Assembly: GCA_964642815.1 (NCBI GenBank)
Contig: CAZXSA010000001.1
Location: 1 to 61,552 of the forward strand
Length of the DNA: 61,552 bases
Reading direction: 5' to 3'
Origin: an uncultured Planctomycetales bacterium
GTDB lineage: Bacteria > Planctomycetota > Phycisphaerae > UBA1845 > PWPN01
Positions 1-61,552 of the stretch are shown here, piece by piece; position 1 is the stretch's first letter; the number at the start of each line of letters is the position of its first letter. A model generated the notes under the pieces. That model did no database searches. It was not told the DNA's origin and saw only the letters and a list, made by a program, of their open reading frames with translations. The translations under genes and the position numbers were made by a program.

Positions 1-18
1 AAAACGGAGGGTGGTTCG

Positions 19-1032
19 CTACTCATAGCCATATCGCCTGTTCATCCGCCCCGCTATATGGTCAAACATCTTCAAATCAACGGCATGAAGGATCTTTTGC
101 CATCGTTCGTCAAGAAAGATCGTCGCGGACTTATCCAGCCGCATACCGTTACCCAGCACATGGTGTTCGACCTTGCGAAAATCCAGCTTCGCCAGGGCCG
201 GGTCAACCCCAAGAAACGTAAACACTTCTGCCAGTGTCTCGGCCGGCCTGCGGCACAGGTTCTCATAGCGGACGCGCATCCAATCGGACGATGATACGTG
301 CGCAAGCGCGTGCTCGGCGGAACGTATGCATCTTAGCCATTCATCCGCGGCCCGGCGCATCGGCATTTTCGGAGCGGTAATCGGGGCGGTTAAACCCCGG
401 CCGCCCCGCCGCATGGCCGGATCGGTTGCGTCGGCATACTGATCCTGGTCCATGTAGCTGAGGGCTACTGCCCGGCCGTCACGAACGAGATGAATGACTT
501 TCGTGCGAAAACAGGGCATGCGCAACATATACTTGAGCCGATGCGCCAGCTTCGAGGAATCAACAAGAATGGTTGCCCCGGTCATTCTCAGAATCACCCG
601 GGCCAGCAATTCGCTTTGACGCATCACCTCCGCAAACCTTGATCGCCAGGCCGGCGAAAGATCTAGCAGCCGGTCCCGAATCATTTCAACTGTTCGTCCC
701 CTGTGCTCCAGTCGGAGCAACCGCCGTACCCAACGAGGGCAATCCTTCTCCAGACGCATTCCGAAACCACATACGTCAAAATCGGCTCCCCGGCGATGCA
801 TCGCCGTCTCCACGTTGCGCCAGAAGCTACACTCGCCAATAGGCTGCCCACAGGAACACAGATAGCCATTCCTTTCCCGACAGCCCCCCGCGGCAAACTC
901 GCCAACCGTCGTCACCCCCGGGTGGGCGTTGAGTAACATGGCCAGCAACGTAGAGCCCGAATGGCTTGCTGCGAGAATATAAGCGTAATTAATCGGCGCA
1001 TGAACCGCGAACTGCCCATCCGGCCCGTTCAT
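19..1032 (-). CDS. PAPS-type sulfotransferase family protein
   Basis: Track ORF 19..1269 trimmed to internal Met80 (MNGPDGQF...). Its ATG overlaps the upstream stop by 4 nt (ATGA at 1029..1032). The 5'-PSB-like motif ILAASHSGSTLLAMLL and the later VIHLVRDGRAV are typical of Sulfotransfer_3-type enzymes. Confidence 0.7.
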   Translation of the reverse strand: MNGPDGQFAVHAPINYAYILAASHSGSTLLAMLLNAHPGVTTVGEFAAGGCRERNGYLCSCGQPIGECSFWRNVETAMHRRGADFDVCGFGMRLEKDCPRWVRRLLRLEHRGRTVEMIRDRLLDLSPAWRSRFAEVMRQSELLARVILRMTGATILVDSSKLAHRLKYMLRMPCFRTKVIHLVRDGRAVALSYMDQDQYADATDPAMRRGGRGLTAPITAPKMPMRRAADEWLRCIRSAEHALAHVSSSDWMRVRYENLCRRPAETLAEVFTFLGVDPALAKLDFRKVEHHVLGNGMRLDKSATIFLDERWQKILHAVDLKMFDHIAGRMNRRYGYE

Positions 1033-1910
1033 TTGATGTATTCCACCACGACCTTGCCGCACAACCAGCGCAGCGCGGGCATCATCGAAAGAAGCCGATG
1101 ATCCAGACGTTCCGTCCACTGCAATACACGACGACCCCAAGGGGTATACAGCCTGCCACCTAAAAGCTGTTTGGCCTGACTGAATAGGTTCATATGCGTA
1201 AGCTGCATCCGCGAAAATGGACGACCAAAGCGGATCAAATCCCTGTGTTTCAAGGGTCTTCCTCCGCAATTGCGGTACTTTTGGCGCCTGAATAACCGCG
1301 CCATTTCAACAGCCGGATTATATCCAAGAGCTTCCTCGCAGAAGACCGCCTTTCCTCCGGGTTTGAGCACGCGGGCGAGCTCGTTGGGACACTCGGGATA
1401 GTCGGCGACAATATGCAAAGCGGATTGACAGAAGACGGCATCGAATGTCTCGTTAGGATACGGCAACCAGCGGGCATCGACAACCGAGAAGTGTACCTCG
1501 CTGTCCATACCGCTCAGCAAAGCATTTTGTTTGGCAATCCGGATGGCTTCGGGAGAACGGTCGAAGGCCTGAACCTCCGCCTTCAGCATCGCAAAATATA
1601 CTGCCGTTACCCCTGTACCGCAGCAGTAGTCCAGAATACGCATACCCGAAATGTCCGGTACACCGATTGCCTTGAGAGCACACTGAAGTTCGTTCCCATT
1701 GACATTGCCCCCCTGCTCAACATCCAAGATGTAGGCAAGACTGGCCTCAATACGTTCGCGCGTAAAACAACATGCCCGCCAGAGTACTCGATAGTGTTCG
1801 TCGTAAGCTCGAGCCCTGGAAGCAACGGTATCATCCATTGGCTTGTACGGGGAGTTTGTTGAGCCCATCGACCTGTTCGAATAAACCAATATCTCAACCT
1901 TCTTGGACAC
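1029..1910 (-). CDS. class I SAM-dependent methyltransferase
   Basis: Motif I ILDYCCGTGVTAVYFA, acidic residue after beta-2 (QAFDRS), and post-motif LKPGGKAVF. Stop overlaps the sulfotransferase start. Confidence 0.8.
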   Translation of the reverse strand: MSKKVEILVYSNRSMGSTNSPYKPMDDTVASRARAYDEHYRVLWRACCFTRERIEASLAYILDVEQGGNVNGNELQCALKAIGVPDISGMRILDYCCGTGVTAVYFAMLKAEVQAFDRSPEAIRIAKQNALLSGMDSEVHFSVVDARWLPYPNETFDAVFCQSALHIVADYPECPNELARVLKPGGKAVFCEEALGYNPAVEMARLFRRQKYRNCGGRPLKHRDLIRFGRPFSRMQLTHMNLFSQAKQLLGGRLYTPWGRRVLQWTERLDHRLLSMMPALRWLCGKVVVEYIK

Positions 1911-1956
1911 AAACGTGCTTCAGCGCCATGCGCTTTTCCCGTGGCGTGGACATCGG

Positions 1957-3363
1957 TCACATTTCATGCCCTTGAGCAGCCCAATGGGATAGTGTGGGTC
2001 GAGCCCATCCGTTCGCCGACTTAAACAGGATACGCTTGGATGTTATTTTCCCCCGCTCCACCGTCATACGGAACATCAGCATGATGGCCGCCCACATACC
2101 TACCGCACCCTCGCGCGGATAGAAGGTCTGACTACCCATCGCCGCCACGAGCAGAGCGAGCACCAGGGCACAGGTCATGCCTCCGACGGCCGCACAAAGG
2201 CTGCTCCGCCGATCCAGAAAGAGCTGCATGGCATGCCATATCACGACCGCATAAAACGGCATCACCAGCAGAAATCCAAAAAGACCATTGTCCAGCAATA
2301 ATTCCAGATAGGCATTGTGTGGATGTGGAAAACTTTCAGAGATGTGTTCCTGGTAAAGGCCGGTCCTGATCATCGCCTGGCGTCCGTAACCGAAACCCGG
2401 CGATTCCATGATCTTATCAATCACGAAAGGCCATATATACGTTCGTCCGGAAGTTACCTCATAATCGTTTGTGTACGTCTGGCCGGCAACATTCCTCTCT
2501 CCAAAGCCCATAAACATTCGTTCCATCGTGCCCGGCAGGATGACAAAGATTGCGATGGGCACAAACGGGGCAAGGATCAAAGCTTTTCGCCATCGGATCA
2601 CACAGAGAATCAACCCCACCATCCCCCAGGCGACATAACCCATCCGCCCGCCGGTCAGGGCCTGGGCATAGGTCACGAACAATCCCGCCGCCAGAATTAA
2701 CAGTCGCCATTTCCAGCGGCGGCATAGCGGTAACATCGCAAATATCGCCCAGCAAGCTCCGGAGAGCATCATGGACATATTGACTCGGCTATAGCCGATA
2801 TTGCTCAGAATGATCTTGCCCGCATTATACGATAATGCGCCACCGCTGACCGCCGCGCTGGGTGATATATGCTTGGCGACTTGCAGAGCCAGCAGGAAAT
2901 ACAGTCCCAGGATGCAGCATAAAGCCATATACACTCGGGCTTTGGTTCGGCAGCCGTCAAACAACAGCATGCTCGGAATGACCCATTTGACATTATTGAT
3001 CAGATGTTCGCTGACCAGGTAACCAAACGTCAAATGTTCCAGGCCCGCTCGATCGCTCATCATCCTCAGAAAGGCCACCACGACCGTGAACAGGTACAGT
3101 ATCAGCAATATATTGACAAACTGCGGCATGTCCCATACGTATCGCCCCTGTGAGCGGGTCACGACCCAGGCCAGCAGGATATCCGCCATCAGCATATTCC
3201 ACGGATTCAACCCTTGAATACCGGCGATGTTTTTAGGCATGTCCGGATGTTCGATGACAGCCATTAATAAAATCAGGCCGCATAGGCTTATAAACCAATC
3301 CCGCCAGGCGTAGATGCCCAGTCCAATTACAACAACCGTCAGCAGTGCGATTCGGATCGACAT
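1957..3363 (-). CDS. O-antigen ligase/polymerase-like (Wzy_C) polytopic membrane protein
   Basis: Track ORF 1957..3501 trimmed to Met47 (MSIRIALLTVVVIG...), 2 nt after the upstream stop. Many hydrophobic segments, plus PHPHNAYLELLLDNGLFGFLL, which is typical of the Wzy_C/O-antigen ligase loop. Confidence 0.7.
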   Translation of the reverse strand: MSIRIALLTVVVIGLGIYAWRDWFISLCGLILLMAVIEHPDMPKNIAGIQGLNPWNMLMADILLAWVVTRSQGRYVWDMPQFVNILLILYLFTVVVAFLRMMSDRAGLEHLTFGYLVSEHLINNVKWVIPSMLLFDGCRTKARVYMALCCILGLYFLLALQVAKHISPSAAVSGGALSYNAGKIILSNIGYSRVNMSMMLSGACWAIFAMLPLCRRWKWRLLILAAGLFVTYAQALTGGRMGYVAWGMVGLILCVIRWRKALILAPFVPIAIFVILPGTMERMFMGFGERNVAGQTYTNDYEVTSGRTYIWPFVIDKIMESPGFGYGRQAMIRTGLYQEHISESFPHPHNAYLELLLDNGLFGFLLVMPFYAVVIWHAMQLFLDRRSSLCAAVGGMTCALVLALLVAAMGSQTFYPREGAVGMWAAIMLMFRMTVERGKITSKRILFKSANGWARPTLSHWAAQGHEM

Positions 3364-3365
3364 TC

Positions 3366-4148
3366 TCAGATTTCGCCTCGTGGTGAAGAACGCATCAATT
3401 CCGACATGAACATCCAGACAAAACGCGTATTCGTCACCAGATAACGCTTCCACATCCGCCGCGGCTCCTGGATCACCCGGTACAGCCACTCCAGGCCGCA
3501 ACGTTGCATCCAGCGCGGCGCTCGACGGGTGACGCCGGCCATCACGTCGAAACTCCCTCCGACCCCGTGCGTCACCGAGACGCCCAGACCATCGCCCCAG
3601 CGTTTCATGAACAATTCTTTTTTCGGCGAGCTCATGGCCACGACCAGGATGTCCGCTTGCGCGGCACGGATCGCGCCGGCAACCTCCGCCTGTTGCGCGT
3701 CGGTAAAGTACCCGTCCTGGCCGCCGGCGATCACCATTCCCGGGTAATGCTCGCGAGCGATTTCAACCACCCGATCCAGCACCTCCCGCCGCGCGCCTAG
3801 AAAATAAACACGCCAACCATCACGGTTGGCCAAATCAAAAAGCCGGTACATCAAATCGATGCCGGCCACCCGCTCGGGTAACGGTTGGCGTTTCAGCCGA
3901 CTCAGCCACACCAGCGGCATGCCGTCGGCCAGAACCAGATCACCGGACTCCACGCTTTCGCGCAGCAGCGAATCGCTGCGCATATTGACCATTTTGGCCA
4001 CATTAACCACGGAAATCGCCAGCCGCTCGCGCCGGCGAAGCGCCCTTTCCGCGCGGGCCAACACCTCAGCCATGGTCAACGCGTCCAGCTTGACGCCGCA
4101 AAGGCAAACGCGGCCGTTAAGCGAGTTCGCCGGCTGATGCGAGGTCAA
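3366..4148 (-). CDS. WecB/TagA/CpsF family (GT26) glycosyltransferase
   Basis: VCLCGVKLDALTMAEVL N-terminus, ADILVVAMSSPKKELFM and EWLYRVIQEPRRMWKRYLVTN are signature stretches of the family. TTG start overlaps the upstream stop by 4 nt. Confidence 0.8.
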   Translation of the reverse strand: MTSHQPANSLNGRVCLCGVKLDALTMAEVLARAERALRRRERLAISVVNVAKMVNMRSDSLLRESVESGDLVLADGMPLVWLSRLKRQPLPERVAGIDLMYRLFDLANRDGWRVYFLGARREVLDRVVEIAREHYPGMVIAGGQDGYFTDAQQAEVAGAIRAAQADILVVAMSSPKKELFMKRWGDGLGVSVTHGVGGSFDVMAGVTRRAPRWMQRCGLEWLYRVIQEPRRMWKRYLVTNTRFVWMFMSELMRSSPRGEI

Positions 4149-5251
4149 ATTTCCCCCTTACCCCAGGCGTGCAGAATCCAGCCCATGTGATAGGGCCGGC
4201 TTTCGTAATCGATAAAACCCGGCGGGAACAGCCTATTCACCGGCAGACGCAGGCGGGGATGCGCGCGGCTGGCCGTCGCCTGCAGGGCGCGCACCAGTTT
4301 ACCCGGTTCATGACGGGCCACCTTGCGCCAGATGATATCCAGTCCGACATCCCATAAGGCTTGCTCGGTTTCCGGTGGAGCCATCAACCAATCAAGCCCT
4401 TTTTCAATGGCTTTTTGACACGACATCCCGCAGGTTTTCTCCAAGGCTAATAAAGCCATCGGGGCCATGGCATCCTGATGCACCGAATATACGGGGTAGC
4501 CTTCCAGCACTCGGCCGGTCCGCGCATCGTAGTGCCACCACCACTGTCCCGCCTCGCCCTGCAACGCGCAGATTCTCTCCGCGCACCGGCTCGCTATCGT
4601 TTTCACCCGCGAGTCGCCGGCGACTCCGTAATATCGAGCCAATACCTGTATGGGATAGACCTGATCGGCGAAACAGGCCACGTGAGCCCGCCATGAGGAA
4701 ACCCGGACATCCGCGGGCCAATGTGGAAACAGGCCCGAGTCGGGTCGAAATGAATTCATCAACCGCCCGGCCAACGATTCGACCAGGGCGACATCCATCC
4801 TCTCCTGCTCGCCGATCAGCAAGGCATGCAAGCACCAGGCCAATTCCACCGTGGGGAATCGCGCCTTTTCCGGTTGGAGTCTCTTGAGTTGTACCAAAGC
4901 CCTTGCCGTGTCGGGATGCCTGCTCGCCCGCGCGGCCCACAGGACCAACGCCACCTCGCCAAGGTCATCCACCTGGTCCACTGACGCCAGCAATTCCCCG
5001 CATACGTCATGGACCGCCCGGCCGTGAAGAATGGAGGCGATATTTTCCTTTGTTTCGTTCGCCAAGCCGATCAACACGATGGCCGTATAGCGCCGACTGA
5101 TCCCTTCCAACACCGTGTCCCGTCCGTCACGGCGCAATCGAAAAGCAAACAAACCCCTCTCCGGCCGATACATCCGCGGTAACGCCCGTCGGGCAAGAGC
5201 TCTGAGTTGCTCCACGAGGGGAGCATATTCCTTGTTATTCCCGTTTGTCAC
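4145..5251 (-). CDS. hypothetical protein, helical-repeat (possible alpha/alpha-barrel) protein of the EPS locus
   Basis: 368-aa ORF in operon register (GTG start, 4-nt overlap with the downstream GT26 gene). Repeated amphipathic helices and W-rich stretches (QGEAGQWWWHYD). No motif that I can assign with confidence. Confidence 0.45.
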   Translation of the reverse strand: MTNGNNKEYAPLVEQLRALARRALPRMYRPERGLFAFRLRRDGRDTVLEGISRRYTAIVLIGLANETKENIASILHGRAVHDVCGELLASVDQVDDLGEVALVLWAARASRHPDTARALVQLKRLQPEKARFPTVELAWCLHALLIGEQERMDVALVESLAGRLMNSFRPDSGLFPHWPADVRVSSWRAHVACFADQVYPIQVLARYYGVAGDSRVKTIASRCAERICALQGEAGQWWWHYDARTGRVLEGYPVYSVHQDAMAPMALLALEKTCGMSCQKAIEKGLDWLMAPPETEQALWDVGLDIIWRKVARHEPGKLVRALQATASRAHPRLRLPVNRLFPPGFIDYESRPYHMGWILHAWGKGEI

Positions 5252-5279
5252 GAAATGAGCAGCACGGCCGTAATAAATA

Positions 5280-6536
5280 TCATTGACCAGCCCCCGGATT
5301 CACGGGGACGATCGGTTGCTGCAGGAACCCGAAAGGATTGAAGCGGTCTTCGAGATTTCCGGAAGACCCACCATAATAGCCATTGGAATATTGCTGTTCC
5401 GCGGCGTCGTTCAGATATTTGACCCCGTAAGCATTGTAGCTTGCGTTGTAGTTGGCTCCCGCGGTGGCCACCACCCCGGCACGGAAGAATATGTTGCGGT
5501 TGACCCAATCCTGTATGCGTGTTTCCGCCGTATGGGGAATCCACAGGATATCGCCGGCGGTCAGGGTGATATTGGGATCCTTGCCGACACTGACCCGATC
5601 CATATCCAGTTTCACCTGAATATCACGTCCATCGGGCAGATGTCGGATCAAAGTGGCCTCGCGAGGTGTAACATCGGTGCGCAAACCACCCGAGGCCGCG
5701 ATCGCCTGCAACACATTGACCTTGACTCCCGGTGGATAAATCTGGGGACGCGGCGCATTGACCAACCCGCCGACAAAGACCGTATTCGGCGTCGCCGGTT
5801 CCACCGTGACAATATCGCCATCCTCGAGCGGATCCAGCGTCAGAGCGGCCCTCAACTGCTCCGGTTCACGCAAGTTCATGGTGACTTGTTCCCAAGGGCG
5901 ACGTAACCGCTGAAGCGTCACCGATCCCGAGGCGGCCTCCGTGGTTCCCCCCGCCACCACCAGGGCATACAACAGATTACGCTCCGTCTGACGCAACGGA
6001 ACCAAGCCCGGCTGTTGCACCGCGCCTATCACCATCACCTGAGTCTGGTCCACCGAGGATAGTTCGATATGAACCACGGCCTCCTGATATATTTTCGGCA
6101 CGTAGGCGTCGCGAATCGCCTGCTCGGCGTCCTCCAACTCCAATCCGACAACCGAAATCCGACCGGCGAGGGGCAACTCGATTTCACCGTTGCGGTTGAC
6201 CCTCGCGAACATCGGTCTCGTGGGCGACATCTCCTCGCCCAGAGTAATCGTCACGCTAAGCACATCGGAATGGCTGATGCGATAGGGGCCAAGCTCTTTA
6301 TTGATATTTTCCACGATCTCCGGAGGTAAGGCGATGGGCTGGGTTGTGGCCGGCGGTAAATCCGTCTTTTTTTGCGTTTCCTGCTCGAAGACAAGAAACT
6401 CATCGAGACTCATGCGATGATCGGCGCATCCCATCGTCCCCAGTACGAATACGATACTCGCATGCAGGATGAACACGCCCACGGCCGGATACACGTACCG
6501 CCAAGGCCACTTTGACATACCTTTGTTATACGACAT
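5280..6536 (-). CDS. polysaccharide export protein, Wza-like (Poly_export + SLBB domains)
   Basis: N-terminal hydrophobic segment ending LGTMGC (lipoprotein-like). PYRISHSDVLSVTI and GEIELPLAGRISVVGLELEDAEQAI match the Poly_export core. Repeated VxVxGxVxxPG blocks match SLBB. Confidence 0.8.
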   Translation of the reverse strand: MSYNKGMSKWPWRYVYPAVGVFILHASIVFVLGTMGCADHRMSLDEFLVFEQETQKKTDLPPATTQPIALPPEIVENINKELGPYRISHSDVLSVTITLGEEMSPTRPMFARVNRNGEIELPLAGRISVVGLELEDAEQAIRDAYVPKIYQEAVVHIELSSVDQTQVMVIGAVQQPGLVPLRQTERNLLYALVVAGGTTEAASGSVTLQRLRRPWEQVTMNLREPEQLRAALTLDPLEDGDIVTVEPATPNTVFVGGLVNAPRPQIYPPGVKVNVLQAIAASGGLRTDVTPREATLIRHLPDGRDIQVKLDMDRVSVGKDPNITLTAGDILWIPHTAETRIQDWVNRNIFFRAGVVATAGANYNASYNAYGVKYLNDAAEQQYSNGYYGGSSGNLEDRFNPFGFLQQPIVPVNPGAGQ

Positions 6537-6612
6537 GTGCGGCCGGTATTCCTTGCCTTAGAACATCCGTATTCAACAGGCATCACCCGAGATATCACCA
6601 TCGAGTCACGTA

Positions 6613-6686
6613 CCACCTGCAGAGCAGGTGGCTTGAGGAAGCCCCCCTGAGGGGGGCGTTGAGTTAGGGAAGGCCCCGTTGGGGCC
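6613..6686. repeat. three consecutive perfect GC-rich hairpins at the tnpA-distal end of the IS200 copy
   Basis: CCACCTGC-AGA-GCAGGTGG (6613..6631), GCCCCCC-TGA-GGGGGGC (6641..6657) and GGCCCC-GTT-GGGGCC (6672..6686), read directly from the sequence just past the tnpA stop. Confidence 0.85.
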
Positions 6687-6697
6687 GTTAATGACGG

Positions 6698-7126
6698 TTA
6701 CTTGAAATCCAGACGACTTTGGTTCTGGTCAAAGTCCTCTTGTTCCCGAATGTACCGGCGGATCTCTTCCTCATTGAGACCCACCGTACTGACACAATAG
6801 CCACGAGCCCAGAAATGCAGACCCGTGAAGTTTCTCTGGTGGCCCAGCAGTTCCCGATGGATACGGATCGCACTCTTGCCCTTCAGAAACCCGATCACCA
6901 TCGCGATGCTGTACCGCGGCGGCACACTCAGGCACAGGTGAATGTGGTCCACCACCGCCTTGCCTTCAATCAGTTCCACCCCTTTCTGTTTGCACAAATC
7001 CCGAAGAATCGGACCAATTCGAGCACGGGCCTTGCCATAAAACACTTTGTGACGATACTTGGGGATGAACACCACATGATATTTGCATTCCCATTTCACA
7101 TGGGACATGCTTTCCCAGTCTCTCAT
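6698..7126 (-). CDS. tnpA: IS200/IS605 family Y1 (HUH) transposase TnpA
   Basis: HVKWECKYHVVFIPKYRHKVF, HUH motif in VVDHIHLCLSVPP, and catalytic Tyr context WARGYCVSTVG. Start set at Met21 of the track ORF (7126), which has AAGGAGAG 4 nt upstream. Confidence 0.9.
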   Translation of the reverse strand: MRDWESMSHVKWECKYHVVFIPKYRHKVFYGKARARIGPILRDLCKQKGVELIEGKAVVDHIHLCLSVPPRYSIAMVIGFLKGKSAIRIHRELLGHQRNFTGLHFWARGYCVSTVGLNEEEIRRYIREQEDFDQNQSRLDFK

Positions 7127-7130
7127 TTGG

Positions 7131-7168
7131 CTCTCCTTCGCCCCTCGGGGCCTTCCCAAGAAGGAGAG
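7131..7168 (-). promoter_or_regulatory. stem-loop sequestering the tnpA Shine-Dalgarno sequence
   Basis: Perfect 9-bp pairing between 7131..7139 (ctctccttc; its complement GAAGGAGAG is the SD on the mRNA) and 7160..7168 (gaaggagag). It encloses an inner hairpin GCCCC-TC-GGGGC (7140..7151). Confidence 0.6.
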
Positions 7169-7407
7169 CTTACACCTAACCAACAAAACGACGGAACAGC
7201 AGAGCTTTATCGAGTCTCACCGCCAAAGGCGGTGGATTACCAATCGATTTATTGGATATCGACATCTCAAGGGAAGACCGTCCAGCAATTTGACCGCGAG
7301 TCGTCATCGCTCTCGGGTAACCGGCCGCAATATATCGATAAAACCAATGCCGGCTCCTCCATGTATTGTGGTTGGAAAGATAAATCCGACCCATGAAAAA
7401 ACATCTA

Positions 7408-9147
7408 TCACGAAGAATAGACGGATATTCGTCGCGGCTCGTGTACCAGCCAGGATACCGGAATCGGCCAGCGCCCACTGAGCGAAAACAGGGTGGCAAA
7501 TAGAATCTTGACATCCAGCCAGATGCTGAAATGTCTCACGTAAGCGATATCATAGAAAATCCATTGATGGAATCCTCCGCCGGCGCGATCATCCCGGCAA
7601 ATCTGCCACAAGCCCGTAATTCCCGGCCGTACCGATAAACGGGCTTGACGCCAGGGAATACAGATTTGGTTTTCGCGGAAAGGAGAAGGCCGAGGCCCCA
7701 CCAGACTCATGTGCCCCAACAATACATTGAACAATTGGGGAAGCTCGTCAATATTGGTCGCCCTGAGCCAGTTGCCAATCCGGGTCACCCGCGGGTCATG
7801 CCGTAGCTTGAACTGCGGCCCGTCCACGCTGTTGATGCGATAAAGTTCCCTTTGCAGGCGATGCGCATCGTCCTTCATGGTGCGAAACTTGTAGCAGGGA
7901 AACTCCTTGCCGTTGCGGCTCTCGCGAGGATGCCTAAATAACACCGGACCGCGCGAATCCAGCTTGATTAACAGGGCCACAACGATAAATAATGGGCTGA
8001 GGATGATTAACGCGACCAGCGATAACAGAATATCCAGAAGACGTTTGACAAGGAAATGAACCCTTCGTGAGCATCTTTGACCAACATGAAAGTCGGTCAC
8101 CTTAGCCGGATCGGTTTCCTTCGTCCGTATACCGGCGGTGTCCCATGATGATTCCGACCAATAGGACTCATGGGACATGTCGCCGGAGCAATGGCCGGCC
8201 ACCACCTGATGAAGCACGGTTGCCTTGGGATCCACGTCGGCGCGGGAGGCCAATACCGCCTGGGCAACGGTGGCTCCTTTTCTCAAACGGCTTCCTGCGC
8301 CAAGCAATACCGGACCGACGACGGTCACGTCCTCTTCCACGATCACACCGGTCTGCATCACGATCGGGGCCACCAGCCGGGCCGAGGGATGAATGCGGCA
8401 GTTCATGCCAACCAATATCCCGGGCGCCCGAACCGATAATTCATTCGGCGGATCGTCGACCCAGGTAGCGATCAACTTATCGTTAATCGACAAGTAGGCG
8501 GTCTCATCCGCCAAATCGACGATATCCGAGGCGAGCAGCAAATCCCGGCTCAACGCTCCGCGGGCGGACAAATCTCGACGAAGTTGGGCCAGCGAAAGGA
8601 AATTCATTCCCACCATCGCTTGCGCGGGAACCAACGAGTAAGCGATCGAGGTGGAGGCCGCTTCCGGCCAGAGCACGGTATCGTAAAGCCTCTGCAGTCT
8701 CCTGATTCTTCCGTCATCCGCGCAGTCCACGACTTCGCGAATGTTTTCTTTATCGGCGCGGATACCGACCACGTGGGTGACCGCCCGGTAACTCCGTAAC
8801 ATCTCGGCCACGCCTTCGAGGTTGTAGCCGGCCGCCGGCCAGCGCCGAGGGTCGATCAGCAGGACAAAATCCCCGGTCTCGCAACTCGCGACATGATGTC
8901 CGAATTCCTCGGGGGTTTTCAGCGTAAGGGTGGGCGAATCGTTTTGACGAAGCTGCCGTGGATAAGCTTGCCCCATCGGAACCGTTGGCAAGAGGATCGC
9001 GCTCGTCGTGCCCAGAACCTTCAGTCGCGTCAACAAGTGGTCCAGGATCGTGCCGCATCCCAGCGGTAAAGAGCACAACGAACGACTTCCCGGGGCCATG
9101 TGCGGATAGGCCACGGCTTGGTCGATGATGACGGGGATTAAAGACAT
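7408..9147 (-). CDS. polyprenyl-phosphate glycosyl-phosphotransferase (Bac_transf, WbaP/EpsB-like) fused to an N-terminal NTP-transferase-like + left-handed beta-helix domain
   Basis: C-terminal half: RLLDILLSLVALIILSPLFIVVALLIKLDSRGPVLF, KFRTMKDDA and DELPQLFNVLLGHMSLVGPRP. N-terminal about 340 aa: nucleotidyltransferase-like start, then hexapeptide-like repeats (GILVGMNCRIHPSARLVAPIVMQTGVIVEEDVTVVGPVLLGAGSRL). Confidence 0.8.
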   Translation of the reverse strand: MSLIPVIIDQAVAYPHMAPGSRSLCSLPLGCGTILDHLLTRLKVLGTTSAILLPTVPMGQAYPRQLRQNDSPTLTLKTPEEFGHHVASCETGDFVLLIDPRRWPAAGYNLEGVAEMLRSYRAVTHVVGIRADKENIREVVDCADDGRIRRLQRLYDTVLWPEAASTSIAYSLVPAQAMVGMNFLSLAQLRRDLSARGALSRDLLLASDIVDLADETAYLSINDKLIATWVDDPPNELSVRAPGILVGMNCRIHPSARLVAPIVMQTGVIVEEDVTVVGPVLLGAGSRLRKGATVAQAVLASRADVDPKATVLHQVVAGHCSGDMSHESYWSESSWDTAGIRTKETDPAKVTDFHVGQRCSRRVHFLVKRLLDILLSLVALIILSPLFIVVALLIKLDSRGPVLFRHPRESRNGKEFPCYKFRTMKDDAHRLQRELYRINSVDGPQFKLRHDPRVTRIGNWLRATNIDELPQLFNVLLGHMSLVGPRPSPFRENQICIPWRQARLSVRPGITGLWQICRDDRAGGGFHQWIFYDIAYVRHFSIWLDVKILFATLFSLSGRWPIPVSWLVHEPRRISVYSS

Positions 9148-9211
9148 AAATGCCTTTGCTGGCTCGACGCCTCAGGGAGTCATCCTGCCCGGCGCGAACA
9201 ACCCCTGATCC

Positions 9212-11557
9212 TCAATCAGTTTTATTCTTGTCAGGGGGACTCTTGTAATAGTAATAATCGTATGTATAGGCATAGCGGTTCCCCTCGCGTTGCGAGAATC
9301 GTCCGCCAATTAGCACGGTCCCGATCAGATTCCCGCCGGCGGCTTTGAGTTGGGCATAAGCTTCCGTCGCCTCTTTCTTGCGATCATGAGACGATCTCAG
9401 CACCATGACCGTGCCTTCGGCGCGACTGGCCAAGATCTGGGCGTCCGCGACGGGTAACAGGGGCGGACTGTCAATGAGGATAAAATCGTAATGACGTTTC
9501 CAGCGTTCCATGCAGCTTTCGAACACCCCGTTCGCGAGCAGTTCGGTGTTGAAATTTTCCGGTATGGCGCCGGCCGGCAGCACATCCAGGTTGGATAGAC
9601 CGCTGTTGACGATCGCCTGGGCGTCATCCCATTCTCCGGTCAACACGGTGGCCAATCCTGCGGTCGCGGTCAACTGCATTCGCTTCGCCAGGGCCGGCCG
9701 GCGCAAATCACCTTCCACCAGTAAAACTTTCTTACCCACCACCGCCAGACTTTTCGCTAATAACAACGCTACCGTTGTTTTGCCGGTGCTCGGCAGCGAA
9801 CTGGTGATCAGCAGTGTCCTTTCCCCTCCTGCCTGCACGCGTTCCAGCAACGTTGTTCGGATCATCCGCATGTTTTCCATCAGGCAATGACCGGAATAGC
9901 TACCGTCACGCGGCATGTTGTTTTCGATGGCGGACGAAACGCCCCCCCCCAGCTCCGCGGGAAGTTCGCGTACCGGTATTCGGGGCAATACACCCAGCAG
10001 GGCGGACTGAAAACTCTGATCCAGTTCCCTGGCTTCATAGATTCGCTTGTCCATCAGCGAGCGCAGATAGCTGACTCCGATACCGCAGGACAACGCTCCG
10101 ACCAGGGTCAACGCCATGAAAAGTAACCGGCGATCACGCGCCGGCGACGAAGGCTCTTCGGCGTAAGCCGCGATCCGGACCCGCGCCGGCGCTTTCCCCT
10201 CCATCTCCAATACTTCCAGGCGCTTGCGTATGGCCTCCTTAAGGTCTCGCAATTGCTGAATTTCCTCGTCATAACGAGCGATTTCCTGGGCGATTTCGCC
10301 CGCCTGGGCCACTTTGGCGTTCTGCCTTTCGATTTCCTCGTCAAGCAGCTCGATTTCCCGCTGCTTTTTGTGGATCAAGAAGGTCAGAGCGGCATGCGAA
10401 AGCATTCCCTCCGGCATGGTCGTGCTCTGGCTGATTTGCTTTTCCCAACTCTCCTCCAGTTCCGCCTGGCGTTTTTCCAGAAGTTTCTGGTCATGCTCGA
10501 TCTGGCTCTGAAGCTTCTTTAAGCGCGGATGCGCGTCCCCGAGATCCTGCCGGGTCAATTCCAGTTGATGTCGCGTATCCTCCAATTGACGATCCATCCC
10601 TCGCCATTCCGCGTCCTGCGAATAGAGCTGGCGGGCCAGCGCCTTTTGGTCGTCGCTGGCGGGCATGGAGGACGGCCCGCTCAACTGAGCCTGTTGCCAT
10701 TGCAGCATCTTATTTTCCCGAACCAACTGATCACGACTCTCCTGCAGGCGGGTCAGATGCATGCTGAATTGAGCCCGCAACTCCTCCGGGGCCAGGGTTC
10801 CCAGTTGGCTCGAAATGTTGAATTTCGTTTTAATCAGACCGTCGATCTGCATCTGGTTTTGCTTCAGTTCCCGGCTCAAGGTCTCGAACAGATTGATATC
10901 GCTGGCTTTATGCATTTCGTCACTGAGGTTCTTATATTCCGCCACGACCGCGTTCGCGATTTCCTTCGCCTCCCGGGGGCGCGGCAGGCTGACCGAAACG
11001 TCGATCAGCTCGGTCCCCGGTCGTACTTGGACCCGAATCACCTTCTTGAGCGCTTCGATGGGCTTGGAGGACCGATCACTGATTTTGGCCGACCAGGACG
11101 CCTGGAGTTCTCCATATACGGAAGTCTTCTGGATTTCCGTCCGATCCAGTACCCGCTCCAGTACCGTTGGACTGAGGATGATCGACACCTGGGTATTCAC
11201 ATACGACTGATAGAAGGGAATGGCCCCGGTCTTCTCCGACTTAAATACGATCGGATCAAGAACCGGCGTGATCCTCACCACGGCCGTCGCCTCGTATAAC
11301 GGTACTCCGAAAAACCATATACAGAGAAGAGCTGGAGCGGCGATCAGGATGAAAATGCCTAAAATCAGCCATTTTCGACGCCATACGAGCGTCAGGGTGG
11401 AGGCGGCGGACGAGCCCGACCATTCCGGCCCATAGCCGGCCGGCAGGCCATCGTAATCGATCAAGTCCATGGTGGGTCTGGCGGTTCGGCGCAGTGGTGG
11501 AACATTTCCTTCCGGCTTGTCCGACGCGCCACTTGGCGCTGGCGATGTCTCATTCAT
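9212..11557 (-). CDS. polysaccharide co-polymerase / tyrosine autokinase (Wzc/GumC-like BY-kinase)
   Basis: Wzz-like N-terminal TM, long coiled-coil region and second TM. Walker A in LITSSLPSTGKTTVALLLA, Walker A' LVEGDLRRP, and a C-terminal Tyr cluster YAYTYDYYYYK. Confidence 0.85.
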   Translation of the reverse strand: MNETSPAPSGASDKPEGNVPPLRRTARPTMDLIDYDGLPAGYGPEWSGSSAASTLTLVWRRKWLILGIFILIAAPALLCIWFFGVPLYEATAVVRITPVLDPIVFKSEKTGAIPFYQSYVNTQVSIILSPTVLERVLDRTEIQKTSVYGELQASWSAKISDRSSKPIEALKKVIRVQVRPGTELIDVSVSLPRPREAKEIANAVVAEYKNLSDEMHKASDINLFETLSRELKQNQMQIDGLIKTKFNISSQLGTLAPEELRAQFSMHLTRLQESRDQLVRENKMLQWQQAQLSGPSSMPASDDQKALARQLYSQDAEWRGMDRQLEDTRHQLELTRQDLGDAHPRLKKLQSQIEHDQKLLEKRQAELEESWEKQISQSTTMPEGMLSHAALTFLIHKKQREIELLDEEIERQNAKVAQAGEIAQEIARYDEEIQQLRDLKEAIRKRLEVLEMEGKAPARVRIAAYAEEPSSPARDRRLLFMALTLVGALSCGIGVSYLRSLMDKRIYEARELDQSFQSALLGVLPRIPVRELPAELGGGVSSAIENNMPRDGSYSGHCLMENMRMIRTTLLERVQAGGERTLLITSSLPSTGKTTVALLLAKSLAVVGKKVLLVEGDLRRPALAKRMQLTATAGLATVLTGEWDDAQAIVNSGLSNLDVLPAGAIPENFNTELLANGVFESCMERWKRHYDFILIDSPPLLPVADAQILASRAEGTVMVLRSSHDRKKEATEAYAQLKAAGGNLIGTVLIGGRFSQREGNRYAYTYDYYYYKSPPDKNKTD

Positions 11558-11685
11558 GATGAAATCCCCGATGGAATGACCGGATGGTTCTCGACATGCT
11601 TGGATGAGTCACCACGCCGGTACCCGAATCATTTATCGAAAAAGGTAACCGAAAATAATCGGCCAGGTTCAGTCCTAAAACCTGT

Positions 11686-12987
11686 TTAGACCCGGCGGTT
11701 CCCCCACGGCATTTTGGCGTTCGAGGCCATCGGCGGCACTGTGGGATTATTTTCGTTCACCGGGAGATTTTGTGGAACGTCAAACCGCTGGGCATCGCCC
11801 TGTGCGATCTTGCCCTGCCCGGGCCATCCGGATCGCCAGGCCGAATCGGTGGTTTTTACGGAGGCTGAATCCTCGGATGAATCGGACGGCGCAAGCCATG
11901 CCGGAACCCGTCCGGATGGATCGCCGATACAAACCATGTTGCTCAACACCGCGTGGGCCGACACCCTCGCCTGGTCCGTAAGGATGCACCGGTCCAGTCT
12001 GGCCGGACCATATACCCGGCAATCGCGCCACAAAACGGAACGACTGACCACCGTATGATGGCCGACATAAGAACCCATTCCGAGAATCGAGGGACCGACG
12101 ATAATGGCCTGATCCTCGACCACGCAGGCGGGCTCGACCAGTACCGGCCCAATGAAACGGGCATGGTTCGAGATTCGGGCGGTTTTATGAACCAAGGCCA
12201 ACTTGTAACGCTCGTAATCGGCCGGACACAATCCCCAGCGCGCCATCTGGCCAATAAGATATTGATTGACCGAGAGGTAGGATGCCGTATCGATGATCCG
12301 AAGTATCGCGTCATGCTCGACCACGTAGCGCGCGATATGTTCGCCCTTGGCGTAAAGATCTGGAATCAGCTTTTCCTTGATATCCTGATAACCCTTCGTC
12401 GGAATATCCGCCAAGGCTTGGGGGGCAAAAACATAAATACCCGCCGGCTTGAGCCATTCCCGACCGTACGACTCCCCCGGTCGATCGCGGACGACGGCTA
12501 CGGTCAGAACGGCTCTGGACTCCAGATGTTTCCGCAGTAAATCGTTCAGATCAATTTGCGGAAGGATGGCGCCCTCGACCACCACGTAGGCCTGCGCCTC
12601 TCGATCAAGCAATGCGTCATGCACGCAACCAGCCGGCCCGCGCGGCGTCATGTCCACGTAGTAATCCAGGTCCATCCGAAACGCGCTTCCGGCCCCCAGC
12701 CAGTGGCGAAGGTGTTTCGTGTCGCTGTTGGCGCAGATCGTTACCCCCTCCACCCCCCCCTTCCGCAACCATTGCAGGATATGCGCAACGATCGGCCAGC
12801 CGATCACCGGTAACAGCGGCCGAGACACGACTTGATCCAGGGCGGATGCACCCCAGCGATGCACCCCGGCCAGAATAACCCCTTGAATCGGTGTCGATGG
12901 CGCATCGTGCCCCCTTCCTTCGTCCGGATAGTTCCGGGGAAAACAGGTTTCACGCGCGACCGCATCGGAATGCTTGTGCTTACCCAT
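11686..12987 (-). CDS. NDP-sugar pyrophosphorylase-like nucleotidyltransferase with C-terminal left-handed beta-helix
   Basis: GVILAGVHRWG...RPLLPVIGWPIVAHILQWL is a G-x-G-x-R-type NTP_transferase N-terminus. C-terminal hexapeptide-like repeats (IGPVLVEPACVVEDQAIIVGPSILGMGSYVG). Confidence 0.7.
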   Translation of the reverse strand: MGKHKHSDAVARETCFPRNYPDEGRGHDAPSTPIQGVILAGVHRWGASALDQVVSRPLLPVIGWPIVAHILQWLRKGGVEGVTICANSDTKHLRHWLGAGSAFRMDLDYYVDMTPRGPAGCVHDALLDREAQAYVVVEGAILPQIDLNDLLRKHLESRAVLTVAVVRDRPGESYGREWLKPAGIYVFAPQALADIPTKGYQDIKEKLIPDLYAKGEHIARYVVEHDAILRIIDTASYLSVNQYLIGQMARWGLCPADYERYKLALVHKTARISNHARFIGPVLVEPACVVEDQAIIVGPSILGMGSYVGHHTVVSRSVLWRDCRVYGPARLDRCILTDQARVSAHAVLSNMVCIGDPSGRVPAWLAPSDSSEDSASVKTTDSAWRSGWPGQGKIAQGDAQRFDVPQNLPVNENNPTVPPMASNAKMPWGNRRV

Positions 12988-13245
12988 TTCCCTTCTCCAT
13001 TGCGCATGCCGCCATAAGCATGATATGATGATCGCTTGGAAAGCCGAGGGCCGCGCAATCCCTTACACGCCCGCCGAAATCAGTAGATCCTGACTTCCTC
13101 GTTCCGGATCACGTTGAAGATGCCTCTCTTGCCTGGATCGTGTAACTTGTACCCGGATCATGTTTCCGGGTCCGCGTATCTCGCGCCGAGGAGGCTGCTC
13201 GATTTTTCGGTCAGAAAGGTAACCAGGCGTCACGCGTCGACGGAA

Positions 13246-15270
13246 TCACGATTGAATCCGAAGCATTGTATAAAATGACGCATCCTGTCGCCAATCCGCC
13301 AGGGCACCAAGGCTCCAGGCCGCCGTCTTCCGATGATAACCGCGACTTACCCAGCCCAATATCGGTTTCTGGTTCCCGTGGAAGGTGGTCACGGAAAAAG
13401 CCGGAGCAAACTCGATACGGACTTTCACGCCCCGGGTTCTCGCCTCGAAAAGGTGGCTGCCTATCTGTTCAAGATCGCAATGCTCGGCCAAATGAAGATG
13501 AAACGCCGCGCGATGGGATCCCCGGCCGGATAACTCATCCCGAATGCTGATTTCCGATTGCGCCCCTCGCAAAATGATGGTACGCCGATGGATCACTTGC
13601 TCGGCATCTTCGGCAGACCCGCCGTATTCTCCGACGACCACGCCGCCGTCGCGTTCCGGTTTCCAGGAAAGACATCGGGCGACGGCTCGACGGCCCCACA
13701 AAAACGGCCCCAGAATCTCCGCCTGATTGCGCTGGTCGATCTCGATCGTATTGTGCGCCCGCGTACTTCGGAAATAATCGCGCCAGTGCGGATAGGTAAA
13801 ATAATCGTACGTACCGGGATCCACCAGAATCTCGATCCCCCCGATTTTCAAACTGAAGCTCAGCAGATCGGCATGTCCATGAGCGGCAAGCGAACCCCAA
13901 CCCAACTCACCACAGTCAAAGTTCAGGCTGATCGAATCCGCCCGACCCCGATGGCCGCTTTGCAGCAGATAATAACCGGTATCGGGAAAAGACCGGGATT
14001 CCAGAGCGGTAAGATCGGAAACCGGCAGTCGTCGGTAACGATCATACCCGTCCGGTCCGAGCAGCCAGAAAACCCGTTCACCACAACCGGTGGCCAGCGT
14101 CTTAAAATCCGGACGGTCAAATAGCACCGCCCCGACCGCCAGCAATTCCGCGGGCCGGTTCCGGCGATTGTCCAGATCCAGAACGTAACCGTCGTCGCTG
14201 TCCCCGAACATCGGCGGAGGGCCGCCGTCTTCCATGAAGCCGGCCAGGAAAACAAACATCTGTTCGAGCCGCTCCCAATACGCGCGGGGAAAATCGTCGC
14301 CAAGGTGACGTGCCGTCAAGGCCGCCAGGAGAAACAACTCCAGGGTAAACAGGTGGTAGCCCATCGCCTGCTCGCGATTGCCGCCGTCGGCATGTGTCTG
14401 GGTCATAATCTCCCTGAGGAGAATATCCCGACTCCGCCGGCGCCATGCGGCCGTTTTTCTCAGCGCGCGAAAATAACTGCAAACGATAAAAGTGCCCGCC
14501 GCTTCGCCGATAAGATGATTGTTCGCGGATGAATAGCGCGAGTATTTCCGGGTGATTTCGTACAGATGAAAGCGCACCACGTCGAGCAGACGAGACCAGT
14601 CCGTCTTGCCGATCGCCTCGCTGGGGCGAATCAGCTCGAAAGCCCATGCCCAATTGATCAACCGAATCGCCAGCTCCAGCGGGCTGCGCCAATTCATCCC
14701 CCGCCCGTAGGGACACTGGGCAACCCAGGAATCCCATTGGTTCCGTAAAGCCGTGGCGTACCGCGTTCGCCCGCTCAGACGATAGGCCCGACCCAGCACC
14801 ACCCAATGGTGGTGCCGATTCGGCTCCCATACGAATTTGCAGTCTCCTGTCTGCTCGTAACAACGATAATCAATCCGGGCGGCATGCCTCATCGGTGTCT
14901 TTTTGCCCGCTTTGTGTTCATAATTCCAATCGACCGGTTCACCCAGACTGAGGTCCTCAAGATCGAACAAATCCATTCGATTCAGGACCAGGCTCTCCGC
15001 TCGCTCGATCAGCGCCGCTCTCCATGAATCCATCCCCGGAATGGCGGGACTCGCGGCCCCCACCAACGGCAAGCACGGACTCAATACATCGCCCCTGACG
15101 ATTGCCTGAACATCGCCTGACAGGGCGAACCCGGCCGACCGCGCGAAGGAACGACGCAATGGGGCCGCCCAGCAATCCAGCGAGGAGCCGACCCTGCACC
15201 GCAGACGCCACCCAATTTCAGGCAGCGACATCGCCCGGAATCGACGTGTGTACCATGTCAAAGTAGGCAT
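13246..15270 (-). CDS. heparinase II/III-like (alginate-lyase superfamily) protein
   Basis: WEPNRHHHWVVLGRAYRLSG, SSANNHLIGEAAG and LAAHGHADLLSFSL are characteristic blocks of heparinase II/III-family proteins found in EPS loci. Confidence 0.7.
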   Translation of the reverse strand: MPTLTWYTRRFRAMSLPEIGWRLRCRVGSSLDCWAAPLRRSFARSAGFALSGDVQAIVRGDVLSPCLPLVGAASPAIPGMDSWRAALIERAESLVLNRMDLFDLEDLSLGEPVDWNYEHKAGKKTPMRHAARIDYRCYEQTGDCKFVWEPNRHHHWVVLGRAYRLSGRTRYATALRNQWDSWVAQCPYGRGMNWRSPLELAIRLINWAWAFELIRPSEAIGKTDWSRLLDVVRFHLYEITRKYSRYSSANNHLIGEAAGTFIVCSYFRALRKTAAWRRRSRDILLREIMTQTHADGGNREQAMGYHLFTLELFLLAALTARHLGDDFPRAYWERLEQMFVFLAGFMEDGGPPPMFGDSDDGYVLDLDNRRNRPAELLAVGAVLFDRPDFKTLATGCGERVFWLLGPDGYDRYRRLPVSDLTALESRSFPDTGYYLLQSGHRGRADSISLNFDCGELGWGSLAAHGHADLLSFSLKIGGIEILVDPGTYDYFTYPHWRDYFRSTRAHNTIEIDQRNQAEILGPFLWGRRAVARCLSWKPERDGGVVVGEYGGSAEDAEQVIHRRTIILRGAQSEISIRDELSGRGSHRAAFHLHLAEHCDLEQIGSHLFEARTRGVKVRIEFAPAFSVTTFHGNQKPILGWVSRGYHRKTAAWSLGALADWRQDASFYTMLRIQS

Positions 15271-16114
15271 GAATCAGCCAACATATCCAAGCCACGGCCG
15301 AAACCGACAACACCTTTGAATACCAATCCAGAAATACCGGATCGCATAAAAAGCATGGTTGAGGCCGCGACAACCTCCATCCAGACTCCGTCCCCGTCAG
15401 CCGCATCAAAAAACAACTGTAACCTTTTGCAAATGCGGCCGTTACGATCATGAATGGAATGTTAGGAATAAAAATGGCCGGCTTAATGGTCCGGCCATAT
15501 CGCTCATAAAACTGTCATGCATTCCCCCGCACCGGGCCTTTGCCCAACACGAAAACACCAACCGTGACCCGTTAAGCCCAAATCACTTGTTCATAATGAA
15601 ATGCTCACATACCAAGCCGATCCGTGGCCACGAGAGAACTCGTCAAGCCGTTGATGCGTCCTTACCCTTACGCTCTTAACCGCACATGATGAACGGCTTA
15701 CGGATTTGTTCCCCTTCCCTTTTTACCCTGTGGATTTTCAGGGCATACCCTAAAAGCCAACCCTGTTTATGAATACATATTACCTAGAAAATCCCTCAGA
15801 AGTCAAGCGTAAAATCCTGTCAAAGGGCGACTTATCAGACTGAAGAGATGTAAAGTTTTCTAGTAATAATTCTCCACAATAGGCTATGCGATTTTTTTCT
15901 TGCAAATTCCACGTCAGGGAAGGTATGATTCTTTGTGTGTTCATGTTCTGGATGAGCCCCTGAAAAGGCATTTATTCTCCAAAATTGTGACTTATCGATG
16001 CTTCCGGGAATTTCTGACAGCCTCGATTTGGGTACCGCCCCATGCGTGGCTTCCCGGCGAATAATTACATAAGCCGTTGTTCAGAAAAGACATACATCAT
16101 CGAGGGTGCATGGG

Positions 16115-17554
16115 ATGTCGCTATCTGGAACGGGGAAAAGGTCAATTCTCGCGGTTGCGATCCCGCTGCTTGTCTCGGGATTTCCCATACCCATTCAAGG
16201 TCAACCCTGCGATCCGATCTGGTCGACGGGATTTCATCTGCAAGGCATGAATAACATCGTTCAAACGATGACCGTCCATGACGACGGCCACGGACCGGCC
16301 GTTTATGTCGGGGGCATGTTCACCGAGGCCGGCAACACAGTCGTTAATCATATTGCCAGATGGGACGGGTTTCACTGGCGGTCGCTTGGTGGTGGCATGG
16401 ACAATGAGGTTTGCGCATTGGCCGTCTATAACGACGGGACCGGCCCAGCCCTTTACGCCGGTGGGAAATTTCACACGGCTGGGGGAGTGACAGTCAACCA
16501 CATCGCCAAATGGAATCCCGGTTCGCCCGGTTCATGGTCGCCATTGGATATCGGCACTGACGACGACGTAGGTGCCTTGATGGTCTATGACGACGGTGGG
16601 GGTTCAAAGCTCTATGTCGGCGGCATGTTCTCCCAAGCCGGCGGAATTTCGGCAAACCGCATTGCCCGCTGGGACGGCACCCATTGGTCCGCGGTAGGCA
16701 ACCGTGTCACGGGTTCTCCGCCCCTAAACTTATCCTTTATTCGAACCATGGCCGTCTATGACGATGGGACCGGCGCGGCCCTCTATGTCGGCGGTTTGTT
16801 TACTTCGCCGGGCAAGAATATCGCCAAATATAACGGGGTTTGGAGTAGTCTGGGTGCCGGAACCAGCAACATCGTGAATACCCTAGCCACTTTCAACAAC
16901 GGCACGGGCGAGGCCCTATACGTGGGAGGAACTTTTACTTCCGCCGGTGGGGTTGTGAACGCCCGACGCATCGCCCGCTGGAACGGGACGCAATGGTCGG
17001 CTCTCAACAGCGGCCTGGGTGATGAACCGGTAAACGCACTGGCCGTCCATGATGACGGCACGGGCGAGGCCTTATATGTCGGGGGACAGTTTACCCATGC
17101 CTTCGGGGTGGAAACCCGGCGAATCGCCCGCTGGGACGGGGTCAACTGGTGGCCGCTGGGCGCAGGCATTGTCGATGACGAATCCAATCCGGAATGGTGC
17201 GGCTTGCCCGCGCCGCAATGCGGGCCGAAGCCGGCCTCCGTGCATACACTGCTGGCCTTCGATGAACAACTTTTCGTCGGCGGCGATTTCGCCTGGGCCG
17301 CCGGTGTAGCCTCCAAGAACATGGCCCGTTGGTCATGCCCCATCTCACCGGACCTGGAAGGCGACGGTGACGTGGACGCCATCGACTATTCGCTCTTCCA
17401 GTCTTGCGCCACAGCCCCGGGCATTGCCGCGGGCCCACCGTGTAACACGGCCGATCTGGACAACGATACGGATGTCGATCAGGACGACTTTGCCATATTT
17501 CAAAGATGCTTCACCGGAACCGATCTACCCAGCAATCCGGCCTGCCTGCCGTAA
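16115..17554 (+). CDS. secreted 7-bladed beta-propeller repeat protein with C-terminal 4-Cys dockerin-like tail
   Basis: Signal-peptide-like N-terminus (ATG 16115 has GAGGG 8 nt upstream; the track ORF starts at GTG 16106). Seven repeats of consensus V.ALAVYDDGTG.ALYVGG.FT.AGGV....IARWDG..W..LG. The tail is DLEGDGDVDAID...DLDNDTDVDQDDFAIFQRC. Confidence 0.6.
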   Translation: MSLSGTGKRSILAVAIPLLVSGFPIPIQGQPCDPIWSTGFHLQGMNNIVQTMTVHDDGHGPAVYVGGMFTEAGNTVVNHIARWDGFHWRSLGGGMDNEVCALAVYNDGTGPALYAGGKFHTAGGVTVNHIAKWNPGSPGSWSPLDIGTDDDVGALMVYDDGGGSKLYVGGMFSQAGGISANRIARWDGTHWSAVGNRVTGSPPLNLSFIRTMAVYDDGTGAALYVGGLFTSPGKNIAKYNGVWSSLGAGTSNIVNTLATFNNGTGEALYVGGTFTSAGGVVNARRIARWNGTQWSALNSGLGDEPVNALAVHDDGTGEALYVGGQFTHAFGVETRRIARWDGVNWWPLGAGIVDDESNPEWCGLPAPQCGPKPASVHTLLAFDEQLFVGGDFAWAAGVASKNMARWSCPISPDLEGDGDVDAIDYSLFQSCATAPGIAAGPPCNTADLDNDTDVDQDDFAIFQRCFTGTDLPSNPACLP

Positions 17555-17620
17555 TCCGGGCACCTCGCGGGTTTGGCCGTCAAGGATACGGGAAGCATGG
17601 GCAATAAGGGACGACGTATC

Positions 17621-18403
17621 ATGACAAAAGGGCTTGTCTTAATCGCGATTTTGGGTGCGTTTCTCGGCACGGCCGAAACCGCTTTGGGCGGCGTAACCCT
17701 TACGATCGTGGACACGGAGGGTGACCCCCATCGCACGAAAGTCCAGGCCGGTTCGCCGTTCGAGGTTATTCTCCAGGTCGATACCACGATCAGCATCCTG
17801 GGTTTGCAGGTGCGCATCCAGGAAACGACGGAATCACCTTCCGGTTTGTTTCAGTTGAATTCGGTCAGTTTCCAAACCCCGCCCTGGAGCAGCGACGGTA
17901 ACGATCAGTTCAAGCCCGTCATGCCCGACCTGATGGACGGCCCGAGTTACCAATCCGGTCACATCGCCGACACGGCCGCCGATCTGCAAGAGGGAACGGG
18001 CATCGGCATTTTTTCTTTCGTAACGCTCAGCCTGACCTTCGTCGGGCCGGTGAACTTCCTGACCGGTCTTCTGAACCTCGTCGATATCGTTTACGGCGAT
18101 CTGAACTATGATGAGCACACCGGTACCGCCGGGACGGACTACGAGGTTACGGTGATCTTTCCTCCGGACCTGGACGATGACGGAGACGTGGACATGGATG
18201 ACCTCGCGATTTTCGAGCTTTGTCGGACCGCCTCCGGCATCGGGCCTCCCGGCCGATACTGCGATCCACAAACCGAGGATTGCGGCCCCTGCCCAAGGGC
18301 AGATCTGGACGCGGACGAGGATGTCGATCAGGACGATTTCGCCATTTTCCAGCGATGCTTTAGCGGCAGCGACCAGCCCGGCAACGCATACTGCCTGCCA
18401 TAA
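17621..18403 (+). CDS. secreted cohesin-like module protein with C-terminal 4-Cys dockerin-like tail
   Basis: Start set at Met17 of the track ORF (MTKGLVLIAILGAFLG signal-like). Residues encoded by 17693..18157 are paralogous to 24081..24540. The tail is DLDDDGDVDMDD...DLDADEDVDQDDFAIFQRCFSG. The cohesin assignment is inference from length and strand pattern. Confidence 0.55.
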   Translation: MTKGLVLIAILGAFLGTAETALGGVTLTIVDTEGDPHRTKVQAGSPFEVILQVDTTISILGLQVRIQETTESPSGLFQLNSVSFQTPPWSSDGNDQFKPVMPDLMDGPSYQSGHIADTAADLQEGTGIGIFSFVTLSLTFVGPVNFLTGLLNLVDIVYGDLNYDEHTGTAGTDYEVTVIFPPDLDDDGDVDMDDLAIFELCRTASGIGPPGRYCDPQTEDCGPCPRADLDADEDVDQDDFAIFQRCFSGSDQPGNAYCLP

Positions 18404-19380
18404 GACAGCATAAACGTTTGTGTTAAGCGACCATGCAATCAGAACCCGGAGCAGGAGCGACGGGCCGGTGTAGAATATCGCACCGAGTACTGGGAATTTG
18501 TCCTCTTTCGGCCCCGCGCTTCCCCGCCACGGCCCGCCCAGGCGAGGCTCCGCCGAGGCGAGCGAGGTAAATGGCTTCGGGTTTTGATGGGCCATGCCGG
18601 CGAGGGTTGCATGTTCGCTCAACACATACAAACAAACCCTTTCGACAAAGCCGACAACGAGTTCATAATATATATTCTTATAAAGACTTATAAATACAAA
18701 GGATGGGTATGTCTTTCCGTTACGCTGCTGTTCCCAACGTCGTATACAAAGTTTCACGTACGAGAAGAACACATGGATACGAATGAGCCAAGGGATTAAA
18801 TTAATTTCGCTAAAAACAAAGCAAACATATTAGCCATCGTGTTGTTGAATGATTAGGTCACAAGTCTTTTTCCACATGCATTTTGCGCGTTAAAAATCCC
18901 CACCGACCCCTCGTCAAATTTATTTCGCAAACATAGGGATTTTTCTTGATTCATGAAAGAAAACAGGTTAATCTGATTATCGGTCAGGCCACGGGTTTTC
19001 AGCCTGAAGATCACATTCTAGTCGCGCGTCCCGCACAGGGAGGGAAGAAATTCAGAGCAAGTAACGCGTATGACATTTTCTTTGTTGAACAGGCCCGAGG
19101 GCCAACGCGGCCGTGTTTTTCCATTGGCTCGCGTGGCGCCGAAGCCAGCTTGCCGGGTCATGTTTATGAGAAACGTATTACGCAAAGACGGAAAACATCA
19201 AACGATTTCGGCGGACCGGAATCCTGAGAAGGAGAATTAGAGCCAGAAGGATAACCACCGAGGAGCGATGGGGATGTTTCTTTTCGTAAGCATCATCAAT
19301 CCCTATTCGTCTGGCCAAGGTGAGTTATGCATCGCGGAAAACCCATCTTGCCCCACGGGGCGTGGAATGGAGGTTAAGTC

Positions 19381-22300
19381 ATGAGTTTCAATTTACGTAT
19401 CACCAAAGGCGCATGTGTCGTCCTGGCGGTGCTGTGCCTTGCCCCCGCCGCGTTTGCCGTGGATACGGTGATGAAATCCTATGAAGGCAACTATAGTGGA
19501 TGGGGGCATCAATGCGGTGCCGTCGACGGCACGAGCGATTGGAGGACATCCTCGTGTGCCGTTGACCAAGCGTTGATTTATGGGCCTTACGAACAACGCA
19601 TGCAACCTTCGGTGGCGGGACAATTTAAGGCCCGTTTCTGGCTCAAAAGAAACACGGGAACCGGTACCGCGGGTTGCGTCATCGACGTCGTCAACGCGGA
19701 TGGCGGTACACTCCTCGGGCAAAGAACGCTTACCTATAGCGAATTAACCACATCGTATGCCGCCTATGATGTCGATTACACCTGGCCCGGTCCAAACAAT
19801 CGGATTGAAACCCGGGTTTGGGTTAAAAACACCGGTTTCATTTTGTATGTCGATAAAATAGAGCATGTCGTGGTCCATTCCGATACCGCCGAAACCACGC
19901 TAAATGACAGTAATTTCACCAGCGATACTAACGGCTGGACAACCGCCGGATGGGTTGTTGCCGGTGGAGGTGGAAGTGCGGGTTCAATCACGCGTGACAC
20001 ATCAACCGGTAATCCCGCATCAAGCATGAAGTCCATCGGCTCAGGAACAACAAACAGTAGTGACACTTGTACCCGCGAAGGTACGACCTTGACTAAAACG
20101 ATTTCAACAGCGGGATACACCGATATCAGAGTCACCTACGATATAAGCAGCTATGCGTACAGCTATCCGGGTGATGGGTGTGCAGGAAATTGTACCGCAG
20201 GCCTGCTTCCAGGATCGTATACTTCTACTTTTCCCGATTGTTGGCGGACCAACCAGGACCAGTTAGTTGTCTATTACAGCACGAACGGCGGCACAAACTG
20301 GAATAAAGCCCAGATACTTACGGAGCGAGGAGATAATGGAAGCGAGGCGTTGCCTGGAGGCAACGGCACCACCTGGGCAACGAAAACCGTCTATCTATCG
20401 GGCCTGACCGCGGTTGAAAATAACGCCAATTTCGCCCTGCAGTTTAAAACCCAGTTTAACACCGGCTATGACATCATTTGGATTGACAATATCAAGGTCT
20501 ATGGCCGCAGCACATGCACGCCCCCGACGGCCCCGACCAATCCCGGATACGACATAAACAATACCACGACGGCGAAGATTCGCTGGACCTGGACGGACAA
20601 CTCGACCAACGAGACCGGCTTCAAGGTGTACGCCGATCCGGGCGCGGGTCCGCCCACGACCTTGCAGACCACGACTGGGGCCAGCGTGACTTACTGGGAG
20701 TACACGGGTCTTTCCGTCAATACACAATATGCCTTCCAGGTGGCCGCCACCAACGGCTCATGCGACAGCACCAAGACCGCCAACCTGGCCAAGTATACGC
20801 AAGCCAATGTCCCGGCCGCGCCTACCGTGGCTGGGGCGACTCCTTACACGCTTAACGTAACCGTCAACGAGAACAGTAATCCCACCAATACCACGTTTGC
20901 CATAACCATCAGTGGCGGGTCCTACACCGAGGGTACCCATTGGGTTCAGGCGGACGGCTCGATCGGCACAAGTACGGTCTGGCAAACCGATGCGACGTGG
21001 GGAACCAAGACGGTGACCGGCCTGGCCATCGGCACCACTTACACTTTCAAGGTCAAGGCCCGCAACGGCGACAACGTGGAAACAGCCCTGAGCACGGGCG
21101 CCTCCCTGGCTACCCTGACCGAGCCGATCGTCGCGGCCGGCGGAGCGGGCAGCTATTGTTACACCTGGAAACCCAAGCGGGACGGCCCCACCAAATTCAA
21201 CAACGACACGTTGCACACCAATCTTCAGGTACTCGATGAGGGCACGACTTCCTACGTGGCCGTGATGACCCCGGGTACCGGTACGATGACCTGGCATTTC
21301 CGCAGCAATGAGGGAACCAAGTTCTCCACCGACGTGACGGTTAAGACCATCTGGACCTTTTTCACGGCGGCCTCGAATTACATTAAAGGCGAATGGAGCA
21401 CGAACGGCACTAACTACACGGAGTTTATCTATCTGGATGCCAACGATGAGTGGTACGCCGAGGAGATCACCGCGCTGAACACCCGCGGTTACACGACCTG
21501 CAGCCGCGATTTATACATCCGTTACACGATGTACAACGCCTCGGCCATTAACCAGGTACAGATATGGCGCGATACCACGACGCATACCGACGAGAAGTTC
21601 TATCTTTGCGGCACCATTGTGGCGGCCCCCGTCGCCCCAGCCTCGGCGAGCAACACCGGTCCGATATGCGCCGGGGCCAGCGCCACGCTGAACGCAACCG
21701 GCGGTTCGGGAACGACGCTGAAATGGTATACAAGCAGTTGCGGAGGCACCCTTGCCGGTTCGGGAAACGGCCTGAGCGTCAGCCCGACCACAACAACCAC
21801 TTATTACGCCCGCTGGGAAACCCCTTGCGAAAATTCGACCTGTGCGCCGACCACCGTGGACGTAAACCCGTTACCGACCGCCCCAGCCTCTGCACAAACG
21901 GATCGGAACAATTTCTGCGCGGACGATTCAGGTAACATCAGCCTGTCGGCCACCGGCGGATCGGGCACCACGCTGAAATGGTACGCCGCCGGTTGTGGTA
22001 GCGGCACTTCGATTGGTTCGGGCACGCCCCTCGAGATCGCCTCACCGACGGAAACGACAACTTACTATGCCCGTTGGGAGAATTCCTGCGGATACTCGAA
22101 CTGCGCAAGCGTGACCGTGACGGTGTTACCGCTGCCAACAACGCCGGCCTCGGCACAAGTGGATCGGGACAATTTCTGCGCGGACGACTCGGGCAATATC
22201 AGCCTGTCCGTCACCGGAGGCAGCGGAACCACGCTCAGATGGCTTACCGGAAGTTGCGGCGGCACATCCATCGGCACGGGCAATCCGCTGGTCATCGCCT

Positions 22301-23976
22301 CACCGACGGAGACGACCATTTACTATGCCCGCTGGGAAACCTCCTGCGGTAACTCAAATTGCGCCGGTGTCACCGTGACCGTCTTGCCATTGCCGACGGC
22401 CCCGACCCAAGCTCAGGTGGATCGAAATTATTTCTGCGCGGACGACACAGGCAATGTCAGCCTGTCGGCCACCGGCGGATCGGGCACCACGCTGAAGTGG
22501 TACACCGGCGGTTGTGGTAGCGGCACCTCTATGGGTACGGGGACGCCCCTCGTCATCGCCTCGCCGACAGAGACCACAACTTATTATGCCCGCTGGGAGA
22601 CCTCCTGCGGTAACTCGGCCTGTGCCAGCGCCACCGTGACGGTGTTACCGTTGCCCGTGGCCCCGGTCTCGGCAAGTAACGACGGCCCGGTATGCCCAAG
22701 TGAAGCCGTCACCTTGACCTATTCCGGCGGATCCGGAACCACCTTGCGATGGCTGGCCGGAAACTGTAACGGCGAGTCGGTCGGCACGGGACAAAGCCTG
22801 GTAGTGTACCCGACACAAACGACGACCTTCTACGCCCGCTGGGAAACCTCCTGCGGCACCTCAGGTTGCGTGTCAACCACCGTGACGGTGAATCCGTTGC
22901 CGGCGGCTCCGACCTCGGCAAGCAACGACGGCCCAGTATGCGCCGGCTCCAGCGCCACGCTGAGCTACAGCGGAGGTTCGGGAACAACATTGAATTGGTA
23001 CGCGGGCGGATGTGGCAGCGGCACCCCCATCGGTTCGGGCAATAACCTGAACGTGAGCCCAACCTCAACGACCACTTATTATGCCCGTTGGGAAACCACC
23101 TGTGGTAACTCGACTTGCGAATCGACCACGGTGACGGTGGCGGCCAACACGCAGATTACCGATCATCCGGAAGACCAGAACGTGGTGGAATACGGGACGG
23201 CCAGCTTCACCGCCGCCGGCACCGGCGAGGGAGAACCCGGTTACCAGTGGCAGAAATACAATGACGCGACCGAAACCTGGGACGATCTGGACGGGGAGAC
23301 CGCGGACACCCTGGAGATCGCGGGCGCGATCGATGACGACGAAGGTCTGTACCGTTGCATGGTTACGGCCGACTGTGACGCGGTACCCACCGACGCCGCG
23401 GAGTTGACCATCGCCCCGCAAATCCTCACATGGGAGAGTGTCAAGGTGCATGGGAGCGCGGGCGAGATCGCCTTGGCCATGCCCGCGGGCACCCCGCTGG
23501 TCGAGCCGCGCCGGGGCGATCTGGTCATCCGACTGACGTTCAATCGGGAGGTTCTCGCCGCCGACGGGACGCTGGATGCCAATGATTTGACTATCAAGGA
23601 TTCCGCGAATAATAGCTACACCCCGAAAGCCCTGGCCTTCAGTAACGGCAGCCAGGGGAACGAACTGGAAATCACCCTCGACGGAACCCAGGCGGACCGG
23701 AAGCGACTGACCCTGGAGCTGGCGGACGGCAAATTCCGCCGGCCGACCTCGACCAAGGCGGTCCTGGCGGGAGGCCGCAACCGCGTGATTCGCTACCTTA
23801 TCGGAGACTTGGATGGCAGCGGGGCGGTTAATATCTTGGATTGCAACGCATTCAAACAAGAAGTCCTTCAGGCCGCCACCGCGGACAACGCCCGTTGCGA
23901 TGTGAATACAAGCGGTAGCATTACCATCGTGGATCTGGCCCTGATCAAGAGCAATCTGGCTAAAACCGTACCCTGA
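19381..23976 (+). CDS. giant secreted adhesin-like protein: jelly-roll-like N-terminus, 2 FN3-like domains, 6 tandem Cys-containing repeats, Ig-like domain, C-terminal dockerin
   Basis: Signal peptide ending AFA|VD. FN3-like segments about 20518..21120 (KIRWTWTDNSTNETGFKVY). Tandem repeats 21625..23142. Ig I-set-like segment 23149..23415 (GLYRCMV). Two-segment dockerin 23803..23973 (DLDGSGAVNILD, DVNTSGSITIVD). Confidence 0.7.
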   Translation: MSFNLRITKGACVVLAVLCLAPAAFAVDTVMKSYEGNYSGWGHQCGAVDGTSDWRTSSCAVDQALIYGPYEQRMQPSVAGQFKARFWLKRNTGTGTAGCVIDVVNADGGTLLGQRTLTYSELTTSYAAYDVDYTWPGPNNRIETRVWVKNTGFILYVDKIEHVVVHSDTAETTLNDSNFTSDTNGWTTAGWVVAGGGGSAGSITRDTSTGNPASSMKSIGSGTTNSSDTCTREGTTLTKTISTAGYTDIRVTYDISSYAYSYPGDGCAGNCTAGLLPGSYTSTFPDCWRTNQDQLVVYYSTNGGTNWNKAQILTERGDNGSEALPGGNGTTWATKTVYLSGLTAVENNANFALQFKTQFNTGYDIIWIDNIKVYGRSTCTPPTAPTNPGYDINNTTTAKIRWTWTDNSTNETGFKVYADPGAGPPTTLQTTTGASVTYWEYTGLSVNTQYAFQVAATNGSCDSTKTANLAKYTQANVPAAPTVAGATPYTLNVTVNENSNPTNTTFAITISGGSYTEGTHWVQADGSIGTSTVWQTDATWGTKTVTGLAIGTTYTFKVKARNGDNVETALSTGASLATLTEPIVAAGGAGSYCYTWKPKRDGPTKFNNDTLHTNLQVLDEGTTSYVAVMTPGTGTMTWHFRSNEGTKFSTDVTVKTIWTFFTAASNYIKGEWSTNGTNYTEFIYLDANDEWYAEEITALNTRGYTTCSRDLYIRYTMYNASAINQVQIWRDTTTHTDEKFYLCGTIVAAPVAPASASNTGPICAGASATLNATGGSGTTLKWYTSSCGGTLAGSGNGLSVSPTTTTTYYARWETPCENSTCAPTTVDVNPLPTAPASAQTDRNNFCADDSGNISLSATGGSGTTLKWYAAGCGSGTSIGSGTPLEIASPTETTTYYARWENSCGYSNCASVTVTVLPLPTTPASAQVDRDNFCADDSGNISLSVTGGSGTTLRWLTGSCGGTSIGTGNPLVIASPTETTIYYARWETSCGNSNCAGVTVTVLPLPTAPTQAQVDRNYFCADDTGNVSLSATGGSGTTLKWYTGGCGSGTSMGTGTPLVIASPTETTTYYARWETSCGNSACASATVTVLPLPVAPVSASNDGPVCPSEAVTLTYSGGSGTTLRWLAGNCNGESVGTGQSLVVYPTQTTTFYARWETSCGTSGCVSTTVTVNPLPAAPTSASNDGPVCAGSSATLSYSGGSGTTLNWYAGGCGSGTPIGSGNNLNVSPTSTTTYYARWETTCGNSTCESTTVTVAANTQITDHPEDQNVVEYGTASFTAAGTGEGEPGYQWQKYNDATETWDDLDGETADTLEIAGAIDDDEGLYRCMVTADCDAVPTDAAELTIAPQILTWESVKVHGSAGEIALAMPAGTPLVEPRRGDLVIRLTFNREVLAADGTLDANDLTIKDSANNSYTPKALAFSNGSQGNELEITLDGTQADRKRLTLELADGKFRRPTSTKAVLAGGRNRVIRYLIGDLDGSGAVNILDCNAFKQEVLQAATADNARCDVNTSGSITIVDLALIKSNLAKTVP
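21625..23142 (+). repeat. six in-frame tandem repeats of 82-87 codons inside the giant adhesin gene
   Basis: Unit starts at 21625, 21871, 22129, 22387, 22648 and 22894. Consensus PLPxAPxSA...C......L.a.GGSGTTL.WY.G.CG....G.G..L.v.PT.TTTYYARWET.CG.S.C....VTV. Units 2-4 share long identical DNA runs (for example cagcctgtcggccaccggcggatcgggcaccacgctgaa occurs in units 2 and 4). Confidence 0.9.
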
Positions 23977-24008
23977 GAAGGGCTCAATGAATAAGTAAAG
24001 GATGGTGG

Positions 24009-24635
24009 ATGATGAAAAGAGGTTTTATCTTATCAGCAACCGTTGGCGTGCTTCTGGGAGCGACCGGGGTTTGGGGATTCCCAACCCTCACGATCGTGGA
24101 CACGGTCGACGACCCCAACAGCATCAGCACGACCGCCGGGACCACGTTTAATGTTCAGGTGCGGGTCAACACCGACGTGAGCCTGACCGGCCTGCAACTG
24201 CGCGTGCAGGAGACCACGGCGCCGCCCTCCGGCTTCTTTCAGTTGAATTCGGTCAGCTTTAATACGCCCACCTGGAGCAGCGATACCGGCGATCAATACG
24301 TGCCCGCCCTGCCGGACCTGATGGACGCAGCGAGTTATAAAACCGATTACATCGCAGATCTCGCCGGCGACTTGGTCAACGGGACGGGTACGGGGACTTT
24401 CTCTTTCGCGACCCTGAACCTGACCTATACCGGCGCGCTGCTGGGCACGTACACCCTGAACCTGTCGGACATTCTTTACGGCGACCTCAATTTCGACGAG
24501 TTCACCAACGCCCTGACCGGTCAGGACTACGTAGTGACGATCATCCCCGCGCCCGGGGCCACTCTACTCGGCATGATCGGCCTGGGCTGCGTGGGCTGGT
24601 TGAAAAGACGATGGCCCCAATCGCTGACTAATTAG
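24009..24635 (+). CDS. cohesin-like module protein with PEP-CTERM-type C-terminal sorting signal
   Basis: Signal-like N-terminus. The module is paralogous to 17693..18157. The C-terminus IPAPGATLLGMIGLGCVGWLKRR (24540..24632) has a P-x-P motif, a hydrophobic helix and a basic cluster, as in PEP-CTERM/exosortase substrates. Confidence 0.65.
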   Translation: MMKRGFILSATVGVLLGATGVWGFPTLTIVDTVDDPNSISTTAGTTFNVQVRVNTDVSLTGLQLRVQETTAPPSGFFQLNSVSFNTPTWSSDTGDQYVPALPDLMDAASYKTDYIADLAGDLVNGTGTGTFSFATLNLTYTGALLGTYTLNLSDILYGDLNFDEFTNALTGQDYVVTIIPAPGATLLGMIGLGCVGWLKRRWPQSLTN

Positions 24636-24658
24636 CGATCCGAGCGGACCAAACGCTT

Positions 24659-25009
24659 ATGATACTCAAGCCGTTGAGAAGGCGGTCGTTTCCTTTAGCA
24701 GGATTAACGGCCGCCTTTGTCGTGGCCTTCATCGCCCACGACATGGCCCGCTCCGATTTCACGGATACGGGATCCACCGACATCGAGAACCAAAAAAGGA
24801 TCCCCCGAGCCCTTCCCCAACCCGCGCCCGAGGAAAATCCATTCGTCGCCAAGGCAGACCGGCTATACAATGAAACGACCTTATCTCGGCGGCGGACGGA
24901 GCAAACCTGGTGGAGCAAATGGGAAAACGCGGCGGCCTTGGTATTGCTGGCCGGCTTGGTGGGCTTTTTTACTTACCGGATAATCGTTTTCAGGCATATC
25001 CGAAGGTAA
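24659..25009 (+). CDS. hypothetical small membrane protein (two predicted TM segments)
   Basis: ATG ORF 24 nt after the PEP-CTERM gene. Hydrophobic segments LAGLTAAFVVAFIA and AAALVLLAGLVGFFTYRIIVF. No recognisable family. Confidence 0.35.
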   Translation: MILKPLRRRSFPLAGLTAAFVVAFIAHDMARSDFTDTGSTDIENQKRIPRALPQPAPEENPFVAKADRLYNETTLSRRRTEQTWWSKWENAAALVLLAGLVGFFTYRIIVFRHIRR

Positions 25010-25158
25010 CCCAGGTCGTGCATGACCGCTTCGGTCAACTTTCGCGGAGAGTTCGTCTTACGGTAAGTTTCCCAGACCCGAATGATCCGGGGTTGGCCTC
25101 CGTCCCAATACATTCCGTCGGGGACGGATCGCGCCTGCTTTCGCGGCGTTGCGTTCTC

Positions 25159-25779
25159 TCAACATGAAGGACCAGCATCGATCCAGGAAGGCGGGTCGAT
25201 TATTTCGACCAGATCGTTCGCCACCTCGACGCTGACACTTTGCCCCAGAATAGTCACGTTCAGGTGGAGCTTCGCGCCTTTGGCGAGATATTCGATCACT
25301 CCCTCCAACCCCTGCAGCGGACCGGCAATGATCCGTACCCAGTTCCCGGTTCTTAAATATCGGGTGACGAACAATTCGGGCGTATTACTCAGCAAACGCT
25401 GGATGTGCAACAACTCAGTAATCAATTGTTGTTGATCCGGAACATTGAGCACATGGGCAATGCGATTGGTTTGCAAGGCTCGATACCGCTGTTCCTCGCT
25501 CCCTTTGAAAAAGAGGTATCCGCGGAATAAGGGAACCAGACTCCGGGACACCCGCCGGGTGGTCCGGCTACGGGTGACGCTCTGCCGTAGCGGCAGGTAA
25601 TGAGGAATTTTCAGACGAGACAGCTCTTCCGCCAGTTTTTTCTCTTGTCGCGCCCGCGTATGGGCAACATACCACCGGCCGGAACCTGCAGCGGTAAGTT
25701 GACATTCGGATTGCATCGCGATCGCCCTACCGGCCGCCTGATGCGACGGACTTTCAGGACCAGAGGTAAAACCGGACAT
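25159..25779 (-). CDS. NusG-like transcription antitermination factor paralogue (RfaH/UpxY-like)
   Basis: NGN-like start WYVAHTRARQEKKLAEELSRLKIPHYLPL. KOW motif GNWVRIIAGPLQGLEGVIEYL. A later start at MQSECQ is possible. Confidence 0.75.
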   Translation of the reverse strand: MSGFTSGPESPSHQAAGRAIAMQSECQLTAAGSGRWYVAHTRARQEKKLAEELSRLKIPHYLPLRQSVTRSRTTRRVSRSLVPLFRGYLFFKGSEEQRYRALQTNRIAHVLNVPDQQQLITELLHIQRLLSNTPELFVTRYLRTGNWVRIIAGPLQGLEGVIEYLAKGAKLHLNVTILGQSVSVEVANDLVEIIDPPSWIDAGPSC

Positions 25780-26160
25780 CAGGGGACTTTTCCGAAAGAA
25801 CCACGTTTATCCCATCTTTGTTGCCTATCGAGTCATCCCTCGACAGGGTTGGCGCCGCGACAAACGATATCAGGGATTCATTCTTGCGGCAATGCGGCAA
25901 AACGCAAGGACTGTCGCGGATAATGGGTGTCCGGACCTTCGAGGCCCGGCGATTTCGATGACGATTGTCCCCCGGGCAACTCCCTCGACCGGATGCCGGA
26001 TACCGGATAATATGCGCGCCAACGAACCTCGGGTTCGGATACGGCCCGACCTCACCGAAAACAGGTATATGGTCCAACGAAAATCTCGACGTTTTCCCTG
26101 TCGGACGGGCTTATTCAGAATACAGATAATCCTATTCATCGCGTTAGAGACTAACACCGT

Positions 26161-28488
26161 ATGGTCGATCGGAAACCGTCATCCTCATATTCGCGGCCAG
26201 CCTCGGGCGGCGGCTCGCGCAAGGACGGACGCCCGAGCAGGCAGCGACCGCCTCGCCCCGCGCTTCCGACTCCGGAGAACGATCATAAGGAGACGCCACT
26301 ATTGCCGCCGGTTGATCCGGAACAAGCGGTCACCGTGCGGGCGGGCAGGGCGACGGCGCCTTGGGGGTCGATGAATCTATCGCTTGCGGGTTTGTCCGGA
26401 CTCATCGAGCCGTTGGCTATCCTCGTCGGGTTGGCCGCCGGCTGGCAGTTGTTCGGCATGCGGATGATCGTGGCGGCGGCGATGGATCCACTCCCCTCGA
26501 CCTCGATCATGGTAGTCGCCATCGCTTTGCTGGCCGCGGCTTTGGGACCTTGGTTTCCCGAACGGGTCATTCTATGGGTAACCCGTATGGTTACTCGACG
26601 GACCCAGAAGCACGACGGCCCGATCGGTGACGTGTCCGGCACGTTCTGGATGTTGCGGGCGGCGCGCGAGCGTGACCCGGCCATGCATTGGCTCGCCGTC
26701 TCCGTGCTATCCACCGTCGCCGCTCTGGCGGCTTTGCTCACCCTGGCCCTGACCCGGCCGTCTATTCAGCTTTACCACTATTTGCTGGAGCGTTTTTTCT
26801 GGACCAGCACGACCCTGGCCGTTCTGGAATGGACCGGCGTATCGCTTTTCCTTGGAGGTTCGTGGGCGTTAAATGGACTGGTGCTCTCCACCTTGTGGTC
26901 CGTCTGGGGCGTGGGGCGGGCCGCCTCGCGTCACTCGGCCGGCGTCCCCTCGGGCTTGATGATCGGTTTTGCTCTGGCGGCCTGGACTCATGAAGCCTGG
27001 GTCAGTGGCGGCTTGTCGGGTGGGCAGAGTTATATGCTCGGCATTTTACCAATGTTCATACTAGCCGGCGTGGCCGCCAAACGTTCGCAACAATTGGACC
27101 TGCCACCCCGCCAACCCCCCGTTTTGGATTCCGCTACTCCGGAGTTCAGCGCGGCCGCCGAAAGGATTATCTGGATATCCCTGGTCGCCTGGGGCGTAGC
27201 CACCGCGTGGGCGGTGCAGGGCTGGATGGCCTGTCGGGCGATCACTACACCGATTGGCTTGCCAACCCTTGCGACCGCCGGGTGTATCCTCGTGGTCGGG
27301 CTTGGTTTTCTCCTCGCTTCGTATAGAAGCCGTCATCACGACGGCACGGCCTCGGGTTGCGGCATGGCCTTGTGGGTTGCGGGACTGGGCATGGCGGCCG
27401 CGGCCACCAGCGTTGCTTTCTGGCCGACGGGGCATTGGGCGGGGCTGGTCCAGGCCCTCTGTCTGGGCTGGCCGACAGGATACGCGTTGCGCTATATTAA
27501 ACGTGCCTGGTTGGCCCGGGTGGGCAGTGAAACCCTGGGCTACGAGCAATTGCTCAGCGCCGTATTTGGCGGTCTGGGAATCGGCCTGCTTTCCGGCCAT
27601 TTCTGGGCAGGCCCCCAACTCGGCGCAATGGGTACGATCAGCGCCGGTTCACTGATGCTGATGGCCTGGGGCGGTTTGCTGCAAATCTACGTGAACGATC
27701 GGCCGCTGCGCATTCAGCATCAACGACTGGCGTTAGTGTTCGCCTCGCTGGCGGGGGCCATCGCCCTGCTGCCGGCCGATGCGCGCAGGTGGGTCGAATT
27801 TCGACGCGGGCTGCCCCAGTCCGTCCCGGCAACCGTGCAACTCGACTGGCTCGGGGAGACCGCCCCTTTGATGGGACGGCGGGTGGCCATGATCGGGATC
27901 ACCGCCGATGAGGCGTTGGCCTGGTGCGGTCCGCGGCCCGTGAGAGTGGAGGTCATGCCGTTGGCGCGTTCCTGGTCCTCCGCTCATCCGCCGGTACGTT
28001 TTTCGGATCAAGTAATATTATTCGCCGACAGCGCTTTTCGCCGTCTTCGCTACGAGCATGGCTTGTACGATCTGATCTATCAGCGCTGTCGATCCGCTCC
28101 ATGCCTGGCGCGTTTCGCGGAATATTCCGACGAATGGTTTGTTCTATTGGCCACCCGTGTCGCGTCGGGTGGCGAGGTGGTCGTGGATGTCCCCATTTCC
28201 GGGTTAAGCGCTGAAGCCCTCGCCGTCATCGCCGCCACGTTTCAGCAGGCCATGCCCGGCCCGACGGGATGGACGCTCGTGCGCGCCGAGCCGGCGTACC
28301 TTCGCCTTCGGGCCTTGGTGGGCGATCGGGAAAATCGAATCCTCCGTTTGGAAACTTCCTGGATGTCGCTGGACCGCCTCCTGACCGAGGATGTACGCCC
28401 TCATTCGATACTGCGGGACCGCGTGACCCCACGGCTCGCGCTCGATGAACTGAAATCCGCGGATTGGGAGAACTTGCTAAAACCCTGA
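26161..28488 (+). CDS. polytopic membrane protein with C-terminal spermidine-synthase-like (class I MTase fold) region; function unknown
   Basis: Arg/Pro/Ser-rich N-terminus, more than 10 hydrophobic segments, then VAMIGITADEAL...VRVEVMPL...YDLIYQR, which resembles the fused-MFS/spermidine-synthase family layout. A later start at MNLSLAGLSG is possible. Confidence 0.4.
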   Translation: MVDRKPSSSYSRPASGGGSRKDGRPSRQRPPRPALPTPENDHKETPLLPPVDPEQAVTVRAGRATAPWGSMNLSLAGLSGLIEPLAILVGLAAGWQLFGMRMIVAAAMDPLPSTSIMVVAIALLAAALGPWFPERVILWVTRMVTRRTQKHDGPIGDVSGTFWMLRAARERDPAMHWLAVSVLSTVAALAALLTLALTRPSIQLYHYLLERFFWTSTTLAVLEWTGVSLFLGGSWALNGLVLSTLWSVWGVGRAASRHSAGVPSGLMIGFALAAWTHEAWVSGGLSGGQSYMLGILPMFILAGVAAKRSQQLDLPPRQPPVLDSATPEFSAAAERIIWISLVAWGVATAWAVQGWMACRAITTPIGLPTLATAGCILVVGLGFLLASYRSRHHDGTASGCGMALWVAGLGMAAAATSVAFWPTGHWAGLVQALCLGWPTGYALRYIKRAWLARVGSETLGYEQLLSAVFGGLGIGLLSGHFWAGPQLGAMGTISAGSLMLMAWGGLLQIYVNDRPLRIQHQRLALVFASLAGAIALLPADARRWVEFRRGLPQSVPATVQLDWLGETAPLMGRRVAMIGITADEALAWCGPRPVRVEVMPLARSWSSAHPPVRFSDQVILFADSAFRRLRYEHGLYDLIYQRCRSAPCLARFAEYSDEWFVLLATRVASGGEVVVDVPISGLSAEALAVIAATFQQAMPGPTGWTLVRAEPAYLRLRALVGDRENRILRLETSWMSLDRLLTEDVRPHSILRDRVTPRLALDELKSADWENLLKP

Positions 28489-28785
28489 AAACACACAAGC
28501 AACCCGCGTGACGAACTCCCGTACGCTATTCCCGCGGTCCCTGCTTTGAAAGAAACATACCGCTCATACGCCGACTCTATGCCTGCCTGATAACCGACCC
28601 GCCACGGTCGTAATCGCAAGTTATCGGAGCATGGCCACGTCACCGTTGCCCCCTTGGGAGATGTAACAGAAGTCACCCTGGTTCCTTTCCGATACAGAGG
28701 GATGCCTCTTGTCCACCGGATTTGCATGATTTTGTCTCGGGCCAGGGTGTGCAAGATCGGTAATAAGCATGGATCTCCCGAACGT

Positions 28786-29256
28786 ATGACCACCACCAGT
28801 GTTCATCGCAGGCTTCTTTCGCACGGACTGACCATCGTGGAAATTCTCATCGTGGTCATCGTGCTGGGCATCGTGGCCTTCGCGGTGGTCCCGCGCTTCA
28901 GTAAGGCCGCGGGCGATGCCGAGGATATCCAACTGAAAAATCATCTCGAGGTCGTTCGCCGACAGATCGAGTTGTATCGCATCGAGCACGGCGGGCAATA
29001 CCCCACGGCGACAACCGAGGAAGAGTTTCTCGAGCAAATGCTTCAGCGGAATGAATCCGACGGTTCGGCCGCCAACGTGCCGTCTACGAATTCGGATCAC
29101 GGCCCCTATTTGCCGGATATTCCGATCAACCCCTACACGGGGGGAAAGAGGATCACCTGCGGCGGCCACCCGGGCGAGGTAGCCGGCGACTGGCATTACG
29201 ACCCGGTTACCGGCCATTTCCGGGCCAATCGCCCCGCCGAAAAGGTCCATTATTAG
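28786..29256 (+). CDS. prepilin-type N-terminal cleavage/methylation domain protein (type IV pilin / T2SS pseudopilin-like)
   Basis: Track ORF trimmed to Met45. MTTTSVHRRLLSHG|LTIVEILIVVIVLGIVAFAVVPRF is a class III signal with the conserved Glu at +5 of the mature end. Confidence 0.75.
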   Translation: MTTTSVHRRLLSHGLTIVEILIVVIVLGIVAFAVVPRFSKAAGDAEDIQLKNHLEVVRRQIELYRIEHGGQYPTATTEEEFLEQMLQRNESDGSAANVPSTNSDHGPYLPDIPINPYTGGKRITCGGHPGEVAGDWHYDPVTGHFRANRPAEKVHY

Positions 29257-29293
29257 TTTGCCGGCCTCACGAAAAACAAAATGATCGGGTTCG

Positions 29294-29332
29294 CCAGACC
29301 GTCAGGGGGGAACGGTCTGGCGTCCTGTTTTT
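29294..29332 (+). terminator. putative intrinsic terminator after the pilin gene
   Basis: 9-bp stem CCAGACCGT / ACGGTCTGG (29294..29302, 29312..29320), followed 7 nt later by TTTTT. The T-run is not directly adjacent, so confidence is moderate. Confidence 0.45.
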
Positions 29333-29654
29333 CTCCCCAACGACGATCATCCTGGGAGCATATCTTGCCGGCCGACGAAACAACGGCTTGGCCTACGCGC
29401 GCCGCGTCATCTGGACGGATAGCGTCTCGCCATTGAGTCAGGCCAACGGCAACAACCGCCTCGCGGTTATCCCGGACGTTTATTATGGGAACCTTTGTCG
29501 ATGAAGTCATTCGATAAAGCCTAATCCAATCAAGAGTTAAGGGGGCCCTCGGCGGCTCCGATACAAGGATAGCCCGTCTGGTCTTGCGCGCCCGGGGCGC
29601 ATGGCGGGTTGGTTTGCGGTCGGCGCATAACGCCGTCCGATCGAAGGGTGAAAT

Positions 29655-30791
29655 GTGGCTGCACCATTCCTACGGATACGCCGGCATGTCGGCCCCATCG
29701 GGCTCGATCTGGGAACCCATTTCTTGCGCATGGTCCAACTGGTCAATGAAGGCGAGCGTTTCGGGGTCGTGGGTTGCACGCAACAGATTGTCCCGTTGGA
29801 TATCAAATCCCGCGCCGAATATGAACTGATCGTCACGTCCAGCGTGACCCGCATGTTGGAGGAGGGACGTTTCGCGGGCCGCGAGGTCGTCACCGCGCTG
29901 GGCTGGAACGATCTGGAAATTCGTAACCTGCGAATCAACTCGACCGAACAGGAGGACATCGAGAACGAGGTCCGTCGCCAGGCGGAGGAACGCTTCGGCA
30001 TGGACCCGGTGGAGACGGAGTTTCGCTTCCTGCCGGCCGGCGATGTGCGGCAGGGAACGGATTTGCATCAGGAAGTGATTGTATTGGGCGCCGCTCGGTC
30101 AACGATCGAGGCCCATATCGCGCTGCTGGGCAAGCTGGGATTGAACCCGGTGGCCATTGACGCCGGGCCGTGTGCCCTGTTTCGAGGTTTCGAACGATTT
30201 CTCCGGCGCGACGAGGACGACCATCAGGTTCACGCTCTAGTGGATATGGGCTACGAGGCCACGCGGGTGGTCATGTCCCGAGGGACGGATTTGATATTGT
30301 TCAAGTCAATTCCGCTTGGTGGGCGGCATTTTGATCGCCTGTTGTGCGAGCAGCTCGATCTGAGTCGGTACGAGGCCTCCGAAATCCGCATGCGCGTTCA
30401 GGGACGCCGGAAGGATGGGGAAGCGGAGGGGCCGGAAGAAAGCGACCCTCCGCCCGAGAGCCTTCATCGAGCGGTGTTCGACGCATTGCGGCCGGCATTC
30501 GAGCAGATCGGCAAGGAGATCGCCTTATGCCTGCGCTATTGCTCGGCGACGTTCCGCGGGTTGCGCTGCGAGACGATCACGACGGTCGGCGGGCAGGCCG
30601 GCGATCAAGTCATGCGCGGATTTCTTGCCGACCAAGTGGGCCTGCCTTTCGAGGTGGGACGCCCGATGCGCAACATGATCCTGGATCGCGGCGGCCCCGC
30701 GCTGGACCGCCGGGCAAGCCAGCCGGAATGGGCTATGGCCGTCGGCCTGGCTTTGAAACCGCTGCATCGAACCGTTGAGGTGATGCGATGA
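29655..30791 (+). CDS. pilM: type IV pilus assembly protein PilM-like (actin-like ATPase fold)
   Basis: GTG start. IGLDLGTHFLRMVQL phosphate-1-like motif. Overall PilM length and pattern (VAIDAGPCALFRGF, ALVDMGYEATRVV). Confidence 0.8.
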   Translation: MAAPFLRIRRHVGPIGLDLGTHFLRMVQLVNEGERFGVVGCTQQIVPLDIKSRAEYELIVTSSVTRMLEEGRFAGREVVTALGWNDLEIRNLRINSTEQEDIENEVRRQAEERFGMDPVETEFRFLPAGDVRQGTDLHQEVIVLGAARSTIEAHIALLGKLGLNPVAIDAGPCALFRGFERFLRRDEDDHQVHALVDMGYEATRVVMSRGTDLILFKSIPLGGRHFDRLLCEQLDLSRYEASEIRMRVQGRRKDGEAEGPEESDPPPESLHRAVFDALRPAFEQIGKEIALCLRYCSATFRGLRCETITTVGGQAGDQVMRGFLADQVGLPFEVGRPMRNMILDRGGPALDRRASQPEWAMAVGLALKPLHRTVEVMR

Positions 30792-31339
30792 GGGAAATCG
30801 ATTTCTTACCGAGGAATTTTCGCCGAGCCGCCCGGTTACGGCAAACGCGTCGGCGACTGGCCGTTCTGGCCGGACTGGCGATGGTGTCCCTGGTGCTTCA
30901 TCTGACCTATGAAACGCGGGTGGACCGCGCCCTGGCGTCGTCGTCCGGTTTGTCCGGAGATCGTTTCGGTGACTTGGCGGCGACGGCGCCCCTGCTCGGC
31001 CCTGAACCGGCGAACTCCGACAAGCCAGCCGACCTCGACTCTCGTGTTGCCCGGGCGGAACAGGCCATCCTCCGCCTCATGAACAACGAGTATCAATTAC
31101 GCTGCATGTCTTTTGAAACCGGAAACAAAGTGGGCTCCGACGCGACCCTTCTCCATGGACGCATACAGGCTGTCGCGAAAAGTGAGTTGTCGGTCGGCAT
31201 CCTCATGGGCCGACTCGCGGCCTGTCCGTTCTTCAAGGAGATGCATCTGAATGAGCTACGGGAGGTCCGCGAGGCCGGTCGGCCAATGCGGGAATTTGAA
31301 CTGACTTGCACCTTGAACCTGGACGGGTTCTCGAAATGA
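30788..31339 (+). CDS. pilN: PilN-like bitopic membrane protein
   Basis: MREIDFLPRNFRRAARLRQTRRR, then a single TM (LAVLAGLAMVSLVLHL), as in PilN (INLLP-type N-terminus). 4-nt ATGA overlap with pilM. Confidence 0.6.
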   Translation: MREIDFLPRNFRRAARLRQTRRRLAVLAGLAMVSLVLHLTYETRVDRALASSSGLSGDRFGDLAATAPLLGPEPANSDKPADLDSRVARAEQAILRLMNNEYQLRCMSFETGNKVGSDATLLHGRIQAVAKSELSVGILMGRLAACPFFKEMHLNELREVREAGRPMREFELTCTLNLDGFSK

Positions 31340-32907
31340 TAGCCGACGAAAAGGTTGCCACGGGCATGCGCATGGCCGCGGAGCATCATCACGATCTCCT
31401 CAAAGGACGGGGCCTGATCGGGGCGGACGTCTCCAAGCCGGTGTTTTCCATTACCCGGCTGACCTATCTCACCCTGGGGCTGCTGGTTCTGGTGGCGGCG
31501 ACCTCGGTCGGCGGTATCTTCGGAATTATCCATAAGGGCGCGCCGCTCGAATATCTGGTGGTCTGGTGTGCCTGCGGTTCGCTGGTGGTCATGGCCATCG
31601 TCATGCTGCTGCTGGGCAAGTTCATGACCCAGCGCGCGCTGCTCGTCGTCGAGGAACGACTGCGTCGTCTGATTCGGGAGGACCGTCTGGACGCTTTGGA
31701 CGTTTCGGTCCCCGACGATCTGCAACCGGTCATGTCCGCCCTGAGCCAATACGTCGAACAGGTGCGCGAGCGCATGGATCGGCTGCGGGTCCGAAAAAAG
31801 GAATTGGACATCCAGATGCGGGCGGCCGAAACGGAGCGACGCAACAGCGAAGCCATCATTCTCAGCCTCAACGAGGCGGTACTGGTCATCGACGCGTTCG
31901 GCGATCTGGTTCTGGCGAACGCGGCCGCCGAGGAAATGTTTTCGTTTCAACTGGCCGCCCGTCGCCATCGGCCCTTGGAGCAAATCCTCGCGGACGGCTC
32001 CCTGGTCGATCTGATCAAGGCGGCGCGCGAGCAAACCGAGCGCGGTCCGTACCGACACGTGGAATACGCCGCCTGCCGTGACGGCCAGGGGCGGACCTTT
32101 CACATCACCCTGGCCCGGATGGCCGACCCCGAGGGCCGGCCGGGCGGCGTGGTGGCCATCTTTCATGATATCACCCACGAGCGCCAGGCCGCTCAGATCA
32201 AGGCCGATTTCGTCTCCGCGGTCTCCCATGAGTTACGTACCCCGCTATCCAGCATCAAGGCGTATATCGAGATGCTGCAAGACGGCGAGGCCCGCGACGA
32301 GACCGCCCGCCGTTCTTTCCTGCAGATCATCGCGGAGGAAACCGCCCGCCTGCAACGATTGATCGAGAACATTTTGAACATATCGCGCATCGAGTCCGGC
32401 CTGATCCAGGCCTGTCCGGAGTTGATCCAGCCTCAAACGGTGATTCGGACCATCCTGGATACACTTGCCCCGCAGGCCAGGGAAAAAAATGTCCGGCTGG
32501 AGGAGCATCTGGGCACCGGCCTTCCCTCCATCTGGGCCGACCGGGACATGCTCCACCGCGCGGTGCTCAACGTCATCGGTAACGCCTTGAAATACACGCC
32601 GACGGGCGGACGGGTTCGGGTGAGTACGGATGTGGACACCGAGCGAAATCACTACGTGATCACCATCGAGGACAACGGAATTGGCATCCCCACCGGGGAT
32701 TTGGATCGTATTTTCGACAAGTTCTATCGCAGCAAGCAAGCCACCGCGGTGGCCAAGGGTACGGGCCTCGGCCTGAACCTGGTCAAACATATCGTGGAAA
32801 GCGTGCACCAAGGCGCAATCTCCGTGACCAGCGAGCCGGGCGCGGGAACCAGCATGATTCTTAGATTACCTTTATCGCCGCAACCAACAACGAGGAACCA
32901 GCCATGA
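31336..32907 (+). CDS. sensor histidine kinase (two TM, PAS, HisKA, HATPase_c)
   Basis: Start set at Met11 of the track ORF so that its ATG overlaps the pilN stop (ATGA). H-box FVSAVSHELRTPLSSIKAYIEML, N-box VIGNALKYTP, G-boxes DNGIGIP and GTGLGLNLVKHIV. Confidence 0.85.
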   Translation: MIADEKVATGMRMAAEHHHDLLKGRGLIGADVSKPVFSITRLTYLTLGLLVLVAATSVGGIFGIIHKGAPLEYLVVWCACGSLVVMAIVMLLLGKFMTQRALLVVEERLRRLIREDRLDALDVSVPDDLQPVMSALSQYVEQVRERMDRLRVRKKELDIQMRAAETERRNSEAIILSLNEAVLVIDAFGDLVLANAAAEEMFSFQLAARRHRPLEQILADGSLVDLIKAAREQTERGPYRHVEYAACRDGQGRTFHITLARMADPEGRPGGVVAIFHDITHERQAAQIKADFVSAVSHELRTPLSSIKAYIEMLQDGEARDETARRSFLQIIAEETARLQRLIENILNISRIESGLIQACPELIQPQTVIRTILDTLAPQAREKNVRLEEHLGTGLPSIWADRDMLHRAVLNVIGNALKYTPTGGRVRVSTDVDTERNHYVITIEDNGIGIPTGDLDRIFDKFYRSKQATAVAKGTGLGLNLVKHIVESVHQGAISVTSEPGAGTSMILRLPLSPQPTTRNQP

Positions 32908-33293
32908 AAAGGATTCTGGTGGCCGACGACGAAACCCACATTCTTAATGTGGTGTCGATCAAACTCAGTAACGCCGGGTACCAGGTGGAGACGGCCGAGG
33001 ACGGCGCCGAGGCGTACCGCGCGGCCAAGGCCAATCCGCCGGATTTGCTGATTACCGATTATCAGATGCCCAACCTCAGCGGAGTGGAGTTATGCGCGAA
33101 ACTGGCGGCCGATCCGCCAACTCGGACGATCCCGGCCATATTGCTGACCGCCCGGGGTTATAGCATTTCTCCCCAGGACAAGGCCTCATCCGGCATCCGC
33201 CGGGTCATCGACAAGCCGTTCAGCCCGCGCGAGGTGTTGGCCTGCGTCGAGGAAATTCTTGCCGACATGCCGATGGCCACGGTCGGCGCTTGA
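32904..33293 (+). CDS. single-domain response regulator (REC)
   Basis: RILVADDE, phospho-acceptor context LLITDYQMPNLSG, and conserved K in IDKPF. ATGA overlap with the kinase. Confidence 0.85.
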   Translation: MKRILVADDETHILNVVSIKLSNAGYQVETAEDGAEAYRAAKANPPDLLITDYQMPNLSGVELCAKLAADPPTRTIPAILLTARGYSISPQDKASSGIRRVIDKPFSPREVLACVEEILADMPMATVGA

Positions 33294-34987
33294 AGAGGTG
33301 TTGCGTGAGCCGTGGGGCCCGATTGTTAAAGAACAAGGCGAGCGAAACGGAGCGAGTCTATTCCTCGGTTTTCCCTCGCTACGCCGAGCCGTGGGGCCGG
33401 CTGGGACTCTGGCTTTCGTTATGGGACGAGGCGGGCGAATGGGTCATATCCGATCTGCCCGGCACGGATCCGTTCTGGGTTACCCTGCGTAGACATGCCC
33501 CCCGATTGCTCGGCCGGATGCGGGACTTGGCCGGCTGCGCAGGACAGGCTCCGACTCCACTGGTCGAGCTTGAGGCGGGTAGTGGACTGCTGGCCATCGT
33601 GTTGCCCGTCCGCATGCGCGGAAAACCGCCGCACTGTCTGTTGGTCTGCGCCAAGACGACGGACTTCGGGGAACAGGAAAGCTTTTTCCGCTTCTGCGAC
33701 CGTCATGAAATGGATCCGATCTTTCTGCGTAAACTGTCCGAGCAGGTTCCCGCCTATTCCCTCGAAACCTTGTCCGCTTATGCGGGTATCCTCCAGCAGC
33801 AGATGGTCGATTTCGACGCGTCGCTCCGGGCCCGGGGCGACATTCATGACTTGTCCGATCAATTGGCCCGCGCTTACGAAACCCTCAGCCTGCTCTATCG
33901 GGTCAGCGGAGACTTGAGCCTTGCCCATCGGCCGCGGGCTTATCTGGAAAAACTCTGCCGTGAACTGCTCGGCGTTACCGTCGTACGCGGGTTTGCCGGC
34001 GTGCTCGAACCACCTCACGATCTGCCCCTGCCCCCCATGGTGGTCACCTCCGGCGAGCTCAACGTCGATGAGGCGGAAATCCTCAAGCTTTATCACCAAA
34101 TCGTAACCCAGCAGCGGACCGACCAGAGGTTTTGCGTAGTGAACCGCGTCCGCGACGATAAGGCCTATGCCTGGACCTCGGCCTGGCTGGAACAATTTGT
34201 CTATTTCCCGCTGGCCCGAGCGAACTATCGCTATGGCGCGCTCCTGGCCATCAATCAAATCAACGGAGATGATTTCGGCTCCGAGGAGGTTCAGCTTATT
34301 AATACGGTGGTCGAGCGCAGCGCGGCCTTTCTCGAAAACGTCCGTCTGTTCGACGACCTCGAGCAACTGTTCATGGGGATGCTTCACGCCCTGGTCAACA
34401 GCGTCGATGCCAAGGATCCGTATACCTGCGGCCATTCGCAACGGGTCGCCTGGTTGAGCCGGCACATCGCGGGACTGGCCGACATCCCCGAGCCGCAACG
34501 ACAGCGTGTCTACCTCAGCGGCCTACTGCACGACGTGGGTAAGATCGGCATTACCGACGCCCTGCTAGGCAAGACGGGGCGGCTGACCGCCGACGAATAC
34601 GAGGAGATCAAGCGCCACCCGGTGATCGGGGCCCGTATTCTCGAGGGAATGAAACAGGTCGAGGATTTGGTCCCCGGAGTGCTCTACCACCATGAACGAA
34701 TCGACGGCAAGGGCTACTCGGCCGGATTAAGCGGCAACGGCATTCCCTTATTCGGCCGCGTGGTCGGGCTCGCCGACAGCCTGGACGCCATGACCACCAA
34801 TCGGACCTATCGCGCCGCCCTGCCGCTTCAACTGGCCATCGCGGAAATCCGCCGGTTTTCAGGCACTCAATTTGACCCGCAACTGGTTGACCTCCTGCTC
34901 CAGGATGACTGGGCCACGCTGTTCCGCAAGCTGCCGGCCTCCAACCGTCCGCCTCACGGACAGGGTGTTTTCGAAATCGGGCATTGA
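33290..34987 (+). CDS. GAF-like + HD-GYP domain protein (putative c-di-GMP phosphodiesterase)
   Basis: HSQRVAWLSRHIA, LLHDVGKIG and YHHERIDGKGYSAG (GYS variant of GYP). TTG start overlapping the REC stop (alternative GTG at 33305). Confidence 0.85.
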   Translation: MKRCCVSRGARLLKNKASETERVYSSVFPRYAEPWGRLGLWLSLWDEAGEWVISDLPGTDPFWVTLRRHAPRLLGRMRDLAGCAGQAPTPLVELEAGSGLLAIVLPVRMRGKPPHCLLVCAKTTDFGEQESFFRFCDRHEMDPIFLRKLSEQVPAYSLETLSAYAGILQQQMVDFDASLRARGDIHDLSDQLARAYETLSLLYRVSGDLSLAHRPRAYLEKLCRELLGVTVVRGFAGVLEPPHDLPLPPMVVTSGELNVDEAEILKLYHQIVTQQRTDQRFCVVNRVRDDKAYAWTSAWLEQFVYFPLARANYRYGALLAINQINGDDFGSEEVQLINTVVERSAAFLENVRLFDDLEQLFMGMLHALVNSVDAKDPYTCGHSQRVAWLSRHIAGLADIPEPQRQRVYLSGLLHDVGKIGITDALLGKTGRLTADEYEEIKRHPVIGARILEGMKQVEDLVPGVLYHHERIDGKGYSAGLSGNGIPLFGRVVGLADSLDAMTTNRTYRAALPLQLAIAEIRRFSGTQFDPQLVDLLLQDDWATLFRKLPASNRPPHGQGVFEIGH

Positions 34988-35020
34988 CAACGGACCCAAA
35001 GCCCCCAAGAATCCCACTCT

Positions 35021-35953
35021 ATGCCCGTGGATTTACGCCATCCCCCCGTGTTTCGTTACTCCGGACCAATCATCGACGCCCATTGCCATTTCACCACCCC
35101 CGACGCCACGGAACGAATGATCCAGGCGGGAACCCTGTATGGAGTCTCCCAATGGGTCGGGATTTGCCGGGTTGAGGAAGTGCCCGCCTTTCGCGAACGG
35201 TTCGGCGACCGGGCGGCATTCACGATATGGATCGATCATGAACTGGCGACCGACTCGCCCGCCTTTTTGCGAACCCAACTGGACATCATTCATCGTGCAG
35301 TCGAGGCCGGCGGCCGCTGCATGAAATTCTGGTACAAACCGGAATATAACCACCGAAGCGGGCTCTTTTTCGACCACCCGTGCCTGGATCCGATTTTCCG
35401 GACCATCGAGGAGGCCGGCCTGGGCGTGCTGGTGCATATCGCCGATCCCGACGTCTGGTGGCGGCACCGCTATTGTGACCCGGCCAAGTACGAGGCCAAG
35501 CGGTTCACCTTTCGCCAGTTGACCAATACCCTGGAACGTTTCGGCCGGTTGCGAGTGCTCGTCGCCCACTTGGGCGGCTGGCCGGAAAATCTTCCTTTTC
35601 TTGAGAATTTGTTGAACCGGTATCCCAACTGCCATCTGGACACGTCGGGTACGAAATGGATCGCGCGTGAATTGTCCGCCAAACCGGCCGAGTCCCGCGA
35701 TTTTATCATTCGCTACGCCGATCGGCTGCTGTTCGGCAGCGACCTCGTGGCCTGGGAGCACGCCGACCTTGATCACCACTGTTCGCGCTACTGGGTACAT
35801 CGCCATCTTTACGAACAACGATACAGCGTGCCTTCGCCGATAGAAGACCCGGATGCCGTCGGCCCGGTTCAGGTGACCGGCTTGGATTTACCCGATTCGG
35901 TTTTGCGAAGGCTTTATCTGGAAAACGCCCGCCGTTTTTATCGGCTGGCGTGA
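35021..35953 (+). CDS. amidohydrolase-family metal-dependent hydrolase (TIM barrel)
   Basis: IIDAHCHF N-terminal His pair, internal VLVHIAD and VAHLGG, and C-terminal LLFGSD, as in Amidohydro_2 proteins. Confidence 0.65.
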   Translation: MPVDLRHPPVFRYSGPIIDAHCHFTTPDATERMIQAGTLYGVSQWVGICRVEEVPAFRERFGDRAAFTIWIDHELATDSPAFLRTQLDIIHRAVEAGGRCMKFWYKPEYNHRSGLFFDHPCLDPIFRTIEEAGLGVLVHIADPDVWWRHRYCDPAKYEAKRFTFRQLTNTLERFGRLRVLVAHLGGWPENLPFLENLLNRYPNCHLDTSGTKWIARELSAKPAESRDFIIRYADRLLFGSDLVAWEHADLDHHCSRYWVHRHLYEQRYSVPSPIEDPDAVGPVQVTGLDLPDSVLRRLYLENARRFYRLA

Positions 35954-36320
35954 AGACCAACTCACAACCGGCCCCCTATCCGTACTGTCCACCGGCCCCG
36001 CGCAAGCGACGCCATCGAATTCGCGACCTGCAATGCACTCACGGCCTCATGGCCCCAGCGGGGCCATGAAATGTAGCCGCGGGCGGAACGCAGCCCGTGT
36101 ACTCGCGGGCGAAGCATAGCCCGTGGTAGGCAATTTGTTCCTTCCTTGCCCTGAAAGGGCAAAGGAAACTTTGGCCAAGAGTGGCATGGGCAGGCCCTTG
36201 TCGCGCGATAGCGGGACAAGGATTTGCCCGTGCTTTCGCGGCCAGAGCACAATTCGGATGGTGGCATGGCTCAGGTCCGGTACTCCGGATTCCGCCCGTG
36301 TGATACAGTAAAGCCCACGT

Positions 36321-36441
36321 TCATCCTTCATCCCTCATCCCTCATCCTTCATCCCTCATCCTTCATCCCTCATCCCCCATCCCTCATCCCTCATCCCCCA
36401 TCCCTCATCCTTCATCCTTCATCCCTCATCCTTCATCCTTC
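36321..36441. repeat. heptanucleotide microsatellite (TCATCCY)x17
   Basis: 17 head-to-tail heptamers read directly: cct ccc ccc cct ccc cct ccc ccc ccc ccc ccc ccc cct cct ccc cct cct endings. Two units are the variant CCATCCC. Confidence 0.9.
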
Positions 36442-36535
36442 TTACAAGGCCCCCCACTGCTTGACGGTCGTAAGCCCATCCGGTACCTTACGATATAGTC
36501 CCTCAAGGCAACCCGATCATTGACGGAATGCCTGA

Positions 36536-36619
36536 GCCCGGGTGGCGGAACTGGCAGACGCGCATGGTTGAGGGCCATGTAGCCGCAAGGCTGTGGAGGT
36601 TCGAGCCCTCTCCCGGGCA
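36536..36619 (+). tRNA. tRNA-Leu (anticodon GAG), type II with long variable arm
   Basis: Manual fold. Acceptor GCCCGGG/CCCGGGC, D arm GCGG...CGC, anticodon stem CATGG/CCATG with loop TTGAGGG, long variable arm TAGCCGCAAGGCTGT, T arm GGAGG-TTCGAGC-CCTCT, discriminator A. Aligns position by position with E. coli tRNA-Leu. Confidence 0.9.
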
Positions 36620-36628
36620 TCCTCAATA

Positions 36629-36655
36629 ACCCCCTGATCCGATCGGGGGTTTTTT
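36629..36655 (+). terminator. putative intrinsic terminator after tRNA-Leu
   Basis: ACCCCC...GGGGGT stem (36629..36634 / 36645..36650), followed directly by a T-run (36650..36655). Confidence 0.55.
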
Positions 36656-36745
36656 GCGTTTTACAGCGTATACCATGCCGCCGCTCTTGAGTCCGGCCCA
36701 AACCTCAAGCTCCGTACCCATAGCCCAAACCCATAGTCCCGAATT

Positions 36746-37248
36746 CAATCCCAACGGGATTGCATATCCCAGCCCAGGGTCGCGGCGTAGCCGCCACCCT
36801 GGGAACCGTACGTCGCACCACCCCTCAACCCCAACGGGGTTGCGTATTTCCCGGACGCCGGACCCGCCGCCCCATCGACGCAACCCCGTTGGGGTTGTCA
36901 TGGTGGTTAATGCCACCATTACCCAGGGTAGCGACTGCGCCGCAACCCTGGGCTATGTTACGTAGCCCCTACGGGGCAATATCAACGCCGCATCACCCCG
37001 CCAATCCCAAAGGGATTACGTATCCTAGCGCCCAAGGTTGCGGCGCAGCCGCTACCTTGGGAAACCGATCATACACCATATCATCAATCCCAAAGGGATT
37101 GTTTATCCTAGCCCAAGGTTGCGGCGCAGCCGCTACCTTGGGAAACTGCCAATCCCAACGGGATTGTGTACAATAGCCCAGGGTCGCGGCGCAGCCGCCA
37201 CCCTGGGTCATAGAGGTTGTAAACATATTTTCAACCCCAACGGGGTTG
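36746..37248. repeat. array of REP-like composite palindromic elements
   Basis: Short hairpins CAAYCCC-AAN-GGGRTTG at 36746, 36827, 36881 (inverted, GTT loop), 37003, 37085, 37150 and 37232. Long hairpins CCCARGGT-N-GCGGC-NNN-GCCGC-N-ACCYTGGG at 36773, 36922, 37031, 37112 and 37177. One more short hairpin lies at about 37728, after the RAYT gene. Confidence 0.8.
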
Positions 37249-37270
37249 CGTTGATAAAGAGACAGACCCG

Positions 37271-37726
37271 ATGCCACAATCATTGTCGGCCGTTCATATT
37301 CATTTAGTGTTTTCAACGAAAGATCGCGAGCCCTTCTTGCGGGATATGGAAATCCGAACAGAGATGCATGCCTATTTAAGCGGGATATCGAAGAAGTTAG
37401 ATTGTATACCCGTAATCGTGGGGGGCACCGAAGATCATGTCCATCTTTTATGCCGATTGGCCCGGACCATCACCCAGGCCGATTGGGTTAAGGAAGTTAA
37501 ACGAGTTTCCAGCATCTGGATCAAACAACGTGACTCGGCGTCATCAGCGTTTGCCTGGCAGGGAGGATATGGAGCGTTTTCGGTCAGCACATCGGCCATA
37601 GACCAAACCTGTGCATACATCAAAGGTCAGCCGGAGCATCACCAAAAACAAACCTTTCAAGACGAATACCGGGCATTTCTCCGTAAACATAACATGGAAT
37701 GGGACGAACGATTTGTATGGGAATGA
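37271..37726 (+). CDS. REP-associated tyrosine transposase (RAYT)-like Y1/HUH protein (IS200-like fold, COG1943-type)
   Basis: SAVHIHLVFSTKDREPFL, HUH motif in EDHVHLLCRL, and Tyr context WQGGYGAFSVS, which is homologous to WARGYCVSTVG of the IS200 TnpA at 6698..7126. Flanked by REP-like hairpins. Confidence 0.75.
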   Translation: MPQSLSAVHIHLVFSTKDREPFLRDMEIRTEMHAYLSGISKKLDCIPVIVGGTEDHVHLLCRLARTITQADWVKEVKRVSSIWIKQRDSASSAFAWQGGYGAFSVSTSAIDQTCAYIKGQPEHHQKQTFQDEYRAFLRKHNMEWDERFVWE

Positions 37727-38294
37727 CGCAACCCCGTTGGGGTACATATACCCATTGCGGTTGTGCGTGGACATACCCAATATTTATCCATGCCCGACCA
37801 CCCGTTCCACAACCTACGCTTTTCCGGAACACCTTTTGTGTTCTTATGAAATGGGCCATGCGTTATGGCCGTCGGAGATATGACATGGAGCGCTTTTCAT
37901 GCCTACATCCTACTCTCAACTCACTCCCCTCTACTTTCTCCGGCGAAGCCGGTCTCCGTGGTAAAAAACGTAAAAGCGCCAAACGAAGCCAAACTCGTAA
38001 AAAAACGTCATAATGCCTTTTATTGCAAGGAGATACAATAGTTAGTGAATACTAATATATGGGCTTGGACGGTTGAACCGGACACACAATCTCGGCCCGC
38101 GCTCCCCGTCGTGTTGACGGTTGAAGCCTTGGTGATGGTTCCTCTCGAACCCATTACAGGGCCGCCGGGGCGAACGACGACAGCCGACACGAGGCGGCCG
38201 ATAGCGTGGTTTTCTCTACTGTCGTTCGGCGGTATACTTTGGGCCGGATCGAGCACGGGTTCGATTATCCTTACATTCGGGTGTTGAGACGACC

Positions 38295-39353
38295 ATGAAA
38301 ATTGGACTCGGTTTATATCGGCAGATGCTGAATCGGGATCATTTCCGTTTTGCCCGGCAGGCCGGGTGTACGCACATCGTGGCCCATCTATTGGACTACC
38401 GGAAGGATCAATTTCTGCATCCTGATCGTCGTCCGCTCGATCCGGCCAACCCCAAGGGTTTGTGGACGGATGAGTGCCTGGCAACCCTCAAGGCCGCGGT
38501 CAATGCCGAGGGGCTGATTCTGGAGGCGATCGAGAACTTCGAGCCGGCCCACTGGTCGGACATCCTGTTGGACGGTCCACGAAAGAAAGAGCAATTCGAG
38601 GATATCAAAACCATGATCCGCCGGGTGGGCAAGGCGGGGATTCCCATCATCGCCTATGATTTCAGCATCGCCGGGGTATGGGGCCACATTCAGGGTTCCT
38701 GGGCCCGCGGCGGCGCGACCGCGGTCGGATTCAGTCAGAAGCACGGCCCGAGGGAAACGCCCATCCCCAAGGGCGAGGTCTGGAATGTCATCTACGATCC
38801 GCACGCGCCACCCGGTGACATCGGCGAGGTGACTTCCGAGCAGATCTGGCAGCGTTACACGGATTTTCTCAAGGAAGTCGTACCCGTCGCCGAGGAGGCG
38901 GGCGTACGCCTGGCCGCTCATGCCGACGACCCGCCGGTTCCCGTACTGCGCGGCACGGCCCGCCTGGTGTACCAGCCGCACATGTATCAACGCGTTCTCG
39001 ATATCGTGCCCAGCCCGGCCAACGCTCTGGAAATCTGCATGGGCACGACTCAGGAAATGTCCGAGGGCGACATTTATGAAGTCCTGGCGACCCACAGCCG
39101 ACAAAAAGCCATCGCTTACATACATTTCCGCAACGTGCGCGGCAAGGTGCCCGAATATCGCGAGGTTTTCCTCGACGAGGGCGATATCGACATGATCAAG
39201 GCCCTCCGAGTCCTGCGGGACAACGGTTACGACGGCCTGCTCGTTCCCGACCATACGCCGCACATGACCTGCGCCGCCCCCTGGCACGCCGGGATGGCCT
39301 ACGCCCTGGGCTACATGCAGGCGGCCTTGCGGATCGTCGAAGAGTATAAATAA
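38295..39353 (+). CDS. uxuA: mannonate dehydratase (UxuA family)
   Basis: FLKEVVPVAEEAGVRLAAHADDPPVPVLRG, IAYIHFRNV and LLVPDHTPHM align with E. coli UxuA blocks ([47 protein letters not shown]). Confidence 0.8.
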   Translation: MKIGLGLYRQMLNRDHFRFARQAGCTHIVAHLLDYRKDQFLHPDRRPLDPANPKGLWTDECLATLKAAVNAEGLILEAIENFEPAHWSDILLDGPRKKEQFEDIKTMIRRVGKAGIPIIAYDFSIAGVWGHIQGSWARGGATAVGFSQKHGPRETPIPKGEVWNVIYDPHAPPGDIGEVTSEQIWQRYTDFLKEVVPVAEEAGVRLAAHADDPPVPVLRGTARLVYQPHMYQRVLDIVPSPANALEICMGTTQEMSEGDIYEVLATHSRQKAIAYIHFRNVRGKVPEYREVFLDEGDIDMIKALRVLRDNGYDGLLVPDHTPHMTCAAPWHAGMAYALGYMQAALRIVEEYK

Positions 39354-39480
39354 GAAACGAAAGTCTTTATCGGCGGCGGGGGGGCGGCGCGGGAAAAGTA
39401 ACGAATAGCGTAACACCGAATTTCCTGAACGGGCCATTCGATGCGGCATTACGTCCCACCTGACTCTTCCGCCTACATAG

Positions 39481-40431
39481 ATGCCAAACATGACCGGCTC
39501 AATTTTCGATATCCAGCGTTTCTGCGTGCATGACGGACCCGGTATCCGCACGACGGTGTTCCTCAAGGGCTGTCCCATGCGCTGCCCCTGGTGTCACAAC
39601 CCGGAGGGCGTGCGGCCGGAGCCGCATCTTTCGTTTTCCCCCGACAAGTGCATCGGCTGCGGCGCGTGCTTCCGCATCTGCCCGCGCGGAGCGCACGTGG
39701 ACAAAGACGGACATCATGCTATCGACCGCGAGAAATGCGTGGTTTGCGGATCGTGTGCCAAGGAATGCTTCGCCGGCGCGCTGGAAACCATCGGTCGCGA
39801 AGCAAGTATCGATGAGATCATCGCCGAGGTTGCCGCCGACCGGGCTTTCTACGATACCTCCGGAGGCGGCATGACCCTCAGCGGCGGCGAGCCGCTTTAC
39901 CAGCTTGACTTCTCGACCGGGCTGCTGGCCCGCGCCAAGGAACAAGGTATTCATTGCTGCATCGAGACCTGTGGCCACGTGCCTTACGAGGCGTTCGAGC
40001 GGGTCATACCGAAGGTTGATCTTTTCCTCCACGACATCAAGGAAATGGACGACGCTCGGCATAAGGCCCTGACGGGCGTATCCAATGTTCGGATTCTGTC
40101 GAACCTGCGGCGGCTGTACGACACCGGCGCGCACATTCGCATCCGCGTCCCTCTGGTTGGCGGCTATAATGATTCGATGGAAAATCTGGACGCGCTGGTC
40201 GAATTGGCCGGGTCGATGCCTAGAATCGAAGGTGTCGAGGTATTGCCGTATCACGGCCTGGGCCTGTCCAAAGCGCAACGCATGGGCATCGCCGACGTGG
40301 CCGAGCCCCGGCCGTACGCTCCGGCAGTCGAGACCCTGGCTCAATGGATAAACCGGCTGCGCAATGGAGGAGTCAACGTGATGAACACCGAGGTTGAGGC
40401 CGTCCCGGCCAACAGAAGCGGGAGCCCATGA
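39481..40431 (+). CDS. glycyl-radical enzyme activating protein (radical SAM, with two ferredoxin-like clusters)
   Basis: FCVHDGPGIRTTVFLKGCPMRCPWCHNPE (CX3CX2C), plus CIGCGACFRICP and CVVCGSCAKEC. Confidence 0.85.
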   Translation: MPNMTGSIFDIQRFCVHDGPGIRTTVFLKGCPMRCPWCHNPEGVRPEPHLSFSPDKCIGCGACFRICPRGAHVDKDGHHAIDREKCVVCGSCAKECFAGALETIGREASIDEIIAEVAADRAFYDTSGGGMTLSGGEPLYQLDFSTGLLARAKEQGIHCCIETCGHVPYEAFERVIPKVDLFLHDIKEMDDARHKALTGVSNVRILSNLRRLYDTGAHIRIRVPLVGGYNDSMENLDALVELAGSMPRIEGVEVLPYHGLGLSKAQRMGIADVAEPRPYAPAVETLAQWINRLRNGGVNVMNTEVEAVPANRSGSP

Positions 40432-42716
40432 ACAGTCGCCCTGACAAATTGCTTTCGCCCCGCGTCGCGAGACTTCGCTCCACCGCCCTTCAACCCAAGG
40501 CGTTGAGCGAGTGGATCGAGGTCGAGCGTATCCGTGCCCGCGCCGCCAAACGTGCCGTCGATTGGTCGGCCATGCGGCGGCAGGCGGAGTTGTTTTGCGC
40601 CGTCCTCGCCGAGTTGCCGATCCGCATTGAGCCGGATGAGTTGATCGTCGGCAGCCAGGACTGCTGCTTCGCGAAGACTTATGACCTTTATGCGGACGGC
40701 GTCGAACACAGCCTTGCCGAACGGACACCGGAAGATGTGCGGGCGTACTGGGCGACCGACCCGTACAACGTGAAACTTGGCAGGCTGCTGACCGCGGAAC
40801 AGGTGGCCGCACAGAAAGAGAACGTCTGCATCGGCAAGCGGGTCAGCGCCCACGCGATCCCCGCCTTCGGTATGGTTCTTCGTCATGGTTTGTTTTATGT
40901 TATCGAGCGCGCACGGCAGGGCCTCTTCCAACCGGCCGACGACCGGAAACGCCTGCACGATCCAGACGATTTCTACCGGGCGGTCATCGAAAGCTGCGGA
41001 TCCGTCATCCATTTCGCCGAGCGCTTCGCGGCCCTTGCCGACCGCCTGGCGGAGAAGGAGCTCGATCCTGTTCGAGCGGAGGAACTGCGCGCAATCGCCG
41101 CTATCTGCCGCCAAGTGCCCGCGCGACCGGCGCGGACATTCCGCGAGGCGCTGCAATCGTTCTGGTTCTGTTACCTCGCCATGACCATCGAGCAATCGCC
41201 GAACGCTTACGCCTTCAGCGTCGGCCGTCTCGACCAGTGGGCGTGGCCTTTCCTCGAAACCGATCTCAACACCGGCCGCATCACGAACGACGAGGCACTG
41301 GAACTGATCGAGTGCCTTTGGCTCAAGTTCGTGGTCGGGCCGGAATGTTGGGCCGTGTCGCAAAACATCATGATCGGCGGGGTCACGGCCGAAGGCGACG
41401 ATGCGTGCAACCCGTTGACCCTGTTGTGCCTGGAAGCAACCCACCGCCTGCGTACGGCGCAGCCCTCGGTAGCCGTCCGCATCGCGCCGGAATCTTCGCC
41501 GAAACTGCTGGAAAAGGCCGTCGAGGTTCTCGCCCGCGGCATGGGCATACCGGCCATACATAATGACGCCACGGTTATCCCGACGATGCGGTCAATCGGT
41601 TATACGGAGGCCGATGCGCGGAACTATTGCATCGCCGGGTGTCAGGAATTCGTCGCCGAGGGGGCGGACAACTCGCGGACCACGGCCGGCAAATTCAATC
41701 TGCTCAAGTGCCTCGAACTGGCCCTCAACGACGGCGTATCGACCATCGGCGGCAAGCGTCTTGGCCCGGCAACGGGCAAGCCGGAAGCATTTGTCAGTTA
41801 CGAAGACGTTTGGCTCGCCTTCCGCACGCAGGTCACGCATTTCGTCGATATGATGGTCGATGCCCACAGCCGCGCGGATCTGCTCATCGCCGCCGAAAAG
41901 CCGGTCCCCTTCCTCTCCGGCCTGATGGGCGACTGTCTGGAAAAAGGCTTTGATTTCCGCTCCGACGGATCGCGATACAATTTCAGCGGGTGCCTCGTCC
42001 ATGGCCTCGGCAGCTCGGCCGACGCCCTCGCGGCGATACGAACGCTGGTCTTCGAGCGCCGGGTCGTCAATATGGCGGAATTGGCCGACGCCTTGCGGAC
42101 GGATTTTGCCGGCCGGGAATTGTTGCGCCAACGTCTGCTTAACGGCGTACCGAAATACGGAAACGGCGATCCCGAGGTCGACCACATCGCGGCCGAGGTG
42201 TTCGCGTTTACGACCGAAGCAATTCAATCGCGGCGTAATGCGTGGGGTGGTGCATGGCGGGCGGGTTTCAACACGCCGTCCACCCACGTTCATTACGGAC
42301 GCACGACCGGAGCCACGCCCGACGGTCGCCATGCCGGCATGCCGATGAGCTACGGCACCGGGCCGGCGGATGGCCGCGCGAAGCAAGGACCGACGGCCGT
42401 GGCTCGGTCGGTAACCATCTTCGACCATAAGCTCGCCACGCTCGGTACGGACCTGACCTTCTCGTTCCACCCGACGGTCGTCAACGGACCCGGCGGTCGC
42501 GCCCGACTGGCCGCCTTCGTGCGTACCCTGCTGCATCTCGGCGCACATCATTTCCAGATCAATATCGTCAGCGCCGAAGCCCTGCGGGCGGCGCAGGATC
42601 AGCCCGAGGAATACGGCGATCTCCTCGTCCGCGTACACGGTTATAGCACCCGATTCGTCGCCCTCGAGCGCTCGATCCAGGATGATCTGATCGCCCGGCT
42701 CGAGAGCTTTGGATAA
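40428..42716 (+). CDS. glycyl radical enzyme, PFL2/dehydratase-like clade, substrate unknown
   Basis: ATGA overlap with the activase. PARTFREALQSFWFCYLAMTIEQS block. Catalytic loop IAGCQE (Cys405 at 41640..41642, Glu at +2). Glycyl motif RVHGYST (Gly738 at 42639..42641). Confidence 0.85.
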   Translation: MNSRPDKLLSPRVARLRSTALQPKALSEWIEVERIRARAAKRAVDWSAMRRQAELFCAVLAELPIRIEPDELIVGSQDCCFAKTYDLYADGVEHSLAERTPEDVRAYWATDPYNVKLGRLLTAEQVAAQKENVCIGKRVSAHAIPAFGMVLRHGLFYVIERARQGLFQPADDRKRLHDPDDFYRAVIESCGSVIHFAERFAALADRLAEKELDPVRAEELRAIAAICRQVPARPARTFREALQSFWFCYLAMTIEQSPNAYAFSVGRLDQWAWPFLETDLNTGRITNDEALELIECLWLKFVVGPECWAVSQNIMIGGVTAEGDDACNPLTLLCLEATHRLRTAQPSVAVRIAPESSPKLLEKAVEVLARGMGIPAIHNDATVIPTMRSIGYTEADARNYCIAGCQEFVAEGADNSRTTAGKFNLLKCLELALNDGVSTIGGKRLGPATGKPEAFVSYEDVWLAFRTQVTHFVDMMVDAHSRADLLIAAEKPVPFLSGLMGDCLEKGFDFRSDGSRYNFSGCLVHGLGSSADALAAIRTLVFERRVVNMAELADALRTDFAGRELLRQRLLNGVPKYGNGDPEVDHIAAEVFAFTTEAIQSRRNAWGGAWRAGFNTPSTHVHYGRTTGATPDGRHAGMPMSYGTGPADGRAKQGPTAVARSVTIFDHKLATLGTDLTFSFHPTVVNGPGGRARLAAFVRTLLHLGAHHFQINIVSAEALRAAQDQPEEYGDLLVRVHGYSTRFVALERSIQDDLIARLESFG

Positions 42717-42797
42717 AAACAACCACAACAAAAAGGTTGACCCGCCATTTGCCGGTGGTAAGAATGGGGCGGATCTTTGAGCGAGTAGCATGAATTC

Positions 42798-43643
42798 ATG
42801 GCCGACACGCAGCAACAATCCGAATCAAGGGAGTCCCTCGATCCCCGTACGTTTTTCGAACAATGGGAGGGTACGGACTCGATTCAGACCGACCGCTTCT
42901 GCCTTCATTGTGGCTACAATCTTCGGGGACAGATGATCCGTCGTGATCCCATGACCAAACTGCTGGTCTACCGGTGTTCGGAGTGCGGCCACTTCTACTC
43001 GGCCAATGAAACGGTGTCATGGATCGACCGATTCGCGGCTCGATTCGGAAAAGGCGTCGTGGGAAAGACTACCGAGCAGATCGTTGCAAACGTGAAAACT
43101 GTGGGTGGAGTGCAATACCTGCTGGGTTTGATCTGGATTGGGATCGTCCTGGCGGCTTTGTTGGGAGCATGTGTCGTACATATGCTTATCACCATCCCGA
43201 TCATTGATGAAACCGCACGCTATATTGCACGTTCCGGAGGACGGCAAGATCAACTCGACTTGTATGCAATCTTAATGGCAGGAAGCCTTGCCACCAGCGC
43301 CTGGTCATTCATTGCCCTAACCATATCCGCGTTGATCCTTCCGCACTGGAAGAAAGCATATTTCATCCCCTATGCGATTTTCATGCCGATCCCCGGAACA
43401 TGCGTCGCTCTATTGGCTGCCGCGATAGGTGGTTTGCCGACCGAGTTCTGCCATTTTTCATTGGTGTTCGGAATAGCGGCAATTTCGGGTGGGCTTATCG
43501 CCGTCCGTAACGGTCGTGCATTGCTGCGAGGTCTGGTTCGAGCAATTGTTCCGCCACAGTGGCGCGGGCCGGTCGCTTTCCTGTGGACGACCGACGGTCT
43601 CAACCCTCCGCTTGGCGACTCGCTTCCTGAGCGAACTTCATGA
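42798..43643 (+). CDS. hypothetical membrane protein with N-terminal zinc-ribbon (CxxC...CxxC)
   Basis: CLHCGYNLRG...CSECGHFY, followed by 4-5 hydrophobic segments. No family that I can name. Confidence 0.45.
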   Translation: MADTQQQSESRESLDPRTFFEQWEGTDSIQTDRFCLHCGYNLRGQMIRRDPMTKLLVYRCSECGHFYSANETVSWIDRFAARFGKGVVGKTTEQIVANVKTVGGVQYLLGLIWIGIVLAALLGACVVHMLITIPIIDETARYIARSGGRQDQLDLYAILMAGSLATSAWSFIALTISALILPHWKKAYFIPYAIFMPIPGTCVALLAAAIGGLPTEFCHFSLVFGIAAISGGLIAVRNGRALLRGLVRAIVPPQWRGPVAFLWTTDGLNPPLGDSLPERTS

Positions 43644-43827
43644 TGCTTGTTCCGCCAGGTTGCCGGCTTAGAAAGGTGCCAGGATGATCTTTCCATTACT
43701 CTTTACGTTGGGGCACGATATGACCACTTCTCATCCGGTGATAAAGACCATTGTTCGAAAACCAGTGATCGCCCCGGAAGCGGCATCATAAATCGTCGCG
43801 ACACATTGGGGGGGGGCAGGGTGTCAT

Positions 43828-45078
43828 TTGTCCAAGAAGATCGCCATACTTGCGTTGCTCTGTTGGCCCGTGGCGGCCGTCGCCCTTGACGGGACCGAGC
43901 CGATCGGCTTCAGCATGCCCGCGATGGCTCGCGGCGGCGCGGATGTGGCCGTGGGCGACACGGCCTTGTCGCAAATCGAAAACCCCGCCACGTTGACGCT
44001 CAATCCCGATCAGCTATGTCGTTTCGATACCACCGGCCAGTTGTTCATGCCCGATACCGAGTGGAACGGCCTGCTGGATTCGGCCCAATCCTCGGTGCGG
44101 CACGTCCCTCTGGGGCACGCGGGCCTGGCATTTCCGGTCAACGAGCGAATCAGCCTGGGACTGGCCCTTTATTCCAAGGCGCAGTTTCGGAGCCATTACA
44201 AAATGCGCCATTTGCTCAGCCCTTGGTCGGAGCGTCGGGTGGGAGCGGACATGTACGACATGGCTTTGGCCTTGAACCTCGGCTACAAAGTCAATGAAAA
44301 GCTTTCTCTGGGTATCGGCGGGCGGGCCGAGCTTGTTACCGCGAAATTCAAATCGATCAACGGCCCAACGGCGGTGGATTTCGATCGGGGGTATACAATC
44401 GGCGGCGGTTTTCAATTGGGCGCGCTTTATCAGGTGACCCCTACGTTGACGGCCGGACTGGGGTATCGCTCGCGGAGCTGGTTACACGATATCGCCGGGC
44501 GCGATCGGCGCACGCTCCATCGAACCGTCTCCTGGTTCCGAAACTATGGCATCCCCACGATTCGGTTGATCAACGCGGACATCGAGGACATGATGATGCC
44601 CCAGCGCGTAGCCGCCGGATTGGCCTGGGACGCGACGGACCGCTTAAAACTGCTCGGGGAGGCTCGCTGGATCAACTATTCCGACAGCGTTTTACATAAA
44701 GCGCAATTTCTGGTTGGGCGGAACGGCCGCACCATCCGCGGCCCCATCGGATACCACGATCAATGGGTCTTGATTGCCGGAGCCGAGTATAAGCTCGATC
44801 CGCATTGGACGCTGGCCGCCGGCTATCATTACGCCACGAATCCCGCTCGTCGAACGGAAATGAATCCCCTGACGCTCCATATCGTAGAGCATCAGATCAC
44901 CACCGGTCTGCGTTACCAGAAGGATAACTGGTGGGCGGGGATCGGCTATATCCTCGGGCTGCCCAACACGTTGAGCCAGACCGGTACCACGTCAATTCCG
45001 TTCGGTCTCGATTACGCGATGATCGAGGTTCGGCAGGTCCAACACAGCATCACCTGCGGTTTCGGTTTTTCATGGTAA
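43828..45078 (+). CDS. outer-membrane transport protein, OmpP1/FadL/TodX family
   Basis: Signal peptide, N-terminal GFSMPAMARGGADVAVGDTALSQIENPATL hatch motif, alternating beta-strand pattern, and C-terminal GFGFSW. Confidence 0.65.
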   Translation: MSKKIAILALLCWPVAAVALDGTEPIGFSMPAMARGGADVAVGDTALSQIENPATLTLNPDQLCRFDTTGQLFMPDTEWNGLLDSAQSSVRHVPLGHAGLAFPVNERISLGLALYSKAQFRSHYKMRHLLSPWSERRVGADMYDMALALNLGYKVNEKLSLGIGGRAELVTAKFKSINGPTAVDFDRGYTIGGGFQLGALYQVTPTLTAGLGYRSRSWLHDIAGRDRRTLHRTVSWFRNYGIPTIRLINADIEDMMMPQRVAAGLAWDATDRLKLLGEARWINYSDSVLHKAQFLVGRNGRTIRGPIGYHDQWVLIAGAEYKLDPHWTLAAGYHYATNPARRTEMNPLTLHIVEHQITTGLRYQKDNWWAGIGYILGLPNTLSQTGTTSIPFGLDYAMIEVRQVQHSITCGFGFSW

Positions 45079-45569
45079 AGACCGCTCCACTCGACCGTCC
45101 GCCGCCGCTCGATATCCTTGGACAGCCGCTCGTAACGCAGGAAGGCAAAAATAGTTATATCCCGAACCCATCAACGAAAATCGCCCCTGGTTGGACATGA
45201 GCCATCGACCTTGGTCCTAGGGTAAATACCTATCACGTATTCATTGTTTTGAATTCAAGCTTCGTCATCAGTAAGCGATAATAGAAAGGGTGAAGCAAAG
45301 GGCCTTTTGGGCAACGAGTCTTTGGCCCTTATTGGGTACTGGTTTTTTCATTAAACAAGGCCGTATTCTCAGCTCTATTACGTGCTGCTGGAATTTGGGC
45401 ACATGAGTGGGCGTTGGGCCATCTTCCGCGTAAGCGAAAGGATGGGGTGGGTCGGTTGCGCGCCTGGTGCGGCCATCCGGCCCGCGATGTTCGATACCCA
45501 ATGAGATACGGGAAGCAAAGGTATGGTCCCTGCGCCAGGGGTCCGCGCACTATCTGGGAGGTCATGCAC

Positions 45570-48041
45570 ATGATGGGTAACTTGACGGTTGGCAAGCGGA
45601 TTGGTTTGGGTTTTGTCCTTATCCTGGTTCTCCTGCTGGTAATGGCCATCATGAGTTACCGAGGCGTGACCGGGATCGTGGGAAATGCCCAGGAAGTGAT
45701 CGACGGCAATAAACTCGATGCCCTGTTGGTACAAAAAGAGTTGGACCATCTTAACTGGGCACAGGAAGTGTCAACATACCTGAGCGACGAGCGGATCAAG
45801 GAATTGACGGCAGGTACGGATCATCGCCAATGCCCGCTGGGAAAATGGTACAATAGCGAGGAGCGTACCGCGGCGGAGACGATGATTCCGTCCTTGAAGA
45901 CATTGTTGAGCGAGATCGAGCAACCCCACAAGGAACTGCATGAATCGGCGACGGAGATATCCCGTGAAATGCGGCGTGCACACACCGGATTGACCGTCAA
46001 ACTGGGCGAACACATTCACGGCCAGGTTGAATGGGCGGGACGCTGCGCGCATGCCCTGGCCTTGGAAAGCGGATTACAGACCTCGCAACAGCGTCTACGT
46101 AGCGTCGTGGATGAAGCGGTGTCGTTAATCCAGGCTTGCGCCGAGGACGAGAAGCTGGGCGACCAGGCGGCACGACAGGCACGGGCTTGCGAACTAATCA
46201 AGGCCATGCGCTACGGACCGGAGGGCAAGGATTATATCTGGATCAATGATACCCATCCGCGGATGGTCATGCATCCGTTGCAGTCGGATTTGGACGGTAA
46301 GGATTTAAGCGAAAATGCGGACCCCAATGGCAAGAAGCTTTTTGTCGAGATGGCGAGGATTTGCCAGAACAGCGAATCCGGCTTCCTCATCTATCATTGG
46401 CAATCGCCGAACGGCAGTGGCGTAGTACCCAAGATCTCGTACGTCAAAATGTTCAAACCGTGGAACTGGGTGATTGGTTCGGGCGAATTCGTACTCAGGA
46501 CCGACCAGGGCTATTTGAAACGGATCGAGGAGTTCGCGGCCGGCAAGCCGTTCTCGTTCGGCGTCAACCTGGACCCGGCACGGAGCGAACTCGGCCAATG
46601 GTTGACGGACCCGAAAACAGCGGATCTCCGCCGATCGTTTCCGGAATTCGATCGGGCCCTCGCAAGCGGTCAGGAGGCACATAAGCAATTATACGAGGCC
46701 GCCCAACGCACGGAAAAACTGGTGGTGGATGACAAGATAGGCGAGGCGCTCTATGTGTACGAATGCGAGGTTCAACCGGCCTTGGGCAAGGTCAAGGACC
46801 ACTTACAGCAGGCGATCGCGGCGGAGCGGCAACTGGAGGATGGGGCAGCCAAGGCCCAGGCGATTTTTGCCGGCAAGACCAAGCCGAATCTGGAAAAGGT
46901 CCAGAATATTTTAGACCGGATGGTCAAGGACGTGAAAACAAACATGATGACGGATGTGCAAATGCTGGCCGCCGCCCAGAGCACGCAACGAAACGTGAGC
47001 ATCCTGAGCGTGGTGGCGATCGTGGTGGGCATTACATTGGCGTTCTTCATCTCCCGGAGCATCGTTCGGGCCATTACCCAGGGGGTGCGGAGCCTAGCCG
47101 AGGGTTCGGCGATGGTCGCCGAGGCCTCCGGACAAGTCAATGCCGGGGCCGCGTCCCTGGCTCAGGGAGCGAGCGAACAGGCCTCCTCGCTGGAGGAGAC
47201 TTCGAGCGCTCTGGAGCAGATGTCGGCCATGGCCACGACCAACGCCTCCACGGCCAAGGAGGCCAACCAACTCGTCGAGGAGGCGGCGCAAGCAGCCCAG
47301 CGCAGCGATCAAGGGCGCGAGCGGCTCAATGGCGCCATGCAGGGCATCAACGAATCCTCGGCGCAGATCAGCAGGATCATCAAGGTGATCGAGGAAATCG
47401 CCTTCCAGACCAACTTGCTGGCCCTGAATGCGGCGGTCGAGGCCGCTCGGGCCGGCGAACACGGGAAAGGGTTCGCGGTGGTCGCGGATGAGGTGCGGAA
47501 CCTGGCGCAACGCGCCGCGGAGGCCGCCCGCGAAACCACGGCGCTGATCGAAACATCGGTCAACCGGGCCAAGGAGGGCGGCGAGGTGGCCGCCGGCTTT
47601 GGCGAGGCCATCGGCGTGATCGTGGAGAATATCACGAAGGTGTCGCAGCTCATCACGAACATCAGCACGGCCTCGCAGGAGCAGGCCCAGGGTGTGGAGC
47701 AGATCAACTCAGCCATCAGTCAGATGGATAAAGTGACCCAGGGGATGGCGGCCAGTTCGGAGGAATCGGCCTCGGCCGTGGAGGAGCTCAGCGCCCAGGC
47801 GGATGCGGTAGCCAATACCGCCGCCGAACTCGCCGTACTGGTGGGCATGGAGATGGAGCGGATCGATAAGCGACAAGTGGCCGAGACGATCCGAACCAAT
47901 ATCGAGCGACGACAACAAGATAACGAGACAAACATCGCCCCGCCGAAGAGCCTGGCGGCGGGAAAAAGCCGTCAGGGCAAACGGAGCGCGGTGGATAGCG
48001 AGTACGTGATTCCCCTTGAAGGGGACGGCGGCGAATTTTAA
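45570..48041 (+). CDS. methyl-accepting chemotaxis protein with extracytoplasmic CZB-motif helix bundle + sCache_2-like domain, HAMP, MA domain
   Basis: Start at ATG 45570 (GGGAGG 8 nt upstream). TM1 [21 protein letters not shown] motif at 45747..45941. Cache block [16 protein letters not shown]...[19 protein letters not shown]2, then the signalling hairpin [38 protein letters not shown]. Confidence 0.85.
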
Positions 48042-48056
48042 CTCAATCAGGGCACC

Positions 48057-48119
48057 AGAAGAGGTGGTTCCGACTTAACCGCGATGAGTGTCCGTCAAAA
48101 TGGCGGACACTCCTCTTCT
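48057..48119 (+). terminator. nested stem-loop after the MCP gene (terminator-like)
   Basis: Inner 9-bp stem GAGTGTCCG/CGGACACTC (48086..48094 / 48104..48112). Outer 8-bp pairing AGAAGAGG/CCTCTTCT (48057..48064 / 48112..48119). The following T-tract is weak. Confidence 0.4.
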
Positions 48120-48216
48120 GTTAGAAATATCGGGCACTGCATCGGAGGTGGCGATTCCGTGGTGAACGATCCGGGATCGTCCGCTCATCGGGTAATGGAC
48201 GCTCAGAGGGGGCAAT

Positions 48217-48792
48217 ATGCACGGTGTTGTATTGATCGGGGCCTCGACCGGCGCCCCTCGTACGCATCATTTATATCTGGAAGCCATGCCGATGGGTTTC
48301 CCGGCCGCCGTGGTGGTTATTCAACATATGCCTCGTGGACCTTTCATTCATGGTTTTATGCGTTACCTGGAGGACAGCGTGGCGATTTCGGCCCGGCTGG
48401 CCCAAAACGGCGATCCGCTCGGACCGGGTAAGGTTCTGGTCGTCGAGCCGGGTTATCACCTTCGCTTTCGAGCGGATCGACGGACGGTGAATGTGCGTCC
48501 GGCGCAGGGAGAAAACTATTTCGCCCCGTCCATGGATGTCGCGTTCACGAGCGCGGCGGAGATGTTTGGCCGGCATACGGGCGTGGCCATGCTCTCGGGC
48601 CTGCACGCCGAGCATGACGGCCTGGCCGGCTGTCAGGCCGTTCGACAGGCCGGCGGCAAGGTGCTGGTGACGGACCCGGCCACCACCCCCTGCTATCACA
48701 TGATCCGACAGGTCCGGGAGGCCGACGCGTACGACGCGGAAGCGTCCTTGTTTGACATCTTGACGGTCTTATCGAATTGGATGAGGAACTGA
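48217..48792 (+). CDS. CheB-type methylesterase catalytic domain protein lacking a receiver domain
   Basis: VVLIGASTGAP (Ser nucleophile context), VVVIQHMP (His) and VLVTDP (Asp) match the CheB_methylest triad blocks. At only 191 aa there is no N-terminal REC. Confidence 0.75.
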   Translation: MHGVVLIGASTGAPRTHHLYLEAMPMGFPAAVVVIQHMPRGPFIHGFMRYLEDSVAISARLAQNGDPLGPGKVLVVEPGYHLRFRADRRTVNVRPAQGENYFAPSMDVAFTSAAEMFGRHTGVAMLSGLHAEHDGLAGCQAVRQAGGKVLVTDPATTPCYHMIRQVREADAYDAEASLFDILTVLSNWMRN

Positions 48793-48795
48793 GTC

Positions 48796-49194
48796 ATGAA
48801 ACCGATCCACAACGGCAAGGTACTGATCGTGGATGATGATTCCAGCACGCGGTTATTGCTTCGCGAAGCCCTCGAATCGCAGGGCCTGCTCACGGAGGAA
48901 GCGGCGGACGGGGCGGAAGCGATTCATGCATATCTGCGAAATGAATTCGACCTGGTCACCATGGATATCATCATGCCGAACGTCAACGGAGTGGACGCGA
49001 TCCATGCCCTGCGCATGGTGGACCCGGGTTGCCGGATCATCGTGGTAACCTCCCGCACCGACGCGCAACTATGCGCCGACATCCGCGATCTGAACGTACC
49101 CTGGGTAATCCGTAAACCGATTCATTTATCCGAGCTATTCGCCGCCGTGAGCTGCGCGCTGTCCGGTTCGATCCGGGAAGCGTTGGCCCTGTAA
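48796..49194 (+). CDS. single-domain response regulator (CheY-like)
   Basis: VLIVDDDSSTR, DLVTMDIIMPNVNG, and VIRKP with the conserved Lys. Confidence 0.85.
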   Translation: MKPIHNGKVLIVDDDSSTRLLLREALESQGLLTEEAADGAEAIHAYLRNEFDLVTMDIIMPNVNGVDAIHALRMVDPGCRIIVVTSRTDAQLCADIRDLNVPWVIRKPIHLSELFAAVSCALSGSIREALAL

Positions 49195-49250
49195 ATCGAG
49201 ATTCGGTCCCCCTGTCGGGCCGAACCGGTTCCGCATGAGGATGAGTCCAC

Positions 49251-52200
49251 ATGGCCACGATACTCATGGTTTCCGAGAACGAGACCGACCCTTCGACCTT
49301 GGCCGACGGGTTTCGGGAGGAAGGCTATGCGGTCGTAACCGCCCACGGCCCCCAACAGGCCATGATCATCGCCACCGAGGCTTGCCCGGATCTTATCGTG
49401 GTGGACATTAAATCGGACGGCGCACAGGGCGTGGAAACATGCCGGCGGTTGAAAGCCGATCCGCATTTGAGCAACTTACCGATCCTCGTGTACGCCGTCG
49501 ATCATGACATGAGGATCATCGGCGAGGCGGCGGCCGCCGGGGCGAACGACTATCTTGTCGGCGAGTTGCCCCGGTCGATCCTCGCGACCCGCCTGCGGGC
49601 CGCGCTGCGGGACGCGGGCGGCCCCTTTGAACTCGGAAACACCCTGGAAAAAGCCCGGCAAGAAGCGGAGACCGCCCCCGTCCTGTCGGCGGAGATTCTG
49701 AAACAACTCAACAACGAAATCCTTGATCGCCGACGCGCGGAAAACCGGTGCCGCGATTCCATGGAGCGTCTGCGGACCATTCTCGATTGCCTGCCGGATA
49801 TCATTCTGCAAACCGATGCGCAAATGAGGATATCGTGGGCCAATCGCGCGGCCCTGGAACGAAATCCGCAGGCCCTTGGTCTGACCTGTTTCAAGGCCAT
49901 GTTCGGCCGGGACGCGATTTGCCCGGGATGTCCCTGTGCCCGCTCCGCGCAAACCGGCTGCATGGAGACCAGCACCGTTCACCATCCAAGACCGATGGGT
50001 GATAACTCCTGGTGGGAAGTGATCGGGATCCCCCTGCCGAACGGACAGGGTTGCCTGGGGGGCATGATTATCGTGGCCCGCAATGTCACAAGCCGGGTGG
50101 AGACCGAGCGTTTCATTCGCGAAAACGAGGAAAGGCTCCAGACGATTCTGGGAAGCGTACAGGTCGGAGTGCTCATCGCCGACGCCGAAACCATGAACAT
50201 CGTCGACGCCAATCTTGCCGCCCTGCGGATCCTGCGCGGCACCCGGAAACAAGTGATCGGGCATCCTTACAATCTGCATACGATCGCGACGGACATGGCC
50301 CACGAGGCTCCACCGGACACCAGCGGAAATAGTAGAATCAACGAGCGTGTTTTACTGACGTTGACCGGCGAACGCCTGGCCGTCTGGGTCAACGTGGTCC
50401 CGATCACCCTGAACGGAAGGCCTCACCTGCTCGAAAGCATCGTCGACATCAGTGATCGAAAGAAGACCGAGGAGCAATTAACCATATTTCGACGGTTCGC
50501 GGAAGCATCCGGGCAGGGTCTGAGCATGGCCGACCTCAACGGCAAGATCACCTATGTCAACCCGGCCCTGAGTCAACTATTGGGCGAAAAAGAGGTGGGA
50601 GCTGTTCTCGGCCGCGACTTGCTGGACTGCTATCCGGAATCCGTCCGTCGCAAGGTGCGGGAGGAGATCATCCCGACGGTCTTTCACGAAGGGCACTGGA
50701 CCGGCGAACTGCCCCTCCAAGGCCGGGACATCGTGCAAACGCTTCAGAATATCTTCCTTCTCCGGGGCGAACGTAACGAACCAATCTGCGTCGCCCAGAT
50801 CGTGACCGACATAAGTGGTATCGAGGACACGGCCAAGCAGCTTCGTCGAAGCAATGTCATGATGGTCGAGGCCCTGCGCCGGGAAAAATGCACCTCCATG
50901 CAACTCGAGGCGGCCTTGGAGCAACTCGAGGCCGCCCGGATGAACGCGGAAGATGCCAGTCTGGCGAAAAGCGAGTTTCTGGCCAACATGAGCCATGAAA
51001 TCCGCACGCCCATGAACGGAATCGTCGGGTTGGTCGACATTCTGCAGCGGACCGAGTTGGATCATAACCAGCGCCGTTACCTGCAAATGATTCAGCAGGC
51101 GACGGATTCCCTCCTGCAGATCATCAACGACGTTCTCGATCTGTCGAAAGTAGAGGCCGGTAAGCTGGAATTGGATATAACCACCTTCAATGTGCGGGAT
51201 TGCGCACGGGACAGCCTGGCCCTTTTCGTCATCCGGGCGGAGGACAAGGGCATAACCTTGAGCAGCGATATCGCCCCATCGGTTCCCGATTGGGTGGTAG
51301 GTGACGCCGGCCGGCTGCGCCAGATTCTGCTTAACCTGCTCGGAAACGCCGTCAAGTTCACCGACAAAGGCAGCGTGCGTCTGGAAATCAAACCCGAAAA
51401 TCCCGATTCGGCCCGACCGGATGGCGGGCTGGACCTGCTCTTCGCGGTGGTGGATACCGGAGTAGGCGTCCCCCCCGCCCAACAGGAAATGATTTTCGAG
51501 GCCTTTGCGCAGGCCGATCCTTCCGTGACTCGCCGCTATGGCGGCACCGGGCTGGGCTTGGCCATCACTTCGCGTCTGGTCGAGTTGATGGGGGGTCGGA
51601 TTTGGATAAAAAGCGAACCCGGCCAAGGCAGTACGTTCTATTTCAGGGTCCACCTCGGTATCGCCGAACCAAGCCAGGCGGGCCAAACCGATCATGAGCT
51701 TACAAAGATGCCCGGCAGCACGGTATCACCCCAGAAAGAGACGGCGACCGATCCCGCGGATGACATGGGTCACGATCTCCGGCGGTTACGGATTCTTCTG
51801 GCGGAAGATAATCCCGTCAATCAGGAAGTCGCCGGCCTCATGCTGCGGGAGATGGGCCACGAGGTGGTCGTCGTGAGTGACGGACGAGCGGTCCTTGATG
51901 CCTTGGAAAGCGGCAGTGACCCGTACGATCTGGTGCTCATGGACGTGCAGATGCCTATTCTGAACGGGTTGGAAGCAACCGCCATGATCCGGAAGGCGGA
52001 AGCGGGGCAAGCCAAGCATCAGCCGATTATCGCGATGACCGCCTATGCCATGCAGGGCGACCGCGAGCGCTGCCTGGCCGCGGGCATGGATGATTATATC
52101 AGCAAGCCGATCAAGGCCCGCGTTCTGATCGACATGCTGACCAAATGGTCGCGTAAAATTAGAGATTTGCGGCCGATTACCGAGAATCCAAGCGATCGGC

Positions 52201-52649
52201 AGGCTACCCACAAAAATGAGACTTGTCCAGACAACAACGAAGCGTATCACGCGAATCCCATCGATATCGCCGCGGCCCTGGAAAACCTCGCGGGAAACCA
52301 ACACATTCTCAAGCGGGTCGTGGAATTGTTTCAAAACAACGTAGGCAAGACGCTTGGCGAGCTCAAAGCGGCGTTTCAGGCCGGCGATGCGACGCTCTTG
52401 AAGGTTACGGCTCATGGCCTAAAAGGAGCGGCGTCCAACATTTGCGCGGAATCGATCCGCCGGACGGCCGAGCACCTGGAACAAGAGGCCGAGGTCGGCC
52501 GCCTGGATGACGTGGGCGAGATACTCGAGCAATTGACTTGCCAAGTGAACGAGTTGTGCCAATATCTGGCCCAAACGCCCACGGCATGGTCTTTGGATGG
52601 CGGCGGGGGCAGTCATTTGATGTCGACTTGCGGGGCGGTCTGTTCTTAA
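49251..52649 (+). CDS. hybrid sensor histidine kinase: REC - PAS x3 - HisKA - HATPase_c - REC - Hpt
   Basis: H-box [20 protein letters not shown]-box [10 protein letters not shown]-boxes DTGVGVP and [14 protein letters not shown]. Receiver [12 protein letters not shown]...[13 protein letters not shown]...ISKP. Hpt motif [10 protein letters not shown]. Confidence 0.9.
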
Positions 52650-52706
52650 TCCACCGAACCCACGGCCGCCCCGCAGGATCAATTTCATCTCTAACCTGAT
52701 CGATCC

Positions 52707-53930
52707 CTACAACGAATATCGAGGGATCTTCAGGGTTTCCCCATCCTTCATCGCGGACAAATGGGCGTAGTATCCGGGGACGGTCATATTCAGGGCGTCA
52801 ATAACGCCGACCGCCGCCGTTCGGCCTCGAAGGATCGCATCGATGAAATCGTCACCGAGGTAGCCGTGCGAGCCGCCGTGCCCGCCCGGCACAACCCCCG
52901 GCGGCAAGGCGTATTTCTTGAGTTGCAGGCCGTTCGCCAAGGCCTCATCGTAGCGTTTCTTGCCGGTCGCGTCGCCGGTGAACGTCTTGTTGAATCCGCC
53001 ATACTCGCCGCGAATGCGCCCCGCTTCCAGGTACTCGCCCTGCGAACGACAGACGATCATCCGGGAAATCCCGCCTTCGGCGGTCCGGAACAAGCCGACT
53101 TCCGAGGTGAAGATATTCCCATTCGCGTTCGGAACCCGTCGGGATTCGTCGAAATGCGCCGTGCCCCGGCATGTGACGTCGATAAAACTCTTGTGCGTCA
53201 CGCCGACATAGTAGGCCGTCGCGTGCGTCGGATACCACATGGGGACGCTGTTACTCCTCCAGCCCTTGTGCGAGCCGAGGGGCGGGGCGTCGAGAGAATG
53301 AGGGTGGCAATATTCGCCTTCGCTGTAAACAATGTGGCCGAACACATCGGCGCTGTAGAGCTTTTCCATCGCGTACACGTCGTCATGGAAGATGGAAGTC
53401 TCGAACATGGCATAGACCAGCCCCTTGTTGCGCTTGCAACATTCCAGAAGCCTTTCGGCGTTCTCGATATCGCCCCAGAACGCCGGAACCGCGGTGGCCA
53501 CATGCTTGCCGTGCTCCATGCAGAGTATGGCGTGCTTGGCGTGGGAAGGGGCGTCGGTGGCGCAGAAGATGGCCTCGATCGAATCGTCCTTGACCATTTC
53601 CTCCAGCGATGGGTAGGTCTTTTTGCATTTCGCCTTTTCGGCCATCTCGGCCAGACGATCCGGATACAAATCGCTGACCGCGACCAACTCGACGTTGGGG
53701 TGGTTCTGAAGGCTGAACGCCAGCCCGAACTTGCATACGCCGTGGCCGACGATTCCAACCCGGACCTTGCGGTCGCTGAAAGGCTTCCATTCCTTCGTTT
53801 GGTCCTGGTCGGTTTTCGTCTGGTCAAAGCCGGGTATGGTCTCGGCCGCTTGCGTACTCTTGGCCAGGATACTTCCGGCAACGGCCGCGGCCGATGAGGC
53901 CAGGAACGATCTACGGGAAACGTGTGACAT
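52707..53930 (-). CDS. TAT-exported Gfo/Idh/MocA family oxidoreductase
   Basis: Track ORF trimmed to Met91 (GGAAGGAG upstream). Twin-arginine signal MSHVSRRSFLASSAAAVAG...TQA. Rossmann start VRVGIVGHGVCKFG. Confidence 0.8.
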   Translation of the reverse strand: MSHVSRRSFLASSAAAVAGSILAKSTQAAETIPGFDQTKTDQDQTKEWKPFSDRKVRVGIVGHGVCKFGLAFSLQNHPNVELVAVSDLYPDRLAEMAEKAKCKKTYPSLEEMVKDDSIEAIFCATDAPSHAKHAILCMEHGKHVATAVPAFWGDIENAERLLECCKRNKGLVYAMFETSIFHDDVYAMEKLYSADVFGHIVYSEGEYCHPHSLDAPPLGSHKGWRSNSVPMWYPTHATAYYVGVTHKSFIDVTCRGTAHFDESRRVPNANGNIFTSEVGLFRTAEGGISRMIVCRSQGEYLEAGRIRGEYGGFNKTFTGDATGKKRYDEALANGLQLKKYALPPGVVPGGHGGSHGYLGDDFIDAILRGRTAAVGVIDALNMTVPGYYAHLSAMKDGETLKIPRYSL

Positions 53931-54283
53931 GTCAGGATACTCCTTCCGCCAGGACGGGCCCAAACCCCTCGAGCGCGCACCTGACGGGGTTTCACTCTCC
54001 GATGAAAACAAAGACTTTGATTCCGGGAATATAGCCCACCGAACGGGCAAATCAAGCCACGATACCGGCCGGGTATGGATTCCTCGCTTCCGGAGGAAAA
54101 TATTTTGTAAATTCGCTTTTTTTAGGGTATACTTACCGTAGACGGGCAAAATCGGATCATCAAAGACAACATGCAAGCCGGCACCGGCAATCGACGACAA
54201 GGCATTCCCAAACCGGCCGGGGTGGTCGTCCGTGTTGTCGTTTATGGATGGGATGATCCCTTTCAGGCCGCCGGAGGAGCGGC

Positions 54284-56236
54284 ATGTATCCGCTACGACT
54301 AAAACGGGCGTTACGGACTATCTCGGGTTGTCTGGTGTTTTTCATGTCGGCCATTCATCCCGCCTGGGGCCAGCGCACCCTTGAGGCGAATGTTTATCGC
54401 GACAAATTGCGCGGCATGTGGTTCGGACAACTGATTGGCAACCACAGCGGACGTGATTTTGAAGGAAAATATTGCACGCGCGAGGCGGCCCCGGACGAAC
54501 TGTTTCAATGGGTCATCAAATCCAGCTACGAAGATCCCTGGACCGGTGACGATGACACCAATTTTGAATACCTGTATCTGCACACGCTGGAGACTTACGG
54601 AATCGATCCGAGTTACGCACAAATTCAGGATGAATGGGATCAACATGTCCCCCTGACCGGCATCTATATCGCCAACAAGCAAGCCAAATACCTGATGACC
54701 CATGGTTTTTCGCCCCCAGAAACAGGATCATACACCAACAATATCCACGCTTTCGCGATCGACTCGCAGATCACGACCGAAAGCCTCGGCGCGATCTCTC
54801 CGGGAATGCGGCAATGGGCGATCGAGGCGACCCGCAAATTCGGCGGAGTCACCAACGAGGGATTTTCGTTGCACGCCGCCCAGTTCTACGCGGCCATGTA
54901 CGCGGCCACCGCTTGCGAAAATGATATCGAGGCTATTGTTCTCGCCGGTCAGCGGTGCCTGCCGGCCAGCTCGCGCAGTTACCGGGCTATCCAGGATGTG
55001 CGTGAGTGGTACGCCCAGGATTTACTTGATGAAATACCGGATTGGCGCGAAACCCGACGCAAGATCTATGATTATTATCATGGTGATTATGATTACGGGC
55101 GTTACCAAAACTGGATCGAATCGACCATCAATCTGGCCATCACGACGATGGCCTTGCTTTACGGCCAGGGCGACTTCGAGGAAACGATCAAGATCGCCGT
55201 GTTGGCCGGCTACGATGCCGACTGCAACCCCGCGACGGCCGGTGGTCTGATCGGGATGATCGCGGGTTTTACGGGGTTGCCAACCGATCTGACCGCGCCG
55301 GCCACCGATCATTACCGGGTGCTTTATCGTCCGGGTCTGCCGCAATACGACACGATCAGTAACCTGGCCGCTCGCCTGCAAGCCGTGGGCGAACAGGTGA
55401 TCGTGGCCGAGGGTGGCGGCATCGTCAACGGTACCTACACTTTGCCCGATGAACTCCCCGTGACCACGGAACCCGAAATACCCGATCCGAACGGGCCGAC
55501 CGGTCTGGTGGCCGCCGCCCTCGACGCCGGCTGGATCATTACCTGCTCGGCCAGTATCGCAAAACACAATCCCCTGAACGACCGTCAGAACCTGGAAAGT
55601 ATCATCGACGGGATCGTTGATGTGCGCTACAACGGCCATCTGCCTTATTCCACCAATGACGGCAATAACCCTCAACCGGCCGGCGGTGATTATTATCAGG
55701 TTAACTTTCCTCAAGCGGTCCGCCTCGATGCGCTAACCTTTTACGAGGGGGATGCCTTGGGGGCATACAATTCAGACCCGCGGGTAGTGGGTTTGACCGG
55801 TGGTTATTTCGAAACCCTCGATGTCGAGGTGCATACCGGCCAGGGCTGGGTTTCGGTCCAGAGCCTCATGTTCAGTGAACCGCTGGATCCTTTCAAGGCG
55901 TATCAGGTGATTGAGTTGTCTTTTGATCGTCTTTGGGGCAATGGCATCCGTATTCGGGGGACCGCCGGCGGGACTTATCAATATACCACCATCACGGAGT
56001 TGGTCGTTCATGGGGCCCTGGTGGCCGCCGATTTTAACGGTGATAATCATGTGGATCAGGACGATTATGCGCATTTTCAAAATTGCGCAACCGCACCGGG
56101 GATCGTTCAGACCCTATTGCTCTGCCGCGAGGCCGACCTCGACGCCGACGGCGACGTGGACCAGGACGACTTTGCGGTCTTCCAGAGATGCCACAGCGGT
56201 GCGGACAACCCGGTGGACCCAAACTGCGCGGATTGA
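54284..56236 (+). CDS. secreted ADP-ribosylglycohydrolase-fold protein with C-terminal beta-sandwich (discoidin-like) region and 4-Cys dockerin-like tail
   Basis: Signal-like N-terminus. LRGMWFGQLIGNHSGRDFEG and LAGYDADCNPATAGGLIGMIAG are ARH-family metal-site blocks. The tail at 56027..56233 is DFNGDNHVDQDD...DLDADGDVDQDDFAVFQRCHSG. Confidence 0.7.
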   Translation: MYPLRLKRALRTISGCLVFFMSAIHPAWGQRTLEANVYRDKLRGMWFGQLIGNHSGRDFEGKYCTREAAPDELFQWVIKSSYEDPWTGDDDTNFEYLYLHTLETYGIDPSYAQIQDEWDQHVPLTGIYIANKQAKYLMTHGFSPPETGSYTNNIHAFAIDSQITTESLGAISPGMRQWAIEATRKFGGVTNEGFSLHAAQFYAAMYAATACENDIEAIVLAGQRCLPASSRSYRAIQDVREWYAQDLLDEIPDWRETRRKIYDYYHGDYDYGRYQNWIESTINLAITTMALLYGQGDFEETIKIAVLAGYDADCNPATAGGLIGMIAGFTGLPTDLTAPATDHYRVLYRPGLPQYDTISNLAARLQAVGEQVIVAEGGGIVNGTYTLPDELPVTTEPEIPDPNGPTGLVAAALDAGWIITCSASIAKHNPLNDRQNLESIIDGIVDVRYNGHLPYSTNDGNNPQPAGGDYYQVNFPQAVRLDALTFYEGDALGAYNSDPRVVGLTGGYFETLDVEVHTGQGWVSVQSLMFSEPLDPFKAYQVIELSFDRLWGNGIRIRGTAGGTYQYTTITELVVHGALVAADFNGDNHVDQDDYAHFQNCATAPGIVQTLLLCREADLDADGDVDQDDFAVFQRCHSGADNPVDPNCAD

Positions 56237-56355
56237 AATATGAGGGGGGGCACCATACCAAGTTTTATGGGGTGGGCGCTTGTGATTCGCGGCGGCGCGT
56301 GGCTCCACCCCCTAACCCCTTTGTTTCAAGGGGTTTCCATGCCATACTGCCGCCG

Positions 56356-57369
56356 TCAGATCATGCCCTGTTCGCGCAGGCGTTGAAGGACGCCCTGGGT
56401 GATCTGGCCGATACGGTCTTCCTCGGGGCGGCCGGTACGCGGCGGGCAGCCTTCGTGCGGGGGCTCGACGTAGCCAAAATCGGCGAGGATACATTGCAGG
56501 ACGCGCTGCAGGGCGGCGCGATCGATACTCTGGGTTTCGCTGAGCGGCTGGCGGCTACGGCCCATGGCCAGGCCGCGCAGCTCGACGGCCGCCCGGAAGC
56601 CTTCGGGGAAATCTGCGGAGTAGACCATCGCATCGAACAGTTCGAGCAGGCGATATTGCAGAGTCATCGCCTCATCGAGACGGCCCGCGCGGGTCAGGTC
56701 GTACATCCGGCGGGTCAGTTCAGGCACCACACCGCTGGTGGCGTGCGTGCCGCCGTCGCAGCCGACGATGAGCATGGGCACGAGGACGGCCTCCCAGCCG
56801 GTGAGGAACGAAAAGTCCGGGCGCATCGGGCGTACGGCGGCGATCATCCGCATCATGTGGGCCAGATCGCCGGACGAATCCTTGATCCCGACGATGCGTT
56901 CGAGTTCGGCCAGGCGGCGGATGGTCGGCACGTCGATCGGGCTGGCGAACATGGGGATGTTGTAAAGGGTCACGTCGATCGGCGAATGGAGGGCGATTTC
57001 GCGGAAATAGGCATAGACCGATTCCGGACTGAGCCGGTAATAGAAGGGCGAGACGATGGCCACCGCCCGAGCCCCGCAGCCGGCATAGTTTTCGCAGGCT
57101 TGAAGAGTCTCGCGGGTATTGGCCTCGGCCGCTCCGGCCAGCACCGGTACTCGCCCGGCGGCCTGATCGCACACGATCTCCACGATCCGCCGCCGTTCCT
57201 CCGGCGTAAAGCGCACGAATTCGCCCGTCGAGCCGTTGGGATACAGGCCGTGCACCCCGCGCTCGATCAACCAATCGATATAAAGGCGCAGTTCGGGCTC
57301 ATTGATCCGCCCCTGCTCGTCCAGCGGGACCATGTGCGGAGTGAAAATACCTTGTATTTGACCGGCCAT
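56356..57369 (-). CDS. dihydrodipicolinate synthase / N-acetylneuraminate lyase family (class I aldolase)
   Basis: [45 protein letters not shown] and [10 protein letters not shown] (Schiff-base Lys context). Confidence 0.8.
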
Positions 57370-57629
57370 GTCCGTCTCCCGTCGCGCGGCTGTATGTGTT
57401 TAGCGACCATGCATGCCCCTCCCGGTATGGCTAATCAGACCCCCAAGCGCAAGCGCGGGGCCGAAGCGAGGGAGATTTTCGGCGTTCGTTGAGACACACG
57501 CCACCGGCCCGTCGCTCCCGCTCCGGGTTCTGTTAGCATAGTCGCTAAACACATACGCGCGGCTATCGCGCGTATTGTATGCGTAACGTAAAGGAAGATA
57601 GCATTCCCGGTGGGCCTGTCAATTCGGTC

Positions 57630-59078
57630 TTACCAGGTAATCATAATCTCCGCCCGGAGGAAACAGGCGGGATCGTTGCGTTCGTTGGAGTAATAATCAC
57701 CGGGGAAGAAGTATTCGGAAAGCAGATGCCCGCTGAGAAAGCGGTTGAACTGGTATTTCATCAGGGCGGTGAGCAGTTGGCCGCGGAAGCATCCGCTGTT
57801 GCTGAACCCGCTCGTGCCGGCGTAGGTGTTCTGGTCGGCGAAGAGCAGGTGGTAATCGGCGCAAAGTTCCATTTTCTTGGTGGGGTTGCCGGTCCAGCCG
57901 AAGCCTACCCGATGCATGTTGGTCACGTCGCCGATTCGCCCGCCCTCGCCGATGTTCGTGTAAATGTACATCTCGCTGAAGCGCGGCCAGCGGCCCCAGA
58001 GGATATCGAACGCCTCGTTGGTGTCCGTGTCCGGATCGTCCCCGGAAAGGTATTCGTAGTCGAGCCGAAAACGGTTGTTCCACGTGTCCTTCAGTTCGTA
58101 GCTGAGCCGATTCAGCGAGCCGAGTGCGCACAGCGTGGCGTCGTTCTTGTGCCCGAACTGTCCGGCGATATCCCCCCGCAGCTTCAAACGGTCGGTGAAT
58201 CCGTGCTCGCCCATGAGGCCGAAGGTGTAAATCTCCGCGTCATATCCGCGAGCGGTGGTCTTGCTGCCTTTCTTATAGATGAAGTATCCGTCCAGTTGAG
58301 TGCGGTCCAAGGAGTTGTTGGTCAACCACGCGATGACCCCGGTTTCGTCCTGTTCAACCACGTAAAGGTCGCGGTCGCGCATGGGGTTGAACCAGTTGTC
58401 CTGCTCGGCGTCGTTTTCCAGATAGATCAGGTCGAGTTTGGTTTTCGCGTCGGCAAAATCGCCGGTCAGGCGGATCGCGTCGAAATACAACGTGGACGAA
58501 CCGTCGAGCGGCGTGCCGTCCATGACCAGCCAGCGGTCGCCGAGCATGAGTTCCTGACGCCCGGCCTGAATGGTGAAAGGCGAGCCGCCGATCTTGCCGA
58601 GTTTCAGGTTCAGCAAATCGAACACGGTCGAGGTCGGCTGCCAGTTGTCGAACGATTTCGGCTTGTCGAAATGCTTGCCTTCCCAGGCGAGACGCATGTT
58701 GAACTCGACGTTTTCGACCGGCGTAATCGTGTTCCACCACCGGGCCCGCTGGCGTTGCCAGTGAATTTCGTGATCGGGGTTCTGCTTATCGAGGGTAATG
58801 GCGTTGTTGATATACGCTTCGCGCAGGCGCAGATCGGCGCCCCACTTGAGCCAGGGCACCGGGTTCTTGATCTGGTCCACCCAGTCCCTCATCGGGGCGG
58901 CCGGCGGAGGTCCATCCACCATTTCGCGACGATCGCATCCTTCCGGATGGGGCGCGGTGCTTGGTTGACTGCTCTGGCCTTGGGCCACGTCGAAAGCCAG
59001 ACTGAATACTAGACAAGCCATCCACCCATTCGCGAGGATCATTAGGCGGCGGGGAACGCAAACAACGCTCGTACTCAT
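57630..59078 (-). CDS. alginate-export-type outer-membrane beta-barrel porin
   Basis: Track ORF trimmed to Met107 (signal peptide MSTSVVCVPRRLMILANGWMACLVFSLAFDVAQG). Its ATG overlaps the symporter stop (ATGA). Alternating beta pattern, LRLREAYINN block, C-terminal aromatic residue (ITW). Confidence 0.6.
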   Translation of the reverse strand: MSTSVVCVPRRLMILANGWMACLVFSLAFDVAQGQSSQPSTAPHPEGCDRREMVDGPPPAAPMRDWVDQIKNPVPWLKWGADLRLREAYINNAITLDKQNPDHEIHWQRQRARWWNTITPVENVEFNMRLAWEGKHFDKPKSFDNWQPTSTVFDLLNLKLGKIGGSPFTIQAGRQELMLGDRWLVMDGTPLDGSSTLYFDAIRLTGDFADAKTKLDLIYLENDAEQDNWFNPMRDRDLYVVEQDETGVIAWLTNNSLDRTQLDGYFIYKKGSKTTARGYDAEIYTFGLMGEHGFTDRLKLRGDIAGQFGHKNDATLCALGSLNRLSYELKDTWNNRFRLDYEYLSGDDPDTDTNEAFDILWGRWPRFSEMYIYTNIGEGGRIGDVTNMHRVGFGWTGNPTKKMELCADYHLLFADQNTYAGTSGFSNSGCFRGQLLTALMKYQFNRFLSGHLLSEYFFPGDYYSNERNDPACFLRAEIMITW

Positions 59079-60886
59079 TCGAAACACCTGTTGATATGGG
59101 CCTGGTCCGACGGGCGGGTCAACAAGCTTACCACCAAGGCGACCAGGCAGGACAAAGGCAAGGCCACGACGATCGGATCGACCACCGGCCAGTTGGGATA
59201 CTCGGCCAGGATGCTCGATTTCCCGTTGGTCAGTAATTGCACAAGGCCGATGGACTCCGCCTCCTTGGCTTTGACCAGCAGCAACCATAAGGCGGTGACA
59301 ACGAACCCCGTCAGCATCGAGGCGATTGCCGCCGCCCGCGTCATGCGTTTGAAAAACAAACCACCCAAATACGCGGGCAGGAAGGCGGAGGAACAAAGCC
59401 CGAAAAAGATGGCCGTCGCTCGGGCGATGATGTAACCGCCGCGAGCGTAGTAGGCGATGACACCGGCCAGAACAATGCCCAGAATAATGCCGATACGGTT
59501 GACCCCGATGCTGCCGCCGTGCGTTCCGGTCAGTTGCTCGTACACATCGCGGCTGATACTCGTACCCAGGGCGTGGAACTGGCTGGCCAAGGTACTCATG
59601 GCCGCGGCCAACAGAGTCAAAAGAAATAACAGGCCGAACCAGGAAGGCATGGCGTGGGTGATGTAGGCCGGGATAATCTGGTCGGAATTGCCTCCGGCAT
59701 AGACGATGGCGACACTGCGCCCCCGAACGATGCCCGACTCGGACGTGCCGCCGGGCGATTCCCCGGGGGCCGTCTCCGTCCGGTCAAGCACGGCCGGGAC
59801 TTGTTTGCCCTCGATATCCACCCATTGCCCCGTTTCGTCCCGCCGAGTCAGTTGGAGAACGACCTGCCCCTTGTCCGCGTCCAAGGTCTTAATTACCCGA
59901 CCGGCGAGCAGGTCTCCGTGCTTGACGAAGTAGGCGTTGGACAGGCTGCCCACGACGTAGGCGGTACCGGGAATCACGAAGATGAACAGCCCGCCGATCA
60001 GCACGCCGCGGTTGAGCTGCTGGCGGCTTTTGACAGTCATGAAACGCACGACCAGTTGCGGCTGAGCAAGAACGCCGACCCCCACGCCGAGAGTAATCGT
60101 GCCGACCACGATCCACCAGAGGTCATAACCCGCTTCGCCAAATCCAAAAGAGGGGAACGCGGTCCAGCCGTTATGCCCCATGTTTTTCAGCGTGGGGGGG
60201 ACCAGGGGAGTCAGTTCGGTTAGTTGGCGGTGGCCCTCGCTGACCCCGCCGACCAGGTGGTAACCATAGCCGAGAAGAATCAGCATGCCGATGAACATGA
60301 TCGTACCTTGAAAGGCTTCGGTATACATTACGCCTTTGAGGCCACCGGCCACCACGTAGGCGGCGGTGACCACGGTGAAGACGGCCAGAGCGGCGTGATA
60401 GTCGATCTCGAATTGGGCGGCAATGAACTCCGTCCCACCGATGAGCACGGCACCGGCGTAGAGCGGAATAAAAACAAAGATGATGGCTCCGGCCAACACC
60501 TGGATAAAGCGGCTCTGGTAACGGCGACCAAGCAGCTCGGGGAAGGTGTGGGCATTCAACCGATGCCCCAGCCGACGGGTCGGTCCGCCGAGAAACACGA
60601 AAGCCAGGAAAATGCCCACGAAGATATTGAGAAAAACCAGCCAGAGCAGGCTCATGCCGAACAGGCCGGCCACCCCGCCGAAACCGACGATCGCGCTGGT
60701 GGAGATAAACGTCGCCCCGTAACTGGTGGCCATCACGAACGGATGCGTGCCGCGTCCGGCGAGCAGGTAATCGGTGGCGGTCCGCGTTCGATGGTAGCCC
60801 AGCCAACCGAGATAGCCGATGATTCCGAGATAAATGATGACCAGGAGGATTTCCCAGAAGTCGATACTCTGCGCCAATAACAACAC
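59075..60886 (-). CDS. sodium:solute symporter family (SSF) transporter
   Basis: About 13 hydrophobic segments. LAGRGTHPFVMATSYGATFISTSAIVGFGG is a typical SSF N-terminal block. Confidence 0.85.
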   Translation of the reverse strand: MLLLAQSIDFWEILLVIIYLGIIGYLGWLGYHRTRTATDYLLAGRGTHPFVMATSYGATFISTSAIVGFGGVAGLFGMSLLWLVFLNIFVGIFLAFVFLGGPTRRLGHRLNAHTFPELLGRRYQSRFIQVLAGAIIFVFIPLYAGAVLIGGTEFIAAQFEIDYHAALAVFTVVTAAYVVAGGLKGVMYTEAFQGTIMFIGMLILLGYGYHLVGGVSEGHRQLTELTPLVPPTLKNMGHNGWTAFPSFGFGEAGYDLWWIVVGTITLGVGVGVLAQPQLVVRFMTVKSRQQLNRGVLIGGLFIFVIPGTAYVVGSLSNAYFVKHGDLLAGRVIKTLDADKGQVVLQLTRRDETGQWVDIEGKQVPAVLDRTETAPGESPGGTSESGIVRGRSVAIVYAGGNSDQIIPAYITHAMPSWFGLLFLLTLLAAAMSTLASQFHALGTSISRDVYEQLTGTHGGSIGVNRIGIILGIVLAGVIAYYARGGYIIARATAIFFGLCSSAFLPAYLGGLFFKRMTRAAAIASMLTGFVVTALWLLLVKAKEAESIGLVQLLTNGKSSILAEYPNWPVVDPIVVALPLSCLVALVVSLLTRPSDQAHINRCFE

Positions 60887-60988
60887 TCAACCTCCTTCAG
60901 GTCATCAGATCGAAAGGCACACGGTCATTAGATTCGGAAACGGAACAACGCTTCATGGCTCACGTCGCCGGTGATCCCCCGCGAAGCA

Positions 60989-61162
60989 TTACGAGAAATT
61001 CTCCTCGACTTCCTTCTCCTCGGCGGCCCAGCGAACGTCGTCGGCGTCGGTGTCCTCGGCCCCGCGATTCCAATTGACCAGGCCGTAGATCACGCACAGC
61101 AGGACCGCTGCAATACAGAGCAGATAACCCAACAGAACATACGGATCGTCAATACCCAGCAA
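60989..61162 (-). CDS. symporter small accessory protein (57 aa, TTG start); absent from the supplied ORF track
   Basis: Manual translation of the minus strand: LLGIDDPYVLLGYLLCIAAVLLCVIYGLVNWNRGAEDTDADDVRWAAEEKEVEENFS. GGAGGA lies 6 nt upstream of the TTG. The single TM followed by NWN.G matches the small proteins commonly encoded just upstream of SSF symporters. Confidence 0.6.
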   Translation of the reverse strand: MLGIDDPYVLLGYLLCIAAVLLCVIYGLVNWNRGAEDTDADDVRWAAEEKEVEENFS

Positions 61163-61458
61163 AACAAATCCTCCGATCGGCGTTTCCGATAATCATGCGG
61201 TATCATCGACAAAAACGCTGTTTTCTGGTTAGAGCTTTCCTTGCGTGGCCGGTATCATAGATGCATGAAGGGGCGCGTGGTATCACTTATTTTAGCCACC
61301 CGCCGGCACAATAATTAAATTGAGTCATGAAGTCCGGGCCGTGGGTCGGCGCCCCGGTTTTGATCTTCACCGGTGAATCTGGTATCAAAAGCCAGAATGG
61401 GGCGACGATCGGTATGGAGTCGCGGAAGCGCGCTATTTTCCCCGACGGAGCAACGGTT

Positions 61459-61552
61459 ATGAGCGCCGATCAGCGGGTGCATACCACCCTGGTTCGCGTG
61501 CGTTACAGCGAGACGGACCAGATGGGCACGTTCTACAATTCCCGTGCCCTGG
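61459..61552 (+). CDS. acyl-CoA thioesterase, 4HBT/YbgC-like (5' fragment, runs off the window)
   Basis: MSADQRVHTTLVRVRYSETDQMGTFYNSRAL matches the hot-dog thioesterase N-terminus (RVRYxDTDxxGxVYH). An in-frame ATG at 61327 is an alternative start. Confidence 0.5.
   Translation, partial: MSADQRVHTTLVRVRYSETDQMGTFYNSRAL

Follow-up and report, generated by a model that had tools for sequence, protein, structure and literature searches.

The window analyzed here, a stretch of 61,552 nucleotides (61.5 kb) from an uncultured Planctomycetales bacterium, contains two + strand genes encoding paralogous secreted proteins, at 17621..18403 (260 amino acids) and 24009..24635 (208 amino acids). The products are 54% identical across 183 residues (E = 1e-60), and each begins with a signal peptide followed by a module of ~156 amino acids (17690..18160 and 24078..24545, respectively). 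Both carry the strings TLTIVDT, GLQ.R.QETT, PSG.FQLNSVSF, PDLMD, GTG.G.FSF, and YGDLN.DE. After the module, 17621..18403 continues into a dockerin-like tail of type A (18161..18400) with two Asp-rich calcium-loop segments, DLDDDGDVDMDD and DLDADEDVDQDD, and 24009..24635 ends in IPAPGATLLGMIGLGCVGWLKRR, a PAP variant of the PEP-CTERM tail (24546..24632). An HMM scan detected exactly two copies of the module in the window. The 17621..18403 protein matches the HMM of the module family (alignment A3) at E = 1.2e-54, and its orthologues P0007 and P0009 retain the same architecture. An initial annotation of this DNA had described such a pair, about half identical, with two calcium loops ending the first protein; all four ORFs that it named, the strings that it quoted, and both loop segments were located.

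Three of the four dockerin-bearing ORFs in the 61.5 kb fall within an 8.5-kb cluster that holds both modules. Besides 17621..18403, the cluster encodes two such proteins, which we propose as cargo. At 16106..17554 (+ strand; alternative ATG start at 16115) lies the gene for a secreted 7-bladed beta-propeller of 482 amino acids, with seven blade repeats of the [IM]A[RK][WY][DNS] type, Pfam matches to Rax2 (E = 3.8e-12) and DUF5122 (E = 2.4e-11), and a type A tail (~17336..17551) that is 68% identical to that of 17621..18403, as expected from the blade number and shared tail type given in the initial annotation. At 19381..23976 (+ strand) is the gene for a secreted, giant adhesin-like protein of 1531 amino acids, made up of an N-terminal region with no assigned domain, fn3, six stretches of Ig_7 (CHU_C-associated Ig; E = 3e-58), I-set, an "X" module (~23437..23790), and a canonical type B dockerin (23803..23958), with the C terminus DLDGSGAVNILD ... 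DVNTSGSITIVD. The fourth ORF, 30 kb away at 54284..56236 (+ strand), encodes a secreted ADP-ribosylglycohydrolase-family protein of 650 amino acids (Pfam ADP_ribosyl_GH, E = 1.4e-33), with a signal peptide visible in the sequence and a type A dockerin-like tail (56021..56233); it is a further candidate cargo.

All four tails match the Pfam Dockerin_1 model (PF00404; gathering score, 22.9 bits), two passing the cut-off and two falling below it. The full-length giant protein scored 33.4 bits and its tail alone 41.8 bits, confirming the canonical two-segment dockerin ascribed to it earlier, and the propeller scored 22.9 and 27.2 bits, respectively. Below the cut-off were the tail of 17621..18403 (17.0 bits, E = 0.0068), whose match is split by an 11-amino-acid Cys-rich linker insertion, and the isolated tail of the ADP-ribosylglycohydrolase-family protein (21.3 bits, just under the threshold). 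Isolated tails matched the model in 9 of 9 cases, and a profile of the tails retrieved solved dockerins first (E = 7e-11), before generic EF-hands. Scanning with a regular expression located both dockerin loops in 17621..18403 and in the giant protein and one each in the tails of the propeller and the ADP-ribosylglycohydrolase-family protein; the first loops of the latter two (DLEGDGDVDAID and DFNGDNHVDQDD) are visible in the sequences and in alignment A5. The tails thus have the organization of type I dockerins, in which a 12-residue Asp/Asn calcium loop and the helix after it form a segment that occurs twice in tandem. In a six-frame motif scan of the 61.5 kb, the ORFs with dockerin loops numbered exactly four, and a single ORF was a real one of the PEP-CTERM type. 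Judged from sequence, these data support the view that the tails in the window are of the dockerin type.

The C terminus of 24009..24635 (PAP...KRR) had been read as a PEP-CTERM-type sorting signal with PAP in place of PEP. The PAP-variant tail is present, but it scored 13.7 bits against TIGR02595, below the cut-off of 16 bits, with weak matches to the NF038129 and FxDxF PEP-CTERM families. Aligned tails of 5 of 10 members of the module family pass TIGR02595, with 17.4 to 26.2 bits. PEP-CTERM proteins usually sit in an exopolysaccharide-locus context, and directly upstream of the cluster is a divergent exopolysaccharide locus (19..15270, - strand), in which Pfam and NCBIfam matches identify a sulfotransferase, a methyltransferase, a Wzy_C polymerase/ligase, a WecG-type glycosyltransferase, a polysaccharide export protein, a priming sugar transferase, a Wzz/tyrosine autokinase, a sugar-1-P nucleotidyltransferase, and a heparinase II/III-like lyase. 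Four models of the XrtA/PEP-CTERM system (TIGR03027, TIGR03018, TIGR03013, and TIGR03007) matched within this locus, all below their cut-offs. No large ORF of the window matched an exosortase model in Pfam or NCBIfam, in agreement with the initial annotation, and a 775-amino-acid multi-TM protein at 26161..28488 matched no family. On the other side of the cluster, 23 bp 3' of the PEP-CTERM gene, 24659..25009 (+ strand) encodes a small membrane protein of 116 amino acids with one predicted C-terminal TM segment. This gene is kept at the same position in the related loci L001 (53% identity, E = 1e-37) and L004 (43%, E = 3e-19) and is possibly part of the operon. A UpxY/RfaH-like NusG paralogue, a transcription antiterminator, is encoded convergently with the cluster (25159..25779, - strand; NCBIfam UpxY, E = 8.7e-25, below cut-off; Pfam NusG, E = 1.3e-11) and occupies the same position in L001 to L004.

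The shared module had been guessed to be a cohesin-type beta-sandwich. A search of both window copies against Pfam Cohesin (PF00963; gathering score, 24.1 bits) returned no match at E ≤ 1. The guess did stand up to fold prediction: AlphaFold2, run without templates on an alignment (A3) of 44 family sequences and no cohesins, yielded a model with nine strands (pLDDT 97.5, pTM 0.91), and all five models reached pLDDT 97.0 to 97.5. Foldseek comparison of this model with the PDB gave 76 matches at E ≤ 1e-3, of which the top ~39 were almost all cohesins, spanning types I, II, and III as well as noncellulosomal cohesins (TM 0.6 to 0.75, probability 1.00). The best match was 6kgf_C (E = 3e-8, TM 0.71/0.75). 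Matches also included the cohesin of the ScaC adaptor (5lxv) and a noncellulosomal cohesin of A. fulgidus (2xdh). The predicted structure is thus a nine-stranded jelly-roll beta-sandwich superimposable on solved cohesins. Within the family, 10 of the 44 members match Pfam Cohesin at E ≤ 1 (best, 1.5e-4), and any other Pfam family is matched by at most two; the members that were scanned one by one scored 13 to 15 bits, all below 24.1. These alignments span the entire domain in register (for example, P0058 42-163 on model positions 7-129 of 139), and the family profile retrieved the R. flavefaciens ScaB cohesin among PDB sequences (5n5p_A, E = 6e-4). Together, these results show that both paralogues carry a module, of a small family invisible to Pfam, whose predicted fold is the nine-stranded fold of cohesins.

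The module family comprises 51 clusters at 50% identity among 1.84 billion proteins and, being so small, cannot be a general receptor for planctomycete dockerins. As a rule, its members terminate with a PEP-CTERM sorting signal, with ~40 of the 51 representatives consisting only of signal peptide, module, and PEP-CTERM. In at least four separate clades, nested among the PEP-CTERM members, a dockerin takes the place of this signal at the same junction; the dockerin is either a Cys-containing "type A" or a cassette of X module plus canonical dockerin ("type B"). The cassette form is seen in P0028 and P0054, in which the cohesin-like module precedes an X module and a Dockerin_1 domain above cut-off (27 bits); the X-dockerin cassette of the giant protein in the window is homologous to the C-terminal halves of both (E = 3e-15 and E = 4e-13, respectively). 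Directly 5' of the PEP-CTERM paralogue, the window encodes the giant X-dockerin protein and L001 its orthologue, and at the locus L009 the distant member P0059 lies two genes from a 2389-amino-acid giant protein with the same cassette. The gene pair of propeller and cohesin-dockerin protein is kept in L014/L015, and the divergent locus L016 encodes a Rax2/DUF5122 propeller and a cohesin-dockerin protein (P0031) with the same tail subtype. Tail identity is 65 to 68% within genomes versus 45 to 58% between genomes, and species-specific dockerins co-vary within genomes in such a manner.

We propose that the locus is a small, noncellulosomal surface display system of the cohesin-dockerin type in a Phycisphaerae-like planctomycete, in which the modules would bind the tails, and we give this reading a probability of about 0.5. 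All of its proteins would be exported by Sec. An exosortase encoded elsewhere would cleave 24009..24635 at the PAP motif, and the cleaved protein, a putative mini-scaffoldin, would be fixed to the cell envelope or the exopolysaccharide layer as a single-cohesin anchor analogous to OlpA, OlpC, and ScaE. In the presence of Ca2+, its cohesin-like face would engage a dockerin belonging either to a cargo protein or to 17621..18403. The latter, with the single-cohesin-plus-dockerin architecture of a ScaC-like adaptor, would provide a second socket, perhaps of other specificity. As a result, adhesin, propeller, and enzyme would be displayed noncovalently on the surface beside the polysaccharide of the adjacent locus. 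More tentatively, this Pfam-invisible cohesin family may serve planctomycetes as exosortase-anchored sockets for both dockerin cassettes, with the cohesin-plus-dockerin paralogue acting as an adaptor or as a head-to-tail self-polymerizing unit and with giant adhesins, propellers, and enzymes held noncovalently in the exopolysaccharide layer.

Other readings of the locus differ in what they make of the module and of the tails. It is very improbable that the module is unrelated to cohesins and like them only on the surface, being instead a generic sandwich of the jelly-roll or Ig-like type (CBM, pilin, or CsgF-like). A first, shallow model from 9 sequences (pLDDT 57.6) had only weak matches to CBM4/CBM6 and viral capsid, the family profile matched CsgF among PDB sequences (E = 1.3e-4), and hhalign of the family with three C. 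thermocellum CipA cohesins gave a probability of 1.5%. However, the deep alignment led to five concordant models at pLDDT ≥97.0 with cohesins leading the Foldseek matches, CsgF, CBM4, and CBM6 are absent among the 50 Foldseek matches listed, and Pfam Cohesin is the sole recurrent subthreshold family. A different reading, which we consider unlikely but worth weighing, accepts the cohesin fold and makes the module itself the displayed cargo, such as an adhesive or glycan-binding beta-sandwich, with PEP-CTERM and dockerin as interchangeable "choice-of-anchor" attachments. The dockerins of the locus would then bind another receptor, or the anionic (possibly sulfated) exopolysaccharide via Ca2+ bridges, and not the module. 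Tail exchange at an identical junction in at least four nested clades would be expected if both tails serve the module alike, and recurrent anchor swapping fits a passenger module as well as a receptor module. The bare architecture of most representatives is consistent with a passenger, as are frequent tandem PEP-CTERM copies (two in L004, three in L023), the lack of a dockerin gene near some members in the flanks searched (L007, 13.8 kb; L004, 7.8 kb; L011, the member itself excepted), the existence in NCBIfam of "choice-of-anchor" domain families as a general phenomenon, and the adjacent exopolysaccharide cluster with its sulfotransferase and heparinase II/III-like lyase. Yet the cohesin fold has just one well-established function, the binding of dockerin-type modules, and the nearest structural neighbors of the module are functional cohesins. 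A passenger module also leaves unexplained the X-dockerin cassette on neighboring giant proteins of two distant lineages and the co-variation of propeller and module tails within genomes, and the HMM scan of the window found no other cohesin candidate.

The proteins could also be physically unconnected, clustered as coregulated surface or matrix genes by the exopolysaccharide locus and the UpxY-like antiterminator, with the dockerin-like tails serving as generic Ca2+-binding or stabilizing appendages of Planctomycetota that have no dedicated partner. We regard this as improbable. Consistent with it, dockerins are widespread outside cellulosomes, often without identified cohesins, according to the passage of PMC6461901 that cites Peer et al. 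Distant family members have diverse gene neighborhoods (DNA repair genes, ECF sigma factor genes, and a Wzz kinase), and promoter and terminator scans returned nothing above chance, which leaves the operon a putative one. In contrast, coregulation alone hardly accounts for the fusions that join the module to type A and type B dockerins in several clades, for the conserved gene pairs, or for the within-genome co-variation of tails.

For the assembly of surface machines, bacteria have a classic plug-and-socket in the cohesin-dockerin pair. To our knowledge, nearly all examples come from Gram-positive cellulose degraders, where SLH domains or sortase provide the anchoring, and the dockerin-tagged proteins common in Planctomycetota have few partners that we know of. 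A cohesin-fold family missed by standard domain searches, with an exosortase-type anchor in a diderm that is repeatedly exchanged for dockerins, would provide a testable receptor candidate. If the more tentative reading above is correct, this would be the first PEP-CTERM-anchored cohesin-dockerin system and would offer a concrete candidate receptor for some "orphan" dockerins of Planctomycetota. The family would also join two sorting systems, PEP-CTERM/exosortase and cohesin-dockerin, that are never mentioned together in the literature searched, and would supply new orthogonal binding pairs for protein engineering. The significance is bounded by the rarity of the module family and by the putative nature of the binding.

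Among known systems, OlpA and OlpC of C. thermocellum are anchored by SLH domains and ScaE of R. flavefaciens by a sortase LPXTG signal. Like these, 24009..24635 has a signal peptide, a single cohesin-fold module, and, at its C terminus, an envelope anchor, and the module's best structural matches include OlpC (4dh2) and OlpA (3ul4), both single-cohesin anchors. Unlike them, it has the exosortase-type PEP-CTERM anchor of a diderm and a module whose sequence has diverged too far for Pfam Cohesin to recognize; glycoside hydrolase cargo is absent, and binding is putative. ScaC of R. flavefaciens, whose cohesin is a significant structural match, resembles 17621..18403 in having a signal peptide, a single cohesin-fold module, and a C-terminal dockerin-like module; the dockerin here differs in its cysteines, long linker, and score below the Pfam cut-off, and neither organism nor cargo has a link to the degradation of plant cell walls. 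As in XDoc dyads (type II/III), a conserved X module of ~115 amino acids immediately precedes the canonical dockerin and the cassette moves between proteins, whereas the X module of the giant protein matches no solved structure by sequence. The contrast with cellulosomes drawn in the initial annotation holds: each protein has one module, glycoside hydrolase domains are absent from all four dockerin-bearing proteins, and there is no SLH or sortase anchor.

PEP-CTERM/exosortase sorting was reportedly linked to exopolysaccharide loci by Haft and coworkers in 2006. In line with this, 24009..24635 is a secreted protein of ~200 amino acids with a P-x-P motif, a hydrophobic helix, and a basic cluster, whose gene lies next to an exopolysaccharide locus; members of its family that have PEP exceed the TIGR02595 cut-off, in contrast to the PAP-bearing window copy. 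In the literature searched, no paper mentions a cohesin-fold passenger together with a PEP-CTERM signal replaced by dockerins. The "planctosome" hypothesis for Phycisphaerae (Nemodlikiaceae) likewise posits a noncellulosomal cohesin-dockerin surface assembly, whose proteins serve as anchors, adaptors, and cargo (Andrei et al. 2019, ISME J, PMC6461901). In that model, Pfam recognizes the cohesins, a lamin-tail domain is the anchor, and peptidases serve as cargo on very large proteins (PMC6461901), and the cluster described here has no match to LTD, peptidase, or Pfam Cohesin. In the system proposed here, the putative sockets are instead proteins of ~200 amino acids from a Pfam-invisible family with PEP-CTERM anchors, and the candidates for cargo are the propeller, the giant protein with its Ig repeats, and the protein of the ADP-ribosylglycohydrolase family.

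The paralogous genes at 17621..18403 (260 aa) and 24009..24635 (208 aa) encode proteins that are 54% identical over 183 residues (E = 1e-60), a span comprising a Sec-type signal peptide and a module of ~156 aa. The two diverge immediately past a common ...VT(V/I)I: the first continues as FPPDLDDDGDVDMDD...DLDADEDVDQDDFAIFQRCFSG...CLP and the second as PAPGATLLGMIGLGCVGWLKRR. With an HMM of the module, we detected exactly two copies in the window (17690..18160 and 24078..24545). In a six-frame motif scan of the same 61.5 kb, calcium loops of the dockerin type were confined to four ORFs, starting at 16106, 17621, 19381, and 54284, and there was a single real PEP-CTERM-type ORF, at 24009. All four ORFs described in the initial annotation were therefore recovered, together with the common N-terminal module of the pair and the exchange of a dockerin-like tail for a PEP-CTERM one. 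The protein encoded at 16106..17554, annotated as a seven-bladed propeller, indeed contains seven blade repeats.

Single-sequence searches of the module against Pfam, NCBIfam, and (by phmmer) PDB sequences returned no match, and a word-indexed protein search retrieved no more than eight relatives, including one whose name assigns it to a Phycisphaerales MAG. Exhaustive HMMER searching of 1.84 billion representative proteins expanded the family to 51 clusters at E ≤ 1e-3, the usual member being a protein of ~200 to 220 aa with a signal peptide, the module, and a PEP-CTERM-type tail. Because the family is this rare, it cannot serve as the general receptor of planctomycete dockerins. A first AlphaFold2 model from nine close sequences reached a pLDDT of 57.6, with only weak Foldseek matches to carbohydrate-binding modules (CBM) and capsid jelly rolls; it was discarded as a low-confidence artifact when an alignment of 44 family members gave a nine-stranded model with a pLDDT of 97.5 (97.0 to 97.5 across five models) and a pTM of 0.91. 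Foldseek comparison of the latter with the PDB yielded 76 matches at E ≤ 1e-3, of which the top ∼39 were nearly all cohesins. These included Clostridium acetobutylicum CohA2 (E = 3e-8; TM 0.71/0.75), C. thermocellum OlpC and OlpA, Ruminococcus flavefaciens ScaB and ScaC, type II cohesins, C. perfringens cohesin modules, and a noncellulosomal cohesin of A. fulgidus. Since the prediction was run without templates and without any cohesin sequence in the input, these structural matches constitute independent evidence.

At the sequence level, the resemblance is no more than faint. Pfam Cohesin was the sole family matched recurrently (E ≤ 1 for 10 of the 44 members, with 1.5e-4 the best value), any other family being matched by two members at most, and the family profile retrieved a ScaB cohesin (5n5p_A) at E = 6e-4. 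The window's own module went unmatched by Pfam Cohesin, and members scanned individually scored 13 to 15 bits, below the cutoff of 24.1, with alignments that spanned the whole domain in register. An hhalign comparison of the family with three CipA cohesins, for which the template profile is very shallow, gave a probability of 1.5% and hence no sequence-level connection to these type I cohesins. The profile also matched CsgF, a curli component, in PDB sequences (E = 1.3e-4 over ∼100 residues). This relationship was rejected: the match is probably compositional, given that none of the 50 structural matches listed is CsgF. The structural model agrees with the earlier guess of a cohesin-type beta-sandwich, and we conclude that the module has a cohesin fold and represents a divergent family missed by current libraries.

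The tails were examined in an alignment of nine sequences, four from the window and five from family members, all of which match Dockerin_1 (cutoff, 22.9 bits) when scanned in isolation. The giant protein (19381..23976) scored 41.8 bits, in keeping with its annotation as a canonical dockerin, and the propeller scored 27.2 bits. The identification of dockerins held for all four window tails, two of them falling short of the cutoff: the ADP-ribosylglycohydrolase-family protein (54284..56236) scored 21.3 bits, and 17621..18403, in which a Cys-rich 11-residue linker insertion interrupts the match, scored 17.0 bits. The first matches of the tail profile were solved dockerins (E = 7e-11), ahead of generic EF-hands. 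These tails fall into two clear subtypes. Type A (D.D.D.DVD..DF..FQ.C..G....C.P, with conserved cysteines) is carried by the propeller, by 17621..18403, and by the ADP-ribosylglycohydrolase-family protein; type B, the canonical dockerin, is carried by the giant protein. The tail of 24009..24635 is a PEP-CTERM variant with PAP (TIGR02595, 13.7 bits versus a cutoff of 16), and 5 of 10 aligned family-member tails, with PEP instead of PAP, scored 17.4 to 26.2 bits. Other architectures were also seen. In two members (P0014 and P0020), the predicted protein runs on for 200 to 500 residues after the module and an intact PEP-CTERM signal, so that either the gene call has fused two genes or the sorting signal is internal. 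Two others, P0056 and P0058 (10001..10795 of locus L007), have a Pro/Thr/Asp-rich linker (GGTTPPDDG, four to five times) resembling scaffoldin linkers and end in a different, hydrophobic and Arg-rich anchor that starts with CGAG.

The type B dockerin is always preceded by an X module of ∼115 aa, and the two travel as one cassette. It was found on giant proteins in the window (23437..23973) and in the related loci L001 and L009 (5366..12535), and fused to the cohesin-like module in family members P0028, P0054, and P0045. P0028 and P0054 consist of the module, the X module, and then a dockerin above the Pfam cutoff; the X-dockerin half of each is homologous to the C-terminal ∼190 residues of the window's giant protein (E = 3e-15 and 4e-13, respectively). 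One cassette therefore occurs in two settings, joined to the module or on a neighboring giant protein. The X module had no significant match among PDB sequences, and a homologue search with the cassette alignment retrieved only three proteins.

In a neighbor-joining tree of the module, dockerin-tailed members branch from within the PEP-CTERM members as at least four distinct clades: that of the window's 17621 (type A), P0031 (type A), P0028/P0016 (type B), and P0054 (type B). A further type B member, P0045, is not included in this tree; by eye, it is similar to the P0031 subgroup. The swap between PEP-CTERM and dockerin tails is thus recurrent. Neighborhoods were compared over short flanks, mostly of short metagenomic contigs. 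In the window, three of the four dockerin ORFs lie inside the 8.5 kb that contain both modules. The PEP-CTERM paralogue is directly preceded by the giant protein in the window and in L001, and in L009 a 2,389-aa giant protein bearing this X-dockerin cassette is encoded two genes away from a distant family member (P0059). The pair formed by the propeller and cohesin-dockerin genes is kept in L014 and L015; in L016, a divergent locus, P0031 shares its tail subtype with a Rax2/DUF5122 propeller encoded 8 kb away. Locus searches with a further alignment (A4) returned only the two already known MAGs from the genome collection and six short contigs from the metagenome collection. Tail identity, in a small sample, was 65 to 68% within a genome versus 45 to 58% between genomes, orthologous proteins included, which would be the behavior expected of dockerins with a common species-specific receptor. 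Family members also occur in tandem, with two copies in L004 (315..3641) and three in L023 (1..1945). The L004 copies follow two unrelated PEP-CTERM proteins, an arrangement that suggests PEP-CTERM protein islands.

Upstream of the cluster, on the minus strand, lies an exopolysaccharide locus (19..15270) encoding a sulfotransferase (19..1269), a methyltransferase (1029..1910), Wzy_C, a WecG-type transferase, a polysaccharide export protein, a priming sugar transferase, a Wzz/tyrosine kinase, a nucleotidyltransferase, and a heparinase II/III-like lyase (13246..15270). The sulfotransferase, methyltransferase, and lyase together hint that the polysaccharide may be sulfated and glycosaminoglycan-like. 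In L009, P0059 likewise has a heparinase II/III gene close by. The PEP-CTERM gene is followed, after 23 bp, by the gene for a 116-aa membrane protein (24659..25009), which is conserved at this position in two relatives, with 53% and 43% identity, and is absent from the distant L009. Farther downstream are an UpxY/RfaH-like NusG paralogue, syntenic in relatives, and a 775-aa protein with ∼7 predicted transmembrane segments (26161..28488), syntenic and of equal length in L001; the latter matched nothing in Pfam, NCBIfam, or the PDB and could not be recognized as an exosortase. As annotated, no exosortase was found among all large and all multi-transmembrane ORFs of the window. Rfam scans of the window and promoter and terminator scans of the cluster gave nothing above chance. 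The 977-bp gap between the two operon-like gene pairs (18404..19380) contained no convincing plus-strand ORF, Rfam match, or above-chance promoter or terminator signal. A few kilobases downstream of the cluster, type IV pilus assembly is represented by PilM- and PilN-like genes (29655..31339). Unconnected with the cluster is an anaerobic module for sugars or organic acids (38295..42716), made up of a UxuA-like dehydratase, a radical-SAM activase (39481..40431), and a PFL-like glycyl-radical enzyme (40428..42716).

As the reading with the best support, we propose, with a probability of roughly 0.5, that the locus encodes a minimal display system of the cohesin-dockerin type. The PEP-CTERM protein (24009..24635) would be a single-cohesin anchor acting like OlpA, OlpC, or ScaE, processed by an exosortase encoded elsewhere that would fix it to the envelope or polysaccharide layer. 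The product of 17621..18403 would act like ScaC as an adaptor with one cohesin and one dockerin, and the cargo would comprise the propeller, the giant Ig-repeat protein, and the ADP-ribosylglycohydrolase-family protein, each tail pairing with its socket by putative Ca2+-dependent binding. The main competing explanation, in which the module is a passenger that can take either anchor and the dockerins have some other binding partner, accounts equally well for the tail swap. However, it accounts less well for the fusion with the neighbor's cassette, the conserved neighborhood, and the tail co-variation, and we consider it possible but doubtful. Mere co-regulation of clustered genes is less likely, an improbable account in our judgment. 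A noncohesin fold for the module runs against the 44-sequence model and its structural matches and is very improbable.

Cohesins and dockerins outside cellulosomes are well known. For the Phycisphaerae, a "planctosome" has been proposed (PMC6461901), in which the cohesins are detectable by Pfam, the anchor is a lamin-tail domain, and the cargo consists of peptidases. In contrast, the locus described here combines cohesin-fold proteins below library thresholds with a PEP-CTERM, exosortase-type anchor and nonenzymatic cargo. No paper in the literature searched mentions PEP-CTERM together with cohesin or dockerin. Relative to known systems, four features are new: the cohesin-fold family lies under every library threshold, the anchor is of the exosortase type instead of SLH or sortase, this anchor is repeatedly exchanged for two dockerin cassettes, and the cargo is nonenzymatic.

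Follow-up and report, generated by a model that had tools for sequence, protein, structure and literature searches.

Pilus genes pilM and pilN beside a putative c-di-GMP signalling cassette: a probable reduced type IV pilus-like cluster in Phycisphaerae

The window analysed here, 61,552 nucleotides from an uncultured Planctomycetales bacterium, carries a pilM-pilN pair that leads directly into genes for a histidine kinase, a receiver and an HD-GYP protein. This arrangement raises the question of why the pilO, pilP and pilQ genes expected behind pilMN are missing, and what PilM and PilN do next to a c-di-GMP cassette. The relevant features are:

26161..28488, forward strand: polytopic membrane protein of 775 aa, no Pfam match
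28786..29256, forward strand: type IV pilin or pseudopilin-like gene, class III signal HG/LTIVE
29296..29335, forward strand: terminator-like GC-rich hairpin and T-run 3' of the pilin gene (RNAfold)
29655..30791, forward strand: PilM-like actin-fold ATPase-family protein (PF11104, 68.7 bits)
30788..31339, forward strand: PilN-like bitopic protein (PF05137, 26 bits)
31336..32907, forward strand: membrane histidine kinase (PAS_4, HisKA, HATPase_c); true start may be ATG 31366
32904..33293, forward strand: stand-alone, CheY-like receiver (PF00072, 80.1 bits)
33290..34987, forward strand: predicted HD-GYP phosphodiesterase (PF13487 (HD_5), 117.7 bits); likely start GTG 33305

Domain matches and the sequence as read confirm the genes and the order given in the preliminary description, i.e., pilin, pilM, pilN, two-TM PAS histidine kinase, stand-alone receiver and tandem-GAF HD-GYP protein. 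The pilin matches GspG (TIGR01710, 41 bits) and ComGC (35 bits) with scores that stay under the cut-offs. As had been proposed, its gene is followed by a terminator of its own: region 29257-29345 folds at -29 kcal/mol in RNAfold, with a strong hairpin at about 29296-29322 (stem GCCAGACCGTC/GACGGTCTGGC, then GTCCTGTTTTTCT) and a T-run behind it. PilM aligns with the PilM structure PDB 2YCH over residues 9-369 (E 4e-19) and scores 95 bits against TIGR01175, below the cut-off of 133; it is a paralogue of the PilM proteins encoded at the other two of the genome's three PilM loci. In alignments, PilN still has the PilM-binding motif MREIDFLP at its N-terminus, a single TM helix and the alpha-beta core of the C-terminal part. 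Its periplasmic coiled coil is missing, and the alignment and the AlphaFold2 (AF2) model show a disordered stretch instead (pLDDT <50 at residues 56-77, >90 in the core). The fold matches of PilN include PilO, PilN and PulM, with weak E-values.

The kinase consists of a cytoplasmic tail, TM1, a loop of about 10 residues, TM2, a long helix, and PAS, HisKA and HATPase domains (PAS_4 41.9, HisKA 71.9, HATPase_c 106.6 bits). Its H, N, G1, F and G2 boxes are intact, TM2 is well conserved in the TM alignment, and its best family matches, PnpS, WalK and PhoR, all fall below their cut-offs. The two TM segments and the short loop were thus described correctly, but the cytoplasmic PAS domain at residues 172-283 had been missed. 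Because the kinase has this sensor of its own, it is not the minimal intramembrane type that had been assumed to depend on an accessory protein, and it would need no accessory input. The receiver retains the acidic pocket, the phospho-acceptor Asp, the Thr and the Lys (ADDE, ITDYQMP, LLTARG, IDKPF).

For the HD-GYP protein, AF2 (pLDDT 81.5) and Foldseek agree with the GAF-like N-terminus suggested earlier: two GAF/PAS-like sensor domains are joined by long helices, and the model matches PmGH (4mcw, E 4e-18 over 366 columns) as well as tandem-GAF PDE2/5/6 and the DosS GAF domain. Every metal ligand is conserved, as is the GYP-motif Tyr, so that the predicted catalytic residues are intact. The motif alignment also bears out the GYS variant, which is found in the window and two congeners (G003 gave no read-out), against GYP in all 20 readable orthologues outside the genus; in this sample, only part of the window's genus has GYS in place of GYP. 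Six GGDEF genes in the genome predict that the organism makes c-di-GMP.

All four 4-nt overlap strings reported between the five genes from pilM onwards are present at the positions given, and ATGA is the commonest overlap type in bacterial operons, unremarkable in itself. Two of these overlaps, the pilM/pilN and kinase/receiver ATGA, also occur in the congeners L056 and L057, whereas the other two rest on doubtful starts. Orthologous kinases begin at an ATG equivalent to window position 31366, about 25 nt past the pilN stop, which makes ATG 31336 possible but unconserved. Likewise, the receiver/HD-GYP TTGA overlap is doubtful because the database call of 560 aa and the orthologues both point to GTG 33305, which lies 11 nt past the receiver stop and has a GAGG Shine-Dalgarno sequence 6 nt upstream. 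Nevertheless, the description of the five genes as one tight unit holds. Since all intergenic gaps in the cluster are ≤26 nt and a pattern scan, which overlooked the hairpin after the pilin gene, found no convincing terminator within it, pilM to the HD-GYP gene likely form one operon.

The synteny search showed that this order is conserved. Of 23 informative loci from across Phycisphaerae, with the labels Phycisphaerales, Sedimentisphaerales, Tepidisphaerales and other Planctomycetota MAGs, 20 have the window's type of cassette (kinase, receiver, HD-GYP) behind an orthologue of its pilM, which argues that the tie between machine and cassette is not accidental. Of 41 related genomes, 20 have both, and mismatches are limited to 2 + 2. 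The proposed connection of a pilM-type machine with c-di-GMP is therefore well supported by gene order and co-occurrence. In most relatives, the interval between pilN and the kinase gene holds pilO (PF04350, 46.7 bits), a pilP-like gene for a small T2SSB-like bitopic protein, a secretin gene (PF00263, 126 bits) and, in many cases, one for a TPR protein. Many relatives carry STAS-pilB(MshEN)-pilT-pilC behind the cassette, as seen after the HD-GYP gene in L078, L066/L080, L061 and L062. Their PilB scores 446 bits for T2SSE and 64 bits for MshEN, and its N-terminus in full-cluster relatives matches the MshEN motif KVGQILLERGLVTGEQIEQALAEQ. The full cluster thus reads (membrane protein), pilin(s), pilM, pilN, pilO, pilP-like gene, secretin, TPR, PAS histidine kinase, receiver, GAF-GAF-HD-GYP, STAS, MshEN-pilB, pilT and pilC. 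Machine and cassette are separable both ways: L055, L067 and L068 carry the machine genes but no cassette, whereas in G015 (98% complete) the cassette stands at the end of a contig and a PilM orthologue is missing from the whole genome, and so the cassette can apparently exist without PilMN.

Compared with this layout, the window's genus has lost most of the machine. The reported lack of pilO, pilP and pilQ in the locus is real, none of their functions is hidden in its ORFs, and a genome-wide search found neither orthologues of the cluster's PilO, PilP, secretin and TPR protein nor a match to the PilO profile PF04350. The genome is a 503-contig MAG of 92% completeness, and the absences rest on the agreement of four congeneric MAGs: all four genomes of the genus lack the cluster's pilO, pilP-like, secretin, TPR and motor genes, here or elsewhere. 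Only genomes with the secretin still in the cluster have PilB orthologues (54-100% identity). The best PilB in each of the four genus genomes reaches 43-44% identity, which is paralogue level, and the remaining ATPases in the genus are paralogous, with imperfect MshEN-like motifs. A search of the genome for type IV pilus and T2SS genes located about ten T2SSE-family ATPase matches and four secretins, against only three PilM loci. The comparison indicates that pilO, the pilP-like, secretin and TPR genes and STAS, pilB, pilT and pilC were deleted, not relocated. The absence of pilOPQ, which had been read as native design, is instead a derived deletion from a larger ancestral cluster. The focal genus including the deep-branching G003 forms one clade (support 98), and L065, which also has pilMN only, is nested among full and MNOP forms with support of 100; by this placement, the pilMN-only state arose independently at least twice.

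Within the genus, dN/dS of pilM is 0.07-0.13 at dS 0.7-1.7, as low as in the cassette genes (kinase 0.15-0.20, receiver 0.07-0.10, HD-GYP 0.12-0.16), and PilM is still under strong purifying selection. PilN is under weaker selection, with 0.27-0.35 versus 0.14 in a full-cluster genus; this roughly twofold relaxation and the loss of the coiled coil could reflect slow decay. In genus g6, which lost the secretin, dN/dS of PilMNOP is raised to 0.27-0.58. The G003 ORFs that were read, a C-terminal PilM fragment, PilN and the kinase up to the contig end, are all intact, with PilM only about 52% identical.

The explanation that we favour, with moderate confidence, is that of a reduced pilus cluster which keeps its c-di-GMP cassette and has retained PilMN as the cassette's partner. 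The locus would be the relic of a widespread Phycisphaerae type IV pilus-like cluster that lost its outer-membrane pore and motor, leaving pilin, pilM, pilN and the cassette as one tight unit, probably a single operon. The kinase, anchored by its two TM helices, would sense through the PAS domain and/or its membrane part and phosphorylate the receiver, which in turn would control the HD-GYP enzyme, as in a split RpfG, and thereby lower c-di-GMP. Receiver and HD-GYP genes also overlap in L053 and L054, where no kinase gene adjoins, which supports a joint function of the two products. The ancestral target may have been the MshEN-PilB motor encoded in the same cluster; without it, the cassette of the window's genus would have to act on other c-di-GMP receptors. 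Since pore and motor are lost and both proteins are kept next to the cassette, PilM and PilN probably now have a job beyond pilus building, most likely as a membrane-anchored partner that could serve as input, scaffold or localiser. Both proteins remained under purifying selection well beyond the loss of their machine, and that selection preserved them in each reduced form is in keeping with such a coupling.

Alternatively, PilM and PilN may work in trans for a different type IV pilus or T2SS-like machine of the cell, the cassette being independent and the adjacency historical. The ATPases and secretins outnumber the PilM loci, so some machines may lack a PilM of their own, and the separability of cassette and machine seen in G015 and other lineages points the same way. 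However, the other two PilM loci bring their own PilM, and on C62 a 712-aa PilM and a secretin, three ORFs downstream, lie in one gene cluster. Furthermore, the window PilN lacks the coiled coil that pairs with PilO and the genome has no Pfam PilO, which makes service in a normal alignment complex unlikely, and pilMN stayed joined to the cassette in each independent reduction (MN-only twice, MNOP, MN+secretin). We consider service in trans rather unlikely. The opposite view, that pilMN are functionless, decaying remnants carried along between the promoter and a useful cassette, draws on the relaxed PilN with its missing segment and on the raised values in g6. It is hardly compatible with the constraint on PilM, the conserved PilM-binding motif of PilN and the fact that the sampled pilM region and pilN are open in 4/4 genus genomes, including the divergent G003 with its PilM fragment at a contig end, and is very improbable.

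Two further models concern the input of the kinase. In the first, which is that of the preliminary description, the bitopic PilN would carry PilM at its N-terminus and could be the kinase's sensory input through TM-TM contact, much as intramembrane-sensing kinases are fed by accessory membrane proteins. The two TM helices with a short loop and conserved TM2 would suit this, as would the fact that reduced forms always have pilN directly or closely ahead of the kinase gene and the survival of the PilN TM helix and PilM-binding motif despite coiled-coil decay; in addition, the PilO TM helix binds the SadC TM domain (10.1101/2020.10.17.343988). Four to five genes separate pilN and the kinase gene in the full ancestral cluster, though, so that their adjacency is secondary, and the PAS domain of the kinase and the G015 cassette without PilMN also speak against this model, which we regard as doubtful. 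Sensing of the inner-membrane pilin pool, with PilMN as bystanders, is improbable. PilS has six TM helices, whereas the window kinase has two. Most relatives have a pilin orthologue ahead of pilM, but the gene is unlinked in G002 and a search of the pilMN-only G003 and G004 detected no orthologue. In favour of the pilin pool, the gene immediately upstream codes for a pilin and has a terminator of its own, and there are precedents in PilS, which senses PilA in Pseudomonas and signals to PilR (PMC6058289), and in PleC of Caulobacter, which senses PilA and thereby affects c-di-GMP (PMC7196804).

Among known systems, the type IVa pilMNOPQ operon of P. aeruginosa, M. xanthus and T. thermophilus is the structural reference. 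Window PilM shows homology to the PilM structures 2YCH, 3JC8 and 5EOU along its entire length, PilN shares the motif, helix and core listed above, and the relatives have pilO, pilP-like, secretin and TPR (pilotin-like) genes in canonical order; in contrast, the window genome lacks pilO, pilP, pilQ, the TPR gene, the cluster's own pilB, pilT and pilC and the PilN coiled coil, and kinase, receiver and HD-GYP genes directly follow pilN. P. aeruginosa PilO contacts the TM region of SadC and tunes c-di-GMP (bioRxiv 10.1101/2020.10.17.343988), a precedent for PilMNO proteins as signalling partners, although there PilO acts on a diguanylate cyclase whose gene lies elsewhere and the cell still has its complete pilus machine, whereas the window has a putative kinase-receiver-HD-GYP path genetically joined to pilMN and the machine is gone. 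In H. pylori, orphan PilM, PilN and PilO form a flagellar motor cage (PMC10823254). As in the window, PilM and PilN homologues persist although the other parts of the pilus machine are missing, implying exaptation; H. pylori retains PilO in a structural trio around the flagellar motor, whereas the window has no PilO and its pilM and pilN are joined to a two-component/c-di-GMP cassette.

With RpfC/RpfG and other REC-HD-GYP enzymes, the window protein shares an HD-GYP domain with all metal ligands and, presumably, regulation by its cognate kinase via a receiver, and its N-terminal GAF-like sensor arrangement resembles PmGH (PDB 4MCW). It differs from these systems in that the receiver is a separate gene, the enzyme has two GAF/PAS-like domains and the motif is GYS. 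MshE/PilB-type ATPases are controlled by c-di-GMP through the MshEN receptor domain (PMC5013675, PMC6957770). Where relatives have the full cluster, MshEN-PilB is encoded shortly behind the cassette, so that HD-GYP activity could act directly on pilus extension, whereas the cluster's MshEN-PilB is absent from the focal genus. The 775-aa membrane protein is a kept upstream neighbour of pilin/pilM within the family, found by tblastn synteny in L058, L060, L061, L064, L065 and L066 at 33-47% identity, and probably lies outside the signalling unit.

Six genes lie on one strand in the region, and gene reading together with Pfam matches bore out the content and order that a preliminary description had assigned to them:

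28786-29256, type IV pilin-like gene with a class III signal (HG|LTIVE)
29655-30791, pilM homologue (PF11104, 68.7 bits, cut-off 27; PDB 2YCH)
30788-31339, pilN homologue (PF05137, 26 bits, cut-off 22.8)
ending at 32907, histidine kinase (HK) gene
32904-33293, stand-alone receiver (REC) gene, 129 aa
ending at 34987, HD-GYP protein gene (PF13487, HD_5, 117.7 bits)

The last five genes had been read as a chain of four 4-nt overlaps. The strings themselves are present, ATGA at 30788, 31336, and 32904 and TTGA at 33290. The pilM/pilN and HK/REC overlaps are solid and recur in L056 and L057, the loci of two other genomes of the genus, whereas the pilN/HK and REC/HD-GYP overlaps are doubtful because of their start codons. 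The L056 and L057 kinases have a single possible start, an ATG matching window position 31366, 25 nt past the pilN stop, and in the database the HD-GYP protein is called at 560 aa, from GTG 33305, with GAGG on its 5' side, 11 nt past the receiver stop. All spacers within the unit are 26 nt or shorter, and judging from this layout the genes from pilM to the HD-GYP gene are likely to form a single operon. A search for sequencing runs gave one DNA run, from wastewater, and none of RNA. The terminator predicted behind the pilin gene was recovered as a strong hairpin with a T-run downstream. A search for riboswitches and other RNA elements across 28300-37400, including the 398 nt between the pilin gene and pilM, was negative; its only matches were one tRNA and one sub-threshold sRNA, both downstream. 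In a sigma-70 promoter scan, shuffled sequences scored equally well, and there was no + strand site upstream of pilM. Preceding the pilin gene, 26161-28488 encodes a 775-aa polytopic membrane protein that has no Pfam or NCBIfam match and whose position 5' of the pilin/pilM genes is conserved across the family (33-47% identity).

The PilM homologue is homologous over its full length to solved PilM structures (2YCH_A, E 4e-19, residues 9-369; 3JC8 PilM, E 6e-16); it scores above the Pfam cut-off and below that of the stricter NCBIfam model TIGR01175 (95 vs 133 bits). PilN begins with MREIDFLP, a basic stretch, and a single transmembrane helix, which is the layout of an INLLP-type PilM-binding peptide, and orthologues conserve the motif as M(K/R)E(I/L)DFLP. 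The alpha-beta core of PilN is modeled by AF2 with a pLDDT >90 (residues 80-176). According to the alignment and the model, its periplasmic coiled coil is missing or disordered, a loss common to other PilO-less lineages (L065, L058). Foldseek returned PilO, PilN, and PulM at weak E-values of 0.01-0.05, so the assignment to this fold is based chiefly on the Pfam match and on the alignment.

The kinase has the two transmembrane segments and short loop that had been described (TM1 at about 44-66, a loop of about 10 residues, TM2 at about 77-97). A cytoplasmic PAS domain at residues 172-283, between the membrane and the DHp domain, had been overlooked (PF08448, 41.9 bits; PF00989, 40.6 bits). With two helices and a very short extracytoplasmic loop, the protein resembles intramembrane-sensing kinases of the BceS/LiaS type, but those have no cytoplasmic sensory domain. 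It is also similar in architecture to the phosphate-sensor kinases PhoR/PnpS. Orthology to these was considered and rejected because the scores fall short (PnpS, 297 vs 400 bits; TIGR02966 PhoR, 235 vs 334 bits) and the gene is syntenic with pilus genes; the NCBIfam WalK cut-off is not reached either. Every catalytic motif is present in both kinase and receiver. In RpfG-type response regulators a receiver is fused to an HD-GYP domain, whereas here the two are separate genes encoding 129 aa and 560-565 aa; NF053512, the REC-HD-GYP NosR family, matches each protein separately and below the cut-off.

All metal-ligand motifs of the HD-GYP protein (GHSQRV, LLHDVGK, RHP, HHE, ADSLDAM) are present and invariant across orthologues. 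The reported GYS variant proved correct: residues 474-476 read GYS in the window and two congeners, and the motif could not be read in G003, a deep-branching genome of the genus. The substitution replaces the proline and keeps the tyrosine, the residue of the GYP motif that binds a c-di-GMP phosphate (10.1101/2021.11.05.467447). The three genomes bearing GYS have also lost the entire pilus machine, and GYP is kept in L065, a locus of a second lineage discussed below. In an AF2 model (pLDDT 81.5), the GAF-like N-terminus consists of two GAF/PAS-like domains, and long helices connect these with the catalytic domain. The best structural match of the model is PmGH (4MCW, E 4e-18), and further matches include tandem-GAF phosphodiesterases, the DosS GAF domain, PA4781, and DvhD. 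A homologue search with the N-terminal region, limited by its word index, gave 5 matches, and the distribution of the protein was taken from the search of related genomes. Six GGDEF proteins are encoded in the window's genome.

Among 41 related genomes, orthologues of the window's PilM (31-85% identity) form a score class clearly apart from paralogues. We mapped their flanks by tblastn and Pfam and then examined 24 named loci from a contig collection, from metagenome-assembled genomes mostly labeled Phycisphaerae, Phycisphaerales, Sedimentisphaerales, Tepidisphaerales, or Planctomycetota and largely from digesters and wastewater; the PilM-based locus search was run with six family-level sequences. 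The gene order is conserved: of 23 informative loci, 20 have this pilM with this kinase, receiver, and HD-GYP gene behind it. Between pilN and the kinase gene, most loci have four further genes, whose products are PilO (PF04350), a small bitopic protein that is T2SSB-like and takes the position of PilP, a 670-720-aa secretin, and a TPR protein. In full clusters, the genes past the HD-GYP gene encode a STAS protein, a PilB-type ATPase bearing an MshEN domain, PilT, and PilC. Given this placement, the kinase-receiver-HD-GYP trio is a cassette within a complete type IV pilus-like cluster, for which we found no description in the searched literature. The parts of the window's locus are all of known kinds; the derivative keeping only pilM and pilN is new. 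In L055, L067, and L068, STAS-PilB directly follows the TPR gene and the cassette is absent; in L049, L053, and L054, it is the receiver and HD-GYP genes that directly follow the TPR gene, without an intervening kinase gene. In L078, two minor pilins with N-methyl motifs and then a 570-aa protein (7369-9081) containing a ConA-like lectin domain (Laminin_G_3) are encoded upstream of pilM; the latter may be a carbohydrate-binding pilus tip subunit.

In the window the kinase gene directly follows pilN, where relatives carry pilO, pilP, and the secretin gene. The preliminary description was right that pilO, pilP, and pilQ are missing here, and nothing elsewhere in the genome is orthologous to the cluster's own copies: tblastn of the relatives' PilO, PilP-like, secretin, and TPR proteins against the whole genome returned just 28% secretin paralogues and generic TPR matches, and the PF04350 profile gave no match. 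Relocation of the motor genes was considered and rejected, the best PilB, PilT, PilC, and STAS matches being at paralogue level (30-49% identity). Orthologues of the cluster's PilB (54-100% identity) occur only in genomes whose cluster keeps the secretin; in all four genomes of the focal genus the best PilB match (43-44%) is at the level of paralogous ATPases. The assembly (503 contigs, 92% complete) holds three PilM loci. The other main one, on contig C62 (L004:1883-13025), has genes for a 712-aa PilM that is considerably extended at its C-terminus and, beyond three ORFs that have no Pfam match, for a 1185-aa secretin with N-terminal TPR repeats; with three loci and the C62 copy clustered with a secretin gene, the window's PilM is a paralogue.

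Reduced forms of the cluster
pilMN only: window, congener loci L056 and L057, G003; separately L065
pilMNOP without secretin or TPR: L064/L044
pilMN with secretin and TPR, without pilO/P: L058 (closed chromosome, gene calls checked)

L046 shows the tblastn pattern of L058 except that pilN was not matched, as read from tblastn without an ORF check. In a tree of concatenated PilM, HK, REC, and HD-GYP sequences, the focal genus including G003 forms one clade (98) with L058 adjacent, and L065 falls among full and MNOP forms in a different clade (100). The separate position of L065 implies that the pilMN-only state arose at least twice, and the focal locus is almost certainly a relic derived by deletion from the larger cluster. 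Genome G015, which is 98% complete, carries the HK-REC-HD-GYP cassette at a contig end (L082, G015:C82, 5734-9310) and has no PilM orthologue in the whole genome; it may be an instance of this reduction taken as far as the cassette alone.

Within the genus (dS 0.7-1.7), dN/dS is 0.07-0.13 for PilM, 0.15-0.20 for the kinase, 0.07-0.10 for the receiver, 0.12-0.16 for the HD-GYP protein, and 0.27-0.35 for PilN, compared with 0.056 for PilM and 0.14 for PilN in a full-cluster genus. PilM is thus constrained like the signaling genes, and PilN is partly relaxed, not neutral. PilM has been retained over the long term: that of G003 is about 52% identical to the window's, and the stretches of G003 that were read (the PilM C-terminal fragment, pilN, and the kinase gene up to the contig end) are open. 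In the genus of L064/L044, which has lost the secretin and TPR genes, dN/dS is raised to 0.27-0.58 for PilM, PilN, PilO, and the PilP-like protein, a ratio that is noisy at this low divergence; the cassette genes stay at 0.07-0.12.

The cassette likely encodes a c-di-GMP phosphorelay. The kinase would phosphorylate the receiver, and the receiver would act on the HD-GYP enzyme, a pairing supported by the overlap of the two genes in L053 and L054, where no kinase gene adjoins them; c-di-GMP would then fall. The ancestral target would be the MshEN domain of the cluster's own PilB, MshEN being a known c-di-GMP receptor (PMC5013675). Since the MshEN-PilB is gone from the focal genus, we propose that the output must reach other receptors; the ATPases remaining in the genome are paralogues with imperfect MshEN-like motifs.

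Whether PilM and PilN are functionally coupled to the cassette is an evenly balanced question. Coupling is favored by the persistence of pilMN with the cassette in every reduced form and by the PilO-SadC precedent. The G015 cassette without a PilM orthologue, and lineages that have the machine without the cassette, indicate that neither absolutely depends on the other. If PilM and PilN were dispensable, the locus would simply be a pilus cluster in decay, its c-di-GMP module orphaned. That the kinase senses the pilin has become less plausible, as a pilin orthologue was not detected in the other pilMN-only genomes G003 and G004. A bolder form of the coupling hypothesis is possible, although we regard it as rather doubtful: in the focal genus and, by a separate event, in another Phycisphaerae lineage, PilM and PilN may have been exapted, outside any pilus, as membrane-anchored input or scaffold of the kinase-receiver-HD-GYP pathway. 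Pilus hardware would then have turned into a dedicated c-di-GMP signaling component. The pilMN-only locus is like the orphan PilMNO of H. pylori (PMC10823254) in principle but differs from it in partners.

Crosstalk between pilus machines and the c-di-GMP network is an active question in surface sensing, with PilY1/PilO-SadC, FimX-PilZ-PilB, and MshE as examples. In the Phycisphaerae cluster, a signaling cassette is written into the pilus machine's own operon. The window amounts to a natural deletion experiment in which the pore, periplasmic parts, and motor are gone while selection has maintained PilM, PilN, and the cassette, an outcome reached at least twice. This persistence after loss of the machine narrows a possible machine-to-signal contact to PilM/PilN. 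It also offers a minimal set of five genes suited to expression in a laboratory strain, where one could test whether alignment-complex proteins can drive a kinase/phosphodiesterase pathway.

Downstream of an amidohydrolase gene, a repeat-rich spacer holds the tRNA (36536-36619), a sub-threshold Acido-Lenti-1-like match (36922-36978), and an IS200/Y1-transposase-like gene (37271-37726, PF01797). Beyond it, 38295-42716 carries a UxuA-like gene, a radical-SAM activase gene, and the gene for a 762-aa glycyl radical enzyme (PFL-like, 523 bits), and 45414-48041 encodes an 875-aa chemoreceptor with CZB zinc-binding, Cache, and MCP signaling domains.
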